64,000 nt of DNA from Lingula anatina (Eukaryota > Animalia > Brachiopoda), in the NCBI GenBank assembly GCA_051362555.1, contig CM120643.1:6634001-6698000 (forward strand), in the 5' to 3' direction. Under the pieces are notes generated by a model. It did no database searches and was not told the origin of the DNA. It saw only the letters and a program-made list of their open reading frames with translations. Position 1 is the stretch's first letter. Each line of letters starts with the position of its first letter. The position numbers were made by a program, and so were the translations under genes. Below are positions 1 through 64,000 of the stretch, piece after piece.

Positions 1-150
1 GACTTTCAGAATATATCTCTGGATCCACCCCTGACAAACACTGTTTAATTTTAAATCTTTGAATGTGTCTTTGACTATGTAAAATAATGTATTGAATCCT
101 TGTTGTGCACAGGCATGGGATGTGTAATTTGTGTTCATTCTTTCCTTCAG

Positions 151-268
151 CTGATGTCAAAAACACAACTATGACAGTGGATGTGAAGGAAAGAGGTAAG
201 ACAGCAGGGTCAATAGAAAAGGGATCTATTTGTTACACTGATGACATGTGACTGTGCATGTACATGCA

Positions 269-301
<33 letters not shown>

Positions 302-1350
302 CAAGGTACTGTACTTGCATGCATGTTGCACAAGCAAAGTCTGGCCTTTGACAGACTTAAGAAGATACTATATCTTCTGAAAAATTAAGGCTTTTGCTGT
401 GTAACGATTGAACACACATAATTTTGTCTTGAAAATTCGATTCAATTCTGCCCTTTCAGTTGATATCAAAGTGAAAGACAAGAACAATGTAACACTTGTG
501 AAGACGCTAAGTATGGATGAGATAGGTAAGAGAGGAATCTCGGTAAAATTTAAATTTAATATACTATTGAAACATCCGTGCACACACACATACACTAACA
601 AACACACATACACACACACTGCATGCATGTTGCTCAAGCAAAGTCTTAAGTATACTTAAAAAAATTATTTATTTTAAAGTCAATTAAACATTTGGATGTG
701 TCTTCAACAAACTGTATTAAACTATTGAATCCTATTTGGACAAGCGCAGACATGGAATATGAAGTTTTTATTTGATATCATTTTTTCTTTAGACAATATC
801 AAAGACACAAAGATTGAGTCAGATGCTGAGGACATCAAAGAAAAAGGTAAGACAATGAGCTTAGGACAATTTAACAGGGATTCATTTAAGACAGTTAAAA
901 ATTGTAAACACACAGATGGACTTTAGGGGGGAGACTCACACACAAACACTGAAATTTAATTAATTAATTAAGGGATCTAAAACTTTGAATGTGTCTTTGA
1001 CTATATTTAATAACATATTGAATCCTTGTTGTGCAGGTTTTATTTGTTTTCCCCCATCTTTCTTCAGTCAATATCAAAGACACAAAATCTGTGATGGCAG
1101 ACGTGAAGGAGAGAGGTAATACAGTAGGGCCAATAGAATAGGGATCTATTTATTATGTGATTGTGTATGTACACACATGTGCGTACACACACACACACAC
1201 ACACTCCTTATGTTGTGCCAACACAGTTTGTGCTTTTGGAAAGTTTAAAATGATACTTGGCAAATTTGTTCATTCCAAATACTGGTAAAAGTGTTACAAT
1301 GCAGCTCCATACATGAAATATGATGTGGCACTGACTACTTATTGAATTGT

Positions 1351-1385
<35 letters not shown>

Positions 1386-3420
1386 TTATTGAGCATTAAA
1401 ATGTGTACAGTTACATTTTACAAGCTCTCTAAACTACAGTTTTACATAAATTGTGCACATAAGCTTAAATAAGTATAACTACTTTAGATCATTCAAATAC
1501 TTAAATACATATTAGCTAACTACTTCATACATATAGCTCACAATAGTAAACATATATTATTGAATCGTAGTAAGTAATATTGTTTTATATATTTCAGCTC
1601 CAAAGAATTGCCACCAATCTAGGTGGAGGAGGGTATTAAATCTGTTCATGTCTTGCTTCAGGCGCAGGCCAAGAACATAAATGGTTAGTATTATCATTAT
1701 CATTATTATTATAATTATTATTATTATTATTATTAAATAAATCAAATAACTTCAGACATTTAGAAATGAGGAAATTGCAGTAGTATTTTTGAAAAGGACA
1801 GATTTATTATGTTTTTTAAATAAGTTTTGATTGTCTCTTTGTCTTAATTGTATCATAATTAAGTAAGCTTTCAGTTTTTTATAAGAAAACTTTGTCAAAC
1901 AGCTGGTAAAACTGTACATGAAAGCAGTAATTATATGATAGCAGCCAAGAGCTGGTGGATGTAAAGTTACTGTCAACATCTTTTTACAGCTAATAGATTT
2001 TAACTGAATTATATTTTAATATTTTCATCTTTAATTTTTCAGGGTCGTCAGTGCAGAACTATTATTGCCTCTGTAGCAGCCACTTAAAAACCTTTAAAAT
2101 GTCATTCTCGTAATTTCAGAATAAAATATACATTTTGTACATTTTGTTTTCCTTTCTTTTCTTAAATGAGGATACTGTTTGGGAGGGGTGATCAAAGTTC
2201 ATGGGAAATAAAATCATCAATTCAAAAATTTACGAGTCACGAGAACGAAGTGCTTCACGGATCACCCTAAATAAATGGTGGCTACAGTAGAGGAACGGGC
2301 AAAAAAACTCAAATGTTATTGACGCCGCCAGTAAAATAACCAGAGATCTCCCCTAACTGGATTATATCTTGGAAGACAGAATGGAGAAAACAACAAAAGG
2401 AATTATGGAGGGGTCCCACCCATTCAGCAAAATCGTTTTTTAAATTCTTACCAAGCAATAGTAGACTTTTAACACACAGGGGCAATAAATGGTTTTTAAG
2501 TAGTTTTTGCCTCTCTGCAGTATCTAATATTAATTCTTCTTTATAGCCTAGTTCATAAATATTATAATGTCCAGTTCTTTATTTAGTTTGACCTCTCAAA
2601 TGAAAACAATTTATGATATTTATATTTTGATATTCTTATTGGCTGAATAAATTTTATTTTATTTCACTTGGTGGAAAAAAAAAACACAAAGATCAACATA
2701 AAGCGCTCTATGCTGGACTTTTATTGGTAGACATGTCCACAGCTGCCATAAGCCCAAAATTTCTTCCCGGAAAGTAGATGATGTAAAGAATATACAAGTA
2801 CATTTCATAAGACAGAACTCGAGCTCATATGTCTCCAAACATGCCAGGTGTCGATTCCTAATAGCAGGCAATCACTCTACCACTGAACCACCGAAGGATA
2901 CACCCAAGTCATAGTTATGCCAAGACTGACCTTGACCCCTCTCCCCCCTCCCCAATAATACCACCCTGTCATTCATACACTTTTCTACAAGTTTGTGTCG
3001 ATGGTTTTTATTTTGAACAAGTTGCCGATACAAATTTCAAAGTGACAATCTGCAGATTTGTTTTAATTTACATATCTAGAGCTCCTGTTACTTACAAATG
3101 ACTGTGACGAGTTTAATTACTTTCCATGTTCAGCAACACATGTAGTATTCTATATTATTAAAGATATTTCAAAATAGAATTAGATGCGTACATTCTATAG
3201 GAAATTGTTTGTATATTTTCTTTAATTATACTTAGGAAATAATCATTACAATGTACAATACAATACAAATCACTTCTCACACACACGTTTCTCAAAAACA
3301 TATACCCAGATATATCTTTGGATATTTGATATCCTTATTGTGAACAAGTATGGTTTCCATGTTATTCTTCAGTTGATGTCAAAGACACAAAAACTGTGAC
3401 AGAGAACATGAAGGAGAGAG
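151..3420 (+). CDS. Micro-exon array (exons 151-195, 460-525, 793-846, 1068-1115, 3373-3420) encoding charged repeats; internal part of a gene starting upstream of the window
   Basis: Each unit has a pyrimidine tract+AG and a GTAAG/GTAAT donor. Lengths are 45, 66, 54, 48 and 48 nt, all phase 1 and stop-free: xDVKNTTMTVDVKER, VDIKVKDKNNVTLVKTLSMDEI, DNIKDTKIESDAEDIKEK, VNIKDTKSVMADVKER, VDVKDTKTVTENMKER. Paralogous to exons at 53149-53802. Confidence 0.75.
1353..2110 (-). mobile_element. Degenerate LINE 3' end(s) in intron
   Basis: Minus-strand AATAAA followed by (TAT)n tail at ~1353-1395; short ORF ending ...FSYKKLKAYLI resembles a LINE ORF2 C-terminus. Confidence 0.45.
2285..2665 (+). mobile_element. 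Rex1/Babar-type LINE 3' remnant
   Basis: Frame-broken translation VIDAASKITRDLP.LDYILEDRMEKTTKGIMEGSHPF...FLSSFCLSAVSNIN, followed by AATAAA and a TTTTA tail. Confidence 0.55.
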
Positions 3421-4202
3421 GTAAGACAGCAGGGTCAACATAATAGGCATCTATTTATTACACTGATGGAATGTGATTGTGCATGTGTGCACACACACTC
3501 CTTACGTTGTGCCAACACATTTTACGCTTTTTGCAAGTTCAAAATGATACTTGGCAAATTTCTTTATTCTTAACAGTGGTTAGTGTGTCAATGCAGCTTC
3601 ATACATAAAGATGATGTTGCACTAATGACTTATTGAAGGTTATGTATAATTGCATCTCATAATGCCCCCCTTTCTGGCCAATTTTAATTAATTAAATATA
3701 TTCAGAAAGTGATGGCAGCATTAATATATATCCAGTTAACTAGAAGAGCTGTGTATCTACTTTCAAATAATAGTTTTACAATTTCATGTGCTTGATACAG
3801 TCATGTAATCCAAATTTTCTTTTTGTTCTTCAGTAATGCACATCCAAACTCTCCAAAACTCTACATTAATTTCAAGGATACAATGCCATCTCATCCCTGT
3901 TAAATACCAATGAACTGCAAACAAATACCTGGGTTTTTGGTATCAAAAATGTAACACAGAGCAACCCAAAAAGAATGTTAAAACTCTAAACAGATTAAGA
4001 TACATTCTTTTCTTGTAGGCAATATTTATAAGACCTTATTTGCATTTAAACTATATAATGTACCATAAAGTCCATTTCTATAATACTCAGGAGTAAGAAT
4101 TACTCAATAATAGTGTTTGTAAAAGCAGAAACTAGTAGGTAAAATACTTAATGGTTCAACATTTTAAAGACTAAAAACTAAAGGACAAAAGTAGACACCT
4201 TA

Positions 4203-5437
4203 TTATCTGTTGTTAAAATACTGAACATATGCTTCTCTTATGGCTTTGGCATCATACTGTCTCATGTCATGTCCTGGTTGGTATCCGTTATGATTTCGAT
4301 CTTCCTCCACCAAGTCCATCCACTCCTGGTCAAAGCCTTCATTGTGAACCAGAACAACATTATGCAGTGTTAAGCATGCCAGGATGAGCACTGGCACAAA
4401 TTCAGTTTCAAAATCTAGCCTGTGTTGAAGTATCTGCCATTTCCCTTTACATCTACCCAAACACCCCTCAATGCACATTCTTCCTCGCGTGTGGCAATCG
4501 TTGAAGTTCTTTTGAGCTTGAGTAAGTACATCAAAGTCTGAATATGCTTTTAACAGCCAAGGTTTGAGGGGATAGGCAGGGTCACCTATAATCAAAATGG
4601 GCACTTCTACTCCATTTATCAGTCGACTTGACGGGGGGAATAAAGTCCCACTTTCTGCCTTTTGAAAGATGCTTGACTGTGCTAGTACTTGTGCATCTTG
4701 GACTCGTCCTGGCCAGCCTGATACCACATGCAAGACTCTTAGTTCATGATCACATATCACCTGTAACGGAAAGTTGAAAAAATATACAAAATGTGACAAA
4801 ACTAAAATAATATAATAATAAATGCTGCTTCTAAAATCTAGTGAAAAAAAAAAGCCACATATAAATTAGAGCTGAACTCAACCTCCCAACATTTGAACAC
4901 ATTCCAAGACTATGAAGTTCTAATAACACAACTTAACACCACCAAAAAGTGTTGTAAAGTAATGAGGATATTTTTCATGTGTATTTGTAAGAGGGGTGGG
5001 AGTGGAATAGGTTAACTGTACTTATTGGACACCTTTTGGCTATTTAAGGACCAAGGATCCTAGAGAGAATCATGCACGCTGTATATTTATTCTCCTTTAC
5101 CTGACTAACAATGGAATAAAAACATTTCTGGTTGTAGTAATCAGTCTTGTTTTGGCTTGGAGCAATAATGGGCACGTGTGTTCCATCAATAGCCCCTGCA
5201 CATTGTGGAACAGCCCATTTGGCCTCAAATCCCTCCACAATATTTTGTAGTCTTCTCCCAGTGGGCATCTGAATGAACTTAGGAGAAAGATGGGTGGCTA
5301 TGGCCTGCACAGTTTCTTGGAAAATGGTGCAGGCTAAAGATATCTCAATTCCAAACAAATGCCCAATGCTTCTGTATTCCATACCAGAGCCACATATCCA
5401 CAGAGTCACTGCAACCCTGAGTTCTACTGAATAACAC
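4203..5437 (-). mobile_element. PIF/Harbinger DDE transposase (HARBI1-like), two exons 5437-5101 and 4760-4203; N-terminus missing
   Basis: GAIDGTH, IGDPAYPLKPWLLK and IEGCLGRCKGKW motifs give the D-D-E triad; phase-0 GT-AG intron 5100-4761 joins YSIVSQ|VICDHEL without stops. Confidence 0.9.
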
Positions 5438-5664
5438 CTACAAAAAGCATAAATTTGAGCTGTTATTGCAAAATATTAATACATAATGGCAATTCCACAG
5501 TCTTGGTTATGAATATAAAAATACTTAGCCTTACAATTTTCAATAACGACAGCAATTATCCATAATATTTTCCCACATTAGTTGTATTACTGTTAAATGT
5601 TACAGACATTTTTATGAATAATCTCCAACTTGGGAATTGCAAAATTTTGTAAACAAAAAATTTG

Positions 5665-6446
5665 AGTAGTTACATCCGTACTATACGGGAGAAAAGAATT
5701 CCATTTTTTTCTTTTGTTATGTTACATCATTTGAACAATGGAAAACCTATACCGGACAATGGGGATGTTTACAAAATAAACAAACAATTTTTTTAATGTA
5801 AACAAACGAGACTCCCTATTTTTGTTTACGTTTCACTATGGTAACGGATGACGTCACAGAACGGGCCTGGGCATGTAGGAGATTTTAAAGAATTACTATG
5901 GAAAAAGGCACAATGTAGTGATAAACAAGTAAATTTGTAAATAAAACATGATTTTATTGAAATACATAATTGCATTGTAAGTTGATCATAGTGAACAGTT
6001 GTATATACACATTAAAACATTAAAACAATGTATATAAATGTCTAATTTACTAAAAGATAATAATTATGCATAATGCAGTGCAAAGTGAGTATAGTGAATC
6101 TATCAGTTACATGCACAGATTAAAACAGCAAAACAATGCAATTATGTATTTCAATAAAATCATGTTTTATTTACAAATTTACTTGTTTATCACTACATTG
6201 TGCCTTTTTCCATAGTAATTCTTTAAAATCTCCTACATGCCCAGGCCCGTTCTGTGACGTCATCCGTTACCATAGTAAAACGTAAACAAAAATAGGGAGT
6301 CTCGTTTGTTTACATTAAAAAAATTGTTTGTTTATTTTGTAAACATCCCCATTGTCCGGTATAGGTTTTCCATTGTTCAAATGATGTAACATAACAAAAG
6401 AAAAAAATGGAATTCTTTTCTCCCGTATAGTACGGATGTAACTACT
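5665..6446. mobile_element. Foldback/MITE with ~314-bp near-perfect inverted arms
   Basis: 5665-5978 is the reverse complement of 6133-6446 (one mismatch seen); ~154-bp spacer; termini AGTAGTTAC...GTAACTACT; no clear TSD. Confidence 0.9.
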
Positions 6447-7115
6447 TACATACATTACCATGAAGCGCGTAAATTTTATTTATTCTATTTTCATTGGTTG
6501 TCTTTCGTTTTGTGGGCCAGCACTTATGTCTTAATGCTACATTAAGATGAATGAAAACGAGACAAATAAGATTTCTTGCCTTCAACTATCAGTGAAAATT
6601 GTCCATTTGATTCATACGTTATCGATATGTACGTGACCAAATGATATGAAGGTGTTGTTTTCTGATTCCATTGACCGTTTTCTGTTGTCACGACTTTGTG
6701 AGTGAGGGTGACTTTGTATATGTGCGCTTTTCGTTTTACGGCCCTCATTCTGATTTTTTACGTTAATATGATACATATACGTTACCAAATGACGTGAAGG
6801 TATTGTTTTCTGATTTCATTGTTTGTTCTCTGTTGTCGTGATTCTGTGGTTGCGTGCGACGTTGTATATTCTTCTTTGTTACGTTAAAATGATACATACG
6901 TTACCGATACATACGTTACCATGAAGCGTGTAAATATTTATTTTATATTCATTGATTTTCTTTCGCTTTGTGGGCCAAAACTTATCTCTTTTATTTGTGT
7001 TGCAATTAAATAGTGTTGGCGCAGAAAAGGAAAGACAACCAATGAAAATATAATAAAAAATATTTACACGCTTTATGGTAACGTATGTATCATTTTAACG
7101 TAACAAAGAAGAATG
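6447..7115. repeat. Degenerate direct and inverted repeats
   Basis: TTACCATGAAGCG(C/T)GTAAA...TTTGTGGGCCA at ~6455 and ~6917; ~7030-7115 is an inverted copy of ~6868-6960. Confidence 0.65.
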
Positions 7116-7470
7116 AGCGACGTAATAACATGCGTGCGCACATATACTACGTCGCTGACTTGATATCTGTAAGATTCTGTGCAGGGAGAAATGGGAGACA
7201 TGGCCTAGTTTTTTACCTCTCAAAAAGTTTGCAATATACTTTGTCTTTCAGTGGTCCCCGATTCTTTAATATTACCAATGTTATCACTTTGAACCGCATA
7301 AAACACTTTTTGGAAGTAAAAGAATCATATTAGAAACTATCACTACACTTTCTTTTTATCATTTTATTTTTATTCATCTTAGTATTGCCACTGACATATC
7401 TACTAGTGCCTTAATTTAGGACTCATTCCCAATGACACTATTGATCTATGTAAATTGATCCAACTCCACA

Positions 7471-7601
7471 GGGACTCTTGCTGAATGCAATTGGATTGGC
7501 TCGCCTCCTTTTGTTTATAACATGCTTGTTTTCCATTTTCTACTCAAAGCTAGGGGGTGGTATGCTAATCTCTTAATCTGATTACATTCAGCAAGAGTCC
7601 C
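7471..7601. mobile_element. Small MITE
   Basis: TIR GGGACTCTTGCTGAATG / CATTCAGCAAGAGTCCC. Confidence 0.6.
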
Positions 7602-8366
7602 CCTAAATTGATCTACCTAGACAGATAAAACACTGAATGCACTCTTATTTTTATTGGGACTGAGTTCTTAGACCTAAATATTCTTGCACAGTCATATAAA
7701 ATAAAACAACAACAATAAATAATAATATTATAATTTATTTATAATTAAAAGTTGGTTGGTACATTGATAATGTTGAAATGATAATTCTCAGAAAAACAAA
7801 GGCCAAATACATTTTCAAGAAGTACATTAAAATTGAAAGTTATGTATAAAGTTTATGAAATTATATAATTACCTAATATAAGTATGATAAATAGTGACAA
7901 AAACTGCATTGTAGACTTTCAATTTAATTTTCAAAGACATAAAAACAGTATTCATACACATTTGCACAGTACTTTTTACTTACATTTTTGCGATAAAAAT
8001 TCCCCATGTAAATTTATATGTCCTTTGTAATATTTCATAAGGAAACAAAAGTCTGAAATTCACAGCAAAGAGACTGTTGCCACTTTATAAATGTTCTCTC
8101 TCTGATCGCTGTATATCATGTCCACAGTGTGTTCAGGTATTTCCATATGAGACTACAGACACATATACAACTATGATCATCACTGCACTGATGAATACAA
8201 TAGTCACATCATATTACCTGGTTGGGGTTATGTGTGTAAATGAAATATCTTCAATATGACAGTGTTGGCGCAGAAAATGTAAAGTGTAAATGCAACTCTC
8301 AAGTGGTGAAAAGCTTTAAAATTTTTATTGATCAAGTATCCTTCATCAGTTTTGTATAGATATAAG

Positions 8367-8540
8367 CAGGCCCGTAGCCAGCAATTTCAAATGAGGGGTT
8401 CGTTTTCTGAAAATGTGGACCTTTTACCATAAAACCTTCATGTACCTAGATCAAATTTTATCCAAAGTGGACCTTTTCCCAGCAAAAAGGGCCGTTCTTT
8501 TGAAACCCCCCCCCCCCCCCCCCCCCCGGCTACGGGCCTG
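8367..8540. mobile_element. 174-bp MITE with ATAAG target-site duplication
   Basis: TIR CAGGCCCGTAGCC / GGCTACGGGCCTG; ATAAG directly on both sides. Confidence 0.85.
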
Positions 8541-8597
8541 ATAAGCATGTTTTACCCCCTACCCAGGTTCTGTATGATATTATTTGTTAATGAGCAC

Positions 8598-8773
8598 TTT
8601 CAGAACAGAGAACTAACAGATCCCTGGATCAAATATGGTGACCCACTCAATGCTAATGCTTGTTGCTTAATCCCTGTGGGGAATCTATTCAGTGTCTAAT
8701 CAGGAATTAAGTGGCAAGTTTTTTAGTGGGTTGCCATATTTGATCCGCAGATCTGTTAGTTTTCTGTCCTGAA
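8598..8773. mobile_element. Imperfect hairpin MITE
   Basis: AACTAACAGATC..GGATCAAATATGG is complementary to CCATATTTGATCC..GATCTGTTAGTT. Confidence 0.65.
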
Positions 8774-9228
8774 TGCGGCCAATGAGGCATGAGAGAGAAA
8801 ATATAACAACTATAAGAAAATATAATAGGAGTCTGAAGTTTTCTTAGTATTTAATTTCTGTTTCTCACCTCTCTTTATCTATGCCTCTCTACAACTTCAA
8901 CCCAGTTTCTCTTAAATAAAATTCTGCACTAATGAGCTAAATTAAATAAATAAACATTCTTTGATTACAAACAGCTCCAGAATATTACCAAGTGGGAATT
9001 TACTAGGTACCAGTACTTATAACAGGCATTAACAATGTGAAGATTCAGTCATCATTCTGACTTGCTTTATTCAGTACTAATTTATTAGCACTGCTTCAGG
9101 CAAGCTAACTCAATATATAACTTTGGATATTAAGATAAGAAAATGCCTGTCATTTGATTCAATTTCATTAAAAAAACTAACAAAAAATTACAAAGTAAGC
9201 ACCAAAGTAATAATAAGTACTCATCTTT

Positions 9229-9325
9229 TATAAAGACTAGTACAATGGGATCACAACAGTAGTGTACATACTAGTATAAAGACTAGTACAATGGGATCAC
9301 AACAGTAGTGTACATACTAGTATAA
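9229..9325. repeat. 46-bp tandem duplication
   Basis: TATAAAGACTAGTACAATGGGATCACAACAGTAGTGTACATACTAG occurs twice. Confidence 0.9.
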
Positions 9326-9813
9326 AAGCTTTAGTATACTTACTGCAAGATGTTGCTTAATTCTTTATTTAAAGAAATAACAAAATGATTTTCTGCATTT
9401 CACTTACACAAAATTGCTGCAGATATCTTTTATACTTAATTATCTTTAGGCAAACCATAAGATGAGCACTACCATAAGACTAGACAGCAAAGCTGGCAAA
9501 ATATACAGACACAAAATATTCACCAAAATACACACACACACAAAAAAAGAAAAAATTCAAAGAAACAGGTTTGATAAGATTCTGATTTTTTTACTCATTC
9601 ACAGTTGGGGGAGGCATGCACAAATTGGGACCCGCTTCACAAAGCAGTAGTTTGTTAGTGACTGATAGTAGGCCTTTTCCTAGTTATGAGTGCAGTTTTA
9701 CGAAGCTATCGCTAGTTCTCTCACTCATTATTGTGTTGTTGTTACCATGGATATTTCATGACTGGTCAGACCAGTAGCTAACTATAGAGTTTCATCGTAC
9801 GCATGTGTATTAA

Positions 9814-10378
9814 ATGAAAAAGAAAGGTTGCAATATGGCGGCTGTCTTTCTTGCTATCCGGGCCACCAGAATACAAAGGAGACAACAACGGTTTTATCAT
9901 AGAAAAAAACCATTAAAATTTATGGGCGCTGGAGAAATATTCAAAAGATTCTGCCTGTCTAGAAGAGAGGTGGATAGGGTTGTGGAGATCCTGCATGACA
10001 ATCTCATAACATCAATGAAGAGATCTCACACCCTCTCCACGCAGGTGCAAGTGCTCATTGCTTTGCAATATTTTGCAACCTGAAGCTACCAGAGAGTGGA
10101 GGGAGATGCTACTCTAGGATGCAGCAAGAGCAGCGTCTCCTGGGCCATCCACAGGGTGACAAATTTAACAGCAACATCACAACATGAGGATCTTGTTGTC
10201 AAGTTTCCTACAGATCCCAAGGAAGTTAAAGTGGCGAAGAAAGGATTTTATGATGTTGAGATGCATCGACAGGACACTCATCCCTATACTGGCTCCTACC
10301 GATGACGAGCAATATTACATCGGGAGAAAAGGCTTCCATTGCCTTAAAATACAAGCAGTGTGTCATCACAAATTGTGG
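9814..10378 (+). pseudogene. Harbinger transposase N-terminal half, disrupted
   Basis: RSHTLSTQVQVLIALQYFAT*...GDATLGCSKSSVSWAIHRVT...CIDRTLIPILAP...YIGRKGFHCLKIQAVC; contains a stop and frameshifts, ends at a GTAAGT donor. Confidence 0.85.
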
Positions 10379-10639
10379 TAAGTAGGCTAGATGTTTGAAA
10401 AAAGAAACCATCTGTAGCGCACTTGCAATGACCTTGACCATATGCAATTTGTAAACAAAAAAAACTTACACAACCCAAGTACCACATCCTCAATTACTGC
10501 AATGACCAAATGCATTGTTTGTTATTTTAAAAAGGAAATAATTTTCTATTGACTTGCCAAGTCAGTGTTATGACAATGCATTAAAGTCTTTCAAATATAT
10601 GGATTTTTAGGTATACTAAGCAGAACATTGTCATAAAAA

Positions 10640-11255
10640 ACAATAGACTGGCTACATGTATATATCAGAAATCTATGGACCGCTCAGCCTACTTACATAG
10701 CACCAGCTTTCATCCTTCACACATCAAAAAATCCATTGTATTTTGCTTTACAATATTACCTTAAGATACAATAGAATCAACTTGGAACCTGAAAAGAAGA
10801 GTGAACAACTTACAGATTTGCAAAAGATTTTTGAAAGACGGCAGTATGACACGCAAATGATAAAAGAAACCACGGGAAAAGCTAATAGAATCCCAAGAAA
10901 AGATCTTCTCCAATACCAAAGAAAGGACACACACAAAAGGGTCCCTTTAGTAGTCACTTTGAATCCCACCCTTTACCACCTTAAAAAGATGGCACGGGAT
11001 TTGCAACATATCTTTGACTCTGACACTACGCTCAAAGACATTTTTCCATCTCCACCTATCATCTCTTTCAGACAGCCTCCTAATCTGAAAAAACTCCTGG
11101 TTAACAATAACAGCCTTGGCGTCATGGGCACATTTCCTTGCAACAATAGAAGGTGCCTTCTCTGCCTGTGCAGCATTAACAGCCCCATCATCACTTTGGA
11201 AGGCAAGACACTCATCCCTAGGGGAAAATACACTTGCGACTCTCAGAACAATTCT
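10640..11255 (+). mobile_element. Penelope-like element RT thumb/linker fragment
   Basis: DRSAYLHSTSFHPSHIKKSIV, RVPLVVTLNP, FPSPPIISFRQPPNLKKLLV, GTFPCNNRRCLLC...YTCDSQN (the region preceding GIY-YIG in PLEs). Confidence 0.85.
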
Positions 11256-11377
11256 TTTCTATTATTAGGCATTTTATGTGTTTCAAACATCTAGAACTAA
11301 TGTGCATGCTACATGTATCACATGTTCCAGTCCAAAATGTGACATTTCAATGTCAATTCATTAATTTCATTTTGCAG

Positions 11378-11490
11378 ATGACTATGACAAAGTTAGAAGG
11401 AAACTGAACATAGCTCAATATGAATCTGACATTGTGACAGAAAATGAGGAGATTATTCCAGCATCTTAGAGAAGTAAGAGAAAGAAGAGG
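11378..11490 (+). pseudogene. Exon fragment of a TE-associated uncharacterised protein
   Basis: TTGCAG acceptor and GTAAGA donor; DYDKVRRKLNIAQYESDI resembles a motif of DUF4806-associated proteins (from recollection). Confidence 0.3.
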
Positions 11491-12129
11491 TAAGAAATGT
11501 GTCAAAATATTAACTAATATCACAGATTTCATATCTACACATGAATTACCTATGATGAAAATGAGAAGGCCAAGAGAAGACAAAAGGAAACTTATGCATA
11601 AAGAAAAGATAAGGGCGTAAAAACATTATATATTGCAGGGTGAGCAAAAATAAAAAACTCCAGGAAAAATTTAATTTAGAAACTTTTGGCCTGGAGTTTT
11701 TTGATAGTTTGAAAGAGATATGCTGATGAGGGGCAGAAAGTTGTTGCAGTTGTAAAATAATCTTAGCATTCAAGTTCTTCTTTGTTTTAGGATCTTAGAC
11801 ATTGACCAGAACAACACTGTGAAGCAACAAAGTGAAAAGACTGGTGAAGTTCTGGAGAAGAGAGTGGCATATGACCAGGTACAGTAAATCTTGTAATATG
11901 TAGTTGGCCAATCTCAGTAACTAGCTATAGGTCCAATTGATGTTCCAGACCTGGGTGCCATAAAGAAAAGAAAAGTCTGTTCAGTGATTTAAAAAGAGGT
12001 GCACCTTATGACCAACATATAAGCCAAAATCATCAGTATTCTGTGAATCATTGCCAGGAAAATAATAATTTATCCAAGGTGTTGCAAGTGACCACCCATG
12101 ATGACACCTGAGAGAGATGCCGCTGCCCT

Positions 12130-12382
12130 GACTGTCCGGCAGTATGTCACAGCAATTTATGATAGGGAGTGATTTGTTGGAAAGATTTCTGATGGGGATG
12201 AGGAGGAGGATGAAGAGGTGGAAGTGTGTTTTATGGAGAAACACAAGCAGTTGCTACAATGGCCCTCTAGAGAAGATAAAATCTGGCTAAAACACGACAC
12301 CATTTAAACCGTGATCAATGCCCCTTATTCTTGTTAGAAATCACAACGCATGTTTAAACTGTCGGCAAAGGGCAGAGAATGA
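12130..12382 (+). mobile_element. DNA transposase C-terminal remnant (Sola2-like)
   Basis: VRQYVTAIYDRE*FVGKI...VEVCFM...LQWPSREDKIWL...RMFKL with stops. Confidence 0.45.
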
Positions 12383-12916
12383 ATACTGAATATGTTTTAA
12401 AAGAAGTGCATTTTTATTGTTCATGTTTAAACATGTTCATGAACAGATATTTACTTGTTACAAGTTTGTCACTCTCAAACTCACTTTCAGAAGTTAATTA
12501 ATTAATTGATTGTAAAGGATTATAAAATTTTCATTAAAAATGTCAATTTACCCTATTGTCCAAGGCGGAATCTTCAAATGGGGACTTTCTACTGTTTGTT
12601 TGTAAATCACACCAAGATGTAGCCTATGTTATGTGAATCTTTAAAGTGATCTTAAAGCTTAATTTCAGTCTTGATTCTGTAAAAATGCAAACTGTGGAAT
12701 ATATTTAAACCTTAGTTATTTATGCATTTACTAGGTGTATTAATGATCTACGAGGGTGGCTGATAAAAAATAAGTTAAAAATCAATGATAGAAAATCTGA
12801 ACTTTTAGTTATAACCCAGCCACATAATCAGAAAATATCAGAAGTAATAACTCAAAATTGGATCTAGTATCATAAAGCCAATGCCTCATGCTGAGAATCT
12901 TGGTGTTTTTTTAGAT

Positions 12917-13392
12917 AGAACACTGCCTTGCTTATCATGGATTCCTTCTCGGCGTACACAACCTACACGGTATACAAGGAACTGAGACGAGCCAACGCGA
13001 TGGCAGCCGCCATCTTGGGAGGATGTACCTCTCTGGCCCAGCCTCTGGACATGTCCCTAAACAAGCCGTTCAAGGGACATTTACAGAGGTTGTGGTCAGA
13101 GAGGATGCGGAGCACCGTAGAAGCCATCATCAAAACTGGGGGAGCATAGACAAGGTCCAAACAGCTTCCAAGGAACAAGTGCTCAAATGGATAAATGACG
13201 CATGGTCACATATTCCCGAAGAAACGATACAACACAGTCTTGATGCCATTGGCATCAATCCAGCACTCAGGGGAGAACCAGAGGTATGTCCATTCCATTA
13301 ATGGACAGCAACGGAGACAGCGACGGGGAGGAGTTCCTCGGGTTCACCCCTGATGACATCAATGACAGAAACCCTTTCAGAGACTGCATGTG
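12917..13392 (+). mobile_element. pogo/Tigger DDE_1 transposase C-terminal fragment
   Basis: LLIMDSFSA...GGCTSLAQPLDMSLNKPFK; frameshift into KEQVLKWINDAWSHIPEETIQHS. Confidence 0.9.
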
Positions 13393-13699
13393 AACAGGAT
13401 ATTGCATTAAAACAGTAAAAAAAGCCCCAAAAGAAAGAATCAGGCCCAAATATCATAAATAATTATCAAACTAGGTGATGAGTGACATCATAGAATTATA
13501 ATATTGAATCAAAATTAGTTAATGACATACCATCTTCCATGCTTTAATGGGATATGAATACTTAAGGTTGAGGAACAAACAGCGAAGGACATTTAGCGTA
13601 GCATGTTACAACAAGGAAAGAGCGCAATCTAACACAAGCAGAGACAATGGTGGATCACTTCTTTCAGATTTGGAGAGATAATGGCAGCTACATGCAGAG

Positions 13700-13930
13700 A
13701 AAAGGGACATGAACAAACTGTGTGAGTCATTGTTGTGTCCAAAACCTCTGTACACACCAGCAATCCGGCATGGACAGGACTACGAGAAATGCGCCATATG
13801 CAAATTTGAGGAGAGTCATAATCTCAAAGTCTGGAAGCCCCTTATTTGGGGGCCACACCAGATGGCTTGATTGGTGTTACTGTAGATGACATTGTGGAGG
13901 TCAAATGCCCACATAAAGGCAGACACATGA
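13700..13930 (+). mobile_element. YqaJ/lambda-exonuclease-like fragment 1 (ISL2EU-type accessory gene)
   Basis: PAIRHGQDYEKCAI...LGATPDGLI...IVEVKCP. Confidence 0.75.
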
Positions 13931-13989
13931 TAGTTGGTCTCAGACCTGATTTCCCCTTTTTGGAATATGTGTGCTATATGCCTAAAGAA

Positions 13990-14390
13990 AACAAACAAAT
14001 ACTATACTCAGCACATGCAGACAGTATGGACATTAATGTGACCCCATCACAGGCATCATATGTGGTAAGCATAACACGCGAGAAAGCGAAGTCTGCTAAG
14101 TGGGGTCAGTACAGGGTTGCCTGCATCATAGCCTCAAGAATATACGAGGCCACACGCACCACCACAGAGACTCCCTCTAAGTCCCTTATAATAGGCATAT
14201 GCTAGCAAATATATGCCATTTAAGAGTGTACAGACTGGCTGGGGTATCAGGAAGGAGCCAGTTGCCAAGAAGGAGTATAGCAAGCAGATGATTCGGCAGC
14301 ACAACAACTTCACCATGCAGGATAGTGGTCTGGTGCTTCATCCAAAGTACACGGAGTTTGGAGCCAGTCCTGATGCCCTAGCGTTTTGAT
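13990..14390 (+). mobile_element. YqaJ-like fragment 2
   Basis: ITRE...W.QYRVACIIASRI...PSKSLIIGIC*...GWGIRKEPVA...DSGLVLHPKYTEFGASPDAL. Confidence 0.75.
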
Positions 14391-14419
14391 TGTTTTGTAG
14401 CCAGTCTGGGGCTTAGTTC

Positions 14420-14760
14420 AGATGCCTCTGTCACCAGGAGAATTGCCCCCGGAAACGATCCACCGGACGTTTCCGTGAGGGAGGATGAGTGCGGTGTGGA
14501 GCAGCCAAGGGAAGAAGCTAATCCCTCGGGGTCAGCAAATCTTTATACATTATCAGTAGCGATATCACAGGGGTCGACCGTGTGGGACTGGAGGTTTCCG
14601 ACGCGCTGGTTAATCTGGTGTCGGATATTATGCGGGAGAAGATGCCGGAGGATAAATTGCAGGAGTTACGTAACAAGCATGATCGCCCAGCCAATGTGGA
14701 TGGTTTTACGGCTCCCCGCGTTAACCCCGAAATATGGACAGGGCTCACTGCTGCATTCCT
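14420..14760 (+). mobile_element. DIRS-type retrotransposon gag-like fragment
   Basis: GC-richer block; GLEVSDALVNLV...KLQELRNKHDRPANVDGFTAPRVNPEIW. Confidence 0.7.
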
Positions 14761-15252
14761 AGTAGAAAAAGGGAAAGTAGGGAAATGAGACTGCTCCTCA
14801 GCGGTCCTGCCCCTCAGTATTAAGGTTTTTAAGTATAAATATTGACTTTTCTACAATGTGCCAACAACATATAAGTGTAACTTACAATAATTCAATTATC
14901 AGTTATTACATGTCTCTTGTTTTATTTATTTATTTATTTATTTCAATTGTGCATAAATGCTCCAGACTGTTGAGCACTCTGTACCACACTCACACTTGTT
15001 ATATATAAAATTCTTTAAAATTCAACGAAACATTAGAGTCCATGCTGATGAAAGTGACAGGAAGACATGATTGAGACCAACAGTTACAGCACGTTAGCTT
15101 TGGTTATAACACTGCTAAAAACAATACCACTGGATACTTGCCCTGGGTATGCCTGTGGAAAGCCATATGTCCTAAAGGTTACGGGAATGATCACCATAAT
15201 AATAAAAGAATCAATAGAAGAAACAAAATCAAATTCACATTTACTTTTAGCT

Positions 15253-15669
15253 ATGCCTGGGCAGAAATGCAAGTACTGTAGCCTAAGATTCTCCTCATGC
15301 TCCAACAGAAGACAACATGAAGTAAGTGCCCACGAGAAATTTAAATGTCATGTCAAGAACTGCGACAGAGCGTATTTAACTGAAGAGGAATTGTTGAAAC
15401 ACAAGGAGGCCAGACACCAGGAGCCCCTGGTGTTGGCTTTCAATACAGAAGAAGAGACCTCTTTACTTGACTCAAGAAAATCACCCCAGCCTGAGCCCGC
15501 AGAGAAAAGAGAAGAGCCCCCAACAAAAGTACTAGTAAGACCCACACAAGGGAGAAAAGGGATCAGGATGGATATGACCCCCATACCGCCAATTGAGGGC
15601 TGGAGCTCAGAAGATGAGGAAGAACCCTGTACATCGCCATACCATCCCTTCCCTCCCCCATATCAATAG
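15253..15669 (+). CDS. Two-C2H2 zinc-finger ORF fragment
   Basis: CKYC...RQHEVSAH and CHVKNC...LKHKEARH after a TTTTAG acceptor; acidic, Pro-rich tail. Confidence 0.6.
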   Translation: MPGQKCKYCSLRFSSCSNRRQHEVSAHEKFKCHVKNCDRAYLTEEELLKHKEARHQEPLVLAFNTEEETSLLDSRKSPQPEPAEKREEPPTKVLVRPTQGRKGIRMDMTPIPPIEGWSSEDEEEPCTSPYHPFPPPYQ

Positions 15670-15749
15670 AGGAGGCAATTGCCAAATTGTATGCTCGGGT
15701 CAGGAAATTTTCGGAGAAAGAAGTAATTTATCCAGATAATTAAAATTAA

Positions 15750-16275
15750 TTTTGTGAAAAAAAGCGGTCGTCAGTTTTTTTTAAACTTTCCAGATTTGAT
15801 GTTCAGGTTATCTTTAAGAAAAAGAAAAAACATAGGGTCACCAGCCTTACTTTATGGCAAATGGACAAACTTTTACTCAAGGTTGAAGAAAAAGCTTGAA
15901 AAAGCCAAAAATGCCTGTTTTTCTGGAAATTTAAGTTAGCTGTTAGAAAAAATTAGACTGGTGACCCTTTGTTTTTGTTTTCTTAAAATTATCTTAACTA
16001 CCTGAGCATTAAACTGGAAAGTTAAAAAAAAAAAAATCTGATGACCCATAGACGGATACGGGGGGGGGGGGGGGGGGGGGGGCGCATGGGATCTGACCCC
16101 CCCCCCCCTTTCGTCCGAAATTACCTTTTTTTGTAGGTAATTTTCCTAATTTTGGGGGGTTGGACCCCCCCCCCCTTTTCAGATCTGAGGACCTTTTTTA
16201 GGAAGTCACACTGATGTTCAAAGGTTGGACCCCCCCTTTCCAAAATCCTGTATATGCGACCGCTTTTTTCACAAC
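15750..16275. mobile_element. Inverted-repeat MITE with nested ~210-bp G/C-tract element (~16048-16257)
   Basis: AAAAGCGGTCGTCAG...GGGTCACCAG is mirrored by CTGGTGACCC...CTGATGACC[insert]GACCGCTTTT. Confidence 0.55.
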
Positions 16276-17499
16276 ATTAATTTTAATGAAAAAGGGGTAA
16301 AACATGCAAGGGTTTTTTGAGGGGTAATTACCCATATAATTTCCTTTATGGTGATATACACATTTAAAAATGTTATCAATAGATGGTACTAGGTATGTCA
16401 GTTTCACAGAAAAATACATTAAAAAATACTGCATATTCACAAACTGCCCTTTACTTTCTGAGGCAATATAGGACCTGACCTTAAGTGAAAATGGTTAACT
16501 TGACTGAAATAAAAATAAAAAGTATATATATATATATAGCAACATACTCATGATAGAAATGTTGGAATTTATATGCCGTCTATATTCATGTAGTGTCCAT
16601 ACTCACAATATTGTTAAGTGCTTCATACGGAAATAATTCAGAATTACGAGGATGTTAAAATTTGGATTTTCGATAATTTAAGTTGAGCCACCCACCCACT
16701 ATTTGGAAGTCGGATCCAAATTTAAAAAAAAATGATATTAATTTTGTGAGTCGCCCCTTATGATGTCCTAACCTAACATAAAACTCAGACTGGCGGGAGC
16801 AGGAAAGTTGATAATCGTGACATTAGGCGTCAGAGCGAGGTTATTCTCTGTGTGCGCAAGCTCCCGGCGCGGCTGGCGGGATATTCAAAGCTTTGCTGTG
16901 CGAGCGCTGGAGAAGCAACGGCACATTGAAACGGACGAGTGTGTAACGGTAAGACATCTTTTGCTCTATTAACATTTGTCAGAAAAAAAACAGTTTTAAG
17001 AATACCAGTGTTCAGATATTCAACTAAAAGAAAGCTGTACTGACACAGCAAGGCAAGATCATCATGTTTCGCTAGTGAACTATATTCTAACCTGAGTGAG
17101 GGCGGCCATCTTGTCATGTTTGTCTCTGCATGCAGAATCCGGCCGTGAATATTTGTCCTTTATGATTTTGGGGCAGCTTATAGATTTATAATTTCATAAA
17201 TTTGTCAGGAACCAAGGGTATGACAATAAGTGGGCTCAACTGTATCATAATGGTTAGTTGTAAAATATCAATCACATTATAATAGTTATGTGAAAAAGGA
17301 ATTTTGTAACCTTTTGTACAATTGCAGAATGTCTCCTGAGAAATTTCAAGACTTCCAAAAAAGAAGTTGACAGCCTGATGGCCAAACAACTTCAGTTTGC
17401 TCCATACCGGACTGGAGGTGGAAAGGAAAATAGCGGCTGTAAAACCCCCCAAAAATAAATTAGAACTTTCTTATGTTAACGCGCTATCTCCTTTCTCTG

Positions 17500-17972
17500 G
17501 GGATATTCAGACTAATAATTAACCAACAGCAACCACTACAAAAGACTATTTGGAAATATGATAAGCTAATGTAGTAGGAATAAATAATGAAATAAATGGC
17601 ATTGATTGGGAAAACTTTTTTCGACACTTAGATAATGTGCATGAAATTGCTAGAAACTTTACAGACAAACTACTATCTATCTATAAGAAGTACATACCAC
17701 AAAAAAAAAAAAAAAAAAGAAATATTAAAGCGAATGACAAACCTTGGTTCTGTGACAGGTTATGGCATGAAATTCTCAGAAAAAAGAAATTATATGCTAA
17801 AATGAGAATTACTCCTAAGCAGGATAATACAAATGGTTATAAGGCTCAGTCTGCTCTGGTAAATAAACTGATAAAGGACACAAAGGAAGCCTATTACAAT
17901 AGTCTAATTGATGGCCTTGATGAAAAATTAGGCGGACGTAAACTGTACTGGCGAACTATTAACTGTACCTAA
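17500..17972 (+). mobile_element. LINE ORF2 EN-RT linker fragment
   Basis: WKYDK...INGIDWENFF...KKYIP...NDKPWF...YYNSLI...LYWRTIN. Confidence 0.8.
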
Positions 17973-18269
17973 TTATATTGCTAATATGAAACCTGCCATT
18001 TCTCTACATTAGTATAACAGTAAAAAAACATATTTACTTGTATTTGACCTTATAGTGTTATTTTATTTCAGCATAGGACATTTACTCACATTTTTGAATA
18101 TGGGAAACAGGAAACGTTTGCAGTTGCGTCCATTTTGGAGAATACACTTGAAAATGTTGCTAAAAAGGTTCTTCAGAATGAACAAGCCAGCATCAGGTAC
18201 CTGTCCATTTTATTTACAAATGCATAAATGAAAACAGCTAGTATGTTTTTTTATTCTGTTGTACGTAGC

Positions 18270-18650
18270 AGAGCAAGAGTTCTCTTAGAAATATTTTGTG
18301 CTCAGATTGATTGTTTGTATTTACCTCGAAATGAAACTTACAATGTACATTGCCTTGTTCATTTATGTGACAAAGTAATTGAATTGGGTCCCTTATGGAC
18401 ACAGTCTTGTTTTTCTATGAAGATCTGAATGGGGATTTGAGAAAACTATTCCATGGGACAAGCTCTGTGAAATTACAGATTTCATCTGTTGTACAGTTGT
18501 TATTCACCAACAATTACCAGATCTTGGGAAGCAATTAGTTCCAGGTTCAGAAACTGAGACATTCTATTTGAAATCAGCAAAGAAAACATTACCTCACAAC
18601 AGTCACTGCTATTTGGACACAGTTATGCAGTAGGGCATTTTGTCAGCTGA
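18270..18650 (+). mobile_element. EnSpm/CACTA transposase C-terminal fragment
   Basis: TYNVHCLVHLCDKVIELGPLWTQSCF, then a frameshift into EDLNGDLRKLFHGT. Confidence 0.8.
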
Positions 18651-19723
18651 AATCTTTTGGATGGAACTAGAGAATTGATAAAAATATTTGTGGCCCAATC
18701 AAAAGGGTACACAATTGTGCTATTCTCTCATGAGTGACATTACTTTTCAATCTCTTTCATACAGGAACTGTGCAGACCGCAGAAAATTTCTGATAAGTGT
18801 AATACTTTTTAATGAAGTCGCGGGCATAGGCACATAAGTAGTTATGTAATTGTTCCTATCACTTTAATTGATCCCAGTCAACTTTAATTTTATCTCACTT
18901 TATTATCCTTTATCGAAAGTTACAATAATTTGCAGCCGTGCGGTCTGTCACACCAATATATAAGGTATAAAACCAGGCAGCCGCCTAGAAATAAATAGTT
19001 ATAGATTTTATAACTAAGCTGTGGTGTTGCATTGCTTTTCTCTCTTGGCATAACCCAAGTCAGGAATCGTGGACCGAACCTTGAATATTCAGCAGACGGA
19101 TTAGAGACCTTTGAGTAAAATATACCCTGCAGTATCTGTAAGAACTCAGTACAGATTGGGCGACACACACGATTCCGTTTTAGGATTTTTGTTATCATGG
19201 AGAGATTTGGAGCAGCGCGCAGTGAAGATGGCTGAAGGAAACAACAATCAGGAACAAGACGCAGATATCACGCCAGGTATGGACAGGTTTGCATATACTT
19301 TGGACATTTTGGCTAAAGATTTACAAGGTAAGCAACAAAGAGTAATTAGACAAAGTAGGATAGATGACGCATCATCAGGCAATAAGTCCGTGTGACGGAA
19401 GCATCCCATCGGAGGTCTGGTCTTACATAGACAAGTTAGACGTCTTAAACGAAACAGGACACAATATTCCGGGTAGAGTAGTAAAATATATTGCAAAATC
19501 TGCAAAAGGGGCCTTGTGAGTGGATTTGGAAAGGTTTTTAAACTCCAAATCCGACAGAAACTGGATTGCTTGGCACACACTACGCAATCACAGCAACAAT
19601 TTCCAGCAACAATGTCCACCACCCATCTGAAGCTTCCGAGACAAAATGAAAAAATCCTAAACAAGGCCCAGGTGATTTGTTATTTAGAGCCCAACTATAT
19701 GACCACAACTGGACAGCTATATG

Positions 19724-20498
19724 TATGGAACGCCATTCACGCAAAAAATACACCACGCAATTTAAGAGTGTATTTTTTTTCAAAAGTGTATTTTTTTCTA
19801 ACAATGTAGTCGGATCATTCAATAACGTAGTCCCGTAATCTTATAATGTAGTACCACTCATCAAAAGTGTAATTGGAAAAGCGCCACGCATCGTGAGGTC
19901 CGCAACTCATTGCGGAGAATTCAGTATCCATGATCAGCAAATCTGAGAGCTACGTGCGGTTTGAGACAGACCTGGGCGGACAATTTACGGTTTTACCTGC
20001 CACTATTTCCTTAGGACTCAATATACTCAACCTTTGTAGCTGGTATCCAGCAGCTGAGAGTAAGAATCCTCACGATAGGTGGCGCTTTTCCAAGATAGCC
20101 AACAGATAATACAACAACAGATCGCTGCGCCATCTGGTGTCTAATGATGTCATTACTATTCTTGCAGGATTAAACTTTTGGCGCGACGTTACACTTTTGA
20201 CGAGTGGTACTACATTATAAGATTACGGGACTACATTATTAAATGATCTGACTACATTGTTAGAAAAAAATACACTTTTGAAAAAAAATACACTCTTAAA
20301 TTGCGTGGTATATTTTTTGCGTGAATGGCGTTAAACTTTTGGCGCGACGTTACACTTTTGACGAGTGGTACTACATTATAAGATTACGGGACTACATTAT
20401 TAAATGATCCGACTACATTGTTAGAAAAAAATACACTTTTGAAAAAAAATACACTCTTAAATTGCGTGGTGTATTTTTTGCGTGAATGGCGTTCCATA
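19724..20498. mobile_element. Non-autonomous TIR element, IS3EU-like (TATGG...CCATA, 6-bp TSD)
   Basis: ~150-bp TIRs; TSD TATATG at 19718-19723 and 20499-20504; right arm carries a 160-bp tandem duplication (20171-20490). Confidence 0.8.
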
Positions 20499-20504
20499 TA
20501 TATG

Positions 20505-20760
20505 GCTTCGCCCAACTGTTTATGTGGGAAACCCGCAAACCATTCAACATTTTTCCTTCAGTGCCCACTGAAACAGTGGAAATATTGTGATCTCTACGAA
20601 TCTGTTGAAGATATACTTGGTGTAACCTATGCATATTTCAGAACCCAACTAGATAAGATATCCCTGTTCCTACATGGCCAAAAACACTAACATCTGGACC
20701 AAATGATAAAATTTTTGAAATAGTGTAGAATTTCTTAATGAAAAATGTCTGAATCTTCTT
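20505..20760 (+). mobile_element. LINE ORF2 C-terminal Cys/His remnant
   Basis: ASPNCLCGKP...FFLQCP motif typical of non-LTR element C-termini. Confidence 0.55.
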
Positions 20761-21119
20761 CCATATCTGTTCTAGCGCCTACCACTCTCTCCTGATGGCC
20801 TATTGCCCCCCCCTACAAATACCTTTCCCCCTTGCCCTGTCCCTCACTCCTCTCAAATGTCACTCATGTCCTTGTCACTGTCTTTTCCTTGAATATTATT
20901 ATTATTTTTAATAATTATTATCTTATTATCTTATATTAGTATCGTTATTATTATTTAATTTCAAAGGTGAGCATGTAATGCCTTGGCGAATTGCCACCTT
21001 CAATTATACTGCAACAATATTTAACCTTCATGAGAATAAAGTTGTTTAAAAACAAACACACACACACTACGCAAGCACATAGAATGGTCTTCTCTTTCGC
21101 CACACGAACCAGAAAAACA

Positions 21120-21210
21120 AAAATTGGAGTTAGAAATTATTACATATCACCCACTGACAAATGGACTGGATGAGAGGACCAACCAAACTCTTAAAGCACG
21201 ACTCAGCTAT
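21120..21210 (+). mobile_element. Ginger/Gypsy-type integrase core fragment
   Basis: TYHPLTNGLDERTNQTLKARL. Confidence 0.75.
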
Positions 21211-24132
21211 AGTGTTTTCTGTCACTGCTGAGAGGATCCTGGGGTTCCTGTGCGCAGAGGCGGCCACATAAATAAGAACATCCCACCAAAGATCCACCCA
21301 CAAGATCTGCACAAGAAAGCTGATATCACGCTCTCTCCTCCACTTGAAGAAAACGTGGAGGGGAGAGAAAGAAAACTCAAGCCGCACTGTCCCTAATATA
21401 CACCCACCAAACACAACACGTTCTTACCACGCGGAGAAATGTGGTATATATGACTTGGGATATCAATGCAGTATCAATGTTATCAGTGGAGCACCAACAT
21501 GAAATCCAGGTGTCCATTAGGTCTCAGTAGACAAGACACTTGTAGTCACATGCTTTTAAACAACAAAGAGCAAATCTCTTAAAATTTCTACTCAGCCAGC
21601 GACTCAGACTAATTTTGGAACCTGGTATAAGCTTATCATGAGTAAGGGCAGTGAGGTCACCTGTGTCTAGATCATGAAGGAATGAATTATAAGTTCATCC
21701 AAAAAGTTTTCCAACCTATTTAATGTTAATTTTCACACATTTTCTTCATTCTAACAATCAGAATCAGTTACAAGAAATTATAGGAAAAGTGTTCTGGATG
21801 GTGGCATCATTAGACTTGACCTTCACACATTTAAATTTAACGATGCATTTACACTGGGTTCGGCTGCATTCATGATGATGTAAGGTGCTCACATAATGAA
21901 GTCAGTTTGCATTCAGAATATTGCATACTGTGCCTCCACTAGTAAACAGCGTACCATGTAAGGGTTAGTAAGTAATGGGTGGTTTTAACGTGGAAATTTC
22001 TAACCTGTGTACATGCCTCATTAGGGTTAAAGAGTCTAAAAGGATGGTAGAAAGAATTAGGCTGCCTGCATTGGGTACAAGATGCACAGATTATTCTATG
22101 TGTGATTAATGGATGAATATTGTGACTTAGTTTAAAACGTTCTTTTGATGATACAGAGACGATACCTCAGCACCTGAGACTCTGTAAGAAGAATGATCCA
22201 AAAATTGGGATCCAACAGATTGTGGGCAAACTTCGGCCTCAAAGGGAGAAAGAGAAAGAAGCCATTTAACAACTTAGCTATTTGTGCAGTAATTATCAGT
22301 AATGTTTATTTATAGAATACAAAGCTAAATTTTGTGTTCAATCATTACAAACTTGTTTTATTATTGCAGATGGATTGAGAAAGAGATGCAGTGCGACTAA
22401 GGTTGGATACCTGTTTTTGAAGTGGATAGCACTTCGTTGTGATCTCCAGATGTATCCATGCCTCATACACGGGATAAGGGTCAGGCAGGCAGGCTGGGAA
22501 AGGCTCAAGGATCTTCCGGAGTCTCTCTGTTTACATGTGAAGGAAGAAGCGATAGTCTCTCTCTGCCATCTCTTCTTGCTTATTTCAGTTATATGACATT
22601 ACAATGGCATTTCGGGATTTTTAGTTTTTCAAATATTGCAGTATGTTATATGTAATTATGTTATTTGACAGACTCCGGCTCAATAATTGACAAGGGAAAG
22701 AGAGTAATATACTATATGTTTCAGACAACAAAGTTTGTTATGGTAGTAAGTAGTGTTGTTAGAAATAAAGTTAGCTGGAAGCACTGTAGGTGAAATTTGG
22801 TGACGGTTTTTATTTTTATAATCAACACAATATATTATAGTACACTGTATATGTTTCAGAGGGCTAAGTTTGTTACGGTAGTAAAAAGTGTTTTGTGTAT
22901 ATCATGTTGCCATAACATATATACCGAATATTTTGCCTTGATACAAATAGAGTTGGCTGGCAGCAATGTAGGTCGAATTTGGTGTCGGTTTTTATTTTTA
23001 TAATCAAGATACATATATGTAAACCAATTTCAGCATATGTATGGGTTGGAATAGAGTTGTTCTTTTTTTCAATCTATAATAATCTACACTATTCACATCA
23101 GGGATCTTCATCTCAGTTAAGCCACCTTGTCAGTGAAGACGAGCAAGAATATAATTTGAATAGAAATGGCACGAATTATAAAAGTTATAGTAATACTATT
23201 TGTATTCAGTGTACCTATGACCAAAGCTTGGGAATTTCACTACTGGCAAACACTTTTGAATTCAATAAAATTTATCTTAAGCTTGTAATTTATAATGCTA
23301 TGTGTGTGTTGTATGTACGGAGGAAGGGACCACTACTGATAAAATAATAGTGCCAGAATTAGCAACGATGTGGACAAAATATTTAAAGGATAACAACTGT
23401 TTGTAAGAGATTCATATGTCACAATCGAAGTTAACAACTCATAGAAGTAAATAAGTTCTCTTTACCACCAAAAACATGCAATTATTCTAGTAACCTCTGA
23501 AAACTAAAATAGTTCGATAGTGCAGATAAGACAAAATATTACTGAAAGAAGCTTATAAACCTTAAAACTCAGCGACTAACTAAGCATGTCAAGTTTAAAG
23601 AATCTCTTTTAATCAAAACGGCGATGAGTGAAGCAGAACAACACTGAATGATTAACTGACATTCAGAAAATGAAGCAAGATTATCTTATGTTAAATCATT
23701 ACATAAACAAATCAAGCAGCTGCACAGAATGGAGAACTTATTAAAAATAAAAGTTAGAGTCAGTTGCGCAAGGCAAATGGCACTGTATGAAGTCTGATAA
23801 AGATCGTGACTCTGTGTGACCTTCGTTCCTTTTGAACCCCAAAATCATTCCTATCGAAATATATATAATGTTAAGTTTAAAATAAACAATAACCGGTCAG
23901 CATTACCATTTGCCCTTTACCAGTATCAAACGCAGAATTAGCATGCAATTAAATATTACAAAACACAATACAAAATATAATTTAACATAACAGAAGAGAT
24001 GAAAAGCATTAATAAGTATTATTTCCAAAAAAAAATAACACAGAGGTTTAGGGACACAGTCACATTCTCAATGCAAAAACTGAATTGCCTAAATACATAT
24101 TTACCCATTTTTACATCCAATATTTTTCTGTA

Positions 24133-24216
24133 GCTGGTAGATGACCTTCAGAAAGAGTGGGAAATCAAACACAAGATTACAGTTGCATACCACCCACAGA
24201 CAAATGGGTTAGATGA
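24133..24216 (+). mobile_element. Ginger integrase exon fragment
   Basis: CTGTAG acceptor, then LVDDLQKEWEIKHKITVAYHPQTNGLD. Confidence 0.75.
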
Positions 24217-24826
24217 TTTCTTATGAAAAACAAAAAAGAAGCAGGCAATTTTTGCCAAAGTGGACAGTTGGCAGGCCTTGGTTAAAAAATACACCAACTG
24301 GCATGACTTGCACTGTGTGCATAGAACATGAGGAGGCACTGAAAGGGCAGGGTGCAATACAGTCCAGAGTTTTTATTGATGGGTGCAACAGCATGAAATC
24401 TGAGAGCATCTCCCTACATGAGAAATCACAGGCTCACAGGCTACCACTTAGCATTGATTCTAGGTGAGAAAAACCCATGCTAATTTACATATATAATAAA
24501 TATAAATTTACATATAAATATAACATAAATATAAAATATAATAGTAATATTGAATTATATATAATGATGATGATGATGAGCTAGCAGAGGAGGATGTGTA
24601 CAAACAGTTAAAGGAACTGACTGGAATACGAATGTGTTTAGATGATCATATAGAAATGAAAATGGATGTTAAACATGTATGCGTTTTTGTAATATATCTA
24701 GTAGCTTGAAACTACTAATTTTTAACGTAAAATTTTACGGACCAGTACTTCTTGGTACGGACTAGTACCTCTAAGGTCCACTGGTCCGTATTGGCCAGTC
24801 CTGCCCAAATTCTGTAATGACCCCTG
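24217..24826 (+). mobile_element. Internally deleted hAT remnant: TTF-type zinc finger plus 3' terminus
   Basis: RQFLPKW...RPWL...MTCTVC...FIDGC...LHEKSQAH; subterminal CGGAC(C/T)AGT repeats ending ...CCCCTG. Confidence 0.7.
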
Positions 24827-25075
24827 TGACAATGGTGCAGTGCTTAAGCACTGAATGACCTGTTCAACAGCCCAAAGTGATTGAAATGAAATAAATAAAT
24901 ACTATAAAATGAGACAGTGATTGAAATGAAAGAAATACTAGATAATATACAATAATATTTATTTATTTCTCTTGCAGGTGTTACATATACAGAAACGACA
25001 AAGCTCGATGTAACAAAATAAGAAATCCTGATGCAATAGCTCTAAAACAAGAAAACCCTACCTGATGATGTTAAC

Positions 25076-25575
25076 ATGCACAATTTCGGATGGACCACAT
25101 GTATTTCCCCATTACCCCAAAATCTACATTCATATATCTATGGTCACCTTGGGGGAAAAACTGAAAAACATTTTTCTGCCGGGTATAATATGTTCAAGTG
25201 TGGAAAAGTTAGAAATATTTTGCTTCGAGAAAATCTAGAATGTGTAGAAGTAAAGGGGGTGGTAAATTCAAGCTACAAAAAAGACAATTATTCTGTATTT
25301 ACTTCTATTTCAAAAAACCAGATGCACATTGATGGAAGGTGTAAATGTGTGTCAGGAGGCAGTGGGAAATGCAAGCACGTTGCTGCTGTACTCTTTCAGT
25401 TGTCAGATTACAACTGAGTGGTGTGAAAAACATCCCCGAGGTGCTTGCCTGCACAGAAAAGCCACGTCAATGGGGGGTGAAAAATTCTGCAGTTAAAGTG
25501 TCTGACAAATTTTCTGACTTGGTGTTTGTAAAATATGGAATGGAAAAAAACAATGAAAAGAATTTACAAAGCACA
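25076..25575 (+). mobile_element. SWIM zinc-finger fragment (TE accessory gene, usually upstream of YqaJ)
   Basis: VEVKGVVNSSYKK...CKCVSGGSGKCKHVAAVLF...ACTEKPRQWG. Confidence 0.75.
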
Positions 25576-25579
25576 GAGA

Positions 25580-28005
25580 GGAGGATGAAAGTTCTGAAGA
25601 AAAACTTCCATAAGGTTGGGTGGAAAGGTGTCAAGTTTGAGACAGATTGGATTGGACCATACAGATAAATCAAAATATGCATTATCAAAGCTCTATAGTA
25701 CCACTGTGGCTTGTTTGCATACATTTCTCATAATATTACTTCAAAGGTAAAAGGCATAGACCAGAAGCAGAATGTAACTTAATTTGGAGACTCTAGAAGG
25801 GAAAGAGCTTAAAACCAAAGTGGCTTATATACATGTATATTCACTTGAAACCTTAGAGAAGATTAGTTACTTATTCCATGCTAATCTGTTTGTTTCTTTT
25901 CAGTCAAGGCCAGAGCTGGCCTGGAGGACTCAGTGAGGACTGAGAACCTATCAGGTTTGTATTAAGGCATCTTGATAATGAGTATATATATGCTCATGAG
26001 CATATATATATATATACCTGGATCCCTCATTTTATGTTCCATGCCGTATTAAGCAATTTTCTTTCTTTTAGATCAGCACATTTTTTCCAAAACAGAAGCC
26101 CCTAGGAGAAAATGGTTGTTGTTTAGTATGCTAGTCTTTTTTTTTTCAGCTGAGGCCCGAGCTGACCAGGACCCAGTGCGGACTGAGGACCAAGAGAGGA
26201 CACAGGAGGTTTGTAAAAAAAGCACCTAATGTGATTTATGAGCAGTGGCAAAAAGGTCCCAAAATCATTGAAACCAATTTTTTCCTTGAAATTGCAATGT
26301 TGCTGGTCTTGTTGAGTGCTTGCTTGACTGAAATCTTTGGTAAAACTATTTAAGAATGAAGTGCGGCATTTGCCTCACCTGACAAAGGGTTTAGGAAATG
26401 AAAGCTTAACAAACAAACCAAAAGAATATCTAAGAAAAAATGCCCTTACTGCCACTATAAGTAATCTGCGACAAAGCTTTGAAAAACAATATACATTTCC
26501 TGAATGGGTTAAGTATCAGGTTAACACTTTAATGTTATTGACAAAACAAGTTAAATACCCCTCATTTTGTTAATGTACTGTATATGAATTGAGTTATTTT
26601 TAATATTTAATATTTTATGGGACAGCTCATTTTAATGTTTTGCTCTGCATTTTAGATAAGACCGAAGAAGAGGATTATAAGGCCCTTAATGGTGAGGACT
26701 GATGAGGTATGAAAAGAAAAGGTAACGTCCCTTCCGTGCTTGTCACTTAAACGGAGAAAGAAACTTTCATACAGTAGGTATGACATTTCTTCTAAAACAA
26801 CATTAAGTCAAAGACATGCCTGGTTGACTAGAGATGAAATAGACTTAGCCCATGGAATTTTAACAGATATGTTCCCAAAGGTAGAGGGCTTTCATGGTAC
26901 TTGTGCCCTAGAGTTTGTTAAAAATGGTCTTATCTTATCAACCCCTACTTCTTCATTTGTTAATCTTAACTCCCATTGGCTTACTCTTTCTAACATTAAT
27001 AGCAATATTCGCAATTGTGTTCAGATTCCAGACCAACCCCAGACTGAAGGGTAAGATTGCTGAGATCGTTGCCTCGTCACTTTTTGCTCTATCCAAGAAA
27101 ATTGTTTTGGAGCATAAAGATGTTCAGGAGCAAACTGGCAGTAATGACAGTGGTCTTTTTGCCAATGCTGTGCTTTGGAACAAGACCTGAGGACTTCATT
27201 TGGGAGCAAAGGGAAATGAGGGAACATCTCAGCAAGTGTTTTGAAATTGGTAGGCTGGAAATGTCCCCATATAGATCAGAGAACCGCCACCATACAAGAC
27301 CAAAATTGTCTAAATTTCCAATATATTGTCATTGTGGGCAGGTCTATGATAGAAACCAGGACTGGATTGAATGTGAAGACTGCCTGCAATGGTTCCATGT
27401 CAAGTGTGAAGGGATCCAGTCATCTGCCCTGGAGAATCTACAGCACACATTGGCAGTGTTGCAACTGCTCTTAGGGTGGTATTCTATAGAGCTGTAATTA
27501 AATCTGTCAGATAGACACATCCTACTAGTTGGGAGAGATTCTTGCTAAGTGCGATCATTGCAATTAGCTTAAAAGGCTGAGTTACTGAGGAGAAGGTATG
27601 CATGTACGACAGAAACCAGGACTGGACTGAATGTGCAGACTGACCATAAACCAAAAATTTGTGTTCAAGAAACAATGAAAATCACAGATAAAGTAGCACC
27701 TGTCCAAAGCTGAGACATTACGGAGTCATGAACAGTGAGTAAAACATAAACACCCTCCACAAATATTATCATTGCTATATTACACTATGTACCATTCATA
27801 CTTTGGGACTTTACAACCTATGAACCATGAAACCTCAGACAAGTGAACCTTCTGACTAGCAAACCTTTGGAACAGCTGGGCATCTGCATCATCAAACTAT
27901 CAGACCAATGAACCTTCTGACTATTGAACCTTTTGAACCATTGGATCTTGGCATCATCAAACTATCAGACCAATGAACCGTCTGACTGCTGTCATGCACC
28001 TGACA
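25580..28005 (+). mobile_element. Ginger1-like transposon 3' part: GPY/F motif, small linker exons, Ulp1 protease, PHD finger, subterminal repeats
   Basis: KVLKKN...KFETDWIGPY; exons 25904-25954 and 26150-26208; WLTRDEID...HWLTLSN...QEQTGSNDSGLFA...EQREMREHLSKCF; YCHC...WIECEDCLQWFHVKC; TGAACCTT repeats at 27810-27990. Confidence 0.7.
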
Positions 28006-28439
28006 AATCATTTAACTTATAATAATTTCATAAATTCACAAACAACAATATTTAGTAATTAAAATAAATATCAGAATCACAAACAAAGACAGGCAAAAAT
28101 ACACAAACATATCTACATATTGCTACTTCAATTTGATATACTCGGGACACATAAGCATAATATCCAAACTGCCACAGATGAAACAATATCATAAAATAAT
28201 CCAATCATGCTGACAGAAATTAAAATTAAAATTAAAACAAAAAACAGTTTATCAGTTATAGGGTAAACAACAGATGTGTCACAAAGTGCTGACTATGGTA
28301 ATGACACTGGACAGACACAGTGATCAGAATATAGACAGACTGAAAGTGTCTGTATATAATAAATATGTGATAAAATTTGCAATTATACCTTAATTAATTA
28401 ACTCATAATAACAATGATCATTTATAACACATCATATCT

Positions 28440-29560
28440 GACCTGAAATATGTATTCATATTTAAACATTTTCACTGGTGCCCTTTTCTCTTCAGCTATG
28501 GCTTATTGTCTACCACAATCTTGCTGTATATGCTACCTCTACTAGTACTGTAACAGTTTCCATGCATATGGAGAAAATTATTATAACACATCACAACTGA
28601 GCTGAAATATCAATTCACTTTAAAACATTTCCATTATGTCTATTTGTCTTCAGTGATAGAGTATTGTCCAACACAATCTCCTTGCTTTATATACCCTGCC
28701 TCTATAGTTTCCATGCATATGGGGGAAATTGATTCTTTGTGTTACCTGGAACCCACATTTGTTGTGTAATTGTACTGTTCCATATAACTGGCTCCACAGG
28801 ATCTGCCGTGTTTGGAAGTCTTGTTCTGGGTGGTTCTGGCAGCACTCTCTCTCAATCAGGATAAAACTGACCTCTTGGTCTGCCAGCAGCTCTTTACACA
28901 ATTCCAGAAGTGTATTTGCTAAAATCATATATGAAATGAGTATAACTGTTTGAAATGAATTTGGACCATCTATGTAATATAGTGCAAACTACTATAAGGA
29001 ACCATCTAATGATACACTATTCATATATAGGATGGTTTTGTAAGATGCACAAGATCATTTTTGTATCACCATACTTGATATTTATATCTTGATAATGCTC
29101 ACATAAATTAAAATAAAAGTATTCATTTTGTGTTTTGAGCACTTAATGACAATAAAACTTGAATTTGTCTGCTATCTGCAAGAAGTCACCTGTTTACAAT
29201 GGCTGCCCTGTCTCATTTATCCTAAAACTTGCCACATCCCATGTCTTGCAAAACTGGGTGAGATGAAGATGTTCCTGTTGCTGCCTTTTAGTATCTGCTT
29301 CAGTCTTATAAAATACATTCCCCCCATGTTCAGCCAGTTAAAATCTGTTCAACTAGAAGACACCATGCTGTATGGAGACTGGAGCTGGAAAAAAGAGACA
29401 TGACAATGTATAAGTGAAGGTACACAAATAACCTTGCCTTATGGAGGCTACTGAGCACAACTGTGACAAAAGGGACCAGCACATTCTCAGATTGAACATA
29501 GTTAAATATACAGAACTCTGCTAAATCTGTTGGACCTTTTGTGAAATTTGAACACAAAAT
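28440..29560 (-). mobile_element. P-element/THAP9-like transposase remnant
   Basis: LLELCKELLADQEVSFILIERECCQNHPEQDF..RQ...QR...HGNYRG matches the P-transposase C-terminal FVLTERFCQDPLE.YF pattern; heavily degraded. Confidence 0.55.
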
Positions 29561-29769
29561 GCCTAATAATTGTTAAAATCTGGGATAATTATATCAATTG
29601 GCTGTGCTTAATTTATAGACAATTTCTGAGGAGTAATTTGAGAGAAGTCACTTAAGAAATTGCTAATAAAATTCTAAATCGTGAAAAAATTACTCTAACT
29701 TAAAGGTAAACAAATTATGATTATTGTTTTTTTCTCAGGAAGATTAGGAGACCAATTATCTATTGTCAC

Positions 29770-32700
29770 ATGACAATCCGTACAGGTAAATGACGAAACG
29801 ACCAGCGAACCAGCACCTAAAAAACCCAAACATAGGACGGAGTTTTACGCTCCGTGGTTGAAGAAGTATACATGGCTTCGACATGAACCTGATGAAGGTA
29901 AGTTGACTACATTGTTCATCATTAAATTTATAAAATTTTACAAATTTCACCATATCTTGCGTTTGTTACTTCATTACTTACTGGAATCTATATACAACTG
30001 GAAAATAAAACCAAACCAATCACTTTAATGTCAGGGATGTTGCTTTAATACATATGTATTTTTTTCGTATTACAAGAAAACGTGGCCGCTAATCGAAAAG
30101 ATACATTGTACATTTTCCGATCACGTAGGCAGTTTTAGCCAGTTTCGACCATGTGCTCTTCATGAATGACGTTTGTGAAAAGTAGTCTTGCGCAGCGATA
30201 GGCTGATTTTGTCACGTGCTCCGTTTACCCCGCCTTTATGCTTGTATAAGGAAGTAGATTGACAGTCTTGAATATTAGACCTGCCCTTCCTGCAATCCAC
30301 TTGAACATGAGCAATCCCAATGAGATGATGTATTCATACATTTTTAATCCGGAATGATTAGATTATTTTTAAAATGTAAGAAGCTTTACGAGACTTTGAA
30401 CCCATTTGTTAATTTACGGTAATGTGCCATGAATTTCGAACAGTAGAAAATAATTAAATTTGGGAAAAGATCGTTCTGGCCGAAATTCATGAAATGGAGG
30501 TGCTCAGAACTTCCAAAAGTTCGAATTTCATGGAATTCTGTCAATTTTGACCGGAAGTTGTCTGTTCATCGCTAGGCCTTCTCCCGACGATCTATTTAGA
30601 GTTACCATAATGTATGATTGTGTGAGTGTCGGTAATTGCGACCAAAGGTATACACGTACTTTCACCCGATCACTGTGTATGGCCCATAGATAGAGCGGTA
30701 CTGTTGTCTAGGGCCGCAAAACAGCATCGTTATCAGTAGTGTCGTTTTTCAAAAGCGATTCTGGCAGCCAGAAACTAGTGTCGTTTTTCAAAAACGATCC
30801 TGGCGCTCAGAACGGGAGTGGACGGAGGGAGAGACGGCCGACGATTAGCGTCTGCCACGGCCAGATAACCTTTACTATGGAAGCTTAGTGTTACCGTTGC
30901 TCCTTTCCGTGCACTGAAACTGAGAAGACAGCCGATCAGTGTCTATGGCGCACGTGCAGGTAGCCTTCATCTGCGATAAGTGTCTTCCGCGACCAGGTTC
31001 GTTGCCTTTACCGTTAAAGTCGGGCGGAGCTTTACGCGCGAATTCGTCCTCATCTCGCCGTTCGCGGGTCGGTTTCTCCGACGCATACGTAGCCTTCCCT
31101 GCAGAAGCCGGCCTCGGCACTACGGCCTCTCCTCCGTGCAGGAAGGCTACTACGACCGCAGATCGGTATGTGCGGCGCACAGGTAGCCTTCGCCGAACTG
31201 TGTATTACTGTGTATTACGGTCTCTCTCCGTCGTGCGCTGCGACCAAGATGACCGCTGATTGTTGTCTGCGATCAAATATACTAGGTTTGGGGGGGGGGG
31301 GGGGGGGGGGGGTGCAGGGCCGTTTTTTTTTTTTTTTTCGCTCAGGCAACCCAATCTTAACCAGCAGCAGCAACTAATTTCCTGGCGCATAGTTGCGTCA
31401 ATGTACGCATTTGAAAAGCGTGTACGTTTTGTCATTGAAACCATCTTCAAACAAACGCGAGGTAATCTAGAGTAAACCGAAAAGGCAGTTTTTATATTCG
31501 TTCAAGGGACTGGAAGATCGTCAATGGGAGATAGTGAGCGATCTGAGCGCGACAATTAGCCAATTTCCACACTAGTTCAAGGGACTTCGTTACTATATTC
31601 GTCAGCAAGAGATCGTCAGCGATCCGAGCAAGCATAGAAGCTTGGACTTTTTGTCCATGCTAGATGGCAATTTTCATGTAGTCAGCAGGATATGGTTTGC
31701 TGGTTTGCGACAGGGGCGTAACCAGGCATACGCACGGATACACTGTGCGTATATAATTTTTTGGCCAACCATGATATTATTCTCTATTAATCTAGTGTAC
31801 TTTTCAAGGAATATTATCGAAAATCCCCTTCGATTATAAGTTAATGTCACCTGAATGTACAAATTCTCTGTATAATTTATATATGCACCATTGTTCTGAC
31901 ACCCTTCTCGTTTGCTTTCACAGAACTGAGGTAAACAATACTAGTTACCATCTGAAGTCCGATCTTAATCGTCCATCTAGCTGGAACTTGCTTTACCTCT
32001 TAATTAGAGGGTAAAGTGCCCTTCAGCTCACAGGTAGCTTTTGTCTTGAGTGTATCGAACGCGATATTTATCTCAGATAAAAATCTACCTGTGTGTTATT
32101 TCAAGGAGCTCCTCCAGCAGACCTGGGGGCACTAGATAAATCTGATCATCGGGCTAAACAAGGAGCCAGAGAAACAAAGGAAGAGTGATTTTTCCTGCAA
32201 AGTTTCAAAGAATTTTGACACGGACTTGATCCAGCTTTACCCTCCAAACTAACGGGGTGACATGGGCAATTTTTACAAAATTTACAAACAATTAAACTTA
32301 GATATATTACAATTTTATCCTTTAATATAATTTTGGGAGGCATGCACCCGCATGTAAGCTGGGTGAAGTCAGTAAGCCCCTTGTTAAATAAATATACCCT
32401 TATGAGCAAGGCAATTTGGACGGCCGCTGACATCAACGGACGGCCTATATTTTCAAAGACGGCTAGACGGCTTGCGACTTTTTTTTAATGACGTCTTGGC
32501 TTGTCGGGACAGCCGTGGACGTTGTAAGAAATTTTCTTAGAGTAATTTGACGTACCTAGCTTTTATGATGCGTCACAGATGAATGGTACTACTTTGTAGT
32601 GTACGCTGATATTCAGTCACGACGAAACTACTTCCTAAAGCTTACAAAACACAATAAAATGTTTCTATGAACTTTAAGATACACATTCCACGCCGTATGC

Positions 32701-34636
32701 AGCAGTGACAAGAGTGACCTTCATGCGGTACAAAACACTAAGCAAACTACAGGCCAATTTGTGAAATTGGACACCTTCCGGACCTTCATACGCACGGCAA
32801 CTGACAAAGCTGATTGACAAAAAGGAAAATTTCAAATTTTCAGCGAGAGATCGTTCGCAATCCGAGAGAGACCAGGAGGCAATTTTCATATTTGTTAAAG
32901 GGACTTCGTAAGCCAAAGGGCGAGACGAGAACGCAATTTTCGTATCGTCAGCGTCGCAATCCGAGTGAAACGAGAAAGCTCATACTCGTTCAGTGGCTTT
33001 CGTTTGCGGCAGATCGTCAGCCGGAGATCGTTCTCGATTGTTTTTAACCCTCCATCCCTCCCCATTGGAATTTATGATTTTTAAAAATATTTTTCATTTC
33101 ATTTGTACATTTCAAGGGACTTCATTAGCGGAAGATCGTCAGCGGGAGATCGTGAACGATCTGAGCGAGACAAGAAAGCAATAATGGTAATCTTTATTGC
33201 AGCTCTTAATATTGCTCTTTTGTTCTGTTACTGAAGTCTCTACTGTTAACAATGCTATTGTTCGCCTCAGCAAAACTACCGATCGCTATCTCACACCGAA
33301 TACTGCGGTAAAGAAACAACAGCCCGACAGTACAACTCTTAATAGATTCTTCTGTTATCTGAATGAATGGATATGACAATGTTGTTTAGCGTCCTAAACT
33401 AACTGTACTGATCGTTAACTTGCACCTTGGGCCGCACACGTAGTACTCAGGTAAAGGTACGCTAGGGCAACATTGCCAACTGTTAGAACTTTATAAGCGC
33501 GAGAATAGCCCGGTGGCCGATTTTAAGGTGTACGAAATTCACGAAATGAAGATCGCGCAAAATTGCTTACTGGCCGAAATTCATGGTCCAGAAAAAACTC
33601 CAGACGGCCGATTTTAAGATCGTTCGAAATTCAAGAGCCGTTCGAAATTCATGGCACTTTACCGTAAATATCAATAAAAGTTCATTCACAGTCATTTAGA
33701 GCAGGGCAAAGGCAGCAACGTCGATGCTATCGTATATCTGTTTGGCGGAAGATCGTTGCTTCGTTAAATTATTATGTAACGCTACATAAACATCAAATAC
33801 CATTGTTTAACCATAGAAATGCATTGTTTCAGGTATGTTTTGTGCCTGGTGTTCAAGCCATGGTCAAAGGTCCAAGAAAGGCACTGACATCTGGACCAAA
33901 GTTGGGTGCCAGACGTACAGAGAAGACACTATTAAGAGACATGAACAGTCCACCATGCATCAGGTGTCTCACAGTTTAGAGGTGGAATACAGACAATCAA
34001 AGATAGATGGAGGGATAGCAGCTGTTACGCAGGATGTGGTGTCTGTGGAAACAGAGGCTTTCATTGGTGCACTGAAGTGCATGTACTTTTTAATGAAGAA
34101 AGAAATCCCACACACTACTCGTGGGGAAGGCTATCATGGTATATGATTGCCCTGTAGACATTTTATTTTATCCCAGAGATAAAATAAGTTTTAAACTCAC
34201 AAGTACAAATTCTAGATTGTTTCAGAAGAGTGCACTGCATTTTATTAACTTTACTTCAATGTAACCTGATGTCAATGAAGCCATAAAAACAATGTGAAAT
34301 GCCTTATGTTTCAGAGATTTATTCAAAAATAAAAGTGAAGTTTAATTCAGAGCCATGACTATTGTTTATATAAAGTAAAACTTGACAAAGGAACATCTAC
34401 AAAATGATCACAGTTATCATTAAAGAAATGATGAATTCTCTTACCATAAAAATGACCTTTTAGACTTCTAAAATTGCCCAGAATGCAGGTATTTGCACCA
34501 ATTTTTCAAAATTTTCACAGGGGAGCATGCCCCCGGACCCCCCTAGCATGGCGAGCGCCTCTGGCGCTCGCTTCCGGAGACCCTCACCATAACTGCTCTT
34601 CCCCCACCTTATAATTTCAAGTTGTGGAGAACACTG
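29770..34636 (+). mobile_element. Internally deleted hAT element (ZNF862-like TTF zinc finger split by intron 29898-33832)
   Basis: KPKHRTEFYAPWLKKYTWLRHEPDE|GMFCAWC...IKRHEQSTMH...ALKCMYFLMKKEIPHTT; GTAAGT/TTTCAG phase-1 junction; typical subterminal GGGGAGCATGCCCCCGGACCCCC and end ...GAGAACACTG. Confidence 0.75.
30417..33664. mobile_element. 3.25-kb non-autonomous TIR element nested in hAT intron
   Basis: TA|CGGTAATGTGCCATGAATTTCGAAC ... GTTCGAAATTCATGGCACTTTACCG|TA; subterminal GGCCGAAATTCATG repeats at both ends; no transposase seen. Confidence 0.8.
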
Positions 34637-35140
34637 TCAAGAAATATTAGTCTTACTCTTGTGGCAGGGGATACACAAATCGAAACTCGTGTTTGCGAGC
34701 CAATTTCCATCAAACTAGATCGTTTCAAAATCAAGGAATCTGTTCGAGTAGTGCCGATACATGACGATTTTTTGTTAGGCCACGACCTAATCACCCAGTT
34801 TAATGCGAGCAAGCATTGCAATTTGGGTTATATTCAAATAGAAGGGCGCGACATACCAATGCAACAAATGGAGTGCACAAGAGATAAAGATAGCTTTGGT
34901 TAGTGTGTCAAGAAATGTGGTAGTACCCCCAACTTCAGCACTTAGGATAACGTGCGAGATCAATGAAAAGTTAGAAAAATACGTCGTCCAAGGTAAAGAA
35001 AGAAGAGGGACTACTAATACCGAGATCTGTCTTGTCTGAAAATTCAAAACCAGTCGTGTGCCTCGTAAACCCATCTGATCAATACAAAAAATTATAAAGG
35101 GCTCATGTGGTCGCTACAGCTTGCAAAGTTTTGGAAATTT
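34637..35140 (+). mobile_element. Gypsy-like pol fragment (aspartic protease C-terminal half)
   Basis: VRVVPIHDDFLLGHDLI...VVVPPTS. Confidence 0.6.
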
Positions 35141-36587
35141 TTGTAAACCCTGTTTCGCACTTCGGTTTACATCTAGTGGGAGGGGGGTCTAGTAAAACTG
35201 ATCAATCATGTGCCAAGATAGGCCATCACAAGTGAGTGAGTTAGGCCAGGTGGAGACAGCATGCCCCCTGCAGGAGATCGTCTACATTGTGACATCATAA
35301 CTGTCACACATACATTGTCTCAGATCTCCCACTCCCAATCGGACGTGTCAAGATCGACGATCCCAAATATTCTGTCAAAGAGCCTAACAATAGCCAGTGA
35401 TCACTCACCAATTCAGTAAGTAGACACAGTGAATACTTCAAATTGTATGAATTCCTAACATACAAAGCCATTACAACACTCCAGTTGGAGGACTATGACT
35501 TAATAGAGAGATAAAGATACTTGATAGGACGAAGTGAACACTACAAAAATCCCCACAAATAACTTTTATAGTTAGGAAAAGACAACACAGAAACCCTATT
35601 GCTCCTAAATTCTGCTAGAACTTTTTACGTTTTACCTCAGATGTTTCCAGGAATCCAGATCTACTGTATAACACCTATTACACCAGGATCACCGGATCCC
35701 TTTATCTATCCTCTACCTCTTGTCTCTGAAGCTCCTTCCTCTCTCTCTCTCTCTCTCTCAAAAACCCCGCCCAACTGCATATGTCGCTTTCAATCCCAAG
35801 ACTTCCGGTACCAGATCACTACAACATAGTACTCACCCTTTTGTCATCAAGAATGTCTTTGCATGCAGTTAAATAGATTCCAGAATCGTGGAATGTCCTA
35901 ATGTTTCAGATCAAACTTTTATGGTAACTCTAAAATATATCTTGTCCTTGTAATAACGTTATTTCATAACGTGTAAAATTTTCCCGCTCCACCTAAGCCC
36001 GACTAAGTAGGTCAAAGAAAACCCGCAGTGAATACTGGGTCGCATCTCGGCACATCCGGTCACATGAAGCGCCGCAGTTTTACTCTGAGTCCAAGTTATT
36101 ATATCTTTTGATCTTTCATTTAATGATATTATTGATTATTGATTGAGAATACATTTTCACAAAAAGGCAATTAAAAATTTGTAATTGTTATTATTATTAT
36201 TTTCTTTTGGCTTCAACTTTTGATGGATCTCAACTAACACAACATGGAGCATTGAAGGACCTTCACATTTAGAGTTATTACCATTAAAAGTATAATAAAC
36301 GTACTTGGAAATATTCTAAAGCCAATTTTTGCCTAAATATCCTGCAAAGCTACTAGTACCTGTATTTTACTTTTCTAGACTGCGCTAGTAGGCTTTATAT
36401 TAGGCCTACATATATGCGCGTTCATTTTTTTTTCAAAACGTCTGAATTTTTTCCTCAATTCCAAGTATATTTTCTCATTGCCTGGTAACGAAGGTTTTGT
36501 AAATGGCTTTCTAAGAGAATGTAGTTTTGTCGTGTTTCGTGTAAAACATTTGACTGTGCCCTATTAACATATCGTCCAGCTAATCAT

Positions 36588-36877
36588 GAGGGCCCGCTGG
36601 GAAGGGGGAGGGGGGGGGAGTGATCACAATTCACGGCCACAGGAAATAAAATCATCAAATTACAAATCACATTAATTAATTAAAAACTTTATTCGTATCC
36701 CGTTGAAAATGCTAGTCTGGCGAGCTGAAAATAACTTTCATCGAGTATAATGACTTTGTTCCACTAAGGACGAGGGATAGAAACCCGCAATTCACGATTC
36801 ACAGGAATGGGGTGCTTCACATCTCGGGGAATGATAAGAGGATGTTACGAGTAAGGAAAATACCCAACGGGGCCTTC
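36588..36877. mobile_element. Small MITE; related remnant at ~2167-2270
   Basis: GAGGGCCCGCTGGG / CCCAACGGGGCCTTC imperfect TIR; shared GTGATCA...GGAAATAAAATCATCAA core. Confidence 0.45.
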
Positions 36878-38406
36878 AGTCCTTGTCTTAACTAAAATGA
36901 AGATTTAATTCAAAACATTAAAGCAACTAAAATTAATGATCTAGAGCAAAAATACGCCACGATGGATTTTTCAGCTTTTAAAAGTAGCTGCAAGTTATTT
37001 ATTGCGTTATTCAAGATGAACATTCTAGGCATTTTCTGAGACGTTACACATTATACTTGCTTCCAAACAGGTACCCTTTATTTCTACTTTATTTAAAATA
37101 AACTTGAAATAAACTCTCTCTCTCTCCGGTTGTCTCTGGCCGAATTCACAATAAGTTGATCCTCGTTAAACCTCTTTTATGATAATTAACTATTATGACT
37201 GATAAATGAAACTACATTTTTTTCATTCGACAGCATCTTCCGTATCTTTAATAAAAAATATATTGAAAACGCATCTGTAAAGATTAACTCTGAAAGATGA
37301 AAAAAATGCCCGAGCTTTGGGCTTGTGAACCTTCTTCAGGTACCAAAACAAGAATAAACAAGCAAGCTACTGGTATAAGTGACGTATGATGCATGGAAAA
37401 GGGACAAAGTTAGAAGTGCGTGATAAAGGTTAACATCTTGAAGATTACGTAATAATAAAACAAGAATAATATTCGTTGAGATATTCATTGTCTCTATAAA
37501 GTCCTTTTTTAAAGTGTTTAATATTTTTATGAACTTCTTCTCGACAATCCGTCTTTGTCTTGTGTCGCGTATGTGTCCTTTTAAAATGGTGACTTTGTAC
37601 TGTGGTGGTTCTTGATGCGAGTTTTAAGGGCGTAAGACAGCTTTTTTCTATCGTTTTCACTTTTAATTACTATTAGTTCTATTACTGTACATAGCTACCA
37701 ATTATCAGCGCTTTAAGCTTGTACTTTTTATTACAGATACAAGCAAGGCATAAAGCAAAAAGTCTCTGGCAGTGAATTGTGAACTGTTGCTGCTACCACT
37801 CCTACATAAAGTAGATATTGCAAACATATATCGGCACATGAATCAATAAGATATCAGACAACTTTCATGGAAAATAAACTGAAATTAAAGCTGGATATTC
37901 TTTTATCTATTATCATTTCGCATTTACGTTAAATCTCGGCACGTACGTCTTCTTCACCATCATACTTCAGTCGTAGTCCGAAGCGACAAAGTTCAAACAG
38001 TGCACATCAAAACCATAAATAGGAGTCCTTAGGTAGGAAACCACGCGTTAGAGAACGGGTTTAATTAAGGCATTCTTGTTGGCGGTATTGTCACTAATTT
38101 ATAGAATCATGAACAAATCTGGATGACTCTATCTATAACAAAGAAATTATCACCTAAAAATAAAAAAATTACTTTTCAGAATAATACAAGAAAAATTAAT
38201 GAAAAGAACAAAGGCAAAATAATTTTAAACTAAAAATGGAATCTGAACAACAAATACAGCTTCAAGCAAATGGAAATGAAAATAGAATATACACACCCTT
38301 GACTTACGAGTTAAGCTACAATTAATTTTCAAAATAGTGGCGGTACCTTGTCAATGTATGGCAGGACTGCGTGAAAACGACATACACCCTCCCCTACACA
38401 TACACT

Positions 38407-38443
<37 letters not shown>

Positions 38444-40861
38444 ACACACACGCTCGCGCGCGCACGCACACACAGGCTCGAAGAGGGGGAGAGCCAAATC
38501 CAATCATTGAAGTTATACATCGGTTCATTGTTTGTCCTAAGTAAATCATCATAAAATAAACGAATCAGATCAAAATTATAATAAAGCGCGGAATGTGCAG
38601 ACCAGCATAATCAACAACTGTGGGTTTGGATACAAAACTGCTCTTCCCCGTTGCCAACGCTCTCAATTCAGGTATATCTTTCAAAATAAAATGTTTATTG
38701 TATATAAAAAAAACATGTATAAAACAACATACTTCGGTCGATAATCTAGCAGTGTGTAATACTGTGCATGAACCCAAATATGTTGTAGATGTAGCATTAT
38801 CAAAATAGAAATACCATATCTTCTTGAACATGAAAAGTCACATTAAAATTCTCCCCCCCCCCCCCATCCCACCAATACGCTTCATTTCTATTGATACCAT
38901 ACAAACTCACAAACTCAGCGTGTGTAGGGTTGTGAAAACTAAAGTAGATCAAAAGTTCACGGATAGGATATGCCATGTAAGGATTCATAGGGGAGATAGG
39001 TAATCTCCTTTTGCTCTTTTTTTTTAACCTGTCAATTTTGAGAAGAAATACAGTGAATCGGTGTCTCTCATTGCACTTAGTCAATATAAATTCAAATATG
39101 TAAAAAACACCTTTCCTTTATCACGTAATTCCTCAGATGTAATAAAATACAGCATTTCCCTAGAAAACCTTTACCCCCTCTTGTGAATGCAATGTGCCGT
39201 CTGCAGAGCTCAGCGTCTGCTACCTCGCTGGATGCTTCGCGGTTCCCGGGAGCTGAACAGTTAACGCGGTCCAAAAAATTTTAGGGAGAGTCAAATGAAA
39301 TAGAGAGGGACCGTGGCATCTATAAAGTTCTACATGGTGAAGCTGGAGATGTGGGCTAGTTTTACTCTTTTCTTTCAAAGTTTGCAATATACTCAAGCTT
39401 TCAGTACCCGCATGCAACCAAAATATTTGCTGGTATCTTAATACATCTCCCACTTGTGTCTCCCCTCTAAAACGGTCCACACTAAAAAATCAATAATCGT
39501 ATGGCATTTTTATACAGGCAATTGACCTACTTTTATACCCATGCAGCTATCGACGAGTTTTATGGCTGTGGAGTGAAAACGTGATACACGTCTGTGATAT
39601 AAAAATTATTTCTAATTACATAATTTACAAACAGTGCATTTGGAATAAAGGTGTCCAGATTTGTGAGCAAAAGATGACATTGCTAATTGAAAATAATGAA
39701 AAAATTGGAGACAAGCCTAAATCAGAAAAAAATGCATTTTTTTCTCTTATATGCAAATTAGGTTCCTTGAAGTAATATAAGACTGGCCGGAAGTGATGTT
39801 CAGAGATTTGTAACGATGATGATCTTGATGGCCTTGATGATCTTAATGGTGGTTCAAAAAATATTATCAAAGTTTTCAGTTGTCATCTGGTGAGAAAGAA
39901 ATTTTCTGCACTAACACAATCATTCCACGAGTGAAAAATAGTTAGTAAACGCGCCTCAGAGATGCGCTGCAGACGTCACGGCTTTTGGGCGAAAATCACA
40001 CGAGACATTTCGTCATAATTATTTGATATAGGTAAAAAAAACTGTGATTGAAAATGAATATCGATATTCTGTTTCTTTGTGTTCGACAAGGATGAATTTA
40101 ATTAGAATACCCCCTCTCTCTCTTTTTAAGCGAATATAAAGGAGAAAGCCGAGCGAAAAAAATAATGCGCATAACATATTATTAACAGTCAAAATATTCA
40201 GAAGTAAAAAAAATCAGAGTTAAAAATCTTGTTGGCCACTACAGTTCCTCTTCATAGAGGATCACATGCAAAATTTTAAGGCAACTCGTGGCCAATTGAT
40301 ATTGTAAAGTAAATGACTTACACTTTCACTAACTGCAGATAAAGATTATAACGGAATCAAACAAGTTAAAGGACGGAGTTATTGAGTGTTGCGCCGACTG
40401 ACAACTCACAACGTAAATAATAACAACAACAACAACAATCTACACGCAATATGGTAACGTGCATATCGGTAACGCAGTGGTGGATTTAGAGGTTTCTGAA
40501 AAATATATCGCACCAATATTCCCCTCTTGAAATTAAAATGTTGTCTAACCTTTGTATATTTTTAACTGGAAAATCTACTTATTGTTATTATTCCATTTTT
40601 TCATAAAAATTATTTGTTTTTCTTATAAAAATTAAAGTGAAAGGGAAAAGATTAGAGGGAGAAAAAGAGCAACAATTGAACATACATATTTTCCCTCAAA
40701 ATATCCTTTATTACAGTGAAATAATGAAGAACATACATACTATTGGCATGCATGTACCAAAAACAAAAACTTTCACTAGTATCTAAAAATGAAAATCAAT
40801 ATATCTTCATACATAAAGAACAATGCACCACCTCCAAAAGAATTAACAAAATTTCAAGTAT

Positions 40862-43355
40862 TAGTCGAGTAGCCAGAACGCTAACCCTGCAATGTTTTTT
40901 CCTGCAAACTTTTTTTGCTGAAATGCATTCCTTAGGTTGAGAGTTGCAAAATTAGCTTGGTTGCTATTTCCGAGACATTGAGCGTTTTTCAATATGGCCG
41001 TCAATTTATGAGGAAAAACGACCAGAAGTCACCGGGTAAACTTCATTGCCAGCTTTTTTGAACGTGTATTCTGTCAGGAGAGCACAACAGTGCTAGTGAA
41101 TACACTTAAGCCTGTTACATATAGCAGAAAAGCCAAAATGGCCGTCAAAACACAAGGCAGAAAGTAAAAAAAGCTTATCCTTTTTTTGTAAACTTTTAAA
41201 ATATTTTAACACCTATGGGTAAAGGCATTTTTGTTGTTTAATAATGAATTTTATTATAAATAATCCAAGCAGGGGTATACAAACCCAGCGGTTAGGGCCC
41301 TTGAGGTCAGCTATTATTGACGTGACATAGTTCGGGATATGCGAGGGCTACCCATCGACATCATGTATTTGAAATGTTATTTTTGCCAATATATACTTAC
41401 AGATAATGGAAGCTTTGAGATAGGAATGTATGCATTTTCTACTTGTATTTTAGATATAATCAGGAACCTGGTTGAATGCCACAACATGCCAGGCTCTGTT
41501 AGCGATATACCGTTCACATTCGGTACAAATGATCCAAGTGTATCTGGAGTCCAAAGGGTGGATGTCCTACCCCGGCCTGTCTATTCTCCGGATATGAATC
41601 CGATTGAACACTTATGGTACTACATATATCTTGGTCATCTGTTTGCCAAGGCAGCAGCTGATCCAGGCACTACGACAAGGCTGGAATAGGATTCCGCACG
41701 ACACCATCCCATCCAGATTGCCCGAGCATGCGCCAACAGATCGCCGCCTGCATCGAAACAAGCGGAGATCGTACCCGCTATTGAACGTTGTGACTTTGTG
41801 TTGGGCTGGTACCATTTTTGTTTTGAAACTATTCATGAAACTTAAGATTTTTGGTTCTGTATACCTAAGATCTAATATACTGTTTATTAGATCTTAGTGT
41901 ATACCAATGTCCTAAGCAAATGATTTATATGAAAATAATCCAGTTTACAGCTTCAAAATAACAATTATTTTGAAAAATATGGCCTCCAAGATTTTAATGG
42001 CTGTCAGCATATAACCAAAAGATTTGTAAGATGTTTTGTTTATTGACTCAAAAAAAAGTAAAGTGAAAAAAGTGCTGTAATAAGAAAAATTAGAAATGCT
42101 GTTATATACTGATGAATTATTCTTACCCATGCCAATCTCAATAAAAGAATGGGAAGTTTTAAAGCTACATTTTATGTACATACTGAAAAAGTTACCATAA
42201 AGATATAAAATCAAAATTTTAAGGTATGATCAATATAAAAACAAAAACGAAAAAAATACAAGGTTAATATTTTGACAAAAGTTCAATTAAATTACATTCC
42301 CCTCCCCACCCCCCGTCCCCACCAACAGACTTGGTTGGACCCGATTTTGGACTTCCTGTGCCCAAATTCCTGCAGAACCTGTTGGCCCTTGATAAACTTT
42401 TCATCAGATTGAGCCTGTATTAAAAAGAGAACTTACGTAATGGTCAGCCCTATCAATGATCCTCTTTTAAAGAGTCTTAGTATAACTGTACCTTTCAAGT
42501 ACACTTTGTCAATAAATAAAATGGTTTGATATATATTATACGCCGAATTGTCAGTTTAAAACGTAATTTAACTGATTTTTTTTTTACCTATTTGGGCATG
42601 TTTTAGTGGTCATTTGAAATGCGGAATACCATGCACTTTAAACCCGACTCTTTGCTATTTTACATAATTATCTATTTATAATATAATGATATTTTAAATC
42701 ATTGACGGCCATTTTGAATTTAGAAAATTGATCAATGTGCCGTATGTAGCCACTGCCAAGAAAGCCCAAATTAAATGAGCTTTTATACCCCCAAAGTATT
42801 AAATTCTTTTAAAAATTTCAGGGAATAACATTCTAAGTATTTGACTATGGGACCCGGGGAAGTAGCAAACAGACTCTTGGGTGGGGGTTATTGAACTGTC
42901 ATATAATCTTATTCCAAGAGTTTAGGGTCATGACTAACAAAATATTATAATTAATATAAATATAAAAGGGGATATGGTTTTAATAAAACTAAATATGTAA
43001 AAAAACAAACTGATTCAGCAGCTTTTATCATTTTCTGCCTTATGTTTTGACGGCCATTTTGGTTTTTTGCTAAGTGGTACGCGATTAAGCTGATTCACTA
43101 GTACTGTTATGCTCTCCTGATAGAATACATGTTCAAAAAAAGCTGTCAATAAAGTTTACCCGGCGACTTCTGGTCATTTTTCTATTTTTCCTCTTAAATT
43201 GACGGCCATATTGAAATATGCTCAAGGTCTCGGAAATAGCAACCAAGCTAATTTTGCTTCTCTTAGCCTGAAGAATGCATTTCAGCAAAAACAGTTTACA
43301 GGAAAGAACATTGCAGGGTTCGACTATTGGGCCTATGGGGGTGGCGACTCGACTA
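40862..43355. mobile_element. Academ-like non-autonomous DNA transposon
   Basis: TAGTCGAGT...ACTCGACTA termini, 3-bp TSD TAT, ~300-bp imperfect TIRs. Confidence 0.75.
41530..41800 (+). mobile_element. Tc1 (DD34E) transposase 3' fragment nested in the Academ-like element
   Basis: VLPRPVYSPDMNPIEHLW...QLIQALRQGWNRIP. Confidence 0.85.
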
Positions 43356-43614
43356 TATGGCATTACAGTATGGACAGACCTCTATTCAAACAAATAAAAA
43401 ATACATCAATAGAACAATTTTACATATCTAATTTCCTTGATCTGAAAACAGTAAAGGAACAAATCTGACAAACTACACTGATATAATTTCATTTCCATTT
43501 CTTATTCTTTATTTCACAATACACGCTAACAGATTTACCATCATTTTAATATAAACAACTAACAAAATTGTTAAGTTGCAAAAAAATGTCAAAAGAACAT
43601 TTACATACGCAACT

Positions 43615-43881
43615 AAAAAAGCACTCGGAGAGCGCAGACCTCTGCCACTAGTAAAGTCTCTACCCAATGCCGTTTCACTCCTAAATTTTCATTCTATAAT
43701 GATTAAGTTTTTTATTTTTGATTATTAATTGATCTGGATCACCACCAGAAACTATTCATCTGTTCTTTGGCCCACTTCTGACATTCCTGAAAATTTCATC
43801 AAAATCGGTCCATAGCTTTTTGAGTTACGTGGATGACAGACATACAGGGGTGAAAACATAACCTTCTGGGCGGAGGTAATT
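43615..43881. mobile_element. Short non-autonomous element of CryptonV/HINE-like structure
   Basis: AAAGCACTCGGAGAGCGCAGACCTCTGCCA ... GAAAACATAACCTTCTGGGCGGAGGTAAT (internal sub-TIR and terminal hairpin). Confidence 0.6.
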
Positions 43882-44886
43882 AGTTCAATAATGAGACGGT
43901 TAACATGCCAAAGAATTGAAAATAGCATAGGTGACAGCAATGTACAGACATGGCTGAAAATCATATTTAAGTGAATGTTGCAATGGTGTGGGGCAAATTT
44001 TCTTCCAGCCTTCTTAAAGCTTTTATATTTGTACAACATTAATAAAATTTCCATCTGAGGACGTCTATACAAATGTCTCATGACATACAGTTTAAAGCCA
44101 GAAGGAAAAAGCATTATTATGTCTTGTATATTGTAAAATTAAAATTTATCTTCTACCCTTTTCTGAACCAAGACAGCAGTTCTTGGAATGTTGAGTACAC
44201 CAAGCAAGCCAACACAGATGTATTTCTAGGATAATGTATTAAAACAAACTGCAAAGTGCTGTTTTTGATTTTCATCTGGATTCTTAATTTCAACTCCGCT
44301 GTTACATTAACTAAGCTGTATCATTTTCCTCACATTTTTAAATACAACAAAAATATCATTATTACGGGTCAGATTATACTTGTCATGGAACTTTTTTGTT
44401 GGTTGTATTTGCCTTAGCACTTCTTTTAATTCAGTCCCTTAATCCAGTTGATATATGTGCTAACTACTATGTAATAATACAGTCTCATGGTTACGTCTTG
44501 CAATCTGTAAAGCCTACAGATTAATCAAGATTTTAAAAATCTGTTAACTGATTTCTTATTGTTAAATTAGCAACAAATAAACCAAATATTGGTATGAGAG
44601 TTCTTTGAGGAATATTTTATGTGCAAGCATGTGGGCTAAAGTTTCTGCAAACAGAACATCAGCACAAACACTATATTCAAACAGGAGGACTGACTCTTTA
44701 ATAGCGTAACATTTTATCTGGAATTATTTAGTAAACAGGAATTCCAATTCTTCATCAGAGTTGGAAAGCTTCACCCATAAAAGAACAAATATATTATATG
44801 GGTTTAATATAACACTTCATAATAAAGTTCCATCATAACTACCAACATCTATTCTGCTTTGTGTGAGACATATTCCCTCTCGACAC

Positions 44887-47800
44887 ATGGATAAGACATA
44901 GTGCTGCTCTTGGTGCTGTCTTTCACTGCCTGCATCTTCATAGTAAGGGTACTCTGGAAAAAGAACAATATAACTGAAAAAACTGAAAATAACATAGAAA
45001 ACGCTGGCAAATTCCATGACAAAAAAATAGTTAAATGTTAATAATTTTGTCAAATCTTGTCCAATATTTCTGAAATTTGTACAAATGATGCTTAACAACA
45101 ATAAAAATCTGTGATTAGATGATCTGTTGACTGCATCTAATGAAAAGTGTTTTTTGGGACAACATATTTGGGAAAACTGAAATTTACATTGAAAACACTA
45201 GCAAATCCCATGACTTAAAATAGTTAAACGTTAATAAAATTTTCAAATCTTGTCCAATATTTCTGAAATTTGTACAAATGATGCTTAACAACAATAAAAA
45301 CCTGTGATAAGCTGATCAAATGACTGTGTCTAATGAAAAGTATCTTCTTTCGACAATATCCTTGAAAAAACTGAAAAACACACTGAAAAATCTGGCAAAT
45401 TCCATGGCTTAAAATAGTTAAATGTTAATAAAATTTTCAAATCTTGTCCAATATTCCTGAAATTGGTGCAAATGATGCTTAACAATAATAAAAATCTGTG
45501 ATTAGACGATCTGTTGACTGTATCTAATGTAAAGTGTTTTTTGGGACAACATATTTGGGAAAAATTAAATTTACATTGAAAAGACTGGCAAATCCAAGGA
45601 CTTCAAATAGTTAAACGTTAATAATTTTGTCAAATCTAGTCCAGTGTTTCTGAAATTTGTACAAATGATGTTTAACAACAATAAAAACCTGTGATAAGCT
45701 GATCAAATGACTGTGTCTAATGAAAAGTATCTTCTTTTGACAATATCCTTGAAAAAACTGAAAATTACACTGAAAAATCTGGCAAATTCCATGGCTTAAA
45801 ATAGTTAAATGTTAATAATTTTGCAATGTAATTATAAAATAAAATAGCAAATGTGATGATTTGAGGTTGTTTGTGTAGGAGGTTGCAAATTACCTATAAC
45901 TGTTATCTGGAAAACAATATATACCCAAACAAGACTTCTCCTTACTATCAATGCCAGATGCAGATTACTCCTTACAATCGGTTTCTGGAATGGGTTGTTG
46001 TTATCACAACATTTGACAATGTCCTAAATCTTGCCACATATCATGTATTGTACACATGGATAAGACAGTGCTGCTCTTGGTGATGTCTTTCACTGCCTGC
46101 ATCTTCATAGTAAGGATAACTCTGGAAAAAGAAGAATATAACTGAAAAAAATGAAAATAACATAGAAAACGCTGGCAATTCCATGACATAAAATAGTTAA
46201 ACGTTAATAATTTTGTCAAATCTTGTCCAATATTTCTGAAATTTGTACAAATGATGCTTAACAACAATAAAAATCTGTGATTAGATGATGTGTTGACTGT
46301 ATCTAATGAAAAGTGTTTTTTGGGGCAACATATTTGGGAAAACTGAAATTTACATTTAAAAGACTGGCAAATCTCATGGCTTAAAATAGTTAAATGTTAA
46401 TAATTTTGTCAAATCTAGTCCAGTGTTTCTGAAATTTGTACAAATGCTGCTTAACAATAATAAAAATCTGTGATTAGATGATCTGTTGACTGTATCTAAT
46501 GAAAAGTGTTTTTTGGGACAACATATTTGGGAAAAATGAAATTCACATTGAAAAGACTGGCAAATCCAAGGACTTCAAATACCTGTAGTTAAATGTTAAT
46601 AATTTTGTCAAATCTAGTCCAGTGTTTCTGAAATTTGTACAAATGATGCTTAACAACAATAAAAACCTGTGATAAGCTGATCAAATGACCGTGTCTAATG
46701 AAAAGTATCTTCTTTCGACAATATCCTTGAAAAAACTGAAAATTACCTTGAAAAATCTGGCAAATTCCAGGGCTTAAAATAGTTAAATGTTAATAATTTT
46801 GCAATGTGATTATAAAATAAAATAGCAAATGTGATGATTTGAGGTTGTTTGTGTAGGAGGTTGCAAATTACCTATAACTGTTATCTGAAAAACAATATAT
46901 ACCCATACAAGACTTCTCCTTAATATCAATGCCAGATGCAGATTACTCCTAACTATCGGTTTCTGGAATGGGTTGTTGTTCTCACAACATTTGACAATGT
47001 CCCAAATCTTGCCACATATCATGTATTGTACACATGGATAAGACATAGTGCTGCTCTTGGTGCTGTCTTTCACTGCCTGCATCTTCATGGTAAGGGTACT
47101 CTGGAAAAAGAACAATATAACTGAAAAAACTGAAAATAACATAGAAAACGCTGGCAAATTCCACGACATAAAATAGTTAAACGTTAATAATTTTTTCAAA
47201 TCTTGTCCAATATTTCTGAAATTTGTACAAATGATGCTTAACAACAATAAAAACCTGTGATTAGATGATCTGTTGACTGCATCTAATGAAAAGTGTTTTT
47301 GGGACAACATATTTGGGAAAACTGAAATTTACATTGAAAACACTGGCAAATCTCATGACTTAAAATAGTTAAACGTTAATAAAATTTTCAAATCTTGTCT
47401 AATATTTCTAAAATTTGTAAAAATGATGCTTAACAATAATAAAAATCTGTGATTAGATGATCTGTTGACTGTATCTAATGAAAAGTATTTTTTGGGACAA
47501 CATATTTGGGAAAAATGAAATTTACATTGAAAAGACTGGCAAATCCAAGGACTTCAAATAGTTAAACATTAATAATTTTGTCAAATCTAGTCCAGTGTTT
47601 CTGAAATTTGTACAAATGATGCTTAACAACAATAAAAACCTGTGATAAGCTGATCAAATGACTGTGTCTAATGAAAAGTATCTTCTTTCGACAATATCTT
47701 TGAAAAAACTGAAAATTACACTGAAAAATCTGGCAAATTCCAGGGCTTAAAATAGTTAAATGTTAATAATTTTGCAATGTGATTATAAAATAAAATAGCA

Positions 47801-49190
47801 AATGTGATGATTTGAGGTTGTTTGTGTAGGAGGTTGCAAATTACCTATAACTGTCATCTGGAAAACAATATATACCCATACAAGACTTCTCCTTACTATC
47901 AATGCCAGATGCAGATTACTCCTTACAATGGGTTTCTGGAATGGGTTGCTGTTATCACAACATTTGACAATGTCCTCAATCTTGCCACATATCATGTATT
48001 GTACACATGGATAAGACATAGTGCTGCTCTTGGTGCTGTCTTTCGCTGCCTGCATCTTCATGTTAAAGGTACTCTGGAAAAAGAACAATATAACTGAAAA
48101 AACTGAAAATAACATAGAAAACGCTGGCAATTCCATGACATAAAATAGTTAAACGTTAATAATTTTTTCAAATCTTGTCCAATATTTCTGAAATTTGTAC
48201 AAATGATGCTTAACAACAATAAAAACCTGTGATTAGATGATCTGTTGACTGCATCTAATGAAAAGTGTTTTTTGGGACAACATATTTGGGAAAACTGAAA
48301 TTTACATTGAAAACACTGGCAAATCTCATGACTTAAAATAGTTAAACGTTAATAAAATTTTCAAATCTTGTCCAATATTTCTAAAATTTGTAAAAATGAT
48401 GCTTAACAATAATAAAAATCTGTGATTATATGATCTGTTGACTGTATCTAATGAAAAGTGTTTTTTGGGACAACACATTTGGGAAAAATGAAATTTACAT
48501 TGAAAAGACTGGCAAATCCAAGGACTTCAAATAGTTAAACATTAATAATTTTGTCAAATCTAGTCCAGTGTTTCAGAAATTTGTACAAATGATGCTTAAC
48601 AACAATAAAAACCTGTGATAAGCTGATCAAATGACTTTGTCTATGAAAAGTATCTTCTTTCGACAATATCTTCGAAAAAACTGAAAATTACACTGAGAAA
48701 TCTGGCAAATTCCAGGGCTTAAAATAGTTAAATGTTAATAATTTTGCAAAGTGATTATAAAATAAAATAGCAAATGTGATGATTTGAGGTTGTTTGTGTA
48801 GGAGGTTGCAAATTACCTATAACTGTTATCTGAAAAACAACATATACCCATACAAGACTTCTCCTTACTATCAATGCCAGATGCAGATTACTCCTTACAA
48901 TTGGTTTCTGGAATGGGTTGTTGTTATCACAACATTTGACAATGTCCTAAATCTTGCCACATATCATGCATTGTACACTTGGATAAGACATAGTGCTGCT
49001 CTTGATGCTGTCTTTCGCTGCCTGCATCTTCATGGTAAGGGTACTCTGGAAAAAGAACAATATAACTGAAAAAACTGAAAATTACACTGAAAAATCTGGC
49101 AAATTCCAGGGCTTAAAAAAGTTAAACGTTAATAATTTTGTCAAAGCAGTCCAATGTTTCTAAAATTTGTACAAATGATGCTTAACAATA
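44887..49190. repeat. Higher-order tandem repeat: ~194-bp monomers in ~973-bp units with an embedded non-monomer segment
   Basis: CTGGCAAAT..TAAAATAGTTAAA recurs every ~194 bp; segment ATAAAATAGCAAATGTG...CTCTGGAAAAAG recurs at ~45840, 46815, 47790 and 48760. Confidence 0.95.
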
Positions 49191-49488
49191 ATTTAAATAT
49201 ATGTTGGAATTTACAACAGGTGACTATATACAACTTTTTAAATAGCAGTATATGAATCGGCTGTGCAACAATTTTTGAAATGGAATAATATCTGTAATTT
49301 AAAAGCTGGAACATAATTTTCTATCTTATTTTCTAACACAGAAGTTGAAATTTTCTGCATAAAATGAACCCATTCATGAGTGTACTAAATTGACAAGCAA
49401 TCTTTACAGCTTCAGAAAGGCCATTACCCAGTGCACTACCTGACAACCCATTTCTTTGATATCCATGTTCATTCTAAGCAATACTTAC

Positions 49489-49603
49489 TACACCCTTCCT
49501 CATCACTGTTAGCTCTACAGTCATTGTCCTGGTCACATCTTCATGATAAGTTGATAAAGCAGCCATTATCACATACAAACTTATATGGAGGACATGTGTG
49601 ATC
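49489..49603 (-). pseudogene. Isolated LDL-receptor class A repeat exon, pseudogenised
   Basis: TCPPYKFVCDNGCFINLS*RCDQDNDCRANSDEEGC (6 Cys, SDE motif, TGA at the expected Trp); GTAAGT donor; acceptor AG absent. Confidence 0.85.
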
Positions 49604-49959
49604 CACAGGAAGACAATAAAAAATACATCTTTAAAACAATTTACTTTATTTTCAAGTGTCTTAAAACTGTTCCTTCAATTTCTTTGACAAAGCAATAAAA
49701 TACCTGGGTAATTTACATTAAAATTCTTACATCATTAGCAGCACAAATTCACCTAAATATCTGGCATTACATTGAACAAGATGAAAAACTTGCTGAAAGG
49801 CTGTGATTAAGCAGCATTACAGATTCAAAAAACACACTGAAATATGTAAAAAATCTAGAAGACAATGCAATCACCTTATGACGATTTATGAAACTCTATT
49901 GTTATCTGACCATCTTAAAAATAAGTCTGGAGTCATTGTCTTTTATTTTTTTTACTTTA

Positions 49960-50545
49960 GTATAGTCCCATGTCTCCTAGTACAGTGTAGTAGTCTGGAG
50001 TCATTGTGTTCCATTGTGGCAGTATAGTCCCGTGTCTCCTAGTACAGTGTAGTAGTCTGGAGTCATTGTGTTCCATTGTGGCAGTATAGTCATGTGCCTC
50101 CTAGTGCAGCGTTTTAGTTTGGAGTCAGTATTCCATTGTGGCAGTATAGTCCTGTGTCTCCTAGTACAGTGTAGTAGTCTGGAGTCATTGTGTTCCATTG
50201 TGGCAGTATAGTCCTGTGCCTCCTAGTACAGTGTAGTAGTCTGGAGTCATTGTGTTCCATTGTGGCAGTATAGTCCAGTGCCTCCTAGTACAGTGTAGTA
50301 GTCTGGAGTTATCGTGTTCCATTGTGGCAGTATAGTCCTGTGCCTCCTAGTACAGTGTAGTAGTCTGGAGTCATTGTGTTCCATTGTGGCAGTATAGTCC
50401 TGTGTCTCCTAGTACAGTGTGGTAGTCTGGAGTCATTGTGTTCCACTGTGGCAGTATAGTCCTGTGCCTCCTAGTACAGTGTAGTAGTCTGGAGTCATTG
50501 TGTTCCATTGTGGCAGTATAGTCCTGTGCCTCCTAGTACATAGTA
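49960..50545. repeat. 62-bp minisatellite, ~9.5 copies
   Basis: TACAGTGTAGTAGTCTGGAGTCATTGTGTTCCATTGTGGCAGTATAGTCCTGTGYCTCCTAG in tandem, no variable spacers. Confidence 0.95.
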
Positions 50546-51637
50546 GTACAGTGTAGTATGGAGTCAGATGATAGACTGGAAAAGACAAAAAAAGTCAATG
50601 ACCAGGGTTTTTCCTCAAGATCCAGAATATTAGAATTACATCAAATAAACTGGAAAGAAATATTTTATAAAATAAATTTACCAATTAAAGTATTGTTGTA
50701 AGTCAACGCTCAAGCATACACTGTACCAGTACTGATATTAAAGAGGTGGGTTTATAGTGCTTTCTGAAACTCGGGATGGTAGTGCTAGTTCACGTAAGTG
50801 GACACGCCATGGGAAGTTTTAGTTGTTCATAGTTAAGTTCATATATTACTATTTCGACAGATGACTCAAAAGAAACAATAAAAAGGCCCACTTAAAAATT
50901 ATATAAGAAGGAATAACGTCAGTTCTTCATTTTAATGCCTCACCATCATAAGACATTGGGTAATTGCAGATGAAAAGGGAATGGCAAAACTGAAGTAGAT
51001 GACTGCGTGAAATCTTGCTAGATCTCCAAAAGCGCTTTTATTCTGCACCGTCAACATTCTGAAGCATTTTGTAAAATCTTCACCAGCACATTGCATCGTG
51101 ATGTGAACAGTGAACAACTGACACAGTCGATACCATATGTATCCGTCACTTTAGATGTCTCATCCTGAATTCACCGATTAAGTTTGTCAATAGAATCTAT
51201 AACAAAACCATCTAAGAAAAGTGTCCTGATGTATGGTGAAACTCAGTGTGCAGAACGTTTGATGAAAATTCCGACTTTTCAGCGTTACCCTTTGCCTAGT
51301 CTACGCCATATAAATATTGTTTAGTATAGATGGCGCTATGCAAGAGGTGAGACTTAGGATTTATAAAGGACTGCGGCCAGTATCAGCAACAGGTTCACCG
51401 CCTGCTTTCTAAGAAACTCGTGCGAGGAGGGAGAGAGTTCTGGAACCGCAATAGATATGACCAGGCACTGTGACATATATTGCGATATTTAGTAGAAAGA
51501 CTCAAGGTCGAGAGCTTCAACGAAGTGTCAATCTGATTGGTTTAAAGTTAAGGAAACAATACAGGAACCGTCCAATGAAATTCTTTTATACAATAATTAT
51601 TCCTGTTTATTGTTTTAGTAAACAAAGCAAAGAGACA

Positions 51638-53802
51638 ATGTCTACACAGTCGCTGGTAAGTTTTATTTTTTTTTTCAAAACTGAAATTCTGTAGCAAGTT
51701 CAATGTAAGCCCACACAGCGCCTTTTTATCAGTCGTTCATGATTTTTATGTGATTAATTAATATTCTAAATAAAATTCTTAAAAAATTTCTTGTCACATG
51801 ACGATTTGCTGATCATTCTGGTAATGGTACAAATGTAGTTTACATCACAAACTACCAAATAAAGATACATAATTGTATGTATCCCGTTAACATGATTTCT
51901 TTAATTTATTGTACATATTGCAGATGATAGCTGATATGGAAAATGAAATAAATAAAGAAGAACAGTGTGCTCGTAAGTTGTGTGCGTGTTTGTATAATCA
52001 GACTGTATGTGTTTTATGGCTCAGGATAGGAAACAATGGAAAAAGCATGCTGAGGCCTTTGTCCAACAGTGGAACACTATAGGCTCTAAATGATGATGAT
52101 GATGATGATGTGTTTTATAGTACAACGGGCCTAAAACTACTCTTGCAATTTTTTGTTGTTATATAAATGAAAAGAGATTTAATTTGTTCATAATAAGAAA
52201 GTAAGATATCCTATTCTTTATTTACATTAATTAAGTGATCAGTTTGAATGTCTGTAATGTTAATATCAAAAACGATATATTGATAGTATTTCTTTCTATT
52301 TTACTTTTTGCTTTGAACAGCCAAGGCCACTGTAAGAGTTTTCTTAACCAACAACTATTTAAAGGCCAAAGTGGTGGGCAGGGGAACTGCCCTCGGGGGA
52401 TGGGACCCCCAGAAAGGTGTGAACCTGTCAAGGTTCACTGATATGGGGGTCCCATCCCTCAGGGCAGAGTTTCTCCTGCCCAAGGGCTCAAATATAGAAT
52501 GGAAATTCATTAAGCCACAAAATGTAAGTATGAGACTTTTTTTTTTTTACAAAAATAATGATCTCAGGTAAAAACGATTTTCTTTAAAATTGAAAAAGAA
52601 AATTTGAGGTCTGATACGTTTAAGTATTTATTATAACCTTCATTCATTTCTTCTAGTGACTGTGTATTTGAATTATCAGTGATTGTATATATTAGTAAAC
52701 ATTTTATTTTTCATTTTAGACATTAACCTATCTTAATTTAAGTTATTTATTTTATTGTTTTTTCATTCATTCATTCATTCTTTAAATTTATTCAGCCTTA
52801 CCACCCTGGGTCTGGCTGGACATGGGAGCCTGAACCCTTTAGGAATGGGTGCCTCAAGGTGACCACTAAGGACAGCATGGAAGTGACCTGTACTTGGGGA
52901 GAACTGGACATGGAAATAAAAGGTGCTTGAACTCATAATTCTTGTAACCTTTTAAATCTGTCATGTACAACATTTGGAAATCTCACTATCCTATAAAAAA
53001 CAGTAGAAAAATGATGAAATGGTCCTTTATTATTGTCAAATACATTTAAGACTTTATTTTAGTGTATATCATAACTTTTAAATAATAAATAAAAGATTGA
53101 ACACACATAATGTTGATTTGAAAATTCAATTTAATTCTGTTCTTTCAGTTGATACCAAACTGAAAGACAAGAACAATGTAACACCTGTAAACCCACTAAG
53201 TATGGAGGAGATAGGTAAGAGAGGAATCTCAGTAAAATAGTTATGATTTTTAATATACTTATGAAACATGCATGCACACACACACATACACTAACAAACA
53301 CACATGCACACACACACATACACACCACAAGCATGTTGCTCAAGCAAAGTCTTTAGCATAATTAAGAAGATAATTTATTTTTAGTCATTAAATATTTGAC
53401 TATGTCTTCCATAAATTGTAAAACTGAATCCTATTTGAACATGCACAGATATGGAATGTTAAGTTTTTATTCGATATCATTTTTCCTTTAGCCAATATCA
53501 AAGACTCAGAGATTGTGTCAGATGCTGAGGGCATCAAAGAAAAAGGTAAGACAATAAGCTTAGGACAATCTAACGGGGAATTAACACACACAGATGGACT
53601 TTAGGTGGGAGACTCTCACACACAAACACTGAGTTTAAATTCACTGTTAGTGATCTAAATTTTTGAATGTGTCTTTGACTTTGTTAAATAATGTATTGAA
53701 TTCTTGTTGTGCACAGGTATGAAATGTTTAATTTGTTTTCCTGTCTTTCTTCAGTCAATATCAATGACACAACAACTGTGAAAGCAGACGTGAAGGAGAG
53801 AG
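51638..53802 (+). CDS. CBM20 starch/glycogen-binding domain protein with micro-exon repeats (exons 51638-51655, 51924-51972, 52321-52523, 52796-52922, 53149-53214, 53492-53545, 53755-53802); 3' end truncated or read-through
   Basis: All introns GT-AG and phase-consistent with no stops; VVGRGTALGGWDPQKGVNL...LPKGSNIEWKFIK...WTWEP...N...VTCTW matches the CBM20 consensus. Confidence 0.8.
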
Positions 53803-53906
53803 GTAAGACAGTAGGGTCAATAGTCTGTTTGATAAAAGCTCTTGCACTACTTCTGGAATTGCATCACTTAGTAAAAGGTTCCACTGGCAACAGAGCACTA
53901 ATTTTT

Positions 53907-54778
53907 TTAAAACTTAACAAGCTGTGTCTTCTCCTGCCTGTGAGCATCCTCTCCAGCCTCATTTTTTGAGAAAAGTAGGCAGTAACCATACACACAAACT
54001 GCCTTCAGTGTCTGGAACACAAACAAGTCCTCCACCAGTGCCACTCCTACCAGAGCAGCCCAGTTGTACACAGCGCTATCACTCAGCTCTCCGCCATACA
54101 CAATGCTGAGATATACTGCCATAGCCATGGAGACGCCTAGCAAAATGAATGCTGGATAGATCAAAAAGTGGGGCAACTTTCCGTCCTGCTTTCTGTTGAC
54201 CATCATCTCCAGTGACTTCAGCTCAGTGTATGGCACCTCATCTGATGGTTCTGGAACATTTTGTGTGGAAATGAATTATTGCCAAAAGTATGTGGAAGTT
54301 TAACTAAAAAATGATGCCAGCTAATATTACCCCTGTTTAACATCACAATCACTGTTTTATTATAAGGGCAAGGAAGCTTATGTTGAAATCAATGCTCTAA
54401 ATATCTTCAAAATGTAAGCTGAAGCTGGATAACATGAAAATGCATTATCCTTTTTTTATATATTCATTCTTTTTAAAAATAATTTACTGAAATGACAGAC
54501 ATTGATGATACCAAAATGGACAATTACCTTCCCAAATATTAACTGCTACATCATGTGCATTGTCTTTCCTCTTGCTGTTGTCTAAAATTGCATTAAACAA
54601 GGGATATGTAAAGGGAAATATAAAAAGTTATTTGTTTGAGCCATATATTGCTATTGTGGAACATAAATTAGGAAACAGTAAATCAAAATTTTAGGATGTT
54701 ACATCTGTTCTACGCTATCAAAAAGGATTAAAAAACATCATCATATAGACATGTCTACAGCATAATATAATGGCATAC

Positions 54779-54815
<37 letters not shown>

Positions 54816-55555
54816 TACCTGGGATGAGAAAACTTGGGTTGAAGTGAGCAATGAGACTGTAAAAAGATGAAACATCTGCATTTCTGTAGCTGGAAATCTT
54901 CCCAGCATGGGATTTTGGGATTTCTGCCTGCATCTCCTTTTGCATATTTGAGTTTAGCCTAGGGTTGTTAGGAGGAGGAGCATATGTGTAGCTGGGTGTT
55001 TTCTGAAATATTGAAAATCATCCAATAATTGATTCTGCTGACTGGTTAATATAGTCAAAATATTCCACAGATGGGGACATTTATTCTGGTGTTGGTTTGA
55101 TATTGCACTATAATAGCTCAATATTAGTATAATGTCTTTTTATGTTCTTGTATATACATATGTGCTTGTAAGTCAAGCCAAATATATTGTCAAACATTAC
55201 AGAAATGATACAAATGTCTGTTTTTAATTACAAGAAGGCAATACAAGTATGTCTCAAAAGCAATCCATGATATCTGTACAGGCACATACATGTATGCACA
55301 AACTAAAAACAGAAAAAAAGTAATAAATACCTCTTTCTTGCTGTCCAAATCTCCCATGGCAACCATATCTTCCTTGACAACCAAATTTTCCTTGGCAACC
55401 ATTTCTTCAATCTGTGCCATAGCCTGGTGTTCAACAGTTGCACGTGCCAAATCATAGCCCTTCTCAAAGTCATAAGCCACCTGTTTCATCATGGTCTCCA
55501 CACTTCCATGCCCAACTTGTTGGAACCCATCACTGATTGTGCAACTGCAAAAAAA

Positions 55556-55589
<34 letters not shown>

Positions 55590-58500
55590 TATAAATCTTT
55601 CTTAAATCAAGAAATATAGTGAAAAATTAGTATTATTGGTAAAATAACACTCTGACTATAATTACTAACTCCATTTACACACTCAGAACATGTGTCACAT
55701 TAGCAAGAACATGTGAAATCATTATAATACGATTAATAGTCTACAAAATGAAACAAGTGTCCAGCCCAATACAAGTTGTCAGAATCAGTCATGGCTATGA
55801 GCAAGACCTGTGGTCAACTCCCAAAGCTAAAGACAAATTTAACTTTATTCTAACATAACTGTGAAATGAGGAGTCTTAAAATGAACATGAAATAATACTG
55901 TCATCATACTGAGGCTCATCTTCCAGGCTCTGCAGCATGGTGTCACCAGTGTCCTCTCTGTCATAGCACCTGATATTGTACATTGCTACATCATATATGC
56001 CATTCACAAGGAATGTTCCTATATTGACAAGGAGGCTGGAGAGGAAGATACCTCTATCAAGCTGAATGACACCAACAGCACTGAGAAGGGTACTGGTAAG
56101 CAGCATGTTTGCAAACATGTAGTTCAAGGTGCTGTTAAACCACAGAAGGACAGGGGCCAGCTTTAAGCTGGAACAGCGTGTCCATCCATGACAGGACCAC
56201 AAATACAGAAGGCAAGTTTGCAGTCCAAACCTGAAATAATTTTAATAAATTAAAAAATTTATATCAAATATCAAAGTACAGACATTTTACATGAAAATTA
56301 CTACGAGTACATTCCATGTTGAAAAAAAACTGAATACTGCATTAAAAAATCAGAATATGTATCATTATTATTATTATTATTATCTTTCGTATTTTATTCG
56401 TTGATAACTTGTAAAAGCAGACATTTCAAAGTACATCATATGCTTATTTATCAATTGTGAGAAAGTCTCCAACTTACCTGGAGTTCTTACAAGACTCCAA
56501 AGTGGTGTATCCCACTGTGAGGCATCCATTGCTGCTGAAGTGGGATTCACAGCCAGATACTGTATCATATACTGTTATATCCAGCACATTCCTTCAATGA
56601 AAGAAAAATAATAATAAAAATTCACTCAAATTTCTTTATACAACACATTTAACAATCAATATTTCAAATAAATCTGGGCTTCCATCCATCTAAACTGAGA
56701 AGCTAGCTAACATTTTTTTTTTTTCAAAAATGCATAAGAATATGTTAAATTGACATTGAACTCCATCTGAATATGTAAAAATATCTACTATAAATAACAT
56801 AACATTATGAATATAAGTTAAACTACAGATGCATCCAAGGTATTCATGACACAAAACATATTTCAGAACAATGACAAAAATAATCTTCATTTGATTTGCA
56901 GAACTTTCTTTATACAGGTCCAATAGTGTAAATATGTTTGTGATGTTCCAGTTTGTATTTTTAAAATTACCATTGAGCTCCTGGTCTATCACTGATGTAC
57001 ACCACAACCTTCTTCAGTTTTCCCAGGGACTCTGAGTTTAAAATAAAAAAGATTCACTATAATGATTAAATGTTAGTGTGTTGTTTTAGAGTACAACATG
57101 CATCAAATAGCCCTCAAAGATCCCTGAGGTCTGGTGACAAACTTTTACTGAAAGTTCCCAAATCAAAGTTAAAAACATATGGTGACATATCTTTTTGTGT
57201 AGCTGCACCAGTAGAGTGGAATAAGTTGCCAATTTTTATTAGACGAATAGATACACAAGAATGTTTTAAAAAGGAATTGAAAACTCACATTTTTAAGACA
57301 TTTTATTCATGAATTTTTAATTTTACATTAAAGAAACCTTGGATTTTTTACTTTTATTACTGTTTATTACAATTTAGACTAGTTCTGATTTATATAATAT
57401 ATATCTTCCGTAACTATTTTTATTTATAAACTTCTTTGTATTTTATGTTGTGCAGTCTATTGAACATTTTATGGATTTTAGACTCGAACTAAATATATTA
57501 TTATTATTATTATAAATATAACAGAGTTGTAGTTTAATTCTAAAAATAAATTTAGTTAATACATAATAATACCATAAGAACCCAGTTTTACAAATCACCA
57601 AGTATTCTTGCACCAACTCTCTCTGAACATGCTCTGCACTTAACTTTATGATAAAAAGTCAACATAACTGAGTTAACATGATACTTTAAGTAATAGTAAT
57701 CATATATAATATAGCCACTGACTGAGATGAACAGCAAACTGCGACCTGATGTTCCAGTTAAGACTGTACATGCTGAATTGAATGTAATAAAGTAAATGGC
57801 AGTTAGTTGCTAATTATACTGTTGAATCAATATTTGCAGGAAAAGAAATTTATATGTGCTCCAAAATATTCAAGATACATACCTTTTGTATACAAAAGAA
57901 ACCATTTCTTCTGTCCTACCCCAAGGAAATTGTGCTTCCTCCCATGTTCATTCAGATTATATTCAGGAGATACCCCCTGGTCTCCTATCAACTGCAATCT
58001 GACTTTGGGTGTCTTTACTGCTACAAAACAACATATTTCTATAGTTTGGAATAAATTCAGTTAAATAACAACTTCAACAATTATATACAACTGTAAGACT
58101 CTTGATTGGCTATATCTCTATTTCTATTTTTGTCATTTAAATATTAAAATATATAATAATTATTATTATTACCTTTCACACAATGATAACTAGTTTAAGC
58201 TTTTCAACAAGGATCAGAATCAATAACTTGAAAGATCTTAGCATCACTTTTACCTCTTTTCAGCCCATTTTGAACTGCTACCATGTATCTATAGTAATGT
58301 TCACCAGAATATTTGGGAACAACTATGATACCACTCTGCTTTCTCTGAAATGATAATGACCACTATAATTATAAGACAAAGGAAAAGAAAGGAAATGAAA
58401 GGAAAGAAATGTAAAAATAAAACAATAATGTTATGAAACTGATTACAGCAGAAACAAAGCAATTTCCAGTTCTTCATCATAATTACCTATTTTATATTTT

Positions 58501-59129
58501 AAAGTTATCTAACACAGAAATTCATAAGGATAACTGTTTTTATACTTTCATGCAGACTAAATTTAAAATGTACAACACAAAATTTTGTTTCAGTACCTTC
58601 TTCCAATTGCACCAAATAATATAACTTTTGTTGAGTAACATAAGGCCCAAAAACGCAAAGATGAATACAAATGCGAGTTTTTGGTGCACCATGAACTTTT
58701 GTGGAGCTTTTTTCAAGGCAAAAGCTAGCAAAGAAAAGAAAGGATGTAGCTTAAAAATGGAAAGCAAGGAAGTAACCAAGGGCAAAGAGAAGTATAGGAA
58801 ACACGATTAATTTAAATGAATATAAAAAATAGAGAAAGTAGGGTCTAATGAATTAGTCTCAAACAAAAGAAAACAAAAACACAAAGTAAGATGCTGAATG
58901 CATGGAATTTTGACAAACCAAGTTTAAAAAAAACATCACAATTTGTGCTAAATGAATGGTGAAAAAAACATTGGTTCCCCGTGAGTTGTTTTAATGTATA
59001 TCGCCTGCTTTGTAAACAAAAAAGGTGCAAAAGAGTTACATAAGTCTATAGTTTGATGATATACTTACCTCCATGGAGAGGTTGCATGAGTAGCAACATC
59101 AACAAAACTTTGATCTTCAAGTTCTTCAT
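53907..59129 (-). CDS. Polycystin-1-like PLAT/5-TM membrane protein, ~569 aa, 11 exons (59129-59069, 58724-58597, 58344-58254, 58020-57883, 57031-56971, 56591-56478, 56230-55910, 55544-55331, 55002-54819, 54581-54528, 54250-53907)
   Basis: Hand-spliced 1710-nt ORF with GT-AG, phase-matched introns. Signal peptide MKNLKIKVLLMLLLMQPLHGAFA; TM1; PLAT-like YRYMVAVQNG...VRLQLIGDQG...SLGKLKKVVV...WNVLDITVYD; PKD1-like TM4/5 LPHFLIYPAF...IVYG...W...FVFQTLK. Confidence 0.8.
57070..57513 (+). mobile_element. L2/CR1-group LINE 3' end in intron 4 of the PKD1-like gene
   Basis: RSLRSGDKLLLKVPK..LKTYGDISFCVAAPVEWNKLP...FKKELKTHIF, then 3'UTR and (TAT)n tail. Confidence 0.85.
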
Positions 59130-59576
59130 ACTGGCAATTTTTTATATGTTCTCCCTGTATCAAATAATATGAAGCCGTGTACAACAAACACGTATATTTA
59201 AAAAATAAGTCGCGATTCAGCGAATAAACGAGAAATTATCGATATTTCAAACAATTTGGACGGAGTTGACTTTGACTTCCGCCCAAATCTCACAAATGTC
59301 TGTTGCTAATATTGACGTCACAGACACAATCAGCTCACGTGACCATTGTGCTGGGATGTGCGGTTGTGATGTTAAAACAGCCAAATCGATAAAACAATAA
59401 TAGTTATAAATAACATTCACCTTAAAGGTTCACTGCACAGCCTGATTGGGGCTTTAATAAATTACTTTGAAGAGGATACGTATGGTTTATGTTATTTGTC
59501 GTATTTGTTTGAATATATGTATATAGTTCTACTTAAATAGAAGACAGCGGAAGACTGGCTACACTAAAATCATTAG

Positions 59577-59800
59577 CAGGGGCGGATCCAGGATTATTTG
59601 AAGAGGGTGTCCGCGGATGCGAAGTCGCCCCCCCCCCCCCCCCCCCCCTTTGCCGTGGGTTCGGGGCCTGCTGAAGATCCCCGAAAAAATGGTATTTTTT
59701 TTAGGGCGGACGGTGTCATTTGGTATTGATTAAAATTATTGGTGCAATTTTTTTACAGAAATCGAATGGGAGGGGGGGGGGGGGGTAGGAGCCCCCTGAA
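59577..59800. mobile_element. CAGGGGCGGATCCAGG-type short interspersed DNA element
   Basis: Characteristic start and G/C tracts; a related terminus (CTGGATCCACCCCTG) lies at window positions 19-33. Confidence 0.5.
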
Positions 59801-60367
59801 TAAAGGTTAGACATGAATCTCAGCAATATTATTATTACTTAAATACACATCTGAATCCTGCACATGTGCACACACACACACGCGCGCACTGGTATATGCA
59901 CACTATATTGCAGAGCACAATTTAGCCTTTGATGCCGAGAACTGGAGTAGTTTTCAATGGATGTCAACGTAAACGACGCAGATGTGTCAACCTCATCCAC
60001 CAGATCCAAAGGCGTTCCAAAATGAGCCCAACACACTTAAAATATTTCATACAAAGTTTAAATACCTCTACTGAGTATGTAAAATTCAACAAGTATGTAA
60101 AAGTCAAGATTTCGTTGCTGTCAGTCACAAGCAGGTACCTCTGTCTAAACGGCCTTGACCTATAATCGTATTATTTGACTAGAGTCTATGCCAATCTAAG
60201 TGTACATATATTTAATTTCATGTCTTCACCATGATTTTCTGTCGCAAAAGATGTCATAAATAAATAAATAAATAACCACACTAGAATGACTTTATTTTAT
60301 AGTTTGATATGAGTGTGGTTTGTGACTGCATTGATGTTGGTAACAGTTAAGGCAATTCATTTTTGAA

Positions 60368-60676
60368 CGGTGACAAGTGGGTCGAGTCCAATCGATTTGA
60401 GGAGTTACAGGTGGGACGATTCCATTCTATATGAGGGGTGACAGGTAGGGCGAGTCCATTCCATTTGAGGGGTTGCAGGTGGGGCGAATCCATTCCATCT
60501 GAGGGGTGACAGGTGGGCCGAGTCCATTCTTTTTGAGGGAGTGGCAGGTGGGGCGAGTCCATTTCATCTGAGGGGTGACAGGTGGGGCGAGTCCATTCCA
60601 TTTGAGGGGTGGCAGGTGGGGCTAGTCCATTTCATCTGAATGGGTGACAGGCGGGGCGAGTTCGTCCGATTTGAGG
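60368..60676. repeat. 34-bp G-rich minisatellite, ~9 copies
   Basis: GAGGGGTGACAGGTGGGGCGAGTCCATTCCATYT in tandem. Confidence 0.9.
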
Positions 60677-62933
60677 AGCGCATGCACGTAAAATCACCAC
60701 AAAATTACATTATAATGTCCGTGCAATTAGCTTTTTAAATATATTTTTTTAAATATTGTGTTAGCAAAGTTTTAAGGGGATATAAACTTGTATCATGCAG
60801 AAATAATCATTAAATTATTGGTCTCCAAATTTGCTTTTCCACAATTTCATATAAATATAACCTTTTTGTCGGTACATTTGGGACTGTGTAGAAATAAATC
60901 TACGTTACAAAATTAAATTAAGGGATCAATATATTTAAAACATTTTTTTTTTTTTGGAAGAAGCAAACTGTTGTCATTTCAAGTGTGTCTCTCAACTTTC
61001 TCATTTTTTCCATTTAAATTTTAAATTGAAGTATTCATATGACAAGAAGATCGTGAAATTTGAATCAATTTTCTGCAACAATAACCAGAATCCTTCAAAA
61101 ATGGTCCCATATTAAATTGAGAGAATGATATCCGGGAGGACGTACTCATTTATTCCAAGAGATATAAAAAACTGTCTAACTACAGAATAAAATACAGAAT
61201 AGCTTTTCAAAAAGCAAAATCGTAAATTCACACATATTGTATTTATAAATGTGGGCTGTTGGAATATCTTGAACGTGTATTCTTAAAATGCTCAAACTCA
61301 AAAATTTACAAAATACTGGGAATATTAACAAACTTAAGAAAAAACTTTTGGTTTTAGATATCTTCTGTTACTGCAGAAATCAACAATCCCAAACACAATA
61401 TTTACATATCAGTTTTAGCGGATTTAATTCGAAAGTGCTCAAACAGTTATCATACCTTTATTATTACCACTATTGTTTTATCGACATTATTTCATATTAA
61501 AGTAAAAGAAACAAGCAATGACAAACTTATCTATCCAGCTTTTATTAAAATGCATGAATTTGAATTTGGTTCCAGAAAGTGAATGAAAAACTTGGTTGCT
61601 AGCAGGCGGGTGTTGTGCAGTACTCAGTATTTCAGCTGACTTCTGAAATGAGAAAGTAATGTAAACAATATTTGACTAAACGGGCAGACTCGGAAAATAC
61701 AACAAATGCATTTTACATCAAAGAGAAGAAGGCGCTTGAAATGATGTGGGTCTTTACTGACTTGTCCGATGTTCAGGCTCAGATAGCACCCCTCAAAAAA
61801 GCAATCTATATCGAGATTACTTTACGTCCAAATTAAGATCTGAGGTTATTGATAAAGATATTTGAGATATCTTGCTTTGAAAGAATAAACATTGAAAACA
61901 ATTCTTTGATGCGTGGAGGTAATTACTAGAGACGTTAATTTATTTTACCAACTATTCAATGTTGTAATATCTAAAATCGCTATGCAACACGCGTTTGTGC
62001 GCGATATTTTGACCATAAAATTGATGTACACAATGATAGGACACACTTGTCTTTGGACCAAAAGCTCGGAACTGTGACAAGTACGGTATTATCATCTAAA
62101 TTAGTCCGTGATATTAGTGGTAATATTCCCATCTACTTTTATGTTAGCTAATATTCTGAGGGACATAAAAGAAAAGACAGGCAAAACATAACAAAGAATC
62201 GCAACATAAATACGTGTCGTAATTTTCCTTGCATTCTTGTACGCTTTTTTCTGACTAATGTTACTGAAGAAAATGTGATACTTACGAAACATGCATTGAC
62301 CAGTGTCTTCTTCTCATAAAAGCTTGACCTTGCAACTGTACCACACATGCTGTTGCGTCTTCACCCTGATGTGTCCTACTGCCTAGTGAGCATTGGGGAA
62401 GACAGCTCGCACTACGATGAGCAACTTATTGTTATGCAAATTACAGACAGGTATGGCCCATTTTAGGTGAGGGACTGTGGCTGAAACTGGTCACGAATGT
62501 TCACGGTCAAAAACACGTAAATGAAGATTTGACTGAGGTCCACTTGTTAAAATACACCACTTTATTCCGCAAATATTGCGCATGCATCTTTCATCATGCG
62601 GTTTCATAAGTCTTTGATACATTACTTCCACATAACACCAGGGAAAGAGTGTGAATGTTGATATTTTTATCGATCAATAGGCGTACCTATAATCCTGTTG
62701 TTGACATAATGGAACGGATAAATCCTAGTTCCATTCGGATCCAAGTGCCACTAGCAAATAAGTAAATAAATAAACACCGAGAAGCCTGTGTACCAACATG
62801 TTATGGGCCAAACAATACGATATTTTATAGCAATAATGAATCTAATCAGTAGAAATAGTCATGGGCGAAACAAGACGGGCCCTTCTAAATAACTTGCCAC
62901 TGTCGGAATAACGTTGCCTGGAGGATCAAGATT

Positions 62934-62980
<47 letters not shown>

Positions 62981-63214
62981 TTCATTTATGCAAATATTGT
63001 TGAAATACTTATTTGTTTTTTAGTGTTTGCATATTTTGGGACAAAATCTTAGTAGTTCGGGAATGTTATCATAGTGTTTTTTATGCATGCGTTAGATTAA
63101 ATTGGGGGTCAGTTTTCATCGGCAACAGACAACAATCAAGAGTATAAGGTTTTTATCAACTTAATTAATATCAAAAGGATCGAGGCTGGGAAGATCCGAG
63201 ATGAGCGTTTCATG

Positions 63215-63580
63215 TGTAACCCGGTTGGTTACTTAATTCTGAGCGAGTAGCAAACTTGAAAACACCGAAGACATCAATGGTAGCTCATGAAGATCTTTAT
63301 TTGCTGACGGGCTACAATCTGGCACTCAGGCAGGGACAGTCACGACGATCTCCCGGGGTCTCTCTCTCACTAACTGAGAAGCCCTCATTTTATAGGGAAT
63401 CGTTCTAAGTCCTGCGTGCCCAATAAATATTACTAAATGTGTGTATTTTATAGGAATAATAAAGGAACTAAAGGTAACATACGTGATTAATATGAAGTAT
63501 GAGAAAACTAAATACAGGGACTATATTACATTCCATAGTAGCCCTGAACACGGATATGTTCTCCGGGTAGGAAGGTTACA
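63215..63580 (-). mobile_element. Probable solo LTR
   Basis: TGTAACC...GGTTACA termini; minus-strand TATAAAA (~63390) upstream of AATAAA (~63300); no TSD visible. Confidence 0.45.
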
Positions 63581-64000
63581 TAACGTTCGGACCTGGGAAT
63601 GGCCTCAACTGAAATTTCCCCAGGTGTAGTGACTGTTTTTGGTGGAAGAGATCAAAAGAGCGAAATGACTATAATGAGGCCAAAGTATTTCTACAATTTT
63701 AGAGTCGGCACCGGGTTTCCATTTTCTGTCATCTGAAAGGGGTGTATCTTCAATTACTTAAATAAATTACTCTACTGAGATTTTTGTTTCTAATTTTGGT
63801 TTCTCTTCCGTGATTGAAAATGTGATTTAAAGGCAGAGACAAATTGTATAACACTACCGTGATATACATGTTTATTTTTATCTTATTCTTGTTGGGAAAA
63901 TTAAAACTGGAGGATACTGACAGTGTGTGTGTGTGGGGGGGGGGGGGGGGGGCAGGGGAGAGGGGAGGATGGTCTAAAAAAGCTAATTTGGAAGACTGGA

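Follow-up and report, generated by a model that had tools for sequence, protein, structure and literature searches.

Among the described systems closest to the gene analysed here are the polycystins of the PKD1L2/PKD1L3 type. These proteins have 11 transmembrane helices (TM), and representatives from sea urchin (P0025) and sawfish (P0028) share with it the order TM1-PLAT-TM2-3-loop-TM4-5 and can be aligned with it in sequence. PKD1L3 also lacks the REJ domain (PMC1934368). Family members without a channel are known as well. In sea urchin, SpREJ7 and further short SpREJs are channel-less PKD1-family proteins, verified by cDNA, with 1, 2 or 6 predicted TM (PMC1934368), and frog, newt and scallop have PKD1L2-like proteins (XP_063294958, XP_069072060 and XP_033756196, computational models only) that run GPS-TM1-PLAT-TM2-5 and end in a short tail. 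For polycystin-1 (PC1), the parts of PMC9672506 drawn on here report that PLAT binds phosphatidylserine, PI4P and beta-arrestin and that the protein is cut in the TM5-S1 loop. The parts of PMC9171645 drawn on here describe a C-terminal fragment with a short extracellular tethered stalk before TM1; the stalk acts through TOP and the pore loop on the C-tail, and one of its contacts is to TM5.

The gene considered here lies on the minus strand of a 64,000-nucleotide stretch of Lingula anatina DNA (hereafter the window). Compared with the PKD1L2/PKD1L3 type, its protein has no REJ, GPS, TOP, channel or long C-tail, and its PLAT domain is highly diverged. The SpREJs, in contrast, retain REJ and GPS (PMC1934368), the frog, newt and scallop proteins retain GPS and fall outside the Lingula branch in the tree, and the PC1 C-terminal fragment, as far as PMC9171645 is drawn on, retains TOP, pore loop and G-protein tail. 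A preliminary description did not recognise the architecture from earlier work. Its novelty is narrower, since polycystins that have a GPS but no channel had previously been annotated or published (e.g., SpREJ7, PMC1934368), while no printed account of a form lacking both ends was found. On balance, and with moderate confidence, we read the window gene as a recent, weakly transcribed copy from an old, Lingula-specific PKD1L2-type branch that lacks GPS/GAIN and channel, a family that probably consists of non-conducting five-pass membrane adaptors.

Gene model and transcription

The 569-aa frame of the preliminary description was rebuilt exactly from 11 minus-strand exons with AG/GT ends and 0 internal stops, but its openness hinges on an exon 7 donor at 55910 or 55970, both of which preserve the frame; the earlier donor also leaves it open and yields a 549-aa variant. 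In the 569-aa model, the hydropathy maxima are 1.43 (signal), 1.99 (TM1), 1.69 (TM3), 2.13 (TM4) and 1.61 (TM5), and merely 1.03 for TM2. The RNA evidence consists of raw runs labelled as the same species, with sense depth and spliced joints read in X1, X2, X3 and X5; the spliced-joint table of one read mapping was swamped by poly-G artefacts. The gene is transcribed weakly. The reads confirmed 2 of the 10 introns (54250/54528 and 58020/58254), but exon 2 had no sense reads in any of the four runs.

A probable 5' leader with the region of the transcription start occupies 59170..59359 (sense depth 0.73 in X1, 1.13 in X3), and sense depth is 0 at 59360-59549 in all four runs. The first ATG below 59345 is at 59129. 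Exon 1 (59069..59129) encodes 20 residues resembling a signal peptide and ends in a phase-1 donor; the same 20 residues begin the NCBI model P0008. Hydropathy suggests that they form a signal peptide, and their similarity to the signal peptides of old Lingula paralogues is not significant (p 0.09 and 0.95). At 59074 the exon holds a further ATG, in a different frame, where P0002 and P0006 start. Exon 3 (58254..58344), with a basic juxtamembrane segment and the start of PLAT, is joined by reads (2, 4, 2 and 0 in X1, X2, X3 and X5) to exon 4 (57883..58020), a PLAT exon also matched by P0015 in tblastn (E 4.9e-6). Exon 5 (56971..57031) continues PLAT and exon 6 (56478..56591) ends it; both agree with paralogue models at low read depth. 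Exon 7 (55899..56230) encodes TM2, TM3 and the start of the cytosolic loop; reads reach at least 55938, and the donor is uncertain. The loop continues through exon 8 (55331..55544; paralogue models and reads), exon 9 (54819..55002), which has 34 codons fewer than in P0002, P0003 and P0006, and exon 10 (54528..54581). Loose read ends at 55333 in X2 and X3 correspond to the longer paralogue type. Reads (4, 1, 1 and 0) join exon 10 to exon 11 (53907..54250), which encodes TM4, TM5, a short tail and the stop and has tblastn and Atlas structure matches; its stop codon is identical in P0001, P0002, P0004 and P0006. The 3' UTR (53716..53906) is indicated by a sense depth of 0.67 (X2) in the bin 53716-53969 and a candidate ATTAAA at 53732, with sense depth 0 in 53462-53715 in all four runs of a mapping that included X2 and X4. 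The surroundings are repeat-rich and resemble transposon debris and tandem arrays.

Exon 2 (58597..58724), predicted to encode a stalk remnant and TM1, carries the only placement of TM1 in the window gene's protein. Its zero read count is weak evidence because exons 5 and 6 likewise reach just 1-2x pooled depth; a depth of 0.22 in X4 falls in a bin mixing exon 2 with intron and is not assignable to it. The exon is present in 0 of the 8 close NCBI models, among which exon 1 is spliced to exon 3 in two and to exon 5 in one, and skipping it brings a stop 34 codons after the first ATG. Exon 2 is open, in phase with its neighbours, and aligns at the TM1 position of relatives. Against a 13-sequence TM1-PLAT profile it ranked first among 39 open pseudo-exons, with 23 of 500 shuffles scoring equally well, and against a 2-sequence profile it ranked fifth, with 64 of 500. 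The homology is marginal, with shuffle p of about 0.05-0.13 for profiles and 0.06 and 0.29 in pairwise comparison. Across the whole of P0015, it matches the juxtamembrane-TM1 segment best; across P0010, its best match falls outside TM1.

PLAT, membrane helices and the missing domains

The PLAT-like domain noticed earlier is borne out by its fold, though its Pfam score in P0002, a paralogue 91% identical, is below the cut-off (E 4.5e-4, 21.3 bits, cut-off 23). On the AlphaFold model of P0002 (overall pLDDT 52.9; PLAT mostly 73-92; TM4-5 about 60-76), it matches the 5-lipoxygenase PLAT with Z 15.5 and rmsd 2.0 A over 115 residues. These fold searches covered the PLAT part alone, and the matches listed included no PC1 chain. 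In the alignment, the PLAT no longer carries certain motifs that the canonical rows retain, a Trp near its end among them, and its lipid binding may be gone. The polycystin nature of TM2-5 was upheld: alignments show these helices to be homologues of the N-terminal membrane module of PKD1, exon 11 is matched in tblastn by the PKD1L2-type P0028 (E 1.1e-6) and by P0010 (E 3.3e-12), and the Atlas gave structure matches to PKD1L2 clusters (TM 0.59 and 0.54) and a feature match of 0.92 to a PKD1L2 cluster. PDB sequence searches returned chance matches only.

The stop stands about 20 aa past TM5, so that TOP and the six-TM TRPP-like channel part of the 11-TM proteins are missing. No exons for GPS, REJ, TOP or channel were found in the window, in agreement with the proposed lack of both ectodomain and channel. 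In tblastn of 12 relatives (6 of them channel-bearing) against the window, only exons 4 and 11 gave matches below E 0.01. Pfam found no trace of these domains in 129 flanking ORFs (64/64 upstream of at least 25 aa, 65/244 downstream of at least 45 aa); this blank is weak because Pfam also missed PLAT on 8 single exons, and tblastn is the better test. GPS/GAIN was absent from the model, the 64 upstream ORFs (at low sensitivity), the tblastn of the window and the old Lingula paralogues, and REJ from the model, the flanking ORFs, the same paralogues and the tblastn.

Lingula relatives and the age of the architecture

The gene's nearest relatives belong to Lingula anatina itself and comprise 8 almost identical models and old paralogues with about 30% identity. 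A phmmer search of 1.84 billion representatives gave 28 matches, the best of which beyond the young clade were Lingula proteins with 29-34% identity; word-based searches returned Lingula proteins alone or nothing, and neither approach found a relative with this architecture outside Lingula. The old paralogues XP_013396612, XP_013418419, XP_013409301 and XP_013412713 (uncharacterised) are likewise without GPS and channel by Pfam, which finds only PLAT in P0009, P0010, P0013 and P0015. Where complete, they stop right after TM5, as the window gene does. The complete one has a signal peptide, an ectodomain without GPS or REJ, TM1-PLAT-TM2-5 and a stop. P0010 (1764 aa) opens with a signal-like stretch, followed by some 295 residues lacking Cys; then come TM1, PLAT, TM2-3, a long loop and TM4-5, and the protein terminates just past TM5. 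P0009 and P0019 terminate no more than a few residues from that helix. In contrast to the window protein, P0010 and P0015 have a Ser/Thr-rich ectodomain of about 300 aa, and the loop of the old paralogues is about 1000 aa, without similarity to the window protein by blastp.

Young and old Lingula rows formed one branch in two midpoint-rooted trees, supported at 100/100 for PLAT-TM3 (18 rows) and at 91/89 for TM4-5 (15 rows); long branches may inflate the grouping. The window gene groups with P0009, P0010, P0013, P0015 and P0019, and it too terminates after TM5. Therefore, the loss of the channel is old and not due to the neighbouring duplication. A mere truncation by that duplication had been proposed as a refuting scenario, and it was rejected: the duplicate 53092-53823 is part of a convergent plus-strand unit, the stop position is common to paralogues far older than the duplicate, and paralogues about 30% identical have the same architecture. 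The stand-alone TM1-PLAT-TM2-5 module without GAIN or channel thus holds as a real lineage-level architecture. The stem of the young clade amounts to 1.28 changes per site, over which frame and helices were retained, and this implies long past selection.

To our knowledge, the functions assigned to the TM1-5/PLAT half of polycystin-1 mainly concern trafficking via PLAT, and no autonomous function has been assigned to it. It is quite possible, if short of probable, that Lingula long kept genes for only the five-helix/PLAT module of PC1, from the GPS to the TM5-S1 cut, whose young form is minimal, with a signal peptide replacing the GAIN ectodomain, and which would stand alone, either acting by itself or attaching in trans to channels of the PKD2 type. 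Together with the channel-less forms of frog, newt, scallop and sea urchin, the Lingula family suggests that the module separates from the channel repeatedly. A gene family encoding just this half offers a construct made by nature in which to ask whether it can fold, traffic, signal or bind PKD2 by itself. What is of value is the family, above all XP_013396612, the old paralogue that is complete, rather than the possibly decaying window copy.

Mechanism and rival explanations

In the adaptor reading, the signal peptide and TM1 would place both PLAT and the TM3-TM4 loop, which is long and polar, on the cytosolic side. PLAT may bind anionic lipids or trafficking partners, by analogy with PC1 (in the parts of PMC9672506 drawn on), and the loop may act as a docking platform. 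A P0010/P0015-like ancestor likely gave rise to the young subfamily by losing an ectodomain of low complexity, roughly 300 aa long, together with most of its loop; the subfamily would then have multiplied in repeat-rich DNA, with copies that now seem to be drifting under relaxed constraint. A split polycystin, whose five-pass module would attach in trans to PKD2 or to a channel-only PKD1-like chain as an auxiliary or inhibitory subunit, is improbable. The protein ends at the cut site in the TM5-S1 loop reported for PC1 (in the same parts of PMC9672506), and TM4-5 are still recognisable in old paralogues; however, the PC2-binding coiled coil known from the sources as drawn on lies in the absent C-tail, and no partner gene was found in the window by tblastn. 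The earlier proposal of a permanently exposed tethered agonist, read as a constitutively active receptor, is very improbable. Predicted signal cleavage would put the new N-terminus inside the stretch that matches the post-GPS stalk, P0015 has a short motif in common with it (shuffle p 0.008), and TM5, to which one stalk contact of PC1 is made (in the parts of PMC9171645 drawn on), is retained. The idea nevertheless fails because the protein lacks TOP, the pore loop and the G-protein tail, which carry the PC1 signal in these sources, and because its stalk is no more than a degenerate remnant: 16 residues, about half the 30 in the post-GPS stalk of 5 canonical relatives, without the first conserved hydrophobic residues and with lysines at hydrophobic positions (manual register). 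The conserved post-GPS stalk and acceptor (TOP or 7TM) of tethered-agonist receptors such as the PC1 fragment or adhesion GPCRs were not found here, and in old paralogues the equivalent segment is buried under the 300-aa ectodomain. Least likely of all is a longer PKD1L gene with GAIN and channel exons that the model or the window fails to include. The window takes in just 4.9 kb upstream of the gene, and a few sense reads with several mismatches lie at 59812-60300; yet sense coverage ends by 59359 upstream and by about 53716 downstream, no read joint leaves the weak donor at 53919 named earlier as a possible route to channel exons, the stop is shared by four close models, and tblastn and Pfam gave no trace of GAIN or channel domains.

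That the window copy makes the full-length 569-aa form is unproven. A less favoured but substantial alternative to the adaptor reading is that this copy, perhaps with the entire young subfamily, descends by duplication from a mini-polycystin that once functioned, is still transcribed but decaying, and yields no stable full-length protein. It would account for the unseen exon 2 with the annotated splices around it, for the few reads and for the debris-like surroundings. In 8/8 close models, exon 7 extends further, to the donor homologous with 55899; in the window copy this donor is 1 nt out of frame and leads to a stop at codon 327, although donor 55910 or 55970 leaves 569 codons stop-free and the 1-nt difference may be an assembly error. 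Three of the 8 close models (P0005, P0007 and P0008) stop short of TM4. Read variants comprise 19 replacement and 6 silent changes, a pN/pS of 0.9-1.25 that is inflated because alleles and paralogues are mixed; a value of 0.2 or less was rejected (P <= 0.0005). The young copies appear to be drifting under relaxed constraint, and the window copy may be decaying. Against decay, besides the weakness of the missing exon 2 reads, TM2-3 is the least divergent part among the models (3.3% vs 8-13% elsewhere). The 1-nt difference adjoins a microsatellite and a poly-T run.

Gene model and identity of the domains

Rebuilding the gene from eleven minus-strand exons (59129 to 53907) gives an open frame of 569 codons, equal to the length in the preliminary description, with AG and GT ends at every intron. 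The hydropathy profile opens with a signal-like segment; exon 2 (58597..58724) contributes a single helix and exon 7 a pair, the first of them weak (1.03), and a polar loop precedes the last two helices, in exon 11 (53907..54250). With exon 11 as the query, three Lingula anatina proteins were found at 88–96% identity. Their clusters added four further close models, and the full phmmer search (28 matches) added an eighth, P0008. This suggests that the window comes from Lingula or a very close relative. Among these young models, some could represent alleles or duplicated haplotypes, because the older Lingula assembly is extensively redundant according to the available part of the 2026 genome paper (PMC13121700).

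The PLAT-like domain and TM2-5 of the preliminary description were both borne out. In the close model P0002, PLAT scores slightly below the Pfam cut-off; in its AlphaFold model, built on a 24-row alignment, the domain resembles the PLAT domains of lipoxygenases and lipases (best Z 15.5, rmsd 2.0 Å, 115 residues). The TM4-5 part is matched by PKD1L2 clusters among the Atlas structures (TM 0.59 and 0.54) and by tblastn from the sawfish relative P0028 (E 1e-6), and TM2-3 can be aligned with the relatives at the sequence level.

Absence of GAIN and channel, and its age

The window was compared by tblastn with twelve relatives, of which six carry channel domains and four have a Pfam GPS; at E < 0.01, they matched at exons 4 and 11 only, in agreement with the described lack of an ectodomain and a channel. 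That the gene is a fragment of a longer one is extremely improbable. Sense reads enter the 3' UTR with none below 53716, and they extend upstream to the bin 59170-59359 with none in 59360-59549; the stop codon position is common to four close models, and a fifth ends 14 residues earlier. A handful of mismatched sense reads at 59812-60300 might favour the fragment.

The next best matches after P0008 include five old Lingula paralogues with 29–40% identity (P0009, P0010, P0013, P0015 and P0019); Pfam finds PLAT alone in four of them and no domain in P0019. P0010 is complete, with a signal-like start, an ectodomain of ~295 residues without Cys (Ser+Thr 18%), TM1, PLAT and TM2-3; after a very long loop come TM4-5 and a stop. 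P0009 and P0019 end where it ends. In midpoint-rooted trees with long branches, the Lingula rows, young and old alike, form one branch (support 100/100 for PLAT-TM3, 18 rows with P0019 and P0034 omitted; 91/89 for TM4-5, 15 rows), with ~2.4 changes per site between the two groups. This grouping dates the loss of GAIN and channel to before the young copies arose and before the neighbouring duplication. Mere truncation by the adjacent duplication, the scenario raised against the original idea, is ruled out, since the old paralogues of the same branch already have this architecture. The near-absence of an ectodomain in the young copies is likely a later step.

PKD1-family proteins without a channel have been published for sea urchin, with GPS kept, in the part of that paper available (PMC1934368), and are annotated in frog, newt and scallop. 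They resemble the window gene in lacking the channel but, unlike it, all have a GPS. The architecture had been called unrecognised; this holds for the double loss of GPS and channel, which did not appear in literature searches at the level of listings, and not for channel-less forms with a GPS. Neither "polycystin" nor "PKD" occurs in the main text or supplementary files examined of the Lingula genome paper (PMC13121700), and the evolution of the PKD1 group is called poorly known in the available part of the catshark paper (PMC11979771). Among P0039, P0040, P0022 and P0029, spadefoot toad and newt models have GPS-TM1-PLAT-TM2-5 and stop ~25 aa past TM5, at nearly the same place, which suggests a channel-less PKD1L2-like paralogue conserved in amphibians. 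In a second toad model, the channel-less module is fused to a full PKD1L3.

Possible role of the product and condition of this copy

The product is best read, with a slight leaning on our part, as a five-pass membrane adaptor that would keep PLAT and the long polar loop on the cytosolic side of the membrane. It cannot fill the usual channel-subunit role because it lacks TOP and S1-S6 as well as the coiled coil of the C-tail (PMC9672506). A permanently exposed stalk acting as a tethered agonist had been proposed. In PC1, the signal of the stalk passes through TOP and the pore loop and on to the C-tail, as given in the available part of PMC9171645; here, TOP is absent and the stalk is a 16-residue remnant, compared with 30 residues in five canonical relatives. 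The mechanism is therefore unlikely, and we consider such a receptor very improbable. A half-polycystin acting in trans seems improbable.

A more serious possibility, which we still regard as rather unlikely, is that this copy is decaying instead of encoding an adaptor. Exon 2 has no sense reads in the RNA runs X1, X2, X3 and X5, where exon 3 reaches a pooled depth of ~7x, and is present in none of the eight close models; however, coverage is also thin on exons 5 and 6, at just 1–2x. In X4, a depth of 0.22 in the bin holding exon 2 cannot be assigned, and X7 has next to no reads on exons. The described exon junctions are upheld by reads at two of ten introns (4/1/1/0 and 2/4/2/0 reads in X1/X2/X3/X5), counts that include paralogue reads since 90% likeness was accepted. 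The models P0002 and P0006 begin with an ATG in the final nucleotides of exon 1 (59069..59129), which is spliced to exon 3, and P0008 splices the signal frame of exon 1 to exon 5. In the window gene, the exon 1-3 splice stops the first-ATG frame after 34 codons, so the exon-2 form is the sole topologically sensible one. About 4% of comparable pseudo-exons in the window (9/216, counting exon 2) are open and hydrophobic, and a separate test of exon 2 was therefore required. It ranks 1st of 39 open pseudo-exons against a 13-sequence profile (23/500 shuffles equal or better) and 5th against a 2-sequence profile (64/500), which amounts to modest homology support.

Exon 7 is longer in all eight close models, and the corresponding window donor leads to a stop at codon 327, unless splicing takes place at another exon 7 donor or the assembly contains a one-base error. 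Thus, the "uninterrupted" frame is open as modelled and is closed with the donor of its relatives, which again speaks for decay. So does the pN/pS of 0.9–1.25 from 25 exonic read variants (19 replacement and 6 silent, adjacent changes counted singly), but this value mixes alleles and paralogues.

Surroundings of the gene

A convergent transcribed unit of short repeated exons lies on the plus strand at 52830-53823, 52-1136 and 3353-3438, with a GT..AG joint at 53543-53753 in X1 and X2 and a duplicate at 403-1136 (80% identity). At the last exon seen, the unit overlaps the 3' UTR of the polycystin-like gene. At 59270-59345, the 5' edge of read coverage, there is what we take to be a cluster of E-box, CRE-like and ETS-like motifs, and a repeat in intron 4 (57080-57650) collects, on both strands, numerous reads that originate elsewhere. 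A tandem array at 44883-49198 has a ~975-bp unit made of 193-bp subunits; each unit holds a minus-strand exon-like piece preceded by a strong acceptor, for which Pfam gave no match. Minisatellites are found at 49959-50548 (62-bp, 9.5 copies) and 60362-60676 (34-bp, 9.2 copies). A 314-bp inverted repeat (5665-5978 / 6133-6446, 99.7% identity) looks like a young non-autonomous transposon, and so do other near-perfect repeats, direct and inverted, at 19715-20507. The ORF pieces at 4203-5475 (-) and 9814-10381 (+) look, by eye, like parts of Harbinger-type DDE nuclease genes.
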